In this document: positions 1-64,000 of the stretch, piece by piece
Numbering within the stretch: position 1 is the stretch's first letter
How the letters are laid out: the number at the start of each line of letters is the position of its first letter
Origin: Tubulanus polymorphus
Taxonomy: Eukaryota; Animalia; Nemertea
Direction: 5' to 3'
DNA length: 64,000 nt
Assembly: GCF_964204645.1 (NCBI RefSeq)
Contig: NC_134032.1
Coordinates: 5,046,175-5,110,174, forward strand
Translations under genes and position numbers: made by a program
Notes under the pieces: generated by a model
What the model saw: only the letters and a program-made list of their open reading frames with translations
What the model was told of the DNA's origin: nothing
The model's database searches: none

Positions 1-447
1 GAAATATCTAAATAATACCACTGGGCAAACCGCTCTTATAGGAGCGTTTTTGCTTAATGCGCATGCGCTAATCATAATTATATATTCATTCTGTAAATTA
101 TGTAAAATAGAAACAACCGAACACAGAAAATATCAAAACGTGTTCGCATTAGGCAAAAGCGCGCATTCGTGCGCGGTTTTGCTTAATGCGCATGCGCTAA
201 TCATAATTATATATAATTATGTAAATAGAAACAACCGACATGAAATATCTAAACGTGTTCGCATAAGGGAAACCGCGCATTCATGCGCGGTTTTGCTTAA
301 TGCGCATGCGCTAATCATAATTATATTTACATAATGAATATATAATTATGTAAATAGAAACAACCGACATGAAATATCTAAATCATACCACTGAGCAAAC
401 CGCGCATTCATGCGCGCTTTTGCTTAATGCGCATGCGCTAATCATAA
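1..447. repeat. Tandem repeat, ~115-130 bp unit (about 4 copies, runs off the window start), with internal palindromes
   Basis: Unit starts GAAATATCTAAA near 1, 126, 242 and 371. Units carry TTTTGCTTAATGCGCATGCGCTAATCATAATT and variants of the stem AAACCGCGCAT-TC-ATGCGCGGTTT. Confidence 0.9.
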
Positions 448-1187
448 TTGAAACGAATCATAATTGAAACGACTGAACATAAAAATTCACCAAACAGATT
501 TACACAATACATTATACAAGTTGTTCGGCCGTTTCTTCCAATACATCATTTGATTTCTATAAATACAATTTATAATTACAAACATTTTTCAATTGCCGGT
601 AAATATTTAACTACATCAACAAATGTTAAACTTAATCATTGGAGTCTTAATGTTTTTGAAATTCTTATATAGTTTCTTCGTCGATCTTTTAGCGATTCTT
701 GTGCTAATTTCTATTGGTTCGATATCCATTGCTGTTGATTCCTCAGTCAGAAAGAGTATCTTGAGTTTCTCTATCACTTCTTGATGCGTATGGCGTTTTA
801 TTAATCTAAAAGATATTAGCGGCAACTCCAGCCATCTAAAGGATATACTAAATACACTTAAATATATCTAAAGGTTTCATATTTAATAGCCCTAATAACT
901 ACAAAAAACAGTACTTACATTTAGATTTAGAATTGTAAACTATAGACTCCTAATTTCGTTTCGAGAGATAGAATATCCTGAGCATAATGTTACAGCGCCT
1001 GTTCATTTCTTGCCACGTCATCTGGTTCCGGTTCTAGAGTGTTCTCTGCACGTTTGTAATAATGACTCATATGTCTCGGCGTCATAGTAACAGCTGTAAC
1101 AGCTGTGAATTTATAGATTTATTCAATAGTTCATTACATGAAATGTATATAGGCTCAAATAGAATCATGTTCTAGTATAAACAGCTA

Positions 1188-1606
1188 TGCATTATTTCAA
1201 TCACACTTTACTAACACTTTTAATGTTTAAAAATCTAACTCACACAAATAGTAATATTGAAATAATGTTGTAAATATATACTTTTACATTGAATAATCTG
1301 TCAATTTAAATGTTATTCATTTATATGATTATTTTAAGAGTAATAGGGATAATAGGCTTTCAGGTTAAAGGTTGAACGGGCGGGTGAGTAAAAAATGAAA
1401 AACATGAAAATAATTACAATTTCTACTTGAATTAGGAGTGAAACTCATAAAAATGAAAAATAAATTCGAGTGTGTGAGAATTTATTTTTCATTTTTATGA
1501 GTTTCGCGAGTAATTCAAGTAGAAATTGTAATTATGTTCATGTTTTTCATTTTTTACGAGCTCGACCGTTCGACCTTTGGCCTGAAAGCCTATTATCCCT
1601 ATTACT
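1188..1606. mobile_element. Right terminus of a Polinton-family element (copy A), inserted into a BEL/Pao pol gene
   Basis: 1188-1315 matches the sub-terminal region of the full element (20062-20190). It ends ...CCTGAAAGCCTATTATCCCTATTACT as at 20522 and 37957, and abuts BEL coding sequence (PLKFTTIPRLEL). Confidence 0.88.
1339..1606 (+). repeat. 268-nt imperfect terminal fold-back (hairpin)
   Basis: AGTAATAGGGATAATAGGCTTTCAGG...CCTGAAAGCCTATTATCCCTATTACT arms pair all the way to an apical loop GAGTGTGTGA near 1468-1477. Confidence 0.95.
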
Positions 1607-3513
1607 CTCCTCTGAAGTTTACGACTATTCCGCGTCTCGAGTTAGCTGCTGCAACCGTATCGATTCGCCTAGATTGCATAATTACGAGAGAGTTAGACTT
1701 TGATGTTGATAAGACGTTCTATTGGACTGATAGCACATCGGTGTTGAAATATATTCGTAATGAGGATAAGCGATTTCAAGTGTTCGTTGCTAATAGAGTT
1801 GGCGTTATTCGTGAGCATTCGGAGCCTTCTCAATGGAACTTTGTTGATGGAAAGCTAAATCCTGCTGATGACGCCAGCCGCGGTTTAAGTATCGATGAAA
1901 TGAATCGTGATTGTCGATGGCTGAAAGGTCCTGATTTCTTATGGAAAACTAAGGAATCGTGGCCGACACAACCTGATTTAGGCGTCGTCGAATCGTCGGA
2001 CGTTGAGGTTAAAAGGTCGTCTAAAGCATGCGCGTCGTCGTGTAAACTTGATTTGGACAACGATGTTCTTATGAGCTATTTCGCACTATTCTCGTCTTGG
2101 TCGCGCCTTAAAAAGTCCGTTGCCTTGATATTGCGTTTTAAGCGTAAACTTATGCGTCGTGATCATGGTGATGTTTCTAACGGTCCGATTTCAGTTGGTG
2201 AGCTCCGAGAAGCTGAGAGAGCAATTTTGTCTTACGTTCAAAGGAGAGCGTTTCCAGAAGCTTTCAACGGTTCCACTCTCAAACAATCGTCAATACTCGC
2301 GCTGAGTCCCGTTGAGATTAATAACTTGTTGTGCGTAAGAGGGCGTCTTGGTCGTTCAGAGCTTTCCGAGTCATCGAAACATCCTATAATATTACCGAAG
2401 AATGGTCACATCACTGACTTAATCGTACGGTTCTATCATGATATCTATGCGCATAGAGGTCGTGAGTATACGCTCTCTAAGATTCGCTTGAAGTTTTGGG
2501 TTGTTAATGGTAAATCCGCTGTGTGGAGAACTATATCGAAATGTATAAATTGCCGCAAACGAAACGCAAAACTTTCACAACAGAAGATGTCAGATTTACC
2601 GCCGGATCGCGTCTCTCCTGATAAACCACCATTTTCGTTTGTTGGACTTGATTATTTTGGTCCGTTTCTGGTTAAACGCGGTCGTGTGCGTGAGAAACGT
2701 TATGGATGCATCTTCACTTGCCTTGCAAGTCGCTCCGTTCACTTAGAAGTATGCCATTCCCTGGATACCGACTCCTTTATTTCCGGTCTTAGGCGTTTTA
2801 TCGCGCGGAGGGGTCAGCCGGAGAAGATCAGAAGTGACAACGGTACTAATCTCGTGGGCGGTCAGCGTGAACTGAAAGATGCCATCAATAACTGGAATCA
2901 AGACAAAATCCAGGAGTTCTTGTTGCAAAAGGAGAAAGAATGGGAGTTTACCTTCAAATATGGGAGGTGTTTGGGAAAGACTCATTATATCGATTAGAAG
3001 TGTTTTGTGCGCGATTACGAAAGAACAGGTTCTCGACGATGATAGCTTGTTAACCCTCATGTGTGAGGTCGAAGCCATTGTTAATGGTCGTCCGTTGACG
3101 AGCGTCTCCGATGATCCTACTGACTTGGAACCACTTACTCCAAATCACTTGTTGATTTTGCATTCCGGACCAACATTGCCGCCAGGGAGTTTTTCTCAAC
3201 GCGATTTGTACGTTCGTCGGCGCTGGCGTCAAGTACAATACTTGGCCGATGTTTTTTGGAGAAGATGGGTACGCGAGTACTTACCATTGTTACAAAAAAG
3301 ACAGAAATGGTTCAACCCTCAGAGGAATTTCGTTGAAGGCGATATCGTTCTTGTCGAAGATGATCAGTCGCATCGATCGTCTTGGCTTTTAGGTCGCGTT
3401 ATCGAACCTTATGCCGGAAGTGATAGTTTGATTCGAAGCGTTAAACTTAAAACAAAGTCAACCGAGTTAGTCGACCAGTGAACAAGTGCGTTCTTTTGGA
3501 ATGTATTACTTAG
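1607..3513 (+). pseudogene. pol: BEL/Pao pol: RNase H-like region, HHCC zinc finger, integrase core, C-terminal DUF5641-like domain; frameshifted near 2950 and 3470
   Basis: TIPRLEL, WTDS, NPADDASRG, H-x3-H...C-x2-C, GLDYFGP, SDNGTN, GGVWER, PLTPNH, FWRRWVREYL (ORFs 1534..2997 and 2879..3481). Confidence 0.93.
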
Positions 3514-3648
3514 GGTTTACTAAGTAACTTAGTGTTTACCTATATGATGAACATTAATGTAATTCATGTACCTATTTGAGTGTTTCGTTGTTATATTGTT
3601 GTATATTTGTTTGGTTAAATCACATAAAGTGTTTAACGGTGCCGGGAA

Positions 3649-4044
3649 TGTTGACGCCACGTTTCGGCTCTTGTAGTTTAAAGTTTGTATGGTTACTTTA
3701 GTTCGAAGTTTGTAACTTCATATGTCTGCATTGTGCTGCCACCTATTATTCTTATAATTTTTCGGCTTTTTTACGTCATTCTTGGTAGCCATATTTGAAC
3801 GCAGCTGGTTTTTGGTTTAGCAATATCTTGTCAAAAGGCTCAATTGTTCCGTAAGTTTAATTCAAGATAATTCGTAACTTTATTTATCAGTTGCATGTTA
3901 GAAGTAAGTTTTCTGTATATTGAATCACAAAACTTGTAAAGTTTCATTTCATATTGTAGAAACGTCTTTTCGTCTTGGTCGATATGGTCGAATAAAGTCA
4001 GTTTGGAATATGAGAAACAAAATTCTTGGTTGTCAGTTGCAACA
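3649..4044 (+). repeat. 3' LTR of the BEL/Pao element (~396 bp)
   Basis: Starts TGTTG right after the PPT, ends CAACA, AATAAA at 3991. The partner LTR is not in the window. Confidence 0.75.
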
Positions 4045-5103
4045 TCGGGGTTTAAGTGTTAATGTATGAATCCCCATCAATCATTTTCGGAAGAACCTTC
4101 TCATCATGCAGAAAACGACGTAAAAAGGGGGAAGGGCAAATCATCACCTAATATCGTCAGTGTTAAACACGGCCAAAGAGCTAGACTGTACCACCAAATA
4201 ACAAGCGTCCAAAAGTTCGAACAACTATACAACAAACAAACGTTTATTAATTAGGATATCAGTGTCGCCCCCGGGAGCCAGCATGGGATGAGCCGGGAAT
4301 GCAGATCCTGAAGCCTTGATCTGTAGCTCAGAATTATTATTTCACTGTTGTTTATTAAAGCCGTACTTGATTGAAGGGAACCCAACAACCCGTAGAACAT
4401 TCACATTTTGCAAATATCCAGTCTCACTGTATATACGAAATGAGGATGACGCTAGCCTCCACCTACAAAATCCATCAAATCTCACATGTAAATATACCGC
4501 CACAAAACCCTTCATAGCTCATCGAAATACATCCTGACCCAAGTTGACCTTGGTGCTTGTCTGGTGAATCGCCATTAAGACTGCCATCTCTAAGAATTTT
4601 CAACGAAGGGTACTTTTGGACAGATGGCGTCCAACTGAAACAGTATCGGAGACTCCAACAAACCTCAGCATTTCGAAAGCTGTCTCCGCTCATTTTGGCC
4701 ATTCTGCATATATTGATACTTACCAGAACCTTCCCCCCCCCCCCCAACATTTACCCTGGAACTCAAGTGACAACTTTGCCGTTGATGCTATCGGGGTATA
4801 GCTTCTAGATCTATAAAAAAGTGCTAACTGTTCTAGCTGACTCCATGGGTAAATGTACTTGTTACATCCACCGTGTTTCACAAAGTACTAGTGATCATTT
4901 AGGTCGAGCTGCAGAACATTTTTGAAATTTTAATATGTTGTTTATTAATCCACCATCTGCGCACTCTGTTTATTGTAAGCTATCTACTCTAATCTCTACT
5001 GGTTCCTTCAATATCCCCTCACGGTTGTTGACAATCCCATCTCGGACAACGCCCCACCCATTGTTTTTGTGGGCTTGTCTTGATGACCGAAGATATATAA
5101 CCG

Positions 5104-5236
5104 CTCTCTCTCCCTCTCTCCCTCTCCCCCTCTCTTCCTTTCTTCCTCGCTCCCTCTCTCCCGCTCCCTCTCTCCCTCTCCCTTCTCCCCTTTCCACCCT
5201 CTCCCCTCTCCCTCTCTCCCCCTCTCCCCCTCTCCC
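5104..5236. repeat. Pyrimidine-rich (CT/CCT) simple repeat
   Basis: Almost pure C/T tract; explains the spurious low-complexity ORFs at 4935-5420. Confidence 0.95.
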
Positions 5237-5639
5237 CGCCGACTGGCAGCCATTGTTGTTTGGAAGAATCAGCACTTTTTATACGTTTTTGAACTTTTTG
5301 AGGGAAATTTTGAAGACGCTTTGGTCAATTACCTTGATCTTTCGTATATATTTTAATCCCCCGGGGCCCATAAGCATAACAAAAATTGGGTCAATCAGTC
5401 ACAAGATGGCCGTCCTATGACCTTTTTAGTGGCCAAAATTGTCAATTTTGGCCCGAATTTAGAGTCCTGTAGCTTCCTACTGATTTGCATTTCTCATTGC
5501 AATTGCTGATGGGTATACTTTGGAAAGGGATTTCTTATACCTGAGATAGGTATTTTTGATCAGCGAACTATGACGCAATCGGCGGCCATCTTGGTGTTTT
5601 TGGTACTCATTCGTTGGTGGGAAATAGTTTTTCGACATT

Positions 5640-6121
5640 ATATTCATACCTAAGCATATTTTGTTACCGCAATGAATTAGAAAGTTGTAGATTGTAAGGT
5701 TTTCTATTATTGTGGTGTGTTTCAAGGTCATTAGTTTTTGTATATGGCCACCAGGGGGCGTTGAATAATATAATAGCTTAGTATTTCTATATTATATGTG
5801 TACCAATGCATATTTTGTTACCACAATCAATTGCAAAGTTGTAACTCCTGACATCGCCTATGATTGTGGTCTGTTTTAAGGACATTAGTTATTCTATATG
5901 GTCACAAGGGGGCATTGAATAGTGGAATAACTTATTAATTTTAGTATTACTTTAGTATTTCCTTATTATATTGGTGCCTAGGCATATTTTGTTAACATGA
6001 TCAATTACAAAGTTGTAGTTCATGGCATCTTCTAAGATTGTGGCGAGTTTCAAGGTCATTTGGATTTGAATATGGTCACCAGGGTTCATTGAATTGTAGA
6101 ATAACTTAGTATTTCCACATT
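5640..6121. repeat. ~155-175 bp tandem-unit repeat that is the Polinton insertion target; continues at 20529-20660
   Basis: GCATATTTTGTTA(C/A)C...TTTCAAGGTCATT...TATGGTCACCAGGGG units at about 5654, 5808 and 5983, and again at 20543 after the Polinton. Confidence 0.8.
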
Positions 6122-6355
6122 AGTAATAGGGGTAATGGGCTTTCAGGCCAAAGGTCGAACGGTCGAGCTCATTAAAAAACAAAACATTAAAAGTAATTTA
6201 AAACTATAATATATTTTCATAACCGTGTGCATTTTATATTATAACTAAATATTTATTCTAAGATATTAATAATTTAAATTTTAAAAGCATATTGTATTAA
6301 ATCAATTGGTCGCTCCACTTCGCTACCGCTCCGCGACCAATTGATTTATTTACAA
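6122..6355 (+). repeat. Left TIR
   Basis: Near-perfect reverse complement of 20286-20522; contains the internal stem TAAATCAATTGGTCGC...GCGACCAATTGATTTA. Confidence 0.95.
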
Positions 6356-6384
6356 AATATTTTAAGATTCATGAAGAGGCAAGA

Positions 6385-6711
6385 TTGGCTCGAATAAATG
6401 ATTCTATTTCAGATGGTATTGTCAAATGTTATTCTAAGTTATGTAACCGGTTAATACCAATTAATGATGAAAATAAATTATATAGTGATTTGAAAAATGA
6501 CTACTTAGTTATGACTGAATTACAAAAATGGGTTGGTTATGCTTCATTTCAATTAGGATCGGTTATGACATTAATTTCTACCGGCGTCATAACATTTTCG
6601 AACATCAAACCTATGGAATATAAATCAGGTAAGAACGAAACAGATGTACTACAACCAAACGTCGAAACAGAAAATGAATCAGAACAAAAATTAACTAAAA
6701 TAAATGAGTGA
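6385..6711 (+). CDS. Polinton hypothetical protein, probably 5'-truncated, one hydrophobic segment
   Basis: 108-aa ORF; the reading frame runs back to the TIR junction with no ATG, suggesting a deletion. Confidence 0.5.
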   Translation: MARINDSISDGIVKCYSKLCNRLIPINDENKLYSDLKNDYLVMTELQKWVGYASFQLGSVMTLISTGVITFSNIKPMEYKSGKNETDVLQPNVETENESEQKLTKINE

Positions 6712-6859
6712 TAGCGTTAAGAAAAAGGCTAGATCTGAAAAACAAATTAAATGGGCAAGAGAATTAGGTAAAAGATCTTCAGAATTAAAAAAAGCTAAGA
6801 AAAAGAAATTAACTGATATAAATGAATCACATCATGAATATTATCTGATAACGATGTAG
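6704..6859 (+). CDS. Small basic Polinton protein (MSDSVKKKARSEKQIKWARELGKRS...), truncated by deletion
   Basis: TAAATG start overlapping the previous ORF; Lys/Arg-rich; runs into integrase sequence near 6840. Confidence 0.5.
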   Translation: MSDSVKKKARSEKQIKWARELGKRSSELKKAKKKKLTDINESHHEYYLITM

Positions 6860-7470
6860 ATTATTTTTCAACACATTCAGATAAAAAAGCATCTATTATA
6901 GAAAGATTTGATAAAACATTGAAAACTAGAATGTGGAAATATTTTACTGCTAATGAAACATATAAATATATCGACGTGATAGATGATTAAGTGAAAGGTT
7001 ATAATAATTCTAAACATAGTTCTATAAATATGAAACCTATACAAGCTAGAAAAGAAGATAATTCGGAAATAGTTTGGAATAATTTATATGGAGCGTTTGT
7101 TACACATGATTTCGGAGAACCTAAATTTAAAATAGGACAACACGTAAGAATATCTAAATATAGAAAAACATTTTATAAAGGTTATACTCCAAATTTTACT
7201 GAAGAAATATTCAAGATTAAAAAGATAATATTAACTAAACCATTTGTTTATAAACTAGAAGATCTAAAAGATGAAGAAATATTAGGTTATTTCTATGAAC
7301 GAGAATTATCATTTGTACCAAACCCAGATGAAATAGAATACAAAATAGAAAAAGTATTGAAAACAAAAACTCTTAAAGGAAAAAAGTATTCTTTTGTGAA
7401 ATATAAAGGATACGATGATAAATTTAATGAATGGATTTTATCTAGTAAAATTAAAAGAATAAATGAATAA
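6841..7470 (+). pseudogene. int: Retroviral-like integrase, C-terminal half with chromodomain; N-terminus deleted, internal stop near 6988
   Basis: KASIIERFDKTLKTRMWKYF, YNNSKHSSINMKP, FKIGQHVRIS, KGYTPNFTEEIF, GYFYEREL, chromodomain YKIEKVL...FVKYKGYDDKFNEWI. Confidence 0.92.
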
Positions 7471-8074
7471 AGATTTATTTATATTTGAACCGCATAATAT
7501 GTTAGTTACTGGTGTAACAAACTGTGGTAAAACACATTTCATATTAGATTTGTTAGAAACTATTTATAAGAATCATTTTGATAATATAATATTATTCTGC
7601 CCTACTTATGAAATGAATAAAACATATAATAGAGATATAGTTAAGATAAAAAAGTTTATTATATTAGATCCTAAAACAGTAAAAGAAAATTTAGATAATT
7701 GTATAAAAATAGCAATTGATACTTATAAAGGATCAAATACATTATTCATTGTAGATGATTGCGCAAATTTACATGATTCAAAAGTGAGAGAAAGTGAGTT
7801 ATGTTATTCAGCTTTCTCTGGGAGACATTTCGGGATAACAACATGGGTTTTAAATCAAAAATATAATTCAATTGTTAAAGACTTTAGGGAGAATATAAGA
7901 TTTCTAGTTTTATTTTATAACAAAGATAAAAAATCTATGCAACAATCATTGGAAGAAAATCAAATTATACCTACTGAATTACATGATGAATATATGAATA
8001 AATTAAAGAATAATAAAGGTTCAAAATTATTACTGAGATTACAATTTCCCTATGAATATAAATTTATAAAATAA
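7463..8074 (+). CDS. A32-like / FtsK-HerA DNA packaging ATPase
   Basis: Walker A GVTNCGKT, Walker B LFIVDD, SGRH motif and downstream Q; intact 203 aa. Confidence 0.92.
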   Translation: MNKDLFIFEPHNMLVTGVTNCGKTHFILDLLETIYKNHFDNIILFCPTYEMNKTYNRDIVKIKKFIILDPKTVKENLDNCIKIAIDTYKGSNTLFIVDDCANLHDSKVRESELCYSAFSGRHFGITTWVLNQKYNSIVKDFRENIRFLVLFYNKDKKSMQQSLEENQIIPTELHDEYMNKLKNNKGSKLLLRLQFPYEYKFIK

Positions 8075-8473
8075 CTATTTGTATACCTATGTATTAGATA
8101 CCCTAATACCTGATACCCTATTAGATACCCTAATACCTGATACCCTATTAGATACCTTAAATACTTAAAACCCCCTTTTTTTAAATAAATATTATTTATA
8201 CAATTTTCAACCAATTTATTTTTATTTTTTTCAACTAATATATGAATAAGTTTGAAAATAATAAAGGTTATTTATTATTACTGAGGTTTCAATTTCCATA
8301 TGAATATCAGTTTATAAAATAAGATATTTTATGTATTAGATTGTATTAGATTGTATTGGATATGTATTAGATACCTTAAATACCTTAAATACTTAAAACC
8401 CCCTTTTTTATTTACTATTATTTTATACAATTTTCAACCAATATTATTATTTGTGTTAAATATAATTAATATT

Positions 8474-9398
8474 TTAATCACTTTCACTATCAGACCCTAA
8501 CAATTTATTCAAATTCTCTACCGAATTTTCTTCTTCAAATTCTTTATTATTTTTATACTTTTTCATCCTTTCTACCGCATCATCAATAGTTTCTTCTTTA
8601 TGTTTCATAGAATTATATTTTAACTTTATTATCAATATCTGTAACTGTATCACCATGTGGGCGCCGTATGGCACCATTTTCATTATTATCTTTATTAGTG
8701 TTTGCTCCTAATATTTCATTTAAAGTGTTTGGTTTTAATATTTCATTAGCATCGGTTAGATCTAATTCATCTTTATTAGGCGTTGCTAATAATAAATCTT
8801 TATATAATTCTCTACCATTTACTTTTTGATTTGAAACAAACTTTGTAACATATCTAAATGGGTGTTCTATGAATTCTCTTATACCAACACGATCTATTAC
8901 ATTAGTAATATGTGAATTTGTATTCATATGTTTATTCCAATTTGATGGAACGTTTGAATATTCACTTTTACAATATCCACAATAATTTCTATTTTCACTA
9001 ACATTTAATATTATTTCATTATTTGATGTAGAAGGTATTACATTATTAGATGTAGAGGGTATTACATTATTAGATGTAGAAGGTATTACATTATTAGATG
9101 TAGTAGGTATTACATTATTAGATGTAGTAGGTATTACATTATTAGATGTAGTAGGTATTACATTATTAGATGTAGAAGGTATTGCATTATTAGATGTAGA
9201 AGGTATTACATTATTATCAATTACATTACTTAAATTATCAACAACACCACTTTTATTATTATCGATTTCTATCAGTTAAGTTTTATAAATTTTGAAAATA
9301 GGATCAAATATCAAAGCTATATTACAAGGTATTACATAATATAAACCATTATTATTTTCATGTGTATCGATGTATGGAATATGTTTATATACTTCCAT
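8474..9398 (-). pseudogene. Zinc-finger protein with 8-aa repeats (frameshifted)
   Basis: ATG at 9398; NNVIP(S/T)TS repeats; C2H2-like CGYCKSEYSNVPSNWNKHMNTNSH in frame with ORF 8613..8927. Confidence 0.65.
9027..9216. repeat. 24-bp coding minisatellite (7-8 copies)
   Basis: (GAA/GTA)GGTATTACATTATTAGATGTA repeated. Confidence 0.95.
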
Positions 9399-9430
9399 TT
9401 ATTATATAAATTTTTATTAAAGTTAAAATT

Positions 9431-10672
9431 CTAATACATAACACTATTTAATTGAGAATTTACAATATTTAATTGCGCGTCAGATATAATATAAATGTGC
9501 ATTTTAACATTTTTGATTCCTTTATTCATTGTCATGAATAATTGTATTCCATCTTTAGTGTTCTGTAATTTTTTTCCAGAACCATGTAATGAATTATCCT
9601 CTGTTGTTCTAAAATCTAACCATAATGCGTATTTATTACCGGTATAATAATCAATTTGATTAATATTACAATTTTCAGATGATTTTACTTTTTCATTCAT
9701 AAAATGTTTTCTAATTTCTGGCCATTGATCTATCATTCTCATTCCTTGACGAAATATTTTATTTGCTATTCCTTCGATAGTTATTTCTACTTTTGTTATT
9801 TCAGGATTATAATAATTATCAACATTTATTGCGCCATTAGTATATGTTGCAATGCTAAAAAAATATTAATATACCTTTAATAGATCTTCTTGGGAAGTTA
9901 ATATTCTCATTAATTATTTCATCATTTGCATTAATAGTTACAGTTTTAAATTTATCAATATAATCATATAATAATGAAAATCCTTGATTGTATTTAGTTT
10001 GAATTATACTTGAAATATTTTCATCAGTTACTGTATCATATTCTAAACATATATTCGATAATTTATAACTCATATTTTTATTAACGCTGGATATTACAAT
10101 TTCATTTACAGGAGCAAATGCAATTTCGAATATAACATCTTCTTGAATTGCGTATTTATATAAAGGTGCATTGTTATTTATCAATTCAAAGTCTAATGGA
10201 ATTTTATATTTGCTTCCATATATACTTTTTATCAATTTATCTACAGCATTAGTTAATATTGCATTATGTGCTTCTGATCTTAACTTATTTTGGTTTTCTG
10301 ATTGGATTCCTTGAAATATCATATTATTTCTATTTTCTTTAGTAAACCATAAATCTTTATAACCATAAATAAATTATAATCATCTAATGAGAAAACTGCT
10401 TCTGGTCCAATCTTTATTGTTAATTTCTTAATCAAATATCTCCCAACATTATCAACAACATAATTATTACCGATTACTTTTATATCGGCTGATAAATAAA
10501 TACTATTTGGAACATAAAAAGTATTTTGTGTTAATCGAGGGATTCTAACGTATAAAGTTTCATCGGGATTAATATTAGAAGGGTTATGAGTAATTATATG
10601 ATGTGATCTTTCTGCTTTAATAGCATTAGATATTCTATGATTCTTAGAAGGATTGATATAACTCCCACTCAT
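9431..10672 (-). pseudogene. Major capsid protein (double jelly-roll, hexon-like), split by frameshifts
   Basis: Three consecutive ORFs (10319..10672, 9855..10322, 9431..9742) totalling ~410 aa; HNPSNINPDETLYVRIP, SYKLSNICLEYD, PRRSIKGIL, LWLDFRT..DNSLHGSG resemble Polinton capsid proteins; size and context fit. Confidence 0.78.
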
Positions 10673-10692
10673 TTGTTCAACAAAAAAATTAA

Positions 10693-12116
10693 TTATTTAT
10701 TTTTTATCATGTTTACTAGCCCAAAAATAATAGCACTTACAACTGTAGTTAAAAATAAAATAATATGTTCAGCAGCAAAGTTAAAAATGTTTCCTGCAGA
10801 TTTCAATATAAAACCAACAATTGATGCAATAATTCCTGGTAATGCTGCAGCAGATTTTTTAGATAGTTCCCATAAATATTTTGCTAATTTCTTTAAACCA
10901 TCTTTAACTTTATCTTGTATAGAATTATTATCTGGGGGTTTATCCGGTTTATTGGGAGTAGGAGTAGATTTCAAAGCATTTGATATTGCTAAAACTATTG
11001 TTGTGAATACCATAGTTACAGATGTTAGAATTGAAAGAATTGTTATTCCTTCTAATTTAGATAATAGTCTTATTCTATCTATCAATGATATTTCAGAATT
11101 TGGTTTTATCAACAAATCTTTAAAAACATGTTTTAATCGTTTAAAATTATTACCATATTCTTTTAATAATATATCTCTTTCACCTTTCAGTACTTCTAAA
11201 TTATCTTTTAAATTATCAATTTCTTTTTCTCAACGTAATTCTTTTTGCCTATATTCCATTTCACCAATTAATTGATGGTCTAAATCATACTTTAATTGTT
11301 CTATCTCTTTATTTTTATCAGTTAATTCTTTTTCTAAAGTACTAATTTTAATATCTCTTTTACTTTTATTATGTGCAATTTTATCAGCTTCATTTCTTAT
11401 ACTAATAATTTCTCTAATTGCTTCATCAGAAAATATATTTAAATCTTCTAATTCTTGATCTGTTGCATCAAGTAATCCATTTGGTAAAAGTTTTTCAGTT
11501 TGAACTCTTTTTGATTTAATTTTACTAGTTTTGGAATTATCAGCTTCTTTAGGAATTTTTTTTTGGTATTAAATTTTCATTAATTATCTTAAAAACTTTA
11601 GCATTTCTTTGTTTAAATTCTCTTCTATTATCAATTATCTCTTTTTCTGTAACATAAGTTATAACATCATTAATGATTTTATTAATGATTCTATCTGGTT
11701 TTAATAAAATAAAAGTTGATTGTGTTATTATTTTATCGTTACTTTTAAGATTTGAAATCTTAAAATAATAGTTGCCTTTCAATTTCCAATAATAATCGCC
11801 ATTTAAATATTTCAAATCTTCTACTAAATAATCCATACCTTTATTTGTTATATTGAAACCAGATCTTTTTAACATTGATTTAAAATCACTAGTAATTTCA
11901 TTATATTTAAATTTTTTTCTGTTTATTCTGGTACTTCATTTTCAATACTTATCTTTGAACGTGTTTTATCAATAAATTCAGGTGTAGTTAAATTAGAATT
12001 ACGTCCTGGCTCATTACCGCCATTAAGACTTATTTCACTAAAATCAGGTGGTGGTTCATCACTTATACCAGGTTCACCTAAGGACCCAATGGAAAATCTT
12101 CTACACTTTCTTCCAT
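10693..12116 (-). pseudogene. Coiled-coil protein with C-terminal hydrophobic/amphipathic helices (putative virion membrane protein)
   Basis: ATG at 12116; fragments 11549..11875 and 10693..11115; GITILSILTSVTMVFTTIVLAI and AAALPGIIASIVGFIL segments. Confidence 0.65.
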
Positions 12117-12131
12117 TTACGTAATAAAAAA

Positions 12132-13433
12132 TTAAAATTTAAAATATAATATTCCTCCTATAACAATTCCTATACAGGTTAAAGCTAATTTAGTATTTTC
12201 ATGGGATTTATTATCATCATTTAGTTTAATTATATCATGTTGAATAATATCAGTTTTTATATCTTCTGATGTATTGTAATCTTTTATTTGAGAATCATTA
12301 TTTAATTTAATATTATTAGTTTTAGTTTCTGTTGATTGAATGTGTTTTTTATTTTTTTCACCTTCCATTAATTTTGGAGCAGTAATAATCTTTTTATTTA
12401 TATCATTCAATCCAAATGAATTATTTATTGTTGCAGTTTTAATTAGATTATTATAACCAATTATATTTCCCATCTTTAATACTAAATCATTAGAAATAAT
12501 GAATAGATTAGGGCCTATACAATAATTTAATCTAATATGTGATTTATCTAAATAATTTTGATATCTTACAATGTTTTCTGGAATAGATCTATTTTTATCA
12601 TTATGAATGGAATCTTCAAATAATACTTTAAATTGTTTCTGCGCATCGAATGAAGTGTTATCATTTCCAATTATTGGGGATCTTGTTTCAACTTGCGCAC
12701 CTAAAATACATATCAAATAAGTTCTAATAGATTGATTTATTCTTTGTATTCCGGCTTTAGTAAAACCTTCACTATTTTCTAAAATTAAATTAACCCAACC
12801 ATTATTGTTTTGTTGTTGTATATTATTATAATATTTTGGTAATTCATTCCAATTTAGTGTTCTTATATCTGAATTTGTCATTATTTTTCCAAATTCTGTA
12901 GTATACAATATTCCTAATCCACCCATTGTTCCAATTTTTGCTCTAAAATCTTTATTTGAATTAATATTAAATTCATTACATATTTTATAAAACTTAGAAA
13001 ATTAATATTATTATTCAATTCTTTAAAATATTTTAAACCTGGTAAAGGACATTCTAATTCATCAAGTATGAAATCTAAAAAGTGATAACATCAATGGTAA
13101 ACTTGGTTTGTTTAAATGATCATTCCAACTAATTCCACATCCTGTTGTTGCGCAATAAACAGCAAAATTCAATTGGTTCTGTCAATACTTCATTTTAGAT
13201 CTTAATAACCATTGTTTTGCCTCATTTAAATTTTTAAAATTAATTTCATAAACATTGAATATATTTTCCATCTTTACATGAAAATTATTACTTTCAGTAA
13301 CATAAATATATAAATCAAATAATGAATTTAAAACTTCATTTCTATATGTAATATCTTTATTAAAATCTATTGCTGGAATATTATATTTAATTGATTTATT
13401 ATATTGGAAAGCTTTTGGAAAACTATCTGCCAT
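12132..13433 (-). pseudogene. Polinton protein with C-terminal membrane anchor, frameshifted
   Basis: ORFs 13182..13433 and 12132..12926 linked by NQLNFAVYCATTGCGIS; ends LALTCIGIVIGGILYFKF. Confidence 0.65.
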
Positions 13434-13449
13434 TTATATAACTAAAAAA

Positions 13450-13884
13450 TTAATAATTTATTAATTCTTTTAATAATTTATCTTGTTCTTCAACTGTTAT
13501 ATGGCCATTTAAACTTATTATATATTCTAGTGTATTCTTAAATTTATTAATTTCTTTCATATTAGTTTTAATTTTTTCTTTATTACTTTTTATATTAAAT
13601 TTTGAACTGATACCAGTTAAAACACTTGAACTTAATCCTAATACACCAATTGATATAGCTAAAGGTGTTAATGGACTGAATATTGCTAAAAATGTTATTA
13701 CAGAACTTATTGTAACCGAACAACTAATAATAAGATATTATATAATTTTAGATTTTGAATATTTTTTCTTTTTTATCTTTAAGTCACTTTCAAATTCTAA
13801 TATTTGTTTTTCTAAATATGTTTTTAATTTAGTTTTATTTATATCATGAGGAATAATGTCAATATTATCAACTTTATCTTCCAT
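13450..13884 (-). pseudogene. Two-TM membrane protein with flanking coiled coils (not in the ORF track; disrupted)
   Basis: MEDKVDNIDIIPHD...SVTISSVITFLAIFSPLTPLAISIGVLGLSSSVLTGIS...HITVEEQDKIIKELINY read by hand. Confidence 0.6.
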
Positions 13885-13903
13885 TTATTTAGCAAAAAAA
13901 TTA

Positions 13904-14326
13904 CTAATTAGTAAACTTATAAGCAACAAATATAACAATAACAGTTCCACCTAAAATCCAAATTATTTCATATTTCTTCTGTTCATTACTTGGGGTATAA
14001 TAATCTGATATTGTAGGTTTATGTAGATGTAATTTTTCTTTATTGGTTACCGCGTTATAGAAACTCATTGCATCATCGACTGATTGAAAATCTCTATGTG
14101 AAATCTTCTGATCATATAATTCCTTGTTAATATAATCCATATAGTTTTGTCGTTTTTCTCTATATTCTTCTGCTGCTTTATTGTATTTCTCTAATGCTAA
14201 GTTATGTCTTTTTTGTTCTGTTAATGATCCATTTTTATCAATATGTTTAAATAAATAACCGCCACCAGTAAATGCTAAAGCGTTAACAATTGCCGATTCT
14301 ATAACAGTTATAACTGCAGAAGCCAT
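13904..14326 (-). CDS. Polinton protein with hydrophobic N- and C-termini
   Basis: Intact 140 aa; AIVNALAFTGGGYLF, EQKRHNLALEK, C-terminal TM. Confidence 0.75.
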   Translation of the reverse strand: MASAVITVIESAIVNALAFTGGGYLFKHIDKNGSLTEQKRHNLALEKYNKAAEEYREKRQNYMDYINKELYDQKISHRDFQSVDDAMSFYNAVTNKEKLHLHKPTISDYYTPSNEQKKYEIIWILGGTVIVIFVAYKFTN

Positions 14327-14350
14327 TTATTTAGTAAAATAATTACGCAT

Positions 14351-14572
14351 TTATATAGGAGGAATATATTTTTGTTTTTCCAAATAATCAATAGTTAAAT
14401 TAGATAAAGTAACTGCTAATGTTAATTTTAAAATATCATTTATATCAAATCTATCAACATTAACACTTCCCATTTTGAATACTTTTTTTAATACCATTGA
14501 ATAACCAACAGTTCCAACTGATAGTAATGCGCCATTATATAATCCAGTTATTATCCACTTATTATCACTCAT
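14351..14572 (-). CDS. Small hydrophobic Polinton protein
   Basis: Intact 73 aa, two hydrophobic helices, TAAATG start. Confidence 0.7.
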   Translation of the reverse strand: MSDNKWIITGLYNGALLSVGTVGYSMVLKKVFKMGSVNVDRFDINDILKLTLAVTLSNLTIDYLEKQKYIPPI

Positions 14573-14913
14573 TTATTTATCAAAAAATTACTATCTTCAT
14601 AATATTTAGTTATCTTATTTATGATTAATTCAACATTTATTTCATTACCACTTTTATGATTATCATATATTTTGGTTAATATGTTTTTAATATTATCAAT
14701 AATTCCATCTTCATTTAATTCATAATATTCTAAAGGTGTTTTAATTAAATCAATTACTTTTTCTATACTATAACTTTCTTTATTAATCATTGATGCATTG
14801 TTAAATAATTTACTTTTTATATCAGTAATTACATCATTTAGTTTAATTCTCATTTCTTTACCATGTTTAAAATCAAACCCAAAACATATACTCGGTCCAA
14901 CAGTTATATTCAT
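14569..14913 (-). CDS. Hypothetical Polinton protein
   Basis: Intact 114 aa, TAAATG start, overlaps the next gene. Confidence 0.65.
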   Translation of the reverse strand: MNITVGPSICFGFDFKHGKEMRIKLNDVITDIKSKLFNNASMINKESYSIEKVIDLIKTPLEYYELNEDGIIDNIKNILTKIYDNHKSGNEINVELIINKITKYYEDSNFLINK

Positions 14914-14929
14914 TTATATAGTAAAAAAA

Positions 14930-15691
14930 TTACTCTCTACATCTTATAACTAATTCATAAATTACAGGGAAATTATTTAAATCAATTAAGTGCCCATTAT
15001 GATTTCTAATTTCTAATCTAATATTATTAAAACGAGGAATGCATGGTTTGAAATCACATTCTGTTAAATTAAAATTTATTTGCGTTCCAAATTCTTTAAC
15101 ATTCTTCAATGGTAAAATGTTTAATAAATCAGAATTACAAGTTATATCTTTAGTTGCTTCGAATGTTTTTGTAGGATCGATTAAATTGCAATAAATATAA
15201 AAATGTGTGTAAGGTATTAAGTTTGGTGTAACATCATCAATATTTTTAAAAGATCTATCTGGAAGAATTCCTAATAGTTTAGCTATATGTTTTTTTACCA
15301 TAAATTTATGTTTTTCACTATTAGACAACCTTATCTTTATTCTATCAGAACTATCACTTTTTAAAAATCTAATAATAAACCCAGAACTACTACCTAATTT
15401 GTGCCAGGCTTTTCTATTAATTTCTTGTGCTAATGTATCTAACTTATATAACCCCGGTTTTAAATATATATAGGACCATTCATTTTTACCTTAATCAAAA
15501 ATTAAAAAGGCTCTATGTTCAATAGTTTTATTCGTTATATTATAAAAAGAATTACATAAAGTTATATTTACTAATTTTAAATCAACACAATTCTTAAATT
15601 CTCTATCTAATTGAACTAATAAATTATGTGATTTATAATTTGTAAGCCTTCTAGAATCAACAAATATTCTGTATTCTTTTAATTCTACCAT
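14930..15691 (-). pseudogene. Minor capsid protein (penton, single jelly-roll), disrupted
   Basis: N-terminal IFVDS...NSFYNI, PG-Y motif, FYIYCNLI, DLLNILP, C-terminal IRLEIRNHNGHLIDLN typical of Polinton/PLV pentons. Confidence 0.8.
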
Positions 15692-15699
15692 TTATTTTA

Positions 15700-16053
15700 C
15701 ATATTTTCTTATTCGAAATCTATTTCATGGTGCCCTTTTCATTCTTACCTTTGTATACGAAATAGAAATCACCAGAACATAATTCTTCAAGATCTTCACT
15801 TGATAATCTATGAAATCTATCCGGTAAATATGTTCTGAATTTATATGTATTTCCTTTTAATCCTTCATATTCTAAGTGTATAACTAATTTATCTCCATAT
15901 TACTGTATCAATATTTGTAATTAGATATTTCTTATGGATTATTAATTCTTTTAACTTCTTAAATTTATAATCTACTGATTTGACATTTGAAGTATCTTTT
16001 ATTCTATCTAGAAATAATTTGTTGTTTTTACTGTGCGCTTGTTTACTCTCCAT
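15700..16053 (-). pseudogene. Small beta-rich protein, possible OB-fold ssDNA-binding protein
   Basis: MESKQAHSK...FKKLKEL...KYLITNI...YGDKLVIHL...RTYLPDRF read by hand; one frameshift; fold is inferred. Confidence 0.45.
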
Positions 16054-16082
16054 TTATAATACATATTTTTATTAAAATTTGA

Positions 16083-19000
16083 TTAACACGTTAGAATTCT
16101 TTTCATTATCTCGTTCTCTTTTGTTTCTTCTCTTTTAAATTTTAAGTATTCATCTAAATTACAACCATAAGCAACTGTATGAATTCCATCATCTAAAATA
16201 TATCTTTTATCATCAAATGGGTTTAGACTTATCTTCTCAATTTCTTCAATAAACATTTCATGATCTTCAGATCTTCATGAATTGTTTAGCAATGATAATA
16301 ACAAAGTTCCAGGGAAATTTAAGGATGAATTAGGTGGTGGAGAAATGATAGAGTTCATAGGTATTAGATCTTTCATGTTTTATATGAATACATTTTAGAT
16401 CTAATACCTATGAACTCTATCATTTCTCCCCCACCTAATTCATCCTTAAACTTCCCTGGAACTTTGTTATTATCATTGCTAAACAATTCATGATCTTTAG
16501 GATAATTACTAAAATCAAAATGATGTTTTAATGTTTTTAAATCATCAGTTATGTTATCAGTTTTTATCTTTAATATGTAACTGTCGGTATCAAAATATAA
16601 TATTTCTATATGTTTTTCTCCAAAAAGTGGTTGTAATACATTATAATAGAATTCATACATTAGTAATTTTGATAATTCTAAAACTGAAGCGCCAACATAG
16701 ATTGGTTTATTAAATTTCATTGATGTTCTTCTCATCTTAACTGCAGCTAAATTTTCATCAAATATTCTGTTACCAATGAACTTAGGATATGATTGTAAAT
16801 GTCTAATTCTTTTACCATTACTAACTAACTCAATATCATTTCTATTTCTAATATTTTCACAAGTCTTACCATAGAATGCATTATTCATTAACTTGAAGAA
16901 ATCTTTCTCGAAATCAGTTTTAGCTTCAGTTCTCTGTTTGGTGTTAAAATCTATATATTTTTCTAACCACTTAGATTGACTAAATGAAATATATCTATGT
17001 ACTTTTTTTAGAACCATTCCTTGTTTTAGATAAAACTTTAACATTCTATAATGTACTACATAATTATATTTATCTTCTTGAGTTACCATTAACTTTTCTG
17101 TATGAATATGATTTTCGGGTTTAATTCTTTTTTGATAATTTGATAATTCATCATGAGTTACAGTTTTATGTTCGGGACAGTAAGCTAGATTTCTAGATTT
17201 AAATTTTTTATCTTCAGGATATTCCAAGTCTACAACAAAGAAGTAACCAGTATCTGAATCATCTGCAATATCTAGAATTCTTTTCTTCCAATCAAATTTA
17301 TCATTATTTTCATTCTGTAAAACTTCAGTTAATTCAAATACTCCATAAGGTTGTGGTTCCATCATTGCCCAACCATACAAATTATTTGCATCTATATATA
17401 ATAACTTATATCCAGGGTTATATTTACATTTACATTGAAATATCTATCACCTAATACACCTGAAACTCCTCCTCTTATAGAATTTTCAAATAATAATAAT
17501 TGATCTATATTTGTTAACAAATCCATTTTTATATCTGTAAATTTTAATCCACAATCCCATGTTAAACCTGGGCTAGAATAACAATGACAAGGATCAATAT
17601 TAAAATATTTTAGGTTTACATCTCTAAACCTTTCAAATATATCGGTTAATAATAATACATCTGATTTTAGATATAAATCTACTAATTGCCCATGATTTTC
17701 TATTTTCTATGTTAAAATCATTATGTGATTTATAGAAAGAATATGGAATTGCTCCTTTATATCTCATTAATTGAAAATCATCATTATTTGGATAGTGTTG
17801 TTTTAATATTTTTAATTCATCATCAACTAATGATTTTGATAAGTTATCTAATGAACTATTTAAAAACCTATATGAATCTATAATCTTAGGCAACCAAATT
17901 GGAATGATATATAATTCTCAGATGTTTTAGCTAACATTCTAAATTTATAAGTTGGTATTCTATCTTTTGATCTATTTGAATTTAATCTTTCTATTTCGTT
18001 ATTAATTTCTTCTATTTTATGGCATAACTGTTTGATGAATAAATGTGCATCATATCCTGATAGATTATGAAATATAACTGGTACAAAGTTAATTTTCTTA
18101 GCTTGTAAGTTACAATTCTCATGTGCGGCGCCTCTAAACTTTCCATTCAAATGATCATGGTCTCTTACTTTTTTATCTTTATAATTAAATATCTTTGCAC
18201 AATAATAACATTTATCTGCAAACTCAAATGCTTCTTTATCTTCTTCTGTCATTATAATTTCTATATTTGTATTCAATAATTTACTAAATCTTATTTCATA
18301 TTCAATTAATAAGTCACAAAAATGATTGATAACAATTTCATTTCTATAATGATAATATTCACTTTCAATTAGTTCTGGATAATCAGATTTAATATATAAC
18401 CCGAAAGCAGCAGCTGATTGATGAATCTTTTTGATAGTATTTGTTTTTGGTGGTTCATCTGAAAAATCATTTTCATTAGAATTTAATTTCTTTCTTTTAT
18501 AATATATTTCTTTTCTATCTCGATCAGTTAATTCTTTATTTAGTGATTCAAAATCTCCATATATTACAAATGGTACTTTGTTTTTGTAATCATATTTTTT
18601 GAATTCTAATATTTTATCTTTTTCATTTGGTAAAACTAATTTTCAATAATCATGATTTTCACATAATTGTTTATGATTTAATAATGTACTTTCATTACTG
18701 AATCTATGTAAACATTTTCTACAAAGATATATTTTATGGTGATCATTTTCTGATTTAAAAAATAAATCGATTTGTTTAATCCACATATAATGATTCTCAT
18801 AATATAGTATATCTATAACATCATTTGAATCATAATCTTTTGATAGATATAAAGGTTCTAATGTATAATGTTTTATGTTGTTACCTTTTGTATTTGGTAA
18901 TTTGATTAAATCAAATACATTTATTCTTAAATTATTATCTCTTTCTATTTTTGGGATGTTTTTAATTATAACAGGATACTTATCTATCTTATAGTTATTT

Positions 19001-20007
19001 TCAAATTGTTTATAATTTGTTAATCTATAAGTATGTTTATTATAATCTTCAACTGGATGTAAACAACTTATTATAGCCCATAGAAAACATTTATCATCTT
19101 CATTTTGTACATTTATTACAGCATTAGTTTTAAATGGCAGTTTAATATAACTTGAGGCTTCAATATCTGGTTTTTTATAATATGATACATTATTTTCATC
19201 AATTGGTTTTGATTTAGTTAACTTGTTATATTTTGTGTTATAAACATGTAAAGTCATAAATATTGTTTCATCAAATATTAAACCAGATCCTTCAAAATAT
19301 TTCTCTTCTATTTTAGTTTTCACTTCATTATAACATTTATCTAATTTATCATCTACATGTTGTTTAGATATAATATGTTGTGAATGAGAATTAATATTAT
19401 ATATTGGTTTATCTTCAGATTTTATAAACTTTACTTTAACTGATATACTAATTTTAGGGTATTCAACATCTGTAATTATTTTTATAATATTTTTCATATT
19501 TTCTAAATGTTTTTTATTTTCTTCTAATGTTTTTCCTTTATGAAATTTAAACTCAATAGCTGCTGGGCCAATATCACTTTTAAATGCTTCGGTTATCTCT
19601 ATATCTTTTTTATTATCCAATGAATTAATATAATTTCTTACATCTTCCATGTATGGTCTTTTATTGTTTAATTTATTTTTTATGCTTTTAATTGTCTTCT
19701 GTTTCTTATCATTATCTTTATCAAAATAATCTTCACCTAAAATATCATTATTCTTATTTCTAATATGACTTTTAGATTTTAAATGTTCATTATAATATCT
19801 TTTATCACTGAATGATTGATTACATGTATCACATTTGTATGTTTCTTTTTCATTCTTTAATTCATCTAATTTAGTTTCTAATATATCATCTTTATATTCT
19901 AGTTTCAATTTTTTCTCTAAATGTGTTTTAGTTTTATTGTGTCTTGATTTTTGGGATTTATCTATATTGATATTACATGTTGGGCAGTAGTACTTATTTG
20001 CTTCCAT
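16083..20007 (-). pseudogene. polB: Protein-primed family B DNA polymerase with N-terminal Zn fingers, OTU-like Cys/His region and endonuclease VII-like insert
   Basis: DANNLYGWAM, KLMNNAFYGK, YFDTDS, GKFKDE, DDKRY; exonuclease HNLSGYDAH; RDHDHLNGKFRGAAHENCN; several frameshifts and a deletion near 17705. Confidence 0.96.
16275..16493. repeat. 97-bp inverted duplication inside polB
   Basis: 16275-16371 is the reverse complement of 16397-16493 (2 mismatches seen), 25-nt spacer. Confidence 0.92.
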
Positions 20008-20285
20008 TTTAATACTAAATTTTTTATTAAAATTGATTTTAGAAGTTCAATGATTTATATCATGTATTATTTCAATCACACTTTACTAACACTTTTAATG
20101 TTTAAACATCTAACTCATACAAATATGAATATTGAAATAATGTTGTAAATATATACTTTTATATTGAATAATCTGTCAATTTAAATGTTTAAAACTATAA
20201 TATATTTTCATAACCGTGTGTATTTCAGTTGAATAATAGAATAATAATTATTATTAAAATATATTTGATTATATGAATTTGTGTA

Positions 20286-20522
20286 TTGTAAATAAATCAA
20301 TTGGTCGCGGAGCGGAGCGGTAGCGAAGTGGAGCGACCAATTGATTTAATACAATATGCTTTTAAAATTTAAATTATTAATATCTTAGAATAAATATTTA
20401 GTTATAATATAAAATGCACACGGTTATGAAAATATATTATAGTTTTAAATTACTTTTAATATTTGTTTTTAATGAGCTCGACCGTTCGACCTTTGGCCTG
20501 AAAGCCCATTACCCCTATTACT
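20286..20522 (-). repeat. Right TIR
   Basis: Reverse complement of 6122-6355; followed by TSD CACATT. Confidence 0.95.
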
Positions 20523-20717
20523 CACATTAAATTGGTAACGAGGCATATTTTGTTATCACAATCAATTACAAAATCGTAGCATATGACATGTTCTATGATT
20601 GTGGTAAGTTTCAAGGTCTTTGGTTTTTGTATATGGTCACCAGGGGCGTTGAATATTGAAATTGTTAGATTGTTGAGCATTTGAAACCACTTCCCAAGTG
20701 GGCATGGTGACCCTGGA

Positions 20718-21499
20718 CGGTACTCGAAAAACGCCTAATGAAATACACCGAATCGGAAAACGCATAACGCCTAATTCCTAGAAAATGACCTAATTTCGTA
20801 ATTGCAAAATCTACTGAGACTCACAATCCAACTCATCAACGGAACAGTTTGAAAATACATGTGTTTTACGCTTCACGAAACGAGACTACTACTCTTATAA
20901 ACTTCATTATAGGATGATGATAGAATTTCCGCAGTGCAAGCAATTAATTAAATAACGCCATAGAAGTGTAAACTGAAACAGTTTACACTTCTATGATAAC
21001 GCGAAAACAAACGCCGCGGTTATAAACCGGCTTTCTTGAATTTTGAAACCGGAATGCATAAATATGGTACAACCTACGCTCGTAGGTACAACGCACACAA
21101 AGATTGATAAAATAGCCTTTCTCAAAATTATCCTCCAAAACTGTTCACAACCACGCTAATGTGAACCTACCGAACCAATGAGAGACTAAATAATGTCCAG
21201 CCCCTGAACTTCCTTGAACAAAAAATTATAAACTATATGTTCGATATTAAAAATATCATGTCTTTTATTATCATAATACTCCGTCTTGATATGAAATAAT
21301 AACACAGATAAGCCTGTGTAACCAAATACAGTAGAAACGAAGATGGAACAGGCGGCGCTCCACGCACTCCGACGTGAACTATGTAGCGTTGCGTACATAG
21401 TTCACGTAGGGATTTAGGTAAATTTCTTGGATGTTACTTGAATTAGGCGTTATGCGTTTTCCGATTCGGTGTTTTTCATTAGGCGTTTTACGAATACCG
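20718..21499. mobile_element. Non-autonomous DNA transposon, ~60-bp TIRs, 9-bp TSD (MULE- or Merlin-like)
   Basis: CGGTACTCGAAAAACGCCTAATGAAATACACCGAATCGGAAAACGCATAACGCCTAATT and its inverse; flanks GACCCTGGA / GTCCCTGGA. Confidence 0.85.
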
Positions 21500-22619
21500 G
21501 TCCCTGGACCCCTAGTTAAGCATGGTGATAATACAGTATCATAAATAAATTCTTATTTGTTGATTGTATGTCCGCGTATGTTCGGTTTCAAAGCTGAATC
21601 ATATTTGACGTTTACACAGTGGTTGCATATTAGGTTCGAATCTGTCAATGGATTTTATTCTATGTATCGGTATTATTTCAATTTACTACAATTCCAATCA
21701 TTCTGAATGGCTTTGCAGAAAACCCGTCATCACTGCTTAGCAGCTATATTTATATTTTGTATTGCACACATGTAACGTCATAAATATTATTCAAATATTA
21801 AACCAGATCCTATACCAGGGCATATAGTCATACAGATCATTCATTAAAGCATTATCCATTCTCCAAACTCAACGTAGCTGAATTTTGAAAGAGGGCCTCT
21901 TTAAAATTTATATGAGCTCTTTCGCGAATATCTGATCGCAAAAATATTGGTTTTGAAACGCCAATCAGAAAGCACAGACTCCTCTATGATTGGCTTAGCC
22001 GCAGAAATCAGCAGGTGTTCACGTGGACCCGCGGTATCGTCTACCGTTTTACTCCCGGGTTTTATTTTAAGATCTAAAATTGTATTTCAAGATCGATTTC
22101 TGTGAAAGCTTTTAGTTGATTTGGTTTTTGGGAGGAATATTTTTATTAGCGCTTCAGAAAATATCATTGAACATCGTTGAAAGCCTGGGAAAAATTGCTT
22201 TTTCTCAAATCGGATAGATGACCTTGATATGCTAATAAGCCATGTGCTCAAACTACAAATTCAATCAAATTTATTCTGCAAAAAAAAATATCAAATCCAA
22301 TTCAATTTTACTTTATTGAACAAATGAAAACATCAAATCCAATTCAATTTTGTTTTAATGAGAAAATTTCAGAAAATTCAATTCTATTCCGCATTAAAAT
22401 CAATAAGACCAAGGGAAAAGATTTATCTGAGGTATTTGTTCTTGCCCGATCCAGTCGCTGTCTGTGCTACTTTTGTATTATACGATTGTATTGTGTAAGT
22501 TATTAGATATTGACTCTGAGCTGGGAGTGCATTTTGACAAATTTAACCCATAGAATGCATCACCATTTGCCATTTGATGAAAAGCTGACAGGCTGGCCAT
22601 AGTGCACCTTGGGCTCTTG

Positions 22620-22914
22620 TATATTGGTTTATTTTCAGATTTTATAAATCTAACGTTATCAGATATACTAATTGTGGATATTCTACGTCTGTTATTATTT
22701 TTAAAATATTGTTCATATTCTCTAAATGTTTTTTGTTTTCTTCTAATGTTTTGCCTTTTAAATCTAAACAATTTAATAGCAGCTGGTCCAATATCACTTT
22801 TAAATGCTTCGGTTATTTCGATATCTTTTTTATCATCTAATGAATTAATATAATTTCTAACATCTTCCATGTATGGTCTTTTATTGTTGAATTTATTTTT
22901 TATTCCTTTAATTA
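22620..22914 (-). pseudogene. Relic of the Polinton polB N-terminal region
   Basis: NNKRPYMEDVRNYINSLDDKKDIEITEAFKSDIGPAAI matches 19400-19695; a ~30-bp further relic lies at 21779-21811. Confidence 0.88.
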
Positions 22915-25324
22915 TGCTGAGAAGATACCTAATGTTCAAATTTTCACTTTCTTTGAAGAAATGCCAAGTTTATTGGGCAGATTGAATACTGATTGCCCGT
23001 CAGACAAGCTTATTTTCGTGGGTGATTATAATATTCACATGGATAAATCAAACAATAGGGATACTCAACGATTTCTAGATATCCTACAGCAGCATGATTT
23101 GGTTCAACTTGTAGATCAACCTACTCATGAAAAGGGTCACACACTTGATCTTGTTATTGTTAGAAGTAGTGAGGTATGCATATGTGATTTGGATGTGGAT
23201 GATACTGCATGTATTGCTGACCACTATCCGGTTTCTTTCTCGGTAAATATCTGCAAACCTCCGTTGCCTACAAAAGAGATAGTGTATAGAAAATTGAAGG
23301 ATATTAACACTGCCTTATTATCTGAGATGTTCTCCAAGATTGACTTCAGTAACTTTGACTGTGTGGATGATTTAGTCACCGTTTATAACTCTGAGCTCTC
23401 TCATTTATTAGATGAATTAGCACCAGCTAAGAAGCGAAGTATTCGCATTCGTCCGAATGTTCCGTGGGGCAGTGAGGAAATTATTAAATACCGCTAGAAA
23501 GTCAGACAACTGGAGAGAAAATGGAGACATTCTCATCTGACAATAGATCGTGAAATTTGGAAATATCATTGTTGTAAAATGAAACAAATGATGAAACTGG
23601 AAAAACTAAAACCTTTCTCAGTCACCGCTGAGGTGGGCATTGCTGACTTATTTAGCACAATTCGGAAGTTGGTGTATGGTAAAAGCTCTACCAAAACACA
23701 ATGATGCTGTTTAATTAGCAAATGAGTTTGATGTTTTCTTTCTAGATAAAGTTGATCAGATAAGAGATTCTTTACCTGAATCCAATATTGATGCTTCTGA
23801 GCATTAGAATGCTGTAAAGGTTTTAGACAGTTTTAAAGCTGTGTCAATCGATCAGATTGCCAAAATTGTAATTGGCATGCGACCTACATATTGTAGTCTG
23901 GATCCATTTCCATCACAACTTCTTAAGACGGGGCTTAAAGGTATCATGCCGCTCATTACTAAAATAGTAAGCTGTTCATTGGTATCTGGACATGTTCCAA
24001 AAGATTTTAAACAAGCTATTTTGCAGCCCCTCCTCAAGAAGTCATCCCTTGATGCTGATTGTTTGAAAAACTATCGGCCCGTATCCAACTTGTCTTTTCT
24101 GTCGAAAGTACTCGAAAGAGTAGTAGCAGACCAGCTAACACTCCATTTGTCAAGCAATAACCTAGCAGACAAATTTCAATCTGCTTATTAACAACGCCAC
24201 AGTGTCGAAACAGCTCTGATTAAATGCATTATGACTTACTTTGAATCATTAGAATCAAAGCAGTGTGTGTTACTTGTTTTCTTGGATTTAAGCGCTTGCT
24301 TTCGACACTGTGGACCTCACTAGACTCGTAGAACGTCTTAATTTACTAGGAATTCAAGGCACAGTTCTTGATTGGGTCAGGTCATATCTTAGCAATAGGA
24401 CTCAAAGTGTATGTGTAACTTTTCTGAGCAATTGGAAATCAAATTTGGTGTACCTCAGGGTTCCGTTTTGGGCCCTTTGCTTTTTGCAGCGTACATTACT
24501 CCTCTTGGTAACATTAGTCAACAGCATGATCTTGATTATCATCTCCATGCTGATGATAATCAACTTTATTGCGTTTAGTGTGCCTGATTTGTTCCCATCA
24601 TGTCAAATTATGTCAGAAGGAGCTGATGATTTAAATTTCTGGATTAGGAATAATTTCCTCAAATGCAATGGGGATAAGACAGATGCGCTATTCGTGTATA
24701 CTAGGAATATGTATAGTCAGCTTCAACAGTTACCTCATATCAGAATTATTGATTCTGACATCAGACCTTCTACTTCTGTTAGGAATTTTGGAGTAATTTT
24801 TGACTCGGAGCTTACTTTCAAATATCAAATATCATCCATTGATAAATCCTGCGACTTTTCATTTACGCAACAGAAGCAAAATAAGGGACTTTTTATCTGA
24901 TGACGCTGCTCGCATTTATGTCCATGTCTTGGTTACTTCACGTCTTGATTTCTGCAACTCCTTGCTCAACGGGCTCCCTGCAAAGCCCCTCAAACCACTT
25001 CAGAGAGTCCAAAACAATGCAGCACGTCTAATTTCTCGCTCTAGCAAGTTTTCACCTCGTGAACTACGATCAGCCAATCAGTTTCTGCTAGTTGTCCCTT
25101 TGTTTCATAGTCAGTCTACAGGTAGTCGGTCATTTTCCAACAGCGCCCCTTAATTGTGGAACCAGCTTCTGCTTAGCCTTCGTGCTATCACTTCATTAGA
25201 TCAATTCAGGAAGCAGCTAACATGCTTCCTTTTTGAGGAGGAATTTTATAATTTGTATAGCGCTTTGAGCAGCTTAGCTGGATTTAGCGCAATATAGGAT
25301 ACTTTATTATTATTATTATTTATT
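22915..25324 (+). mobile_element. 5'-truncated LINE (L2/CR1 group), degraded ORF2 endonuclease-reverse transcriptase
   Basis: [71 protein letters not shown]; L2-like 3' end AGCGCTTTGAG...AGCGC plus (TTA)n tail. Confidence 0.92.
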
Positions 25325-26494
25325 ACGTGATTTGAAAACATTAACATGCGGTCAGTAGGACATAACTCTGGTCTCCCCACTTTCATATCCTTATTTTGAA
25401 ATTTTTGTATTTTTCATTAAAAAGAAAATTACACGGATTCGTTTTTAATAGAAATGAAATCCCGCCCGCGCTGCCTGGTGCATAGTTTCGCCATTTTGTT
25501 TTTGTTTTTTTCTAAAACCCTGCTTGCCATGTCACTTAAGTGGGTAGAGAAGGTGGAGAAACAAGGTATCTGTTTTTTTTAGCCTAATAGGTTTTTTTTA
25601 CCCAAGGATTGGACACGAAGAAGGAACTTTGTATCAGCTTTCTCTTTACAAAGAACAGTAAAAAATGAAACCATTTTATAATCTTAATACATTCAAATTT
25701 AATAACCTTGCTCTATACACCACACTAGGATGAATCGCTGTTTAGATGCACGACGGGCATGGAAATCCAAGCCAGAATGCATTTCTATTGATTTTTGTTT
25801 GACATCGTTTATTTTTGGATATTTCTCTTGATCGTTTTACCGCATACCTCAAATTGGACCAGTAAAATATTGCAGTCTAAATAAACCATTTATATCAATT
25901 TCACAATGCAGCGTTGATTAAATTAACTAAAGGCTTTTTGGTGGTAATATACGCTGAACTCGTAGATGTGGTCTCACTCGGTATTGGCCCGATACAATAG
26001 TTATTCTGCATTTACGTATCTCGTTGAGAAGTATCTTTGGTGTTTTGAGTGACGATGATGATAAATTATCGCATACCGGGTACCGGTAGGTGAAACCTGT
26101 TTGCTTTTTTCAACAAAGGGTATCCCCGGTTACATTTTATAGCGAAAATTATGAAATTTCATGTTTTTGACAATCCAGTGATTCCGCGATATGACAACAC
26201 AGCAGAAACTGAACGAATGTAATGTTTTGTTGTGCCTCTAGTCACACAGAATCTTTTTCAGTAAGGCAAGAATTAGCGGCAATAGAAGGGGTTCCCACCC
26301 AAAACCAAATGAAGTAAAATAAGCAACAATTGGTTTACGATTTGCAAATCATTTTTTCGTTTGATCCTATTCGCATTTATTTCAAAGTCATTATATCTAT
26401 GTTCCATCCATTTATTGTGTTCGTGGATACAATTTTCCTCAATCGTGATCCACTGTTCCAGTCCCACTTAATGAATTTAATAATCTATTAATAG

Positions 26495-26614
26495 ATTTAA
26501 TGACCGGCTGTTGCCTCCCCAAGAAGTTGCCGAGGCTTGTGTAGATGGGATGTTACGAAATGAACTCTTTGTTTATATCCCCGGACGAATGAGATACATC
26601 GCTGCTTTACTAGA
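26495..26614 (+). CDS. Host exon (penultimate), short-chain dehydrogenase of SDR16C type (RDH10/HSD17B11-like)
   Basis: AG|...|GTAAG; FNDRLLPPQEVAEACVDGMLRNELFVYIPGRMRYIAALL; phase 2 matches the exon at 32911. Confidence 0.65.
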
Positions 26615-26770
26615 GTAAGCTTAATTTTTTTATTTTTAAAATGTATGGAAATCCTTAGACGTCATACGAGATGTTAGATAAGAGATACGACTGACGAGTT
26701 AAAACAAACGAGATATACCATTTGATATGCGACATAAGAATATTAGCAGGGCGCCATTTTTGGTCACAAG

Positions 26771-29700
26771 ATGTCATTTGTTGTGGAGAAGTTACAGGAG
26801 TGGGGGAGTGGGCAACTCGTCGGAGTCTTCGAAGGTTAGTGTGAAACCATTATCATCCGAAATTCAGTTCTTGGTTAATTCAGTGATTTAGTAGGCCTTA
26901 TCTTCAGCCGAGGCTACGGCTGTCTGTCACCACCACGTGGATGACCGTGCCCTTGCGCCGCGAGTGAAACACGGACAAAATGCAAAATCATACAAAAGCA
27001 ACTTATATATCGTTTTTCATATCAATTCTTAATATATAAATTGCATTTCGAAGTTCTGATTGCAATGTTGATATCTGTTAATTTAGGAAATTTGGAATGT
27101 GACTGCCTTGTCAGCTTATTTTGAACACTAGTAGCGCCATCTGTCGAACATGAAAAAACAGCAAAATTCTACTGCCAATTTTGCCATAAATCATTGTACT
27201 GTTAGCATGTCTAATTAGTCTGTTGACTCTAAATATATTTTTGTGTGCCAGTGTCGAGCTCCTTTTTGAGGGGCAATTCTATTGGCAGAAAAAGGACACT
27301 TTTTCACTCTAAAATGGGGAACTTTGTTATTGAAAAAGCCTGGGCCGATCTTAAATAACAAGTGCTTGGGTACGTGGAAAATTACTTGAGAATGGATTAC
27401 TTTTCGTTTTCCAAGAAAACGAAAATTGTATCCAAATTTTGAAAAATCTTAACCCAAATCTTTAGGCAGTGTTTTTTTTAAATGGTCCGGAGTAGGTCAA
27501 TCTAATTCCACAGGCCAAACGTCTATTTATATTCGTGTCACATCGATTATTTTTATATTTTCCATAAGTCTTTTGAACAAATTGATCTTAAACAAATATC
27601 ACATCGGTGGATACAGCAACACCATAAACCCCTGACAGAGAACATGATCATGTAGCCTTTTTACAAGTCGAGACCTATGATCACTCATTTTAACTTGTTT
27701 TTCAGATAATTATATAGACCAGGAGGCACTGCTTCTGCTTTATGAAAAAGCACTTAAAGATTTTATACCGAAAATAGGCCTACGCGATAAATTAAGGAAA
27801 AGGATGCATTAATTGGAGGGATGCATCCTCAATGCTTCCAGTGACCAGGTATGTGCTGTTTTCCAACACACTGCATGTACAGGGTGTCCCGTAAGTAACA
27901 CAACTTTTATAAACTCAATTTCTCCGAGCCTGATGGGAATCAATGCACCAAATTGCCAGCAAACGTCAAACAAAACATGTAATTTTCAAATTCATGTTAA
28001 TATTATGTTTCACTCCTTATTTTAGAGTTTTTAGAGGCCGTACCTTTTGAAGTGATTGCGATTTTGCATCCTTACCAATGTTAGTAAATTATTGAAGCTG
28101 CGTATGACTGTCTTTTTTTTAAATTTTCAAATCAATACTATTGTTCAATTGTATGCAAATGTGTTGAAGCGCTGTATACATCAATATCCTACCAAAAACA
28201 GTGAAAATGCATAAAAATCAATCGTTACAATTGGAGCGTCAGGAAATTTGACAATTGAATGAATAATTCAACACCAGAGTAACACAACGATAATTAAGCA
28301 TCTACATTAAAATTTTTGATGATTTGGTAAAGATCTGATGATCACTTTCTGTCTGGAAGCCTTTCAAAAAATTTGCGTGTATACCAGACACCCTATCAAT
28401 AATTTATGTCCAGTTTCAGGGTTCAGTTCCACAAATATATGTTGACATCACAATTTTCTAATTTTTGTTCTTTTATCATTATGTAGGCCTCTTCAGACAA
28501 TCCACGGAGACATGTTTACTTAACTGTTTTACAGTATCTTTACTTATTTACAGTGTACTGGACAGCCTCAAGCATCAACGTCTGAGTGTATCAGACATCC
28601 TCAAGCACAAAAAACTCATGGTTAGTTTTTGTAGTTGGCCTGAATTTGTACTTAAGATTCTATAGTTACGTCTAAAATTTTGTATGAACCTAGTATAGAA
28701 GACTTTTAGCAAATTCAGTGTACAATTCAGAAACAAATACATATGACTTAATTGAGTATCATCAGTTGAATAAGACAATAAGTTGTATAAGGCTGTTATA
28801 TTTCATGTTTTAATCAACAGACATCCTTGGCAGAGGCACTTGCAGCCATAAAGACAAAACGACTTGATGTATGCGCACTACTGCTATACATATAACTACA
28901 ATCTCACTGTGTCCTAATTTATTCAAAGTTTCCCATTTTTGTAGGTCAAGACAACGGAAAATATCCATCCAAAAAAGATGAATAAACCTGAATTAAGAAT
29001 AACAGCTGGCTGGCTAAGATGGAAAAATGATCGTTACGTCCAAGTTAGAAGTGCAAACGGTGGTGGGACGCGCAAGATAGATATGCCACGCACCAGCATT
29101 TACAATCATATCCTGAAGAAATTGCGAGAGTTTTATGAAATGAAAACTCCAGTTAAAAATTGTGTGGGTTTTTTTAGGAAGTAAAATTGGAAAGCCTCTG
29201 TGCTCTCCCTCTATATTGGGAGGTAAGCAGTCAATGAGATATAATTGGAAATGTGAATACCTGTACAGATGTTATTGACTTCTTTACCTGTACACGGTCC
29301 TTACACTGGTGCCGAAGTGATTAGCACTGATTCTATATTTGAAGACCAATCTGGTCCAATACCGGTCCAATACCGGTTCTGGTCCAATACCGTTGTTACT
29401 TTCAACGTCTTAAAATTTGTCAATTTATTTCAAATTTTCTGCAATATTACTGCAGTTAAAGGTTAAAAAAGGGCAGCATCTATGGCTTGCGGAATTTTTC
29501 GTGCCGTCTAACAAGATACGTTTGTGCACTTTTACAATTTAAGTAATGATGAGGCAGGTGAAGATGAGACTGGTAATAAGGTGGCAGATATTGAAGGTGA
29601 AGCTGGTGATAAAAAGTCAGGTGAAAATGAGGCCGGTAATGAGGAGGTGGGCAAAGAGAAAGATGTGATAGTGGCAAGTGAGAAAAAAACTGACGGGTAA

Positions 29701-31220
29701 TATATTGATGCAAACAAAAATTTTTTTCTAGAATTTTTTTTAGAATCTTGGTCAACTTCTAAGCGATAGAAGTACCACTGCAATAGTTGATTGGATGTCG
29801 TTATGAACAATTTTACCCTTTTGCAATTTCAGTACTGTAGGTATGCAATATCCGTTCACTTTTCAATTAGAAACCTTAGATGATGTTAAAGGATACCTGG
29901 CTGACAAAAACAAGAACTTCTCGAAAAAGATAATGCGTATAAGTTTGATGAAGAAATGGGATCCGAGTTACTCGACTATGACCGTGAAAAATTTGTGCCT
30001 GGTTCTGTTCCTTCGTCAAACTCTACGTTACGTTGAACTGAACGACGTGCCAGCCGAAAAGGGGAGATTTTGCACTGTTGACGCATGATCAAATGTGAGC
30101 CCTAAAAGCGATGAATATAACTTGACGCATTTAGTGACTTCATACCACAACTTTTACACTATTCTGTCCACTCAGGACATTTTTGTGAGGGTGTGCAAAG
30201 ATGCTTACTCATTATCTGTGCCATCACCCAAAACAAAATTGAATATAAGGCATGGGTGAGAAATATGATAAATGATACATACAAGTGTTATGAGATATGA
30301 TGGAACATTTTTATGAGTGTTTTGAGCTTTGATAGAATAATTTGAAACATACAAGTGTTATGAGATATGATTTATGAATAGATTTCAAATTAAAAAGAGA
30401 ACTGTGGGGTTTTACAGATTTTATGCATTTATCCATTTATATCATATTTGATACAGAAACTCTCAACTCAAATCCTATTAAGTCGAAAATCCGTTCAACT
30501 CAGCATATGTTGAATTTTTTTCCGTCTCCTATGTTATACCATACCGCTACATTTAAATTTATACGTTTTAACCATGCAATTAGTACATTTAGTGAGGTTC
30601 AATTCCTTAATAATTTTTGGACGATTTCGTCAATAACACCAACTCGGATTTCGTTTAACTCGTTGATTATTTCTGGTCCAATGAATTGGAGTTGAGCGTA
30701 GTCTACTGTACTGTATATCTGAAAAGTTATTCACATTTGAGTGATTCTATAGATTTATTTTCAAAAATCAATACAGTACATCTTTTGATGTGTACAGATT
30801 TCATGCTTTCATCCATTTCATTCAGGAAGATTTTAAAAGTGGAAGTATTTTACTCTTCGTGAAATGTAATTCGAGGGTGTCGCTCTTAAGCACCTTGTTA
30901 AACAAGCTTTTGAAGGTAATTGGTAGCATACATAGAAAGAAATTTATATTTTATTATGTACCATGGAAGAGTTACTAATTCTTATTTTTAGATATAAAAT
31001 CAATATAAATATTATTTTCTGAAGATTAAGTTAGTATCTAAGGCATAAAGGTAGTTGCTGGCTTGATGCATAAGACTCTCATCCCTGTGAATAAATTATA
31101 TTGAAAATGGCAGCCTGCTAGCTCAATGAACGTCATCCAATTTCTGGGGTTGGAATGAAGAAAAACAAGTAACCGATTCAGTGGGCCTGCAATTCACGAG
31201 ACTTCATTCACTCTCCTAAT
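26771..31220 (+). pseudogene. IS3EU accessory gene: SAM domain plus G2E3/HECT-associated-like region, multi-exon, degraded
   Basis: Exon 26771-26834 (MSFVVEKLQEWGSGQLVGVFE) splices in phase to 27706 (DNYIDQEALLLLYEKALKDFIPKIGLRDKL = SAM-like); later exon GWLRWKNDRYVQVRSANGGGTRKIDM; acidic exon near 29500-29695. The 3' end is approximate. Confidence 0.6.
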
Positions 31221-31273
31221 GATTAAAATACACAATCCTCAGAACAAATCAGTTTTATTTCCATTGTCCGGTT

Positions 31274-32751
31274 TTACATTAGTCGACGTATATCACCATA
31301 CAGATCTAATTCTTCCATAAAGGTTTGTGGCATATCCCATCCATTTTGAAGGATCCAAGTCAAAATTACTTCAGCCGAATCATTACTGCACGCAAATTCA
31401 TTGAGTTCATTGTGAGAGAACATATCTAAATCAATTGGTTTAAAATTGGTCCATGAGGTGCGCACTTCTTCTCCTGTCCTCCATACACTTGAGGAGCACA
31501 ATTAACATCCTTCATTTTCGAACACGATGATAGTTTCATCTAAGTAGTACATTTTCAAGTTCATGCCGGATAATTTTAGTGAAACAGAACTGGAGAAAAT
31601 TGTCCTGATTTAAATCATTGGGGCCATACACTTGAGCCCCATCATCATGTCCGTACACAGATTCATCCAGAACTGAGTGCAATTCTGTCGCAACAATCCC
31701 CACTATCTCTATTTGCTGATCAGATATGGATGATCTGCATGTTCATCCTTGTGACTTGATCGCAGTAATGCGTGAGTGTCAAGTATTGTCAAATGTTCGC
31801 AACCTGGGTCAACACGTACTAAACCAGGCAATCCATCCAATTAATCCACGTAATTCAGATATGAGTTAAATATTGTATCACCATGTCCATTGGTAATATC
31901 GACTGTTAGCCAAAGCAATTTCCTACTGAACCCATCAATAGCCCCATGGATGAAAAATCCAAACGGTGGCATTTTGGTCAATATGCACCTAACAGTTTGG
32001 ACCATGAGTTTGATATGTCCTCCGCCCTAATCTATTCTTCATTCTAGACTCAATGACTTCTCTTTGTATGGTGTCCAATAAATCAAGGACAGTTACCCTG
32101 AAAGATTGTAAAAAACATGGTTACACGTGTACATTATAGCTATCGCTTGGAAGTCGCACCAATTTGAGATTCATCATATATGAGCCGTTGAGTGATCATG
32201 AATGCGGCACTAGGCGCACCAACCTTTTGACAAGCAAATTGTGTTCACTTCTAAGTGCATTCCAAATGAAACGATAACCCATTCTTCTTCCCGCATGTAC
32301 AAGTTTGTGTCTAATGGCATTTTCGATATATATGATTAAGCTTTCATGGCACTTTCTTTTCAAACCAAGTTCTGTCATAAGCGCTGGAACTGCCTTGTTC
32401 TGAAGAGAGAAAATAAAATTATTCAAATTATCACTAAAGGGGTGAAAGGACGCTACATACGTAGGCCTATGTGACTTAGGGACGAGTGAGGGTCCTAACC
32501 GCTTACTCGTCCAAACATCAAGGGCAAGGATCAAACTTCAAAGGCCTTCAATTGAGTAAGCAGGTTTTAATTATACACGGCTTTCCAATTGAAAAAACTA
32601 CTAACGATCGAATGATTTTGTGTTTAGCCATCATCATTATTTTGATTTCCAATATTTGGTAACCTTGGCGGAAGTATCTTTCTATAGATAGTCGTAATAC
32701 ATGGTTTCGCCGTTCGCTCGGTTTGGTGGAAGGTATCGACAGAGTTGTCAC
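31274..32751 (-). pseudogene. IS3EU-type DDE transposase (Clr5-like HTH plus integrase core), with introns and frameshifts
   Basis: IERYFRQGYQILEI, GRRMGYRFIWNALR, RRTYQTHGPN, HGAIDGFSRKLLWL, VRVDPGCE. Confidence 0.8.
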
Positions 32752-32910
32752 TAGCAGACGGACACGCGTATTGTAAATAAATCGTATCCCGTATGTTACT
32801 ATATCTCGTATGTCGTATAAGGTCTTACATAGAAACGGAAGTAACAGAATAAATAACAGACATCTGATAAATCGATCGAACTAAAATCATTTTCCTTTCA
32901 TCTTTTTCAG

Positions 32911-32989
32911 TTTTCTCCCGACAAGCTTGGTTCGATTACTCACGGATTTTTTTGGAGTGGGGATAGAACCTCATTATAAAAGTGTCTAA
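32911..32989 (+). CDS. Host terminal exon of the SDR16C-like gene
   Basis: Polypyrimidine-CAG acceptor; in-phase continuation (D)FLPTSLVRLLTDFFGVGIEPHYKSV*. Confidence 0.62.
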
Positions 32990-34067
32990 AATTAAATTGT
33001 GGCATGAATTCTTAGCCTTATCATCAACACAGTTATTGGCAGTCATTATTTATAATCAATTTGTAAGAATCGTGTTTGTCCTTTCTAAAGGATCTTTCTG
33101 AAGTGCAATTCATGAGATTCCCAGGCAGTCCCTCCGTTATTACTTTAATCGAGAGAAGCTATGATTTTACTTTGTCAATGTTCGCTGTTTGATAATTGAA
33201 AACAACAAAATATTAATTTGATTTTAATTTTAAATATAATTCATTGTTTTGCATTGTTTTTGCTAAAAATGTTTCCTTGAGCTGGTAGTTTAAGTGACAT
33301 AATAATAAAATCTTATAGTACCGGTTATTGATTTACACGGATCTCTATGTTTCGTGTTGGTTTTATTAGGTTGCATGTATTTCAAGTGAGGACCACAGAA
33401 AGGAGAGCCCGAAAATCAGGTCGTTAAGTAGCGGCAAAATTCATGCAGGAGCTGACACGTTACATTCATATTGAATATTTGACATGAATATTTGAGCACC
33501 GGTTACTGATATATCTTCATATCATCATCTTTATTTTCCTTTACAATTTCAGTTGCATAAAATGTAAACTCATTATTACGTTTAATACACTAATATGCAT
33601 AAATACATATTTCAGTGTAAGTAAATAAATATGGAGTTTTTTAAATGAATAAGTGGATTCATTTCACATTATATATAACAGAAATAGAAAGGATGGAACA
33701 GTAGGAAGCCAAGGCTTGTAAGAAACTGGCCCCTAACCCTTCTGCAACCCAAGTTTTCACAGCCATACTAAAATCACACAACACAATCACACGACATATT
33801 CACAACATAATGAGAGGGACAGAGGGCGCGGCTCGGTTCATGAGCGTAGTGCGGATCAAAGCTCCAATAAAAGTCTATTTTTCCTAAGTGTGGTTCTTTG
33901 TTTCTGAACTAGATTCATATACAGGAGGATATAAACAAAAGGCAAAATATGGTGAGAATTTTTTTTGATGTATACACTTCCCAATCGGTGACATTTGGTG
34001 TGTATCTACCACGTACTGTAGGACGTTTAAATTTGTTGAACAGCCAATAGCGACGTCACTGTAAAGA

Positions 34068-37000
34068 ATCGGTATCAAAATATAATATTTCTATATGTTT
34101 TTCTCCAAAAAGTGGTTGTAATACATTATAATAGAATTCATACATTAGTAATTTTGATAATTCTAAAACTGAAGCGCCAACATAGATTGGTTTATTAAAT
34201 TTCATCGATGTTCTTCTCATCTTAACTGCGGCTAAATTTTCATCAAATATTCTGTTACCCAAAAATATAGGATATGTTTGTAAATGTCTAATTCTTTTAC
34301 CATTACTAACTAACTCAATATCATTTCTATTTCTAATATTTTCACAAGTCTTACCATAGAATGCATTATTCATTAACTTGAAGAAATCTTTTTCGAAATC
34401 AGTTTTAGCTTCAGTTCTCTGTTTGGTGTTAAAATCTATATATTTTTCTAACCACTTAGATTGACTGAATGAAATATATCTATGTACTTTTTTTAGAACC
34501 GTTCCTTGATTCAAATAAAACTTTAACATTCTATAATGTACTACATAATTATATTTATCTTCTTGAGTTACCATTAACTTTTCTGTATGAATATGATTTT
34601 CGGGTTTAATTCGTTTTTGGTAATTTGATAATTCTTCATGAGTTACGGTTTTGTGTTCGGGGCAGTAAGCTAGATTTCTATATTTAAATTTTTTATCTTC
34701 AAATCTACAACAAAAAAGTAACCAGTATCCGAATCATCTGCAATATCTAGAATTCTTTTCTTCCAATCAAATTTATCATTATTTTCATTCTGTAAAACTT
34801 CAGTTAATTCAAATACTCCATAAGGTTGTGGTTCCATCATTGCCCAACCATACAAATTATTTGCATCTATATATAATAACTTATATCCGGGGTTATCATT
34901 TACATTGAAATATCTATCCCCTAATACACCTGAAACTCCTCCTTTATAGATTTTTCAAATAATAGTAATTGATCTATATTTGTTAACAAATCCATTTTTA
35001 TATCTGTAAATTTTAATCCACAATCCCATGTTAAACCTTGTGATGAATAACAATGACAAGGATCAATGTTAAAATATTTTAGGTTTACATCTCTAAACCT
35101 TTCGAATATATCGGTTAATAATAATACATCTGATTTTAGATATAAATCTACTAATTGTCCATGATTTTCTATTTTGAAATGATTCCAAATATTCAATGTT
35201 CTATTATATACTTCATCTTTAGCATATTCATTTTTTAATTCATCATAGAATTGTTCTTTCAATAATTCAGTTATGTTAAAATCATTATGATTTTTATAAA
35301 ATGAATATGGAATTGCGCCTTTATATCTCATTAATTGAATATCATCATTATTTGGGTAATGTTGGTTTAATATTTTCAATTCATCATCAACTAATGATTT
35401 TGATAAGTTATCTAATGAACTATTTAAAAATCTATATGATTCTATAAATCTTAAACACCCAAATTGGAATGATATATAATTCTCAGATGTTTTAGCTAAC
35501 ATTCTAAATTCATAAGTTGGTATTTTATCTTTTGATCTATTTGAATTTAATCTTTCTATTTCATTATTAATTTCTCCTATTTTATGGCATAACTGTTTGA
35601 TAAATAAATGTGCATCATATCTTGATAGATCATGAAATATAACTGGTACAAAGTTAATTTTCTTAGCTTGTAAGTTACAATTCTCATGTGCAGCGCCTCT
35701 AAACTTTCCATTCAAATGATCATGGTCTCTTTTTTATCTTTATAATTAAATATCTTTTCACAATAATAACATTTACCTGTAAACACAAATTCTTCTTTAT
35801 CTTCTTCTGTCATTATAATTTCTATATTTGTATTCAATAATTTACTAAATCTTATTTCATATTCAATTAATAAGTCACAAAAATGATTGATAACATTTTC
35901 ATTTCTGTAATTATAATATTCACTTTCAATTAGTTCTGGATAATCAGATTTAATATATAACCCGAAAGCAGCAGCTGATTGATGAATCTTTTTAATAGTA
36001 TTTGTTTTTGGTGGTTCATCTGAAAAATCATTTTCATTAGAATTTAATTTCTTTCTTTTATAATATATTTCTTTTCTATCTTGATCAGTTAGTTCTTTAT
36101 TTAATGATTCAAAATCTCCATATATTACAAATGGTACTTTATTTTTGTAATCATATTGAATTCTAATATTTTATCTTTTTCGTTTGGTAAAACTAATTTA
36201 CAATAATCATGATTTTCACATAATTGTTTATGATTTAATAATGTACTTTCATTACTGAATCTATGTAAACATTTTCTACATAGATATATTTTTTTATGGT
36301 GATCACTTTCTGTTCTAAAGAATAAATCTATTTGTTTAATCCACATATAATGATTCTCATAATATAATATATCTATAACATCGTTTGAATCATAATCTTT
36401 TGATAAATATAAAGGTTCTAATGTATAATGTTTTATATTGTTACCTTTTGTATTTGGTAATTTGATTAAATCAAATACATTTATTCTTAAATTATTATCT
36501 CTTTCTATCTTTGGGATGTTTTTAATTATAACAGGATACTTATCTATCTTATAATTATTTTCAAATTGTTTATAATTTGTTAATCTATAAGTATGTTTAT
36601 TATAATCTTCAACTGGGTGTAAGCAACTTATTATAGCCCATAGAAAACATTTATCATCTTCATTTTGTACATTTATTTAGGCATTAGTTTTAAATGGTAG
36701 TTTAATATAACTCGATGCTTCAACATCTGGTTCTTTATAATATGATACATTATTTTCATCCATTTGTTTTGATTTAGTTAATTTATTATATTTTGTATTG
36801 TATACATAGAAAGTCATAAATATTATTTCATCAAATATTAAACCAGATCCTTCAAAATATTTCTCTTCTATTTTAGTTTTTACTTCATTATAACATTTAT
36901 CTAATCTATATGTTGTTTATATATAATATGTTGTGAATGAGAATTTATATTATATATTGGTTTATCTTCAGATTTTATGAATTTAACTTTTGATGAAATA

Positions 37001-37559
37001 CTTATTTTAGGATATTCAACATCAGTTATTATTTTATTATTTCTTTCATATTTTCTAAATGTTTTTTATTTTCTTCTAATGTTTTTCCTTTATGAAATTT
37101 AAACTCGATAGCTGCTGGGCCAATATCACTTTTAAATGCTTCGGTTATCTCTATATCTTTTTTATTATCCAATAAATTAATACATTTTCTTACATCTTCC
37201 ATGTATGGTCTTTTATTGTTTAATTTATTTTTTATGCTTTTAATTGTCTTCTGTTTCTTATCATTATCTTTATCAAAATAATCTTCACCTAAAATATCAT
37301 TATTCTTATTTCTAATATGACTTTTAGATTTTAAATGTTCATTATAATATCTTTTATCACTGAATGATTGATTACATGTATCACATTTGTATGTTTCTTT
37401 TTCATTCTTTAATTCATCTAATTTAGTTTCTAATATATCATCTTCATATTCTAATTTCAATTTATTCTCTAAATGTGTTTTAGTTTTATTGTGTCTTGAT
37501 TTTTGGGATTTATCTATATTGATATTACATGTTGGACAGTAGTACTTATTTGCTTCCAT
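34068..37559 (-). pseudogene. polB: pPolB copy C, truncated at the DTD motif
   Basis: ORFs 37029..37559, 36125..36346, 34921..35715, 34670..34855 and 34056..34574 are collinear with copy B. Confidence 0.95.
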
Positions 37560-37769
37560 TTTAATACTAAATTTTTTTTAAAATTGATTTTAGAAGTTCA
37601 ATGATTTATATTATGTATTATTTCAATCACACTTTACTAACACTTTTAATGTTTAAAAATCTAACTCACACAAATATAAATATTGAAATAATGTTGTAAA
37701 TATATCTATATATCTATTCTATAAGAGCTTACACTTTTACATGTTATTCATGTATATGATTATTTTAAG

Positions 37770-37957
37770 AGTAATAGGGATAATAGTCTTTCAGGTTTAA
37801 GGTTGAAGGGGCGAGTGAGTAAAAAATGAAAATAACAATAATTTACAGTTGAATTAGGAGTGTGCGCGACTAATTCAACTGTAAATTATTGTTATTTTCA
37901 TTTTTTACGAGCTCGACCCTTCGACCTTTGGCCTGAAAGCCTATTATCCCTATTACT
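37770..37957 (+). repeat. 188-nt imperfect terminal fold-back (hairpin)
   Basis: AGTAATAGGGATAATAG...CTATTATCCCTATTACT arms; 39-bp perfect inner stem; loop GAGTGTGCGCGA. Confidence 0.95.
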
Positions 37958-38016
37958 TCCATGTACATGTATATCTTCAATTAGAATGGGACAGACAACC
38001 AGTCTACACTATACCC

Positions 38017-38070
38017 TAGACTGGTTGCCTGTCCTATTCTAATTGAAAATAGAGACCGGTAACCAGTGTA
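38017..38070. repeat. 54-bp mini inverted-repeat element (second copy at 61532-61585; partial inverted copy at 37971-38006)
   Basis: TAGACTGGTTGCCTGTCC...GAGACCGGTAACCAGT(G/C)TA. Confidence 0.7.
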
Positions 38071-38878
38071 CATATAGCCACGATTTAGCCCATAATCGTC
38101 CATGAGTCCCAGATGTAAACAACACTCAACGACAGTGTGGAGAAATAGAGAGAATTTGAATTTGCCTCACACAGCAAATATAGTGATGATAGGCCGTTAT
38201 GGCGCGAATACCTGTAAGAGCTTCTAGTGCCTTAAGGCGCTCGCTGTGCGTTGACCTAATCGACGATGAATCCTTCAAGCTCTTAAACCAATTATGGTAT
38301 TTAATTATCAATTTTATTTGGAAAGATGTTGATACATGCATGCTTACAATATGTCATCTCCGTCGCGCCGGGCTTTGTTTTGCTTTGTAGGGTTTTGACT
38401 GTGGTCTAAGTAGACTTTCATGGAACCTCGTCACATCGAACACGGGAGGGCAGAAATATGTTTGTCATAGCTCCTATTTGTTAACCAATAAATAGACGTA
38501 CTATTCCAAAGACGTTATGACAGAAGTTGGAAAGAACGTAGTAGGCAAAAAAGACGAGACAAGGCTTAAACAAAAAGGTGTACGTATATGATTTATTAGA
38601 TAGGAGAAATATTTACAAAAAAATACAAAGAGCCATCATTTTGGAACACACTGGGCTACGTTGTTGTTTCCCTTTGAATCGTTGAAATAAAGAGAGATAC
38701 AAGATATGATATTAAGTATCCTATTGATATGATAAATTGAACATAAACAGTTTAAATAGAGTATATGAATAAAAAAGTTATAGTGATAGTCTACCGCGGT
38801 ATGTGTTTCACACTTCGTGTCCGAATTAAAATGCTACTGAACGTAGCTTTAAAAAATGTAAGTAATGTGCGAGCTACT

Positions 38879-40855
38879 TTATAACTTAAGCGATCTCCTC
38901 GACTTCGCTGGCTTTTTTTTCGGAGCGTCCAAGTGCGAGGCGGCTGATGATGGTACAGCTTCCGAGAGCGACGTCTCTCCGGATGCACTTTCAACGTCCG
39001 AAGGCCCGGGCATGGTGGTTGATGGTGCAGATACCGAATGCGTTGATTCTGCTACACTACTTTCACTACAATGCGGAATTGGCAACCTGAAATGAAATGA
39101 AGTAGAAATAGAATCTGCAGTTCATATAAATCATGTCCGGTACATGAGTCCGAAAAGGTTCTTACAGATAAATCTCTTTATAAGCATGATTTCAAATATT
39201 GTTTTCAGAATAAATTCGCCAGATTTCAATCGTCGACGAGGAGTGGGTAAATTGATAGTCTACCATTTATTTGCAATTAAAGGTTTATTGCATTGAATAG
39301 GATGGTCTATAGATGGCAGCACTTATTTAGAAAATTCTGTTTACAAATGGCGTCAGTCAAGTTATTTGGACGAATAATGAAGAAAGCCTCATCTAACTTG
39401 TCGATCGACCATGTACTTACGATGATTTCCATATCTCGGTTATAACATTTCCTTCCAAAGTTATGTCCACATTGACTGAAAGGTGGTATTGTAATTCCAT
39501 GACTAATGTTAAAATATCGGGTGTGAAATCATAAATGTTGTCATCCACGATTAACTGCATGTCCTCGTCGTCTATGTCAGTCAAAATGCCGTTTCTGTAG
39601 TTAGATTGTTCTACCTTGAAGTAACAAATAAAAATGCGTGTAGGTACAATGTTGGTGGTGAAAGGGGTGCAATGAAAACATTACAGGAGCTAGATTTATA
39701 GGCAGGAATTATGTTTTACCAGGGTCCAGGGAGGCTAACTGAATTCATTTTCAAGCCCCTAGGTTAAAGATGATACCATAGTACCAGTCTAAAAAACCAG
39801 GTCCAGAACTTATCGAAACGAATAACTCTAATAATTACCTCACATGAGGTGCTCGCAGTGGACACCAGCTCCCTGCAGTTATTATATATTCCTACTTCCA
39901 TCTTGCGTAGTGTGACGCACGAGCCTTTGGTGATGGTAGACCCTCCCCAGAATTTGGCCACAATATCATTTGTGCCGTCGGACACAAACACGTCTGTTCT
40001 TTTTCCAGAACTTTGGAACACCTGAAGATGAGAAAAATGCTTATCAAATATAATATCTACAGGGGAAACTGCCAAAAAATAGCAGGGGCTCTAAAGACAA
40101 TGGCGAAAAATTGATAGTTGACAATCTGGTGGATTGGAAATGTCACTAATAGTCACTTATATGTCAGTATATGCCATTTTTTCTACAGTTAAAAATTTAA
40201 ACCTACTATAGAGCAAGAGACCCTTGAGCATGAAGGAAAAGTCATAAATAGATGAGAATATTCATTTAGTACTCACTTTTTCGACTTTGCCCTTGATGGT
40301 GACTCCTCTCTTTTTCGGACTGGACAGAGTCTCCAAAATGGAAATGGCTGGAGGGTTTGTTAAAGCCAACATAATATCATCATTGATGGGAAAAGGAGAC
40401 CCAATGAAAACCTGAAAGAGCAGGGAAAAAGTTTTGAAAGCAATGCCTTGGCAATGGGACAATCAATTTTAAATAGTGTGGACTGGCTTGATTTGTTCGA
40501 TGCTATTTACCTAGCAAACCAAGCCAAGCCAGAAGATGCCTGAATGTTAGATCATGATTAACAAAAACAATTTGACAAACTATGAAGGAACAAAATAATA
40601 ACAACTGTTACATACCTTAGCCGATTGTCCAATTGAGACATTCAGAATGCCAGTCTCGTCATCTTCTCTGGCGCGATGTCCCTTCACTTTGATGTGTTTT
40701 CCAGCCTGGAATTTTGCTCTGCTTGAGTCCTTAAAACAATACGCATCGATGCGCTTGTTTACGTCCGAGATACAGAGAGAATACCAGAATGAATTACCTT
40801 TACTTGTTTTTCGGAAGTCACCCGTTTCTACCACATATAGTTTTATGTCCGCCAT
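38879..40855 (-). CDS. Intact 5-exon gene, ~319 aa, tandem OB-fold (RPA1-like) ssDNA-binding protein, probably Helentron-borne
   Basis: Exons 40855-40616, 40411-40277, 40021-39839, 39614-39421, 39086-38879, all GT-AG and in phase (0,0,0,2); OB-like VTIKGKVEKV, VFVSDGTNDIVAKFWG; TATAAAA near 41051-41045; AATAAA near 38597-38592. Confidence 0.75.
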
Positions 40856-40891
40856 GTCGTTAAACGCGAATAGAATGAGATTAAACTTCAG

Positions 40892-41000
40892 GGCCCGGTT
40901 ACACAGTCGTGAGTTAAGATTTGACCCCGAGTTAAAACATTGAAAATGAACTAATCTTAACCTCAGAGTTAACTCTTACCCACAACTATGGAACCGGATC
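40892..41000. mobile_element. Small MITE (PIF/Harbinger-like) in the 5' region of the OB-fold gene
   Basis: Imperfect TIR GGCCCGGTT / AACCGGATC, CAG duplicated on both flanks. Confidence 0.5.
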
Positions 41001-44000
41001 CAGAGTAACAACGCAAATGATAGAATTGAAGACTAATTCATCCTTTTTATAGTAGACGAAAAAGGGAGGGTTTACGCATGCGTAAGGCTAATGGGCGAAA
41101 AGTTATGAAACAATGATACATATGAAGATAATTAGTAACGCTTCGATAGCAGCAATATCCGGAATAACCGATAAAGAGGGGAAAAATTTTAGTTCACCGG
41201 AGTACTCTTCTCAGAAGTGAAAAATTGAAAATAGGCCTTCAGTTATAGAACTCTTAAATCAATTAGATTTGAGTGCCATGGCCAACTATACGAAGGCTTC
41301 ATCGTGGAAGAGGAGAAAAGAAAACGAATGATCAATTAAACTTGGAAATAGGGTCAGCAAGAGGCACAGTATGAGAGTTATTCTCAAAACACTAAAATAA
41401 TCATTGACAAAACACTAAAAAGAGTCGGCAAAGTATTTCCAGCAAAGAACTTCTTTCGGTGGTAATTTTTCGATGCAACGTTGATCTCTTGCCCACATGG
41501 AATTTATTGATGCCCTGAAAATATGTTCTGGTTGATCATTAAGGGAAGTATTAGTCGAAGATCTCGCAAAAATGCATGAGGTAAATGGAATAACTTTGGA
41601 CTTGATAACGCCCCCAGAAAATGAAAACAGTGTAGCCATAAATAAGTTAATTTTTCAGAGGTTGCAAAGCGAATTGAACCAAAGACACTGTAAACGTATG
41701 TATAATATGATGTGATGCAGAGTTGAATCGGATTTAGGGTATTATCTTGCGTTAAGTTTTTAAGCAATTACATTTAATATGATGAATTTTGTTTTTGGCG
41801 ATGACCCAACGGAAATTGTACTCACTTCGGTGATATAAACAGCAATTACAATGTGCGCAGAGTGGAGAGAATTAAACAATTAGTCATTAAAGAAAGACAG
41901 AGATTAAAATACAGATGAGTAGACTATGCCTTTAAAACACTGAAAAGTAGGGAGTAATCGGTCCGAAACAAGGTAAGTCCGAAGGTCTAGGATGACTGTG
42001 CAATGATTGTCCGGCTCGCGAAACGTCCAATTAGTAGGATATGCCCTTTTAAGGCAAGATTACTGTAACGCATTTTAGATAAAAATATAGATTAAGGTCA
42101 TGGAAAAAATGCGAAAATGTTATGTTACGTGCTAGTACCGTACCGTAGTTTTTAGGGCAAAATTTATGATACGGAACAACCATCATCCGGTGTGCGGTAA
42201 TTTGAGGAGAAATTCAATTCAGGCGTATGAAAATGAACAAAAAATCAGATAAACTTACGACTTCGTTCCATGAAATAAAACAAATTTGATAGCAATGTAC
42301 GCAGAGATTTATGAACAACCTTTTCCTTACGATGAAATGAAAACGAGTCGTATGTTGATAAGAATAGATGAGACAATGCGGAAAGCAAGTGTCAAACGAT
42401 AAAAAGACAATTAGACTATTTCGAATGGGTATTATTTTAAAAATGCGTGCCTCGATGCATACGTAGATGCAATCGCTTAGAAATGCCACCTGCAATTGCA
42501 ATTCGTGAACTTACATTTCAGGGACGGACTGGGAGGGGTGTTCAGGGAGTCTGCCCCCTAAAATTTTGAAGGTGTCCATTTTGAGGACATGATCGAATAT
42601 CTTTTTAAGGGGAGGGGTGGCGTCAATGGATAAAGCTTTGATAAGGCACGGATTCAGACCATCATCAAAAATTAGAAATTACTTTCCTTCTTTATCAGAA
42701 AAGTACTTTCAAAAGGTTTGTTAAAACCATCCCATCAATCCTCAAAATAAAAAGGGCACATCTTAATGAGAGGCATGGTGATGCAACCAGCAAAAAGGGC
42801 CGAGTTTTTTAATTGTCCATATCGATCCAAACAAATAGAAAACGGCAGATAATTTTCAGCAAAAAAGCACACCCCGTTCCCTGAACTTCATTCAATGCAA
42901 GGAAATTGCATCAAAAGAGCGGTAAAATTATCAAGATTTTCCGGGCGGGGATCCCCAGGCCCTAATTTGTCGTGGATTACACCCTAAGGCATAAATCGTT
43001 TAATTACTCGGTACAGGTGGCTCCTGGATGACTCCAGCTAGTATCAGCGTCTTGATCTTGTAAGGAGCCTGATTAAACAGCGCATGCGGGAAGATTTAAG
43101 GAAGAACCTCTCTGTTAGCCATGATTATACAATCTATTGTGTTGCACGTGTTCGAGAAATGATCCTTTTTTCAAGGCGTTAGATATGTATAATTAGTCTA
43201 TAGTTTTGGCCTATCGAAAATGAATAAAAGCAACGAAAATGTTTTAAAGGAAACATTTAAAGCCACTATATATATTAGAGAATGGTTTTGTGTTTTATTA
43301 GAAGGTCGTAAATAATCAAGTTGGCCTTTACTCGACAGAGTTAAATGTATTGGACTTCGTATAATGACTCCACTTCGTATATCTATTGAAAACAAGCATT
43401 TAGGATAGGCAATACTGGATGGCGGTGTCACTGTAGGAATGACCGTCATTAATTAATGTTATTTTTCCCGCACGGCTGTATCATTTTCGATACTTGTAGT
43501 GTTTCATTTTCTAAGCGATAGCTGAAAAATAAGCAATTCTACATAATTTGTGCCTTTGAAGGAATGGGAATCTTATAAGCATGAATCAAAAAGGATTGAA
43601 GAAAGAGATTTATTGTCTACACGCGATAGATTCTATCACAATACAATAATATACCCCCTGCGGAATTATTTCACTAGTGAAATGGACCCTTACATATGGT
43701 GAGTACTAATTGTATTGTTGATACGTCATAAAGATGATGTGAAGCAGCTGGGATTACTATACGGGAGAGACTCAATACAGATGTATCGTCAGAAATGAGC
43801 CCAAAAAGAATTATGCAAAAACCTTTTTGAAGGAAGCAACATAAACAATTTCTAAAAACGCTGCTTTTACTCTCGTGGATTAGAATTAGTTAGACTGAAA
43901 CCCAGAGGATGGCAGCACCAGCTGGATAGTGCCTCTCGGTGGAATAAAGCTGTCTTATCTATATCTATAGCCAAGCTTCGACGGTAATCCACAGGCAGTC

Positions 44001-44096
44001 AAGTGGATTTACGAACACATTGATTGACCCATCACTAGGCACCACAGTCTACATTTATGAATTGATCGCTTTTGTTCCAAAGATGAGGCACAATTA

Positions 44097-44317
44097 GGCT
44101 AAAAAAAATTGATACATTGTTTCTCCGCTCTGCTGAGCTTAAATGTTGACCCGGCCGGCCGCCTATCTACCCTATACATTACTTTTTTTTAAAATCGTGA
44201 TCAATTTTACCATAACAGACCCGGCCGCTATAGAAATGAACTGTTTACAAATTTTATCATATTTTACAAAAATGACCCGGCCGCTGCGGAGAAACAAGGT
44301 ATCATTTTTGTTTAGCC
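44097..44317. mobile_element. PIF/Harbinger-type MITE
   Basis: TIR GGCTAAAAAAAATTGATACATTGTTTCTCCGC and its inverse; TTA TSD; a related end lies at about 25553-25585. Confidence 0.8.
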
Positions 44318-46070
44318 TTAGTGTTTTTGGGCAAGAGCACGGGAGATTAAAATTCATATAGGTAATCCTCATAAATACATGTACGGCCCAGTTTTGTTGA
44401 CGAGTACAACTGCAAAAATGGAAAGAAAATCAAGGCATATAACTGAAAAAATGTTCTTTCATAGATAGACAAGATCTGTTTATTGTAACATATCTAAAAA
44501 TTGGGTTGCCAATCTCTGAAATGTGCTATCAGTAACAAATTTTTTTCAGTAACGTTTAATTGAAAAATGAAAGAAAATGTTCAAATCAATCAGTAATCAA
44601 CAGCAAGCTCCCCAGGAACATCTCTCACATTTCTGTTAAAATTAATCAATAATCAACAGTGAGACCATCAGTAACATCCTTCATACTTCTTTGTGCATCA
44701 AACAAATCAAATGGGATCATTAATTTATTACGTACGCATCAGGGGAGGGGAGGGGTGAGTGCAATTGCATACTGTAATGCTTAATGTATATGAAAAAATG
44801 GCCGATTTTGCGTAAAGAGGGGATTTTGCGCAAATTTTATGCGTACATAATAAATGCAATTTATGCGTACATAATAAATGCAAATTTCATTTCTCGTGAT
44901 AAAATAGTAACCAATACTGAAAAACAGGAACAGTTGGCAGCTCTGTGAATTTCGAGTATTATCAATGTTGTCGATTAAAATACAATCATTTGATAAGAAT
45001 AGGAAATTGAGGATGTCATTGCCACTTCAGTTTCTAATTCGTGTCAGGTAGAAGATTCTGAGTGTTTTATGTGCGCATGGTATTCGATAACTGAAAATAG
45101 AAAAAGTGATATGTTGTACTCTTAAAATCGTGTAATAAATTAATTAAACGGAAATGAGAACATCGAAAAAAGAATATTTGTACTTACATATAACTAAATT
45201 AGTTGTTTGCACATGCTTGGTGCAATACAAAGTTATCATAGAAAATAATGCTTCCAACAGGAGGGTAGTTCTCGCAGGACTGCTAACAATCTGAAATGAA
45301 CATTGAAGAGCTGCATATAAAAACCACAGTATCGCAGAATTGAAATGGTAAACATACATGGGTATACCTGGCATGGTCAGTCAAACATAATCAGCTGAGT
45401 TTGCATGAGGATTCACCCAGTTAAAATGCCAGTGACAAAATGTCGATGCGTTACAGATCCATTGCTTGAAAATAGATTATTCAAACGCCGTGTATTGTAT
45501 GAATATAGCTTGTACTAGTTGCATTCTCTGCAGCGCTGAAATCAAAATATATAATATAAAATTGAGAAACATCCCTGCATAATTTACAATGATTAAGTAG
45601 GATCAATTATCACTATGCCATGACAATAAATCCTAGGTTTAGAACAAGTTCATCAGCATGAATACACATTGAATTGATTGCTGCAGTACCGGTAAAACCC
45701 AAACATGAAGAACGAGTAAATATTTTCATGAAATCATGGTTAATCGAAATTATGAGAAACATGGACAATTTCATGTCATGGTAGCATGATATTTATGATA
45801 ATTTCAACAGTGGAATCCCAACGTAACTATTTCATGATGGCTGTAGAATGTTGGTATGATTTGAAAATGAGGTCTAGCAATACCAGTATAATAAACATGA
45901 TCGACTAGAGTACCAGCATTAGTTGTTGGTAATGTAACACATTGTTCAAATCCAAATGTTTCCAGCATATTCGCAACAGCGGATGACACAAAAATATTTT
46001 CATTGAAATCACCGATAATGACAACACATTCAGAGTGGGAGCTCAATTCACGAAGAACGTCTCGAAGAGC

Positions 46071-49000
46071 CACGACCGTAGAGCTAATACTAACTATACA
46101 TGACCTTGACCGACGTTTAATTAAATTGAATCGGTGACAGCAAGCCGATACATAGGTTCCGAGAAATAACAATGGCCGCCTTTTCGCTAGCGACACGACC
46201 GCGGATTATTGCCGTTTCACGCGTATTTTAGATGTCTGTATCAGTTTAAACACGGACTATCGCAACATATTTATACCGCAATCGGTTCATATTTGAGCTT
46301 GAGATAATTCTTGAGAAGATGCAGTTTGTTAGTTACTTGATATTGACGTTTACTTTTACTTCCGGGGTTATTGAATCGATGATGAATGCGATGTTTCAAC
46401 GAAGAAAAAAGCTTAAAAGAGTTCTCCCATAACTGCAGAGAGTAATTAAGTCTATTTAGGAAATGTGTGCTGCCAAATAAGCGTGTAAGTATTTATAGGA
46501 TCTTTTGTAAGGCAAATTACAGGCTGATTAGGTCTCCTGGTCCAGTGTACCTGGTAGGCCTTTTTGTCCTTCCTTTTTATTTGATGAAGACTAAGATAAT
46601 AGTAGGCCTAAAGACCCACTGATTGCCGTAATGGCAGTGAGGTTAAGTATGGGAGGCTTAGTCTCTTTCATCTTTTGATTTCAGTGATTGGAAATCAAAA
46701 AGTTTCTCAGAACGTACTCAAAACTTAGCCTTGGCTCCCGAAAATGAAATGAACCCTAAACTAATATGGCGATTGAACCCAGGAATATTTTAGAATAAAG
46801 TAAGTAGTTTTGAACCACTTCCATGTTTGTTTCTGGTGGCTAGTTGATTTGTTCGATTTGGGTCTACTATTCATTTGGGAAACTGGGTCGACTCGGGTCC
46901 ATGGGAAACATTTAATGTTGATTCGAGGCTGTAGTCTGTGCGGTTTGGTTAAGTTTCCAAGTCAACTCACGCAGCTAACCCATTCTGGCAGAACCAACAT
47001 GATACTTAAGATTGTGCACATGAAAATGATTGTCAGTATTTTTGTTCCAAATATATTAATGTATTTGTTATTCCATTTATCACTGCACAACATTTATCAA
47101 TAAGCTATCATTAGCTAACCAGACAAAATCTCATAATCTACTTGTATTAGAATTCCAAATTTTCAATTTAATATTTTACAGTAATTGATATTTTTTATGC
47201 AGAGAAGACAATTATATATATATCGTGAATCTTGAAACCGACAACTGTTCGTGTGAAGTAAAAAGGTGAGTAAATAAAATCTCATAATTTTTTTCTCTCA
47301 ATTATATTAAGAGCAAACAAGAAATACTCTGCCTTATTTCACCGACCTGTGTGATTTTAACGAATAAAAGTGAAATATAAGATATATACATGCGTGCGGT
47401 ATACATTTACAATAATTTTCCGTTTTCTTTTCAGGTAACGGTACATACATTCAAACAAGCCTTTTACACTTTTTACACTGTCGAGTGTTATCTTGACTGA
47501 TGTAAAAGCCACCACACTCGCATTTTCGTTTCGTTGCTTCGGATTTTGGAGGTTTTGTCGCGTAAAGACCTTGATTGATGAATAGATATTTAGTTCGCAG
47601 AACTTGATCACGGACTGTACAGTAGATTCTGTTGTCTCTGTTCACGCTTGCGTGTTTACCTTCAAGTCCTTGCTCACCGAAGAGCCCCAGAGAACCCCAC
47701 ATATCAACAAAATCCGGAGCGTGGTAAATAAGTATATGGAGTTTTGGCGTGATAGTGGAACTAGGAAATGCGTCGGTGTAAAATCGTCCGAAATCATGAC
47801 ACAGTTTACGGAATAAGGACTTTTCATCTGCTGTGAGAAATCTACATGCCGTGTATAGTGCATATAAGTTACTAAGTCTCTCGAATAGCTCGAGAAATTT
47901 CGTGTAATCATCATCAGCATGACCTGAGAGAACACTACATAGCTTCTGTGGATTGTTGGATTTGTCATCATTTTTGAGCATTTTATTTATATGGTTTCCA
48001 ACAATGCAACCACCATAGTACGCTTGCCGATCAATACCTATTTCGGCAAGAATTTCATTTAGCCGTTTTGTAACCGGCCCCATTAATGAATTAACAACTT
48101 TGAATATTTCCTGTAATTGGTTTTGAGCTTCAGACAATCTCGATTTTAGATCAGCTAACTCAGATTTCTTTTCCGATATTTCTTGAATTTTCAGCTTGAT
48201 AATACTATCCGCTGACATAGTTTTCCCCGTACAACATTCCATACATTTGAAATTAGCTGTAGGTCCAAATATACATTGCTTGTGATAGGGGGAATCGCAA
48301 TCAATGCACTCAACAAAATCATTTTGTTTGGCATTCGGAATGTTTCTAATCAAACAAATCTTTGCTGAACAACTAATAACACAACGACCCTTTTTTGGAT
48401 TGTTTTAGAAGGTCAACAGTTTGATTAAGAGTGACAATCATTTCCTTGTACTGATTTAATTCCTCCTGCACTGCGCATACATCTAGGGATTTATCTTTCC
48501 AGTTTCTGTACAAATCGATATCCCGATCTTTTAATCCTTCATTGTCGACTTCCTGACATTTCTGCTCCAACATCTCAAAGAATAATAGACCTAACCCCAA
48601 AGATATGTGCAGTGGAGGAGGAACTAAATGGTCCAAATCGTCAATCCTCACTAGCATTTCATTGCAAATGCTTTTTGTGTCTTGCCCTGGTTGCTGCTTT
48701 TCAGCATTAACATTATAATCGGCTACAGTTCTACACTGCACTACTATATGATCAGGTGTGTGTGGTTTACCATCACGTTTTCTCAGCTGTTCCAATCTAA
48801 TTTCACACCAAAGGCATGGATAAGAAGCCGATGAACCCTGGTGGCCCATACATGTACACAAAAAAGCTAAATCGCCGATCAGAAAAAATCTTATAGCCAA
48901 AGTTCCTCTACTACATTCGACATATCTAATTTGTGGCAGTTGATCAAAGATTTTGCCAAATATGATCTTCATATTGCTGTAAGTATCGACAGCTTCGAAA

Positions 49001-51601
49001 TATGAAATCAACTCGGTGTGATCGGTACTGTTTACTAGTGTACTATTTAGTACAGACAGTACTAGCTTCGAAGAGCCACCACCTTTATCGGCTCCGATTT
49101 TTACCCAAATTTCATCATGAAAATGCTCATCCGTCACAAATTTTCCGGTGACTATCAAATTGTTAACAACGTATTCAAGATGTGATTTTAAATTCACTAT
49201 GTATACATAGGGGACAAGTTTTTCTTCTAGAGTTCGAGCATTGATCACTAAATTCATTTCGCCAGTGAATATATTCTGATCGATGTGATCACTGCGTTTT
49301 TTTAGTTCCGCTCGAATCTTATCTGATGAGGGAAACACCTTAACATTTTGACTTTTCAAGTTACGGTCTAATTCTAGCATTTTGGTCATTGTAAGACGCA
49401 AATTCAGTTTCAAGTCAACTGACTGTTCAGGAGTGAGCTTAGTTCCTTTCATTTCTGGAAATTCATTGATTACAAGATTTTTTAGATTTTCATCTTTTTT
49501 CAACATATGTGCAACTAATTTAGCAGCCTCAGTGATACTTTGGTCTTTGGATGAAATAAATTGTAGTATTGATTTTGCTTTGGAAGCTCTCTTCTCAACA
49601 GTCTGAGTCGACTTGACTCTGAAATGGATGTGTTTGGTTTTTCAAGTTTGCAAAAATGATGTTCATTTGTTCGAGAACCTGATGGAATAATAGCTTTGAA
49701 TATATGATCTAGAGAACCTTCCGATACAGTAAAAACATTATTATCCGTCATTAATTTTTCCAAGCGACTATTAATGATTTTTAAATTGCCATTTTCCTTT
49801 TCGACATTTTTCAGCTGTTCTTTTAATAAATTCAGTTGTTCCAGATAATCTTCAGATATGTCTGTCTGTCGTTTGTTCATGTACTGGTGTTGTGGCATCT
49901 TCACTCGCAAGAAGGTTTTCTGTGTCGTGTAGTTTATTGCCTTGTCCTAATGAAATTCAGAATATTTTCATTGCCTGTATTCATTTGTAGAGATTCTTTT
50001 TTATTGTAATGAAATGACGGTCTGACAAGCATCGATGAAATTAAGTTAACGAGTAAAATTAAGTTTTTAAACTATGCCTAATTACTATGATTCATCGAAT
50101 TCATACTGTTTCATTTGACTCTGAAGAAATTTGTGATCCCAATTTGTTTAAAGTTATTAGGCACAAATCCAAATGCAACTTCCAAAAATTTACTGCAAAT
50201 GAACAACAATTTTCAGCTGAAGTCGAAGAACGTTTGACTTATGTACCACAAGTTAATAACAATTGATCTTGGAGTAACGATTTGACCATTAAATGATTGC
50301 TCCAAGTATAGATGAAATGTCAATTGCAAAGAAATGGAGTATACGATACCTTCTGGATACGGGAATTGAACGAAAATGAGACAGAACATAGAATCCTCTA
50401 ACAATAATTACACGAACAAATTAGTAACTTTTGAATAAATTTAATTGTACTAAAAATCACAATATTTGTATCAATAACTTACTAGATAAAACCATTTGAA
50501 CAATTTTTTTTATATTTTTTCTCGAACTGCTTCCCTGGAAATATTTTTTTCTTTTGCTGGAACCAGACTTTGAGGAAAGACTTTTATCACTATCCATCGT
50601 CTTACAAAAAAACGCTGCCGAAAAACCTGTTTTTTAAAAGTAAACAAACAATTATTAGACTTTTTTACTATCAAATGTATGACTAATTCACGAGACTTGA
50701 AATACTGACCAGATTCCGACCCGAGATTTGGAATAGTTGATCCAACTAACTCGTGGTTCGAGACTCCATCCGAATCTACATAAAATCCTGCCGCCAAACC
50801 TATTTTAGGATGTAAACCAAACAATTATATAACTGGCCTAACTAACTTGATAATTTCTCAACTTCCAACATCAATCATTTTTTTTTTTCACTATTTATTG
50901 TTGTAGGCCTAGGCATGTCGTACCCTAATAGGGCTAGGCCTGTCAGGCTAGACCTGACTTCAGCCCCTGGGCTTCATTCAGGTCTTAACTTTAACGATAT
51001 TAAGAGACCAGACTTATTTTTTGGATGTGCAAGAGTGACTAGTTCTTGTTCGAAGGAGGGGCAAGGCCTGGGCAGCTAGCGCTACGTAGGTTGTAGGCGC
51101 TGAAAAACGCCAAACTTAAAAAAGTCCTTAAAACGCAAAAACAAATGACATTCGCTAGCCACTCATGAGGTATCTAACCATATGTATCATATATCATCGG
51201 AAAGCACATGGCACCATCTACATTGGTATGTTGAGATAATTTCGTTTTCCCAAACCCCTAAGAAATAATTAGCGAATATGTACCTCGAAAGTCGTTAGTT
51301 TTGGCCTAACCGGTTTGCAGCAGCCAACCAGGCGCAGACGACTGACAAATTTCAACTTGTGACTACATATAGATCTTCAAAACTCGGTTGAGAATACATT
51401 AGAACGAAGTGGGCTCGAATCCCGTTATCCGTTTTCTCTACGGAACTGCGCGCGTACAGCTGGTCGTATTCGGTTAGTTTTCTATGAGAATGAACAAAGC
51501 AGGTGCGCGCACTTATTGTGCTGCCATCAATCGGTTTTCAAAAGAGGCTAAGAAAATCAATATTAATTGTTGACAAATTCTGTATCTACTCTACGGTCGT
51601 G
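46071..51601. mobile_element. Chapaev (CMC superfamily) DNA transposon, 5,531 bp
   Basis: TIR CACGACCGTAGAG...CTCTACGGTCGTG; 4-bp TSD GAGC (46067-46070, 51602-51605); removing it restores the Helentron endonuclease frame QFKEA-LRDVLREL. Confidence 0.9.
47451..49910 (-). pseudogene. Chapaev-type DDE transposase with internal PHD-like finger; two frameshifts
   Basis: KIGADKGGG...(71 aa)...IGDLAF, YPCLWC, PPPLHISLG, ITPKLHIL, GEQGLEGKH; frameshifts near 49510-49600 and 48390. Confidence 0.85.
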
Positions 51602-51951
51602 GAGCTTCTTTGAACTGAGTCACATTGTAAGAAGTCGGGCGATAGATGACAACAAAAACTATTCTGGAGGAGTTATCTTTAAAGGCTAGACATTCGATAT
51701 TTATTGTCTGTAGGGTAATTACGTCATAGTTTAATGTTTGTTTAGCATACACACCAACACCGCCATGTTGCTGAGTTTTTAAGACGTGATCATTGCTATA
51801 GCTCATAAATCTAGACTGATTGTGGAAGTTATATCCAGCTATCGCGATGTTTTTGGGGTCACTAGACATCCATGTGTCCGCAATACCAACGTAATGTACT
51901 CCAGTGAGTCTATCATCATTGGCGATGTCTTTATAATGAGCAGGTAAATTA

Positions 51952-52015
51952 GTGTTATGGAAAGCCAATGTGTTATGGAAAGCCAATGTACTTCGTGTTA
52001 TGGAAAGCCAATGTA
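51952..52015. repeat. Triplication of a ~18-bp motif in the Helentron endonuclease region
   Basis: GTGTTATGGAAAGCCAAT occurs three times. Confidence 0.85.
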
Positions 52016-55000
52016 CATGTACACTGTAGACAACATGGATCGGTCGGTAGAAATGCAGTCATGTTGGCAATACAGGGTGCTACGTGCTCATTATAGAAAA
52101 TTGCATTGGGTGAATAGTCTTCAATAATCAATCCATCTATAGATGTAACTCTGCTACATATGCTTGGCCAGGGGAGAATATTTTTTTCAATGAAACTAGT
52201 GCATTCTGTGTAGTAACACCTTGCACTTTATGTACTGTACACGCCCAGGCAAGTTTCAATGGAAATTGACGTCGTACTCCTTTGTTTTTCATGGCTGATT
52301 CTTCAACTCTCACTACTGGTGTAGTATTCGCAGGCATACCGGAAAAATTTGAAGAATTGCGCAATTTCCGCCCAATGGTAGAGTCATCGAAAATTACATA
52401 AACAGTTGTACATTCGTGGTCAGTACCTGGAGATATATGCGACACTGTACCGAGAACACCAGGTCCATCCGTAACTTCAATATTTTTAGTAAGCATAACT
52501 CTTGCGTCAAGGGCTAACATTAAAGATTTTGCTAATGTCATATCTTTGTTGCTAACATGAAAGCTTACTCTCTTCACCAGTTTCCCAGTCCTCGGATCCT
52601 TTGTAAGGTCATTTGCTGAAATTTCAATGATATCAGTGCAACTCTCTCTTAACCGGGCTGCGTTTACAGCGTTCACCTGTTTGTTAGTGGAGTATATTCC
52701 TAAAGCTGTTTTACTGGTTTCACCGGTTTCTCTAGATTTCAGGGCCCTGTCATCTGCATACTGAAGGGTGTCTTCTTTCTTTTTAGTTCTGAGGCGGTTC
52801 AACAATCCTGCAAACTCACCACCTTTTTGTCGCATTATATCTTTCAATTCTACAATTTTAAATATATCAGTCCATAAATCAACACCGTTATTAGGGGCAG
52901 AGTAGAGCGGTTTACCTTTCACAGGTGGCAATTAATAGAAATCACCGACAGCTATTATACTGACATTACCAAATGGTGAATAATCTGCGCACTGTTTAAT
53001 CTGTCGCAATCAACCATGCACATACCCAAGCATTTTATGATCAACCATTGAAATTTCATCAATTATAACAATTCGAAGACTGTTGAATTTCATTCGTAAT
53101 TCTGATATTTTTTCATCACCTAGAGGAACATACGGTAATTTTGCCCCTATGTTTATAGCAAAGGTGTTGCGTATAGTTGTAGCCCCTATGTTGTAGGCAG
53201 CAACACCTGTTGGTGAGGTCAAGCAAACAGTTACATCATTAGGGTTTGTAGCAGTCTTAGTAAGTATTCGTGATGCCTCATAATTAATAGCCTTAATAAG
53301 GTGTGATTTTCATGTACCAGCGCCTCCAGTCAAAAATAAATGAAATGGTTGCGGATTCCTCCCGTTTACAAAATCGATACACCACTGTCTGACTCTGTAA
53401 AATACCTCTTTCTGCTGAATGTTTAAAGAGCGAATTATTTTCCAAGCAGAGTCTTTGTTCATTGAATTTGATTTTTCAATTGCATAGTTTCGTGTAGATA
53501 TTTGTCCATCGGGGTCTGGAATATCATTAGGGTCACTTTCATCATCTTCTATTGAAGAACGAGATGTAGATTCATCATTAGTCTCAAGTCGTTCATGTTC
53601 AGATTCAGGTGCAATTTGGGCCCATGCATCTTCATATTCATCACACATGTTCAACATTTCATAGGCCATGTCAAATGTGTCAATATCTGCTTCAAACCAA
53701 CTGCGTGGTTCATTGACAATTTCTTTGACACTTACTAACGACCCTAATCCTATACGCACATGTCCTGTTTCATAGAAATTTTCATAAGTTTCAAATCCTG
53801 GGGGTGTCAATTGTATATCCTGTCGATACGGCAGAAATAATTGTAGACTATGTATTGTAGATTGTGTATGAAAGTGTTTTTCTGGTTGTTTCGTTTGAGA
53901 AAATCGGGCATATATCTGACAACTGCAGGGGCTGTGTTTGTTCGCTCTCTGATATATCCAGTGTCATTTTTCAATGCTATGCTGCTTTCATTCACTTGTG
54001 ATTTGGCTAAAATTCTGTATTTAGAGCAAAACTGTGCGAGACACATTTTTTCAAATTCCTCATCATCAGGGTGATTTTGATAGCGTTCTACAATACCTGT
54101 CATCCATACGTCATCATCATTCAAATCATTATCAGCGTTACGTGATTGCAATACACTCAAGGGTTTGCTCAATTTAATGATATTGTCACCAGTTGGAATA
54201 AACGGAACTTTTCTTGAACCTTCTTTCATTTTTAAATTACATACGCGATACACTGCTTCTTGTGCAGAGACTTCACGATTATGTAGGTAGGTTGACCCAA
54301 GAGATTTCATGGCTTGTTTAGCACTTTGATTATCTTCTGCAGCCTCCGCCCTGGTGTGTTCTAACAAAAGACCCATTTCTCGTTCACTCTTTGAGATATA
54401 TGACACAATATATACTACGCATGCGAATGCATCAGTCACATATTGGATGTCCATGTTTGCTTGCCAGACTCTCAATAATGCAGGATTGTATTGATTTACC
54501 CAACATTCATTTGGTTCTCTTTTCAACACAACACCACTTTTACGCGATAGACAACGATAAGCTTCTTCAAACATATCTTGTGTGATACCAACTGATCTGA
54601 ATAATGATTCTGTTGTTGTTAACTCAGTTCCCTCTGTATTCATTATTTTCCACACAGTTTCAAGTATCTCTTTTGCTCTGGCTGGGCTCATTGCATTCAT
54701 AGCTGCATCATGTTGTATTTTCTGCATTTCTTCATCTGGTTCATTGCTTGTTGGAGGGGCTTCATATTTCATTTGAGTTAGAAATGTTTGTAGGGATGGA
54801 TTTCTGGGGAAATTGAACCTGCATACAGTACCTTTTTTACGACATGTCTTAGAATGTATTTTACTATGTATTTGGACACTGGTGACAACCTCATGCAATT
54901 CAGGATCTTTGGATTCTTCAGGCAATCTGCAGGTTATGTATCTACAAACTCAGTGATATCAACGTCATCATCGATTCCTGACTTAGGGGCATCTTTCACC

Positions 55001-56799
55001 CATATCAAAGCATGTACATGTGGGCTGCCGCGCATCTGGAATTCTACCCGATAAAAGTAGTCCTGTATTTCACCAATAAGTTGTGCAGGGGACTTGATAA
55101 CAGTGTTGAGGAACGTACGAAATCTATGATCAAACATCCTGGCTGCAGTTACTGGGTTTCGTCTCAATATACCACATTTCTCGGACCATGACATGTCTCT
55201 CACAGGCTTATCACAACCATCAACTCGCATTATAGCCTCTAAATGGTCCTCCCATCTCATTTCAGCTACAGAGAATGTTGGCACACCTAATTGTCTAACC
55301 ATAGCCAGCAAGTCTTTTTGAGCAGCTTCCCAGAACGGAGGTGTTCCTCTGATAGGTTTTAAAAACTTATAACCGTCATTATGTTTCAACAATTCGTTCA
55401 TATTTTCAATGTTTTTCAAAGTATTCAAGTCAATATTCAAACTTTTCTTACCATCTTTCACTCCTTTCCGCAATGCAATTGAGACATTTGAGTTGACCTG
55501 GTTGATTTCAGACAAAAACTGTGCATAAAATATGTAATCCGTGTTTCTCGAGAATCTGGGGTCGGCATTCATTAAACATGTGTGTAAGTAGCGTGATAAA
55601 GTAATCCTGTGTCCTCGAATATCATGATATGTAAATCTACCTGTCGGAAAGCGAGTGGGGAAACATCTGGCCTCATTCTCAGTATCAGTCAAAATCTTTA
55701 TTGGGCTATTATCTTCAGCAGGAGCCACACACAAAATGTCATCGAAATGTGCGTCAAGAATCTCCTGGCCGATATTAATTGGTTCATGTACATTCCATGC
55801 AGATTTTCAGCATCAGTTTCTTCCTGGTAGTTGACATCATTTTGTCCTTGTGCTGTGGAATTATTGTCAAGATTGGGCAGTTCTTCATTTTCAATTGTTT
55901 CTGTATCTAATATCTCATCCTCAAGGGATCCTCTCTCAGATATTTCATTGACTTCTTCAAGTGGGTTATTCCACTCATAGTTTAATTTCACATCACGATA
56001 ATGCGGATTGATTGATTTCAATGTACACAACGCGTCCATTATCTTTTTCTGCTCAACGAATTGATACTTGTAATGTCCTTTGAATGTAAGTTTTCGTTTC
56101 AATTTTACCTTCATCATTTGATCATCAGAAGAATTTCGTGGAAGTATGTCTGTTGTTTTTTTTACATTGCTCGGAACACATACGACTGGCCCATGAGATC
56201 CGTGCTTACCTTGTTTCGGTAAAGCTATCATTTTAATGAATGGTATGTTAATTGAAACGAGATGAACTTCTAGCGAATTCAGTTGTGTAAGCGTATCGGG
56301 AATACTTTCTAATTGCAAGTTATTTACAGCAGCTTCACAAGGTACTGTAGCTGACAGTAATTTACTGTGACAACCATGACATATCCATGATTTTCCACAG
56401 GGTTGATCTTTCAAGGTACATGACTGAGAGCAAGTATTGCTACATGTATGTAGATAGGTATCTGTTATGCATTCTCGCGCAACAGCTGAGTGTTAGGAAC
56501 TGCGAGTACTATACATGCTAACATCCAATCTTTTCACCTGATTATGAAAAAGTAAACGTTGACAAACAGCACATACATATTCAGGGCCTCTCTCTGCTGT
56601 GTCCCGAAATATTGATATCACATAATTGACATCCAATTTCTTCACCTTTTCATTTTCCCGCCTAAAATTATTTTGGCCTCTGATAAAATTTTTGAATATT
56701 GGGTCGTGTGCATACCTATCTATACTGTGGGCCTTCACAATATGTTGATGGTCCAAATTAGTTTGGTATTTGTCAATGCTGTAGCATTTGACCCTTTCT

Positions 56800-57230
56800 T
56801 GATGCTGAATGTCCTTTCGATATTTCTCAATACTGTATGTCTTAACTTGGTCTCGATGCTCAGTGTCGTTCTGATATTTCTCAATACTGCATGTCTTAAC
56901 TTGGTCTCGATGCTCAGTGTCCTTTCGATATTTCTCAATACTGTATGTCTTAACTTGGTCTCGATGCTCAGTGTCGTTCTGATATTTCTCAATACTGTAT
57001 GTCTTAACTTGGTCTCGATGCTCAGTGTCCTTTCGATATTTCTCAATACTGTATGTCTTAACTTGGTCTCGATGCTCAGTGTCGGTCTGATATTCCACAA
57101 TACTGTATGTCTTTACTTGGTCTCGATGCTCAGTGTCATACTGATATTTTGCAATACTGCATTTCCTGACTTGTACTCGATGCTGAGAGTTACTTTTATA
57201 TTTCTGTATACTGTACGCTTTCACCTGGTT
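56800..57230 (-). repeat. 54-bp coding tandem repeat (18 aa, YSIEKYxxDTEHRDQVKT), ~8 copies
   Basis: Visible in ORF 56493..57260 and in the DNA. Confidence 0.95.
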
Positions 57231-60200
57231 TAGAAATACATCATCCTGTTTATAGTTCATAGCGGCTTTCCTTTTCAGATTGTTACAATAGTTACGATCA
57301 TCGTGGTATTTCTTAACAGTATTTCATTTCATCTACTGGCGGAATTCCAAACTGTTGCTGTACTTCATTTTTTTCCCTGTGTTTTGGTTTTGGCGATAAG
57401 ATTCATCGTTCTCATATTTTAGAGATGCATAAGTTATCATCTTGTTGCGATACAGTTTATCCTGCCGATAGCGCTGATTATCGTAACGCCTTTTGACTGC
57501 TTTCCTGTTCCTGATTTGATCTTCACGTTTGTTATTGGTGGCATAATTTATTGAATTATACTCGTTCTCGCACCATAGGCATATTTTATCATATACACCA
57601 GAACAGTTTACGCACACAACAACCTCATAGTGCATACCACTACTGTTTCTAAGATAAATATTACCATTGGATTCATATTGATGTTTTAAAGTGGCTAAAA
57701 CTGAACCTGAAAATTGTTGCCATTTGTCATCTATATGCATATAGATCTATATGCAGTAAATCAGCTGTGGCCAATATTTCAACTTCAGTCGCCCATGTCT
57801 GTACGTATTTCATCCGGGATGCTTCAATATATTGATCTACAGTAATATCTGGATTTCTCAAATGGGGTTGAAACCTCTTTGCGTTGTGTTTCATGTGGTT
57901 TACTACTTTTGTACGTATGACCCTGTGATAGTTTTCAGTTCCACAGATAGAATAAGAGATAGCTCTGAAAAAACAGTTACCATCACCTTTTATCTTATGG
58001 GTACTGCATGGTGAGCCGAGCAGTCCAGTATATGCAGGCATACAGTCATATCCTAGTTCAGCCATTGGAATACCTACAACAGATCGTGTTGTTATATCTA
58101 GAATAGAGCATAATGATAAACACTGAACTTTTTCTAGAGGTCTGTAAACTAGTGAGGTGTGGTGTATGGAGCTACCCACAACTATAACATCATCATCATA
58201 GACTTCATTTAAATGAGACGGTTTTGGTCGATTAAGGCTGTGTCTGGTTAATGTTTCTCCTGTAAGATCCTTTTGATCACAGCAGTTTATATTAACACCT
58301 GTTATTTCATATTGCATCGGTTCAATTAAATTCATAGAGGCGGTAAGTCTGTGACAATGTTTTTCCAATTCATTTAAACTTCTATGACTTACTATCACGG
58401 CAAATCAATCAGCAGTCATCATTCCATTTGAGTCACGTGAATCAGAGTCGAATACCCAGTACACACCATCCTGATTCAAAACACAAAATGTATTACCAGC
58501 AAATGTAACAAAGCAAGCATCATATTCATGTAGTACTGTGTGTAAACATTCAGACAATTCCATCATTACACCAAACTTTCCAGCTTTCATTTCGTCACTT
58601 AGAACAAGCAACATATGAGATTCCAACATTGACTTCGTACATATAATTAGATATTTCAATTGCATTTGGCAGTTCACTGACTAAAAGATAGATATTAGAT
58701 ATAGTGTTCATACTTGTCAATGTTGCATATAGTTCATTACCAGTAATCAAGACAGAATCAACATCATTTGAGGTCCAGTGTATCAGTAACTTGTGCAATG
58801 AATGAATAATAGCAGCTAACGAGTTAGCAACACATTGCTTACCAGAGTGAACACCGAATTTCGGGTGAACTTGATGGCAATTTCCATGTACTATGGCCTT
58901 TGTCATTGAGGCTGTATCTGTTGACCACAACGATTCTGTGCTTTCTGGCTCATTCAACATTTCATTTTGGTTGCGTATAACGTTAGTTTCATTTCCAATG
59001 TGCTGTTATTGTATCCTTAGCTGCTTTTGCCGCAGCTGGCTGTATGTGATAATTATCTGCTATAGCCGCAGCTAGCTGTGTAGCTGCTATAGCCGCAGCT
59101 GGCTGTAATATATCTGCAATAGGTGATGAAGCATTCACCTGAAAATGAGAAGATGTTCCTTATTTAATAATTTCTTATTTCCATTGGCATCAAAATTGTG
59201 TAATGCATGGATGTAGGCCATTCACCTTCTTACGCTGAAACCCATGCCGGCGAATTTTTCTTTTAGGCATCGCTTCTTATGATGTCTATAACAAACAAAA
59301 TTAAGACATATATTAGCTACCATTAACTTAACTACTGTATTTGTTTCGTAGGGAATACATGAAACATCAAGGATATTACAATGTTTGCTTAGAAACAGGC
59401 GCATATCCATACTTCGGATGGAGTATATAAGCCTTACAAGCTTATTTCAGAGCTAGATAATTAATAAAGTGTTCACAAAAGTTCCCTTGAAAAGTTAACA
59501 AATGTGTTATATGTGCCGATTTTGGCGACCAACAATGGCTGCCAGCCACCCATTCCTGCGTTATAGGCCTGCAATGACATAGCATAAAAAGGGATTTTTA
59601 GACATTCTGAGTGCATTCTGAGCACTATCGTAGTTGACATTTGGAATAAACCATTTTCCAAGCCTGGCGAAAATTCCAAGGTCACTTGGCCGAAAAAAGG
59701 GGATGCGTACCCCGGACAAATCCCTGGATCAATGACATCATCGCTGATCTGAAATCGCATACGCCCGTAACAGCAGGAGGCAGTTTGAATTGGCCACTGA
59801 ACAGTGTTTTCAATAAGAGCCAGGTCCCAGGTCCCAGACCTGTCTGTTGTTTGTAAAGGACCTACCTGTTTTTCAAACCAGCTTTCATTTCAGGGACTGT
59901 GACATATGGGACCCTCCTCTTTTACAAAGGGAACTGGCTTGTTAATTTGTTAATGAAAACACTACTGAAGTAAGTGGATATTTTGCTGCTGCAACATTAT
60001 TTTAGTAATTACAACAAAAATTTCAGCAAAATTTATCTGTAAATGCTAACTGGAATATTCAGTTTTCCGCAAAATATCCACTTACTTGCTCGTAGGGCTG
60101 GCAGGCGATGCCTATAGGACATGCATGATCGTTAGAATAAAGTGTTCATAATAATTAGTGTCAACAAGCGTCATCCAGCGTCAACCGGTCAGAATTCAAC

Positions 60201-60243
60201 GTCAAGGGGTTGATTTAGGAACCCAAGTCTATCTTAAGTTAGA

Positions 60244-60657
60244 GACACACGAGTGTATTTTTTCGCCTGATCGCGACGATTAAATTCGCCAGCGAATTAG
60301 TACGTCTGATACGAGTGGGTAGAGGTAGCGATCAAACCAAAATTCAGTCAGTGACTGCTACTTAGTGTGAGAGAGTTAACAAATCACATGATATCAACAA
60401 TGCATCCCATTAGTTGATAAAAATGCCATTTAATGGATCGCTCTGCGGAATTCGCCGAGTGCGGGCAGACGAGCTAATTTGCGGACAATCTGATCACCGG
60501 CGTAAATATCAAACAAGTTTGGTTGATACGGGCGATTCGCCAGACAATAGAGTCGGCCGACGAAATCATCATCATCACCGTGAGTGGTGACCCGAGCCAT
60601 TTTTTCGGTCGATTTATAAATTTGCCGCGATCGGGCAAAAAAATACGCCTGTGTGCC
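60244..60657. mobile_element. Probable MITE
   Basis: CACACGAGTGTATTTTTTCGCCTGATCGCG is the imperfect inverse of CGCGATCGGGCAAAAAAATACGCCTGTGTG; TSD not established. Confidence 0.5.
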
Positions 60658-61887
60658 CCTACAGCAAAATTTAAACTGACCAAAATAAGTAATTCGTGGA
60701 AAATGACTAACGTACTGCAAGATAAGCCTAATTTGTCAATTGACTTAGGCCTGGTATTGTCATTCCCGGCAGAAAATTTATTTAAAAATGCTTATAAGTT
60801 ATTAATTTGTCGCTTGTTGACGCTTTTAAATCTTGACACAAAACGCTGAAACTTGGGTTGTTGACGCCCCGCTAATTTAGTAATTAGCATACCCAAAATA
60901 AAGTACTATTTTCTGATTAACCTACCTATCAAATTCGAAGGCCTGTATCCCTAATGCGGAGAAAATCTGATGCCAGGTTTATTAACACACGGCGAAGTTA
61001 GACGAGACTAGTTAGTAGAGGAATATATTATATAAGATTAAGACGCCTGCCTTCTCTCCCCAAATTTCGTCGATAACAATTCACCCACTCAGTGGGCCTA
61101 GCTGCGGCGCTCGTGCGCGTGTAGTTTACCAGTTTACTGGGAGCTCAGTGAAACGACACGATTGTTCACAGCGACGCTTCGCGCAATCAAACAGAAAGTT
61201 AGCATCAGACGGATCACTTTCAACGTAGGCAAAATTGCGATCGCCCTTACGTTGAATTTAATTGCCGTTGTAGGGAATCGGCATACGAAACGGACGGCAC
61301 TCGGACGATAGTCCGATCCGCGCAACATTCCGACGACCAGCGTAACACCCCGAAATTGTTTATAGCATTGCACACACTATTTTATTTAATAACGTATCAT
61401 GAATAAAATTTAAAGATTGGGCTTCACTTGGAAATATGACACAAATGTTTCATGTAAATCGGTCATTTGAAAGAAGAAACAATAAATTAGACCATTTGAA
61501 ATTGATTTGTATTCATTTAATTCCGGGATTATAGACTGAATGCCTGTCCCATTCAAATTGAAGATAGAGACCGGTAACCAGTCTACCAGGATTATAGCTG
61601 TATAGGCAACAAACTCCACATTCACGAATTACGTGGCTGTCAGATTGCAAAAACCGTTCAATAAACAGACCGTATTACATGCAAAAAATTGATCCTGAAA
61701 CCGATTTTTCAAAATCAACGCCCCCTAGTGGTTGAAATAGGAACTAATCACGTGAGTGGTTCGTTGCATTTAGTAACCAGGTACATGCGTATCGATTTTT
61801 ATAGAAATGCATTGTTCCCAGTAGTTAAATAGGGTCACTTTGGGACCGATTGAGGAGTGAGGAGCAGTGAGGAGCAGTGAGGAGCAA

Positions 61888-61925
61888 TGACGTCATCGCT
61901 GACGTCATGGATGACGTCACTGATT
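61888..61925. promoter_or_regulatory. Cluster of three CRE/ATF sites in the presumed TIR
   Basis: TGACGTCA at 61888, 61900 and 61912. Confidence 0.6.
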
Positions 61926-62116
61926 ACATCATGTTGGTGGGGGAAAACGTTTTTGGGCGAGAATATCGATAACAATAAAGCGAAGCCATAAAACGTGTTC
62001 GGGCCTGATATTTGTGGACAATAAAAACGCGATATAAATCATGTTTAGACGTCATTTAACTCGGAGACTTCGGGCGGTTAACATCGGATCTCTTCACATC
62101 GACTATCGCGGATATC

Positions 62117-62954
62117 ATGGATTCACCAAGCGGCCGAAGCACATGTAGTTTAGAAATATGTAGTTCTCCTAAAAAAGCGAAGCTTTCACCCGCATATAGG
62201 AAAAGGAAACCGGTTCATCTCAAACTTAATTTCGGTAAGTCTATTTCTGTTTCGAGACAATATTTCGTAAAATGATGTATGTATGTTCTAAATACTTAAT
62301 TTCGTAACTTTATTTTCTATAGACTCAATCGTTAATGATAACGCCGTCGATACGCCTCACTCAATGAAAACCGTCACATCGTCAGATGGTCAACCCGATC
62401 CTCATTATTTAGGACAACTCGTTTACGCGTGCGTGAAAACATGGCAGGGTTCAAAACGTATCGATCTCAGGACATACGAGTGCTGCGACCGGAAGCACCA
62501 GTTATACCCGACTAAAAACGGTATCGCGTTAGATTTGCAAGAGTGGGTACATATCGACTACTGTAAATCCGATATCGAACACGAAATTGAGCGAGTCAAA
62601 CAACAAGCGGGATATGTGGGAGGTATGACTATCGGTCGTTCGAACTTTATTAAAATCTATCGTTCTAGTCATAATAGTCGTGTATACATCGATATACGGT
62701 TCTATATACTATGCGATGCGAAAGGCGAAACCGTACCTTCTAGAAAAGGTGTAAAATTATCTCTCTCTCAGTGGAAGAAATTAAAAGACATTAATTTTAG
62801 CGACGATGTACCCGAACTATCCGATATGAAACCGTGTTGGTACGAACAAAGTCATCAAAATCAAGAATATAGATGCGCATACTGCGCAAAGGACACTAGC
62901 GGAGTTCGTAATGCTCCAGAATATTCCGCATACGCTCCCAGTAAGAATAAATAA
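62117..62954 (+). CDS. Spliced protein with two PC4 (p15/Sub1-like) ssDNA-binding domains, ~249 aa
   Basis: Exon 62117-62234, intron GTAAGT...TAG 62235-62322, in frame with ORF 62364..62954; RIDLRTY...PTKNGIAL..QEW and YIDIRFY...PSRKGVKLSLSQW; AATAAA at the stop. Confidence 0.85.
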
Positions 62955-63388
62955 ATACGTTTAATTAACGGTCTAATAATATGTATGGTTTTTCTAACTT
63001 TATTATCCACGATTAAATGAAAATAAACGTGTGTCAATAGAAGTCAATTGTCTTTGTCATTGTTTCGTCGGTCATTCATTCCCTTAAAGTTCAGTCATTT
63101 CGATATGTCGACTGTCTGTAGCATGATTCCATCAATTGCCTATCAATCAATCCTCTCAATGTTGGCCTTATCTACACGATCAAATTCCATCCTTTAGTGT
63201 AATCCAAAGCGACTATGATAATTAACATATCAATAAGGAATAACGATGTTCAATTTAACATAATATTTGATAAACTTTATTATATTAGTAAAGGATAAAT
63301 ATTCTATATAAATAGTAAATGTACAAAAAAATTCATTATTTAAATTCGAAAAAATAGTGGTGACTAGAGGAGAATAATAAAACGCGTA

Positions 63389-64000
63389 TCTAAAAACCGT
63401 AGGGAGCGTGTTAAATCTGTTCGTTGGATCAAAAGCCCTTTTAGTGTATACGGCGCGATATATTTTTCGCTCGTCCCTATTAAATATGGAACATTTTTTG
63501 ATGTCTCGATTTATCTTGTTTTGAATGGAAACGTACAAATGATCGTATTTTTCACCGACTATAATATCAACCATTGATTTAAAGTTGACTATTTGTTTAT
63601 TTCTAAAATTCAAATTAATTCCTTTCACTTTGCATTCCGATGAGAATTTATTGTCACGCGGACTGAAAACACGGAATGCATAGTTTTTCGGACCGGCCGA
63701 AACGAATTCCGAAATATAGGCACCATCTCCGTATTTATCTGCCAACTCATCGGTCATATCCCCTAAAAAGTTTCCAGTTGGCGGATCCCATTGATCAGGT
63801 TTAACGGTGTAAATGATTGAGTCGGTATCCGTGTAAAGGGTTCGATCCCCTAGTTTCTCCATATAACTATAGAGAATTAGTCGAGCATGCGCCGTTGTGA
63901 ACGCGGCTAAGGCGACGCTAGTTTTACCGGAGGATTCGACAAATTCGTCGCGTTTTCTGTAGTGCACCCTTAACACCTCTTCGTTACACAACAGTAAATC
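63389..64000 (-). CDS. polB: pPolB C-terminus of the second Polinton family
   Basis: AAFTTAHARL.LY, YTDTDS, LGDMTDE, GPKNYA, KVKGINLN; the likely true end TLPYGF* needs a 1-nt shift near 63402. Confidence 0.92.

Follow-up and report, generated by a model that had tools for sequence, protein, structure and literature searches.

Are the Mavericks of animals autonomous nuclear elements, or do they depend on larger viruses? This question is raised by a decayed Maverick in the nemertean Tubulanus polymorphus, whose genes start at sequences resembling poxvirus promoters. We analysed a stretch of 64,000 nucleotides (contig NC_134032.1, positions 5,046,175 to 5,110,174; called the window for simplicity) together with related loci. 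The original prediction, made from the sequence alone, assigned an intermediate-like promoter to replication and regulatory genes and a late-like promoter to virion genes.

Results

The element and its genes

The element is markedly AT-rich (23.7% GC within 6122-20522 compared to 36-39% in the flanks) and carries CACATT at both ends (Table 1). With its inverted repeats, 6-bp target-site duplication, retroviral-type integrase, A32 packaging ATPase and penton it has the makeup of a Maverick/Polinton. In PMC8502044, Mavericks/Polintons (adintoviruses) are described with the same termini and target duplication, an rve integrase with chromodomain, an A32 ATPase, a penton, a putative double-jelly-roll capsid and a long pPolB with an endonuclease-VII-like domain. 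We noticed no gene for an RNA polymerase in the element, and no ORF of an adenain-type cysteine protease in the window copy or L001. The broken polB gene, which contains an inverted duplication at 16275-16493, we take to encode a polymerase on account of its family-B motifs; the label is also based on 39-48% identity to ORFs of 1,250-1,300 amino acids, and Pfam gave no polymerase match. Structural support for the SSB label is weak (OB-fold SSB matches at Foldseek E-values of 1e-3 to 1e-2) and includes an Atlas lead to the phi29 SSB (0.87). The predicted model of the penton orthologue in the related locus L001 matches the mavirus penton (E 5.8e-9), and the L001 integrase matches rve (E 1.5e-10). 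The putative major capsid gene shows a weak Capsid_N match (E 0.011), and the L001 capsid has no Capsid_N-type match in Pfam. The Zn-finger label refers to a CxxC...H...H string located after a stop; Pfam returned no match for this gene, and the Zn-finger ORF of L001 could be assigned neither to polB nor to the gene starting at 9398.

Table 1. Features of the element and of its partial copy, in window coordinates. A-form and T-form denote starts with an A-run or a T-run upstream of TAAATG.
Feature	Position	Strand	Remarks
Decayed Maverick/Polinton, 14.4 kb	6122-20522	.	Terminal inverted repeats, 6-bp target duplication CACATT
Left terminal inverted repeat	6122..6355	+	About 235 nt, 96% identical to right arm
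Integrase-chromodomain remnant	6856..7470	+	70% to L001 rve integrase; 5' part absent
A32-type packaging ATPase	7463..8074	+	Pox_A32 E 3.9e-11; overlaps integrase end
Zn-finger/repeat gene, broken	8474..9398	-	24-nt tandem repeat 9012-9227, CxxC/H string
A-form promoter candidate, Zn-finger/repeat gene	9396..9422	-	CTTTAATAAAAA-N9-TAAATG; 32 nt past capsid stop
Putative major capsid gene	9431..10672	-	Three frames; 67-74% to L001 415-aa ORF
T-run before major capsid gene	10670..10690	-	Window copy lacks TAA ahead of ATG
485-aa gene, broken	10693-12116	-	T-form start 12114..12134
442-aa gene, broken	12132-13433	-	T-form start 13431..13451
144-aa gene		-	T-form start 13882..13902
140-aa conserved Maverick gene	13904-14326	-	T-form start 14324..14344
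73-aa gene		-	T-form start 14570..14590
114-aa gene		-	T-form start 14911..14931; AATTTTTTT-N6-TAAATG
Penton (minor capsid) gene	14930..15691	-	One internal stop
Degenerate A-form start, penton gene	15689..15713	-	AATAAGAAAA-N9-TAAATG; virion gene carrying A-form
SSB-like gene, predicted OB-fold	15706..16053	-	Frameshifted; 63-67% to P0116
A-form promoter candidate, SSB-like gene	16051..16077	-	29 nt past polB stop
Putative protein-primed DNA polymerase (polB) gene	16083..20007	-	Split into several ORFs
A-form promoter candidate, polB	20005..20032	-	TTTTAATAAAAA-N9-TAAAATG; no co-directional gene upstream
Right terminal inverted repeat	20286..20522	-	Arm about 235 nt
Copy C polB start	37557..37583	-	Motif without its T; in partial copy 34069-37957, 95% identical

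TAAATG marks the gene starts of one Maverick clade

Relatives were collected with the 140-aa conserved Maverick gene as query, and 51 starts were curated (13 in the window, 35 in L001-L005 and 3 in L072; the window ATG at 6398, which belongs to a 5'-truncated gene, was excluded). Across the element and these six related loci, 48 of the 51 starts read TAA(A)ATG, against a background of 9.3% (845/9,120) for first ATGs in shuffled sequence. An unsupervised count over ORFs of at least 100 amino acids found this start in 13/14 cases in L001 versus 0/16 in L016 and 0/9 in L204. TAAATG is kept at higher GC content, namely at 3/3 starts in L072 (44% GC) and 7/8 in L205 (38% GC). Upstream T-runs are present as well in L212, L213 and L217, related elements that lack strict TAAATG, which weighs against the helper reading favoured in the Discussion. 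Outgroup Mavericks, in contrast to the TAAATG and fixed upstream runs of the present clade, have Kozak-type starts, with a purine at -3 of the same 140-aa gene in 66 of 67 cases.

These starts bear on the improbable reading that the element is transcribed by the host's own RNA polymerase II. On that reading AATAAA would serve the preceding gene as poly(A) signal, the T-run would be a terminator or a downstream U-rich element, and TAA-ATG would reflect translational coupling in a compact genome. Two of the three A-form sites discussed below do lie about 10 nt past a co-directional stop (intergenic gaps of 29 and 32 nt), many T-runs follow closely behind an upstream stop, and T-runs are present in other AT-rich elements. 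However, where the stop of the upstream gene is known (40 starts), TAA coincides with it just twice, and T at -3 violates the Kozak rule that the outgroup keeps. As originally argued, a poly(A) signal cannot explain polB, which has no co-directional gene upstream, and it explains little elsewhere; the divergent dNK and Zn-finger genes of L001 also lack such a neighbour. AATAAA is common in coding strands (150 in 28.3 kb versus 147 expected, with 10 inside polB), so that one more copy says little. A TATA box needs room before the transcription start, and TATAAA overlapping the ATG, read as TATA, would place that start downstream of the ATG. Avoidance of AATAAA was considered as a test of nuclear transcription and discarded as non-discriminating, since the clade was not depleted (the above 150 versus 147) and the control transposon ORFs were not significantly depleted either (6 versus 7.5).

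Two forms of upstream sequence

At base -13 the 48 TAAATG starts carry T in 40 cases and A in 7. Vaccinia late promoters have a T at the tenth base upstream of TAAAT, which intermediate promoters lack (PMC11980589), indicating that two pox-like forms exist here, a late-like T-form and an intermediate-like A-form. The prediction that the element's genes use poxvirus-like post-replicative start signals in two forms was supported; the forms differ at the position that is said to discriminate vaccinia late from intermediate promoters. The T-form combines TAAATG at the start codon with a T at the tenth base within a T-run; the A-form, at three window sites and the L001 penton, combines TAAA with an A-rich stretch followed by T and has no T at the tenth base. 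In the start list before two entries were revised, the T-run preceded 31/48 TAAATG starts versus 17/122 non-start TAA(A)ATG (p 2e-10), and the loose A class was not enriched (8/48 starts versus 10/122 background TAAATG, p=0.16); only the strict A-form word is.

The three A-form sites (minus-strand ATGs 20007, 16053 and 9398) have the predicted 9-nt spacer before TAAA but not the identical 12-mer that had been claimed: TTTTAATAAAAA is exact at 20007 and 16053 only and, because the first base at 9398 is C, the common word is the 11-mer TTTAATAAAAA. The pattern TTTAATAAAAA-N9-TAAA occurs three times in the 14.4-kb element, always at gene starts. Dinucleotide shuffles gave 0.01 occurrences on average and reached three in 0/300 (element) and 0/100 (whole window) trials, a comparison that is post hoc because the pattern was defined from the same three sites. 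The penton start of L001 provides an independent fourth strict match, and none was found among 1,518 non-start ATGs. Copy C, cited as a near-identical variant (37559), is indeed a 95%-identical copy, although its motif has lost the T and hence the AATAAA; being a copy of the same element, it is not independent support. Although the polB site forms an imperfect palindrome, a hairpin reading was rejected, as folding z-scores in eight start regions ranged from -1.8 to +0.1.

A rather doubtful alternative is that all these pox-like promoters belong to a single class whose A/T-rich core is loosely defined, and that the A-run word, carried to a few neighbouring genes by local duplication or conversion, holds no timing information. 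The A-to-T junction does form a continuum from -13 to -21, and the promoters of the window SSB-like gene, the window penton gene (adjoining one another) and the L001 penton gene share the spacer start TATGT. The SSB-like and penton genes also change form among relatives, and the vaccinia core is itself read by shape. Against a single class, A at -13 and the fixed 9-nt spacer recur at unlinked genes (the three sites above), the A-form persists in L001, whose penton is about 41% identical, and what the A-forms are missing is precisely the T diagnostic of vaccinia late promoters. Both polB starts with TAAA right at the ATG (window and L205) are A-rich; in L205 the A-rich core lies 12 nt ahead of TAAATG. 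The polB of L203 has an upstream T-run, a point against the helper model of the Discussion.

Among within-species reads over 15670-16100, neither the SSB 12-mer nor the penton promoter contained a site that varied in 20% or more of reads; 29 such places fall in the 345 coding bases of this interval, the promoter positions being too few for significance. Cross-mapped reads of the polB promoter may account for a length-preserving pair of indels in the spacer.

The form does not reliably follow gene function

In the window, A stands at -13 in 3/3 replication or regulatory starts versus 2/9 others, the latter being the penton and ATPase genes (the ATPase start also reads TAAATG). Outside the window it was found in 0/4 non-virion starts (SSB-like, dNK, Zn-finger and integrase genes of L001) versus 2/32 others (p=1; pooled p=0.053), and the A-form as a rule for replication and regulatory genes fails there. 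L001 has the strict A-form on its penton (capsid vertex) gene and the T-form on its SSB-like, kinase and integrase genes. The SSB-like gene thus has the A-form in the window but the T-form in L001, and the penton gene has the A-form in both and the T-form in L003. Absence of the motif from orthologues, named at the outset as counting against the prediction, was partly found: the one available SSB-like homologue, only 39% identical, is without the A-form. On the best reading, the gene assignment of the intermediate-like promoter is labile across relatives, indicating a labile setting of timing or strength and not a code for replication versus virion genes. The two-stage claim is the weaker part of the finding, and the cascade is something we infer.

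Comparison with poxvirus promoters

Vaccinia intermediate and late promoters have in common with the starts described here a TAAA(T) initiator that runs into the ATG and, in late promoters, the T-run with T at the tenth base upstream (PMC12917281, PMC5294985, PMC11980589). The vaccinia intermediate core lies at -26 to -13 ahead of a 12-bp spacer; it lacks a consensus sequence and is recognised by its shape (PMC12917281). The A-form motif spans -22 to -11 (T of TAAA = -1), mostly inside this core; 2 nt of its A-run fall within the 12-bp spacer, the vaccinia core boundary not being defined by sequence. An identical 11-mer ending 9 nt before TAAA is therefore not a vaccinia trait, although the A-rich core without the discriminating T is. 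The polB initiator TAAAAT equals that of vaccinia G8R (PMC12722222). TAAA also fits the generic asfarvirus initiator TA(+1)NA, so that the helper family is not fixed.

Vaccinia replication genes, such as the polymerase E9L and the SSB I3L, are early; the intermediate genes of this virus include D13L (scaffold) and A32L (packaging ATPase). Here, no start has an early-type core: AAAAWTGAAA occurs in coding sequence only (one copy in the element and four in L001). Scarcity of the pox early terminator T5NT (13 versus 26 expected) was dismissed as a signal because A6 runs are equally depleted.

Discussion

Two sequence forms with fixed spacing are spread through one Maverick clade and absent from outgroup Mavericks. 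As nearly every gene starts at a poxvirus-style signal, a pox-like helper virus probably supplies the element with its transcription machinery. We give a probability of roughly one half to an integrated, satellite-type Maverick lineage that relies for transcription on a co-infecting pox-like virus and its post-replicative RNA polymerase, the A-run being the intermediate-type and the T-run the late-type signal. The element, once excised or entering via a virion, would reach the cytoplasmic virus factory and be transcribed by the helper polymerase instead of in the host nucleus. This polymerase would begin at the A residues of TAAA, slip and add a poly(A) leader, and the anti-Kozak T at -3 would then be absent from the mRNA. 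A-form genes (in the window lineage those of the polB-SSB-penton block and the Zn-finger gene, perhaps also the ATPase) would be switched on first, and T-form genes once late factors appear. Both timing and helper dependence are what we infer from promoter sequences. One RNA data set, X8, yielded four short pieces, evidence neither for nor against transcription.

An element-encoded or trans-acting factor (a Zn-finger protein, or a TBP/TFIIB-like protein from another Polinton) acting with the host polymerase and no helper is very unlikely. A factor that recognises a specific sequence would fit the strict identity of the 11-mer, the elements do contain Zn-finger ORFs, and TBP-like genes occur in other Polintons according to PMC8502044. 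However, neither the window element nor L001 (both incomplete) showed a TBP/TFIIB-like ORF, and such a factor would leave unexplained why the initiator runs into the ATG and places T at -3.

Transcription by a pox-like helper would have parallels in other small DNA viruses. Virophages (Sputnik, mavirus) and PgVV-14T are integrating or satellite viruses without RNA polymerase that use helper-type promoters, and PgVV has an early motif ahead of its polymerase (10.1101/2022.07.28.501842; PMC11464507). Their motifs are of the Mimiviridae type and their setting is protists, whereas here pox-type motifs in an animal Maverick suggest helper dependence from sequence. PLVs that co-purify with entomopoxviruses are proposed poxvirus hyperparasites, one lineage being a divergent Maverick branch (PMC11296320). 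By this published description they are Polinton-like and linked to poxviruses, but come from insect occlusion bodies, and those bearing pPolB lack an rve integrase. The word 'promoter' occurs neither in the text and supplement of that paper nor in the accessible part of PMC8502044. The yeast virus-like elements pGKL (PMC6211774) are AT-rich, linear and of the pPolB type with a TAAAN initiator, and make poly(A) leaders by slippage, which are only proposed here. They differ in having their own RNA polymerase and capping enzyme, no capsid and no integrase, and their UCS core is related to pox early promoters.

In a search for the helper, the A-form pattern in viral contigs gave scattered and unrelated hits in the 120 of about 250 loci examined; 11 of their ATGs open at least 80 amino acids, none of the family except for one dNK match. 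Scans of viral contigs with the ATPase, an ATPase alignment and the capsid found nothing, and an alignment of the 140-aa gene gave one spurious match each in viral and genome contigs.

Tentatively, and with the odds against it, this animal Maverick clade, with hundreds of genomic copies, may consist of integrated satellites of an unseen pox-like virus whose intermediate and late stages they use, the polymerase being timed ahead of most virion genes. If so, the promoters would predict the existence of the helper and its transcription grammar. Because the switch from Kozak starts to TAAATG extends through the clade whatever the GC content, short promoter reporters could test for helper dependence, and TAAATG offers a simple sequence flag for sorting host-transcribed from helper-transcribed Mavericks. 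Were this true, pox-like viruses would infect hosts for which they are not yet described, and a virophage-style defence may operate in animals.

Start signals across the lineage

A single metagenome scan with the conserved 140-aa gene of the Maverick confirmed 80 of 130 loci, five of them close (66-76%) and 75 at ~40%. A tree built from 66 proteins encoded by this gene places the window and the related metagenome loci L001-L005 in a 100/100 clade, and the related locus L072 on a long branch of uncertain placement. TAA(A)ATG was found at 48 of the 51 homology-curated starts of the window, L001-L005 and L072 (window ATG 6398 was left out of the list), the background being 9.3% of first ATGs in shuffled sequence. 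Where the stop of the upstream gene was known (40 starts), the TAA coincided with it in just 2. A further scan used polB as query and found 17 viral contigs, among which L205 (38% GC) was the sole one with predominant TAAATG starts (7 of 8 ORFs of at least 100 aa); the others carried it at 0-4 of up to 18 long ORFs, mostly with A-rich starts. Because outgroup starts had a purine at -3 (66/67; 73 loci had a usable start), L205 reached 7/8 at 38% GC and the other polB-related contigs were low, the trait is lineage-specific and not an effect of composition. TAAATG in L205 may be of independent origin or an older trait.

The Maverick in the window

The element, with the target duplication CACATT, has a GC content of 23.7% (flanks 36-39%). 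It contains an A32 ATPase gene, an integrase-chromodomain remnant, a putative major capsid gene, a penton gene (model against mavirus penton, E 5.8e-9), a long, broken polB and a putative SSB-like gene, its OB-type fold weakly supported structurally. In one DNA run (1,934 million letters), read depth was ~600-1,000 in most bins over 6100-20600 and many reads were 80-95% identical to the element; judged from the depth of this single run, the copies may number in the hundreds and belong to several subfamilies.

Features in the window and in related loci
Feature	Position	Details
Decayed Maverick/Polinton	6122-20522	terminal inverted repeats ~235 nt, 96% identity
Partial element copy	34069-37957	95% identical
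Duplicated ATPase 3' end and downstream region	7989-8452	248-nt-spaced, 77%
Inverted duplication of polB 3' region	16275-16493	arms 107 nt, 94%; breaks the gene
Partly palindromic terminal repeat region	20188-20449	small GC-rich hairpin near 20300-20345
Further short polB fragments	21750-22913	more diverged (85-88%)
Short MITE-like hairpin elements	1337-1608; 37768-37957	two Maverick termini back to back; the first at the start of the next ORF
Retrotransposon integrase-like ORF	1534-3481	labelled by eye
DNA-transposon-like gene remnant (presumed from motifs)	47451-49898	
Helitron-like helicase region remnant (presumed from motifs)	52137-58960	54-nt coding repeat
PC4-like ORF (presumed from motifs)	62364	
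Further polB-like fragment (presumed from motifs)	63230	
Deoxynucleoside kinase (dNK) gene head-to-head with Zn-finger ORF	L001:10340-11483	Pfam dNK E 1.7e-31; palindromic A/T core in the 72-nt gap serves both starts
Reversed A-form word	L002:146-156	upstream of penton start
Distantly related Maverick	L205:1-9034	polB 39% identical; integrase ORF with protease-like N-terminus (by eye)

Two forms of the start signal

Counted from the ATG, base -13 was T in 40 of the 48 TAA(A)ATG starts and A in 7, and the pox-like start grammar with two forms (a T-run upstream, T-form; an A-rich upstream word, A-form) that had been predicted was supported. According to the available text of PMC11980589, vaccinia late promoters have TAAAT(G), and the 10th base upstream of it is a conserved T; intermediate promoters lack this T and are A-rich upstream. 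In the accessible part of PMC12917281, the intermediate layout starts with a consensus-free AT core (-26 to -13), which a spacer of 12 bp separates from TAAA (-1 to +3); on that scale the A-form spans -22 to -11, which is compatible with this layout, not diagnostic of it. The polB initiator TAAAAT equals that of vaccinia G8R, as quoted in an excerpt of PMC12722222. Since asfarvirus initiators, in the portions available of PMC7163114 and PMC5294985, are TANA/TATA with a T-rich stretch upstream, a pox-like and an asfar-like virus would both be candidate helpers, poxviruses being the best match for TAAATG. We regard recognition of the start words by an element-encoded factor as the most improbable alternative.

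There are exactly three occurrences of the strict motif TTTAATAAAAA-N9-TAAA, one each at the ATGs 20007 (polB), 16053 (SSB-like) and 9398 (Zn-finger), with a mean count of 0.01 in shuffled sequence for a pattern defined post hoc from these same sites. It was found at 0 of 1,518 non-start ATGs and recurred independently once, at the penton start of L001. The supposedly shared 12-mer is exact at two sites and begins with C at the third; the partial copy (polB start 37559), thought a near-identical variant, lacks a T and, as a copy, is not independent support.

Form and gene function

The original prediction assigned the A-form to replication and regulatory genes. At face value this stands in the window, where polB, SSB-like and Zn-finger starts are A-form (3/3) against 2/9 remaining TAA(A)ATG starts (penton, ATPase; p=0.045, post hoc), but not outside it (0/4 against 2/32). 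In L001, the one informative relative, the strict motif precedes penton, and none of the four starts of the SSB-like, dNK, Zn-finger and integrase genes is A; a cascade tracking function found no support there. L003 has a T-form penton start, and that of L002 is ambiguous. In L205 the polB start is A-rich, 12 nt lying between the A-rich part and TAAATG, and in the polB-related contig L203 it has a T-run. The comparison is small because it includes no close-relative polB start and the L001 SSB-like protein is just 39% identical to that of the window. A single promoter class with the A-form as a copied variant seems unlikely, though it is the strongest of the rivals. Since vaccinia D13L and A32L are intermediate (E9L and I3L being early), the A-form on penton and ATPase would be compatible with an intermediate-type role, while contradicting a replication-versus-virion reading.

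Proposed transcription and significance

The forms, spacing and distribution of the start signals are directly observed. A cytoplasmic viral polymerase would initiate inside TAAA and slip there, producing the kind of poly(A) leader that vaccinia and yeast virus-like elements make (accessible part of PMC6211774). This would account for the tolerated T at -3 and for the dense internal AATAAA (150 in 28.3 kb of coding strand, the control comparison being non-discriminating). Host Pol II transcription, with AATAAA as poly(A) signals, is quite improbable. We place helper-type transcription at a probability of roughly 0.65 and, given it, consider it rather probable that the A-form acts separately and earlier. 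A gene for a pox RNA polymerase subunit was not found in any of the loci analysed. Virion-packaged early machinery is not usable by a satellite entering a factory; an intermediate-type promoter would therefore be the earliest one open to it, and would suit polB.

Virophages and PgVV-14T are established users of helper promoters (10.1101/2022.07.28.501842, PMC11464507, as far as their available text goes), and Polinton-like entomopoxvirus hyperparasites have been described with no promoter analysis in the accessible text, figures apart, of PMC11296320. The word 'promoter' is absent from PMC8502044 and 10.64898/2026.10.13.758929, the available part of 10.1101/2025.04.19.649669 contains nothing on pox-type promoters in Mavericks, and no paper on them was found in a literature search with most subscription journals and preprint supplements outside its coverage. 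Overall, the original observation was confirmed in part, and its interpretation was supported in part. Judged from sequence, the pox-like promoter grammar is real in both its forms and extends across the clade; in an animal Maverick it would constitute a new form of helper-promoter mimicry.

Follow-up and report, generated by a model that had tools for sequence, protein, structure and literature searches.

Gene starts of an animal Polinton carry motifs resembling poxvirus post-replicative promoters

In a decayed Polinton/Maverick element within the window (the whole 64,000-nucleotide stretch of Tubulanus polymorphus DNA analysed here) gene starts are marked by a signal that lies in the placement of TAAATG. 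Judged from sequence, the motif is probably (at a rough probability of 0.6) a poxvirus-type post-replicative promoter, the genes being read by the polymerase of a co-infecting nucleocytovirus that is most likely poxvirus-like; within that reading the helper is possibly a true poxvirus and, with less probability, another nucleocytovirus with similar late promoters. Much of the comparison was made with L001, an intact relative (ATPase 80% identical to that of the window) which lacks the PolB end. The element and its contents are as follows.

6122..20522, no strand: Polinton/Maverick, decayed copy (14,401 nt, 23.7% GC) with terminal repeats and 6-mer flanks
6122..6334, no strand: left terminal inverted repeat
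6856..7470, plus strand: rve integrase, C-terminal part with chromodomain (Chromo match), 70% identical to the L001 integrase
7463..8074, plus strand: A32-like packaging ATPase, intact (Pox_A32, E 3.9e-11)
9431..10672, minus strand: double jelly-roll major capsid gene (MCP), split over three frames in the window copy
10693..14913, minus strand: six ORFs behind late-like promoters, some broken
14930..15691, minus strand: penton (minor capsid) candidate, one internal stop
16164..20007, minus strand: probable family B DNA polymerase (PolB) carrying an endonuclease VII domain, interrupted by stops and frameshifts
20312..20522, no strand: right terminal inverted repeat

The identical 6-mer on both flanks represents a 6-bp target-site duplication, reads show empty-site joints for the element, and the family has many diverged copies, of which this one is decayed and carries a deletion. 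By gene content the element is a Polinton/Maverick and falls outside the virophage class. The first-pass annotation had proposed a virophage-like element; what survives of this is a lifestyle suggested by the promoters. The MCP is not of virophage type. The window MCP is 67–74% identical to that of L001, for which a fold model built from an alignment reached a pLDDT of 90.1 (34 for the single-sequence model); Foldseek matched this model to iridovirus and PBCV-1 capsids (TM 0.61–0.66), with the mavirus MCP only 45th in the ranking (TM 0.52). The L001 integrase matches rve (E 1.5e-10), and the N-terminal part of the integrase was not found in the window. The broken PolB ORF has an Endonuclease_7 domain (Pfam, E 1.3e-5) and is homologous by tblastn to a 1394-aa ORF of a more distant relative, L005; it gave no Pfam polymerase match, and the motifs in it are ones that we take to be those of family B polymerases. 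The penton candidate, a presumed identity, is 41% identical to an L001 ORF that is placed in the Atlas among unnamed viral proteins of equal size, and gave no named fold match. No adenovirus-type cysteine protease, a criterion for Group 1 Maverick-Polintons, was found among the ORFs of the window or of L001, both of which are incomplete sequences, and the remaining small ORFs had no significant Pfam, PHROG or PDB match. The L001 deoxynucleoside kinase had no named poxvirus relative among 38 matches. The lack of introns that the first-pass annotation gave for the element is borne out by the ORFs of L001; its description of a capsid/membrane block stood for the MCP fold and for four of the six other genes, whose L001 orthologues have hydrophobic segments (Kyte-Doolittle), and not for 14913 and 14572, whose orthologues fall below threshold.

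The T-tract sites, all on the minus strand and with the spacers originally assigned to them (six motifs and one variant, at 14326), are listed below.

14911..14932, minus strand: late-like promoter (T-tract, 6-nt spacer, TAAATG) of ORF 14913; the leading TAA is the penton stop
14570..14590, minus strand: late-like promoter of ORF 14572, inside the coding end of the upstream ORF
14324..14345, minus strand: late-like promoter of ORF 14326, T-tract interrupted
13882..13903, minus strand: late-like promoter of SLATT-like ORF 13884
13431..13452, minus strand: late-like promoter of ORF 13433, 7-nt spacer; the leading TAA is the upstream stop
12114..12134, minus strand: late-like promoter of ORF 12116; the leading TAA is the upstream stop
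10670..10691, minus strand: late-like promoter of the major capsid gene, CAAATG in the window copy and TAAATG in L001

The motif proved wider in scope than first described: besides the six genes and the variant, and the TAAATG starts already noticed at 15691, 7463 and 6704, the initiator is present at all 13 window gene starts including that of PolB (11 TAAATG, one TAAAATG at PolB and one CAAATG), and a second, A-rich class had been missed. At position 10675 nearly all reads of the species differ from the window. A T-tract ends 6–7 nt upstream at seven of the 13 starts but at none of 36 non-start TAAATG (p 2e-5), and its spacer is 6 or 7 in all seven cases, compared with 0 to 16 in pooled viral-locus controls. 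A TAAA-type initiator precedes 193 of 1144 ORFs in those pooled loci, as against 13/13 in the window and 14/14 in L001, where the T-tract is found at 10 of the 14 starts (gap 5–8) and at one of 23 non-start TAAATG (p 3e-5).

In the whole window the full motif occurs seven times, where 100 dinucleotide shuffles averaged 0.12, and the expected enrichment over AT-matched shuffles was borne out for the element by itself (7 versus 0.08, none of 300 shuffles reaching 7). As this pattern had been fitted post hoc, a literature-type pattern, T5-N5-8-TAAATG, was run as well; it gave 5 matches versus 0.79 in the element and 11 versus 1.01 in L001 (0/300 shuffles each), and none in 38 kb of host flank. 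TAAATG by itself is weakly enriched (47 versus 31; 2/300 shuffles). One component has to be dropped: the leading TAA is the upstream stop codon in three of seven cases and the full pattern matches only three times in L001, so the conserved unit is the T-tract, about 6 nt and TAAATG.

The remaining starts are of the following kinds.

20005..20031, minus strand: A-rich (intermediate-like) promoter of PolB, AATAA, 12 nt, TAAA; no ORF directly upstream
16051..16076, minus strand: A-rich promoter of ORF 16053, AATAA + 12 nt
15689..15713, minus strand: A-rich promoter of the penton candidate, AATAA + 14 nt (13 nt in L001)
9396..9421, minus strand: A-rich promoter of ORF 9398, AATAA + 12 nt
7443..7465, plus strand: TAAATG start of the ATPase, A-run upstream, within the integrase 3' end
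6684..6706, plus strand: TAAATG start of lysine-rich ORF 6704, A-run upstream

The A-rich class (PolB, the penton candidate and two other genes) resembles poxvirus intermediate promoters. Its pattern, AATAA + 12 nt at three window starts and + 14 nt at one, was fitted post hoc and gave 4 matches versus 0.22 in the window and a marginal 2 versus 0.28 in L001 (7/300 shuffles). As the 14913 gene has a T-tract promoter in the window and an A-rich one in L001, promoter class is not tied to the gene, and the case for a two-step cascade is weak.

Between the window and L001, fourfold sites are saturated (85/189 identical, 0.45 versus 0.44 at random), yet over six pairs of orthologues the two sequences agree in 37 of 42 T-tract positions and in 17 of 18 positions of the initiator TAA. 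Seven short relatives (30–35% GC) have TAAATG at 12 of 15 starts, with T at −10 in 10 of those 12, and the motif is present in relatives down to about 45–53% ATPase identity. The more distant L005, L011 and L133 are without it, and L005 (a 40% relative), which encodes a VLTF3-like factor (E 1.3e-16), uses another, TATATA-type motif. Searches of viral_contigs by ATPase, ATPase alignment and MCP alignment revealed no further relatives, nor did the phage records.

On the viral side, a TAAA-type initiator is found at 17 of 26 ORF starts in the iridovirus-like L163 and at 19 of 50 in the giant-virus bin G002, eight of the latter with a loose T-tract; the initiator is thus common in giant viruses other than poxviruses, and a poxvirus is the best match, not the sole one. 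When viral_contigs was scanned twice for the motif, each of the 80 loci listed per scan had a single exact match; none of 120 + 83 loci scored came near the motif density of the element, and these loci, taken as background, revealed no helper. The poxvirus side of the comparison comes from papers; the one orthopoxvirus-like record matched is a terminal stretch with TAAA at 0/7 starts and is uninformative on late promoters.

The strongest alternative, although a rather unlikely one, is that the genes are expressed in the nucleus without a helper, host Pol II acting at a private core promoter through a host or element factor, with the likeness to poxviruses due to convergence or shared ancestry. 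The element integrates and therefore enters the nucleus, VLTF3 is encoded by L005 and has been reported in coral polintoviruses (PMC11131425), and a factor might be sought among the several small ORFs without Pfam, PHROG or PDB match. However, no RNA polymerase subunit (in agreement with the first-pass annotation), TBP, TFIIB or VLTF3 was found in the window or L001, although it should be noted that the window copy is deleted in part and L001 is without the PolB end, so that a transcription-factor gene in other copies is possible. PolB and the integrase also have the initiator, which leaves no obvious host-type early gene for a cascade, and the overlap of initiator and ATG leaves no templated 5' UTR. 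At the distance typical of Pol II, TATA boxes are no more frequent than chance would give (1/13 starts versus 1.6). Sense-strand AATAAA, the poly(A) signal of the host, at about 6 per kb of coding strand, is not depleted (58 versus 56.6 expected in L001, 5.7 per kb; 36 versus 40.1 in the window), in a test that was without a working positive control (host transposons 2 versus 3.5). DTAAG, a baculovirus-type motif, was also tried as a signal and rejected (4/13 starts versus 2.0 expected).

It is improbable that the motif is instead a translation or punctuation signal of a compact AT-rich genome, be it an A-rich start context, stop-start coupling or a U-tract terminator of the upstream gene. Such a signal would fit the three T-tracts preceded by an upstream stop, the presence in the T-tract of the poxvirus early terminator TTTTTNT, and A at −3 to −1, which is a common invertebrate start context. 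Against it, the distance from T-tract to ATG is held however wide the gap to the preceding stop codon (−4 to 24 nt in the window, 3 to 325 nt in L001), the T-tract also precedes divergently oriented or isolated genes, and TTTTTNT is depleted on one strand of coding DNA as much as on the other (z −2.9 and −2.5), giving no sign of strand-specific terminator use. Least probable is a relic, in which promoters of a cytoplasmic, helper-dependent ancestor are no longer used: the window copy is decayed and the distant relatives are without the motif, but its retention across saturated fourfold divergence and over the range of ATPase identity given above argues for selection while the family was active.

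Under the preferred reading, transcription by a helper, a co-infecting large DNA virus would supply the RNA polymerase for the Polinton genes, as it does for virophage genes. An integrated copy would be silent as long as the cell is free of a helper; upon infection an excised copy would reach the viral factory, where transcription by the helper polymerase would begin within TAAA and slippage would place a 5' poly(A) leader directly before the AUG. Of the two classes, the A-rich one would come on first, through intermediate factors, and the T-tract one afterwards, through late factors. Replication and packaging of the Polinton would follow, by means of the PolB, ATPase and capsids that it encodes itself. 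Polinton integration needs a nuclear stage, which we count against the helper reading. A broader and tentative proposal from the same promoter motifs is that germline animal Polintons may be endogenous poxvirus parasites with intermediate and late promoters, woken by poxvirus infection and possibly protecting the host as mavirus protects Cafeteria. If true, the endogenous-virophage principle would carry over from protists to animals, and a poxvirus-like virus would be expected in a host for which this analysis found none.

The likeness to vaccinia late promoters that was first remarked on is upheld by passages of PMC11980589 (TAAAT(G) and a conserved T at −10) and PMC5294985 (a gap of 5–7 bp): the shared features are an ATG-overlapping TAAAT(G), a T at −10 within a T-rich core and a gap of 5–7 nt. 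Vaccinia intermediate promoters (AT-rich core, 12-bp spacer and TAAA in a passage of PMC12917281) are tentatively matched by the A-rich class, whose AT-rich core precedes TAAA by some 12 nt. The Polinton differs from vaccinia as a 14-kb integrating element with no polymerase or transcription factors detected and tighter spacing (6–7). The yeast linear plasmids pGKL1/2 are likewise AT-rich PolB elements with a poxvirus-like TAAAN initiator, but have their own RNA polymerase and capping enzyme, no capsid and no integration (passages of PMC6211774). Mavirus/EMALE04 of Cafeteria burkhardae shares an integrated rve and capsid, terminal repeats, a late-promoter motif of a large DNA virus and probably PolB, and passages of PMC10945749 describe endogenous mavirus-like elements that carry the late promoter of a giant virus and respond to this virus; there, however, the host is a protist, the helper is of the mimivirus family, the motif is another, the capsid is of virophage type and helper dependence was established by experiment, whereas here the host is an animal, the motif is pox-type and a helper is suggested by the promoters. 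The polinton-like viruses present in entomopoxvirus occlusion bodies (AHEV_PLV1/2, CBEV_PLV1 and Ca_PLV1; passages of PMC11296320) are also small, animal, poxvirus-linked and proposed hyperparasites; they have a cysteine protease and no rve, and their poxvirus link is co-purification and gene sharing, whereas the window Polinton has rve, no detected protease and many copies in its host genome. The words 'promoter', 'motif' and 'transcription' are absent from the main text of PMC11296320, promoter analysis is absent from the passages on animal Polintons in PMC8502044, 10.64898/2026.06.19.733378 and PMC11296320, and a literature search found no paper on such promoters in animal Polintons. Six short peptides had no match in the supplement of the adintovirus paper, nor four in that of the entomopoxvirus paper. 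Animal Polintons/Mavericks ('adintoviruses', passages of PMC8502044) share rve, A32 ATPase, double jelly-roll MCP, terminal repeats, the 6-bp duplication and probably PolB, and especially alike are the protease-less animal elements outside the two main groups (passages of 10.64898/2026.06.19.733378, and of PMC11296320 on Polinton-3_NV).

The motif lies in a decayed Polinton/Maverick copy that is much poorer in GC than its flanks (about 33–44%) and ends in inverted repeats of ~210 nt, with an identical 6-mer flanking it on either side. A major capsid gene is present and no protease was found in the element; its other recognizable parts are these.

Features of the element
6122–20522: Polinton/Maverick element, 14,401 nt, 23.7% GC
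within the element: A32-like ATPase (Pox_A32, E 3.9e-11)
within the element: rve integrase, C-terminal part with chromodomain, a remnant only
within the element: family B polymerase (PolB) with an endonuclease VII domain, ORF broken

The broken PolB ORF has no Pfam polymerase match and carries what we take to be family B polymerase motifs. The capsid protein of a related locus, L001, folded together with 46 homologues (pLDDT 90.1), gives a predicted structure that matches the double jelly-roll capsids of iridovirus and PBCV-1. Smaller rearrangements mark the window copy: PolB contains an inverted duplication of 107 nt inside its 3′ end (16275–16493), and the 3′ end of the ATPase is partly duplicated at 8074–8613. 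The ORF at 8613–9398, which was not found in L001, has a tandem repeat of 24 nt, corresponding to a unit of 8 residues, and a segment with weak likeness to C2H2. The ORF at 13450–13884, behind a late-like promoter, is a SLATT-like two-helix membrane protein (weak Pfam E of about 0.002), a family associated with antiviral systems.

Coverage of the element in DNA run X5 reaches several hundred-fold in most bins, from reads mostly 85–99% alike, and 3,295 reads join position 6118 to 20526; this fits many diverged copies and an insertion into a host repeat of high copy number. The insertion site (5597–6122 and 20523–20718) is a very high-copy host repeat with 154–174-nt subunits. Another PolB end from this family, truncated and 93–98% alike, lies at 34056–37957; it has the same A-rich start context as the element and its terminus is duplicated in inverted orientation at 37770–37957. 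Other remnants of related elements occur at 1143–1608 and 21750–22999, namely a terminus bearing an inverted repeat of 131 nt and short pieces of PolB. The flanks otherwise hold a Pao retrotransposon and, at 47451–59005, ORFs resembling a DUF1280 transposase as well as a decayed Helitron, which has a 54-nt tandem repeat in addition to its OTU and herpes-tegument deubiquitinase-like domains; this content makes an animal host likely. Two PC4 domains (E 3.5e-18) are encoded by one ORF at 62292–62954.

The first-pass annotation had described poxvirus-late-like promoters before six capsid and membrane genes, and with a variant it listed seven motifs in all. All seven are present and are enriched over an AT-matched background (7 vs 0.08 in element-only shuffles, with 0/300 reaching that count); across the whole window the fitted motif gives 7 matches vs 0.12 expected. 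As this pattern had been fitted post hoc a second one, T5-N5–8-TAAATG, was run too, which gave 5 matches vs 0.79 expected in the element, 11 vs 1.01 in L001 and none in the 38 kb of host flank. The leading TAA of the motif as first described is there, but it is not part of what is required, being the upstream stop codon in three of the seven cases. An initiator stands at all 13 starts examined (11 TAAATG, TAAAATG at PolB and CAAATG at the MCP gene). At the deviant MCP base 359/363 and 346/359 reads disagree with the window, which makes the deviation look specific to this one copy. With a T-tract defined as at least six T within positions −13 to −6, aligned on the initiator, 7/13 starts in the window carry one vs 0/36 non-start TAAATG sites (Fisher p 2e-5), and the T-run stops 6 nt upstream in all of these but one, where the distance is 7 nt. 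The remaining six starts have an A-run in place of the T-tract; in this class AATAA ends 12 nt before TAAA at PolB and at the minus-strand ORFs starting at 16053 and 9398, and 14 nt before it at the penton candidate. The AATAAA at PolB is not merely a neighbour's poly(A) signal because no gene lies directly upstream.

Relatives came from a metagenome scan (11 loci) and a genome scan (two). The most informative, L001 (11.5 kb, 19.6% GC, ATPase 80% identical to that of the window), is nearly intact and intronless and differs from the window element in gene order; what looks like a fifteenth ORF belongs to the integrase as the latter half of its frame, giving a gene count of 14. TAAATG stands at 14/14 of these gene starts and the T-tract at 10/14 vs 1/23 non-start sites; the distance from motif to ATG is constant while the upstream stop lies anywhere from 3 to 325 nt away. 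Fourfold-degenerate sites between the two copies are saturated (85/189 identical, against a random expectation of 0.44). Across six pairs of late-class orthologues 37/42 T-tract, 23/36 spacer and 17/18 initiator TAA positions are identical, and only 39/120 in the ungapped region farther upstream. The minus-strand gene starting at 14913 differs in class between the two, with a T-tract in the window but an A-rich upstream sequence in L001, which counts against a neat two-step cascade. L001 also carries behind a late-like promoter a deoxynucleoside kinase gene (10340–10981; dNK, E 1.7e-31) that is absent from the window copy and has no named poxvirus relative among 38 matches.

Seven short relatives (30–35% GC; L010 was left out of this scoring) have TAAATG at 12/15 starts, with T at −10 in 10/12; none of the three scored starts of another, L132, is TAAATG. 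TAAA starts number 4/15 and 0/5 in the distant elements L011 and L133. The Polinton-type capsid genes of L132 and L133 sit within prokaryotic MAG contigs, likely through binning contamination. L005 (1–11833; ATPase 40% identity) has TATATA within 16 nt of 9/11 starts, a motif like the late initiator of African swine fever virus, and its gene at 5746–6387 codes for a VLTF3-like factor. This relative suggests that promoter codes are lineage-specific.

A motif scan supplied 83 viral loci for comparison. Leaving aside their anchor genes, TAAA(A)TG occurs at 193/1144 ORF starts, 19 of them with a T-tract, and spacers are scattered from 0 to 16; AT-richness alone therefore does not yield the pattern of the element. 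In an iridovirus-like contig (L163, capsid closest to grouper iridovirus, E 2.4e-115) 17/26 ORFs in the region 1–20021 start at TAAA(A)TG, three with a T-tract, and the T-tract pattern has 6 matches in the whole 127-kb record vs 3 for the reversed control. There TATAA precedes many of the TAAA(A)TG starts, and the genes for MCP, VLTF3 and TFIIB are near neighbours. A giant-virus bin (G002, 52 kb) has the initiator at 19/50 starts, with loosely spaced T-rich sequence upstream at eight. Counts from these viral loci are inflated by their selection on motif match. The enrichment indicates that the initiator is common to nucleocytoviruses, and the T-tract at fixed spacing favours, without proving it, a helper of poxvirus type.

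The motif is anchored to start codons and conserved under saturation. Neither the window nor L001, both incomplete and with several small ORFs unassigned, yielded an RNA polymerase subunit, in line with the first-pass annotation, and TBP, TFIIB and VLTF3 were likewise not detected in either. These observations support the proposal of transcription by a helper in part: the element, a Polinton, probably has the lifestyle of a virophage while standing outside the virophage class. We put the probability that its genes are read by the polymerase of a helper nucleocytovirus at roughly 0.6, a poxvirus being a tentative choice of helper and another nucleocytovirus a somewhat weaker one. The motifs would then be post-replicative promoters for the helper polymerase, with transcription starting inside TAAA and slippage adding a poly(A) leader; replication genes would come on before the capsid and membrane block, and the integrated copy would stay silent until infection. 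Host Pol II, directed by a private or element-encoded factor, is a doubtful alternative. A TATA box 25–70 nt upstream is found at 1/13 starts vs 1.6 expected; coding-strand AATAAA is not depleted relative to synonymous shuffles (58 vs 56.6 in L001, 5.7 per kb, and 36 vs 40.1 in the window), and the control on host transposons offered too few sites for this test to be validated. That the start-anchored motif is a translation or punctuation signal seems improbable. That it is a relic is slightly less probable still, the motif being conserved where fourfold sites are saturated.

That virophages have promoters in common with their giant viruses is established. Of the endogenous mavirus-like types, CroV induces only the one that bears its own late motif (PMC10945749), and entomopoxvirus occlusion bodies contain polinton-like viruses (PMC11296320). 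The word 'promoter' does not occur in the available text and examined supplement of the latter, nor in the available parts of the adintovirus (PMC8502044) and coral polintovirus (PMC11131425) papers, the egovirus preprint and two 2026 classification preprints; our search, mostly outside subscription journals, found no published report of poxvirus-type promoters in animal Polintons. Yeast linear plasmids have a similar initiator (PMC6211774, in part) but supply their own polymerase, whereas none was detected in the element or L001.

The comparison with poxviruses rests on published descriptions, as available in part. In vaccinia late promoters TAAAT is present, most often continued by the start codon's G, and ten bases upstream stands a conserved T with further Ts around it (PMC11980589), with a gap of 5–7 bp (PMC5294985, which also places TATATA at the start site for late genes in African swine fever virus). 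Reports on a fish poxvirus and an entomopoxvirus likewise describe TAAAT(G) (PMC4542343, PMC3061580). Vaccinia intermediate promoters have TAAA without the conserved T and are AT-rich farther upstream (PMC11980589), with a 12-bp spacer according to a structure paper (PMC12917281). The T-tract class of the element fits the late promoters closely, and its A-rich class fits the intermediate promoters more loosely.
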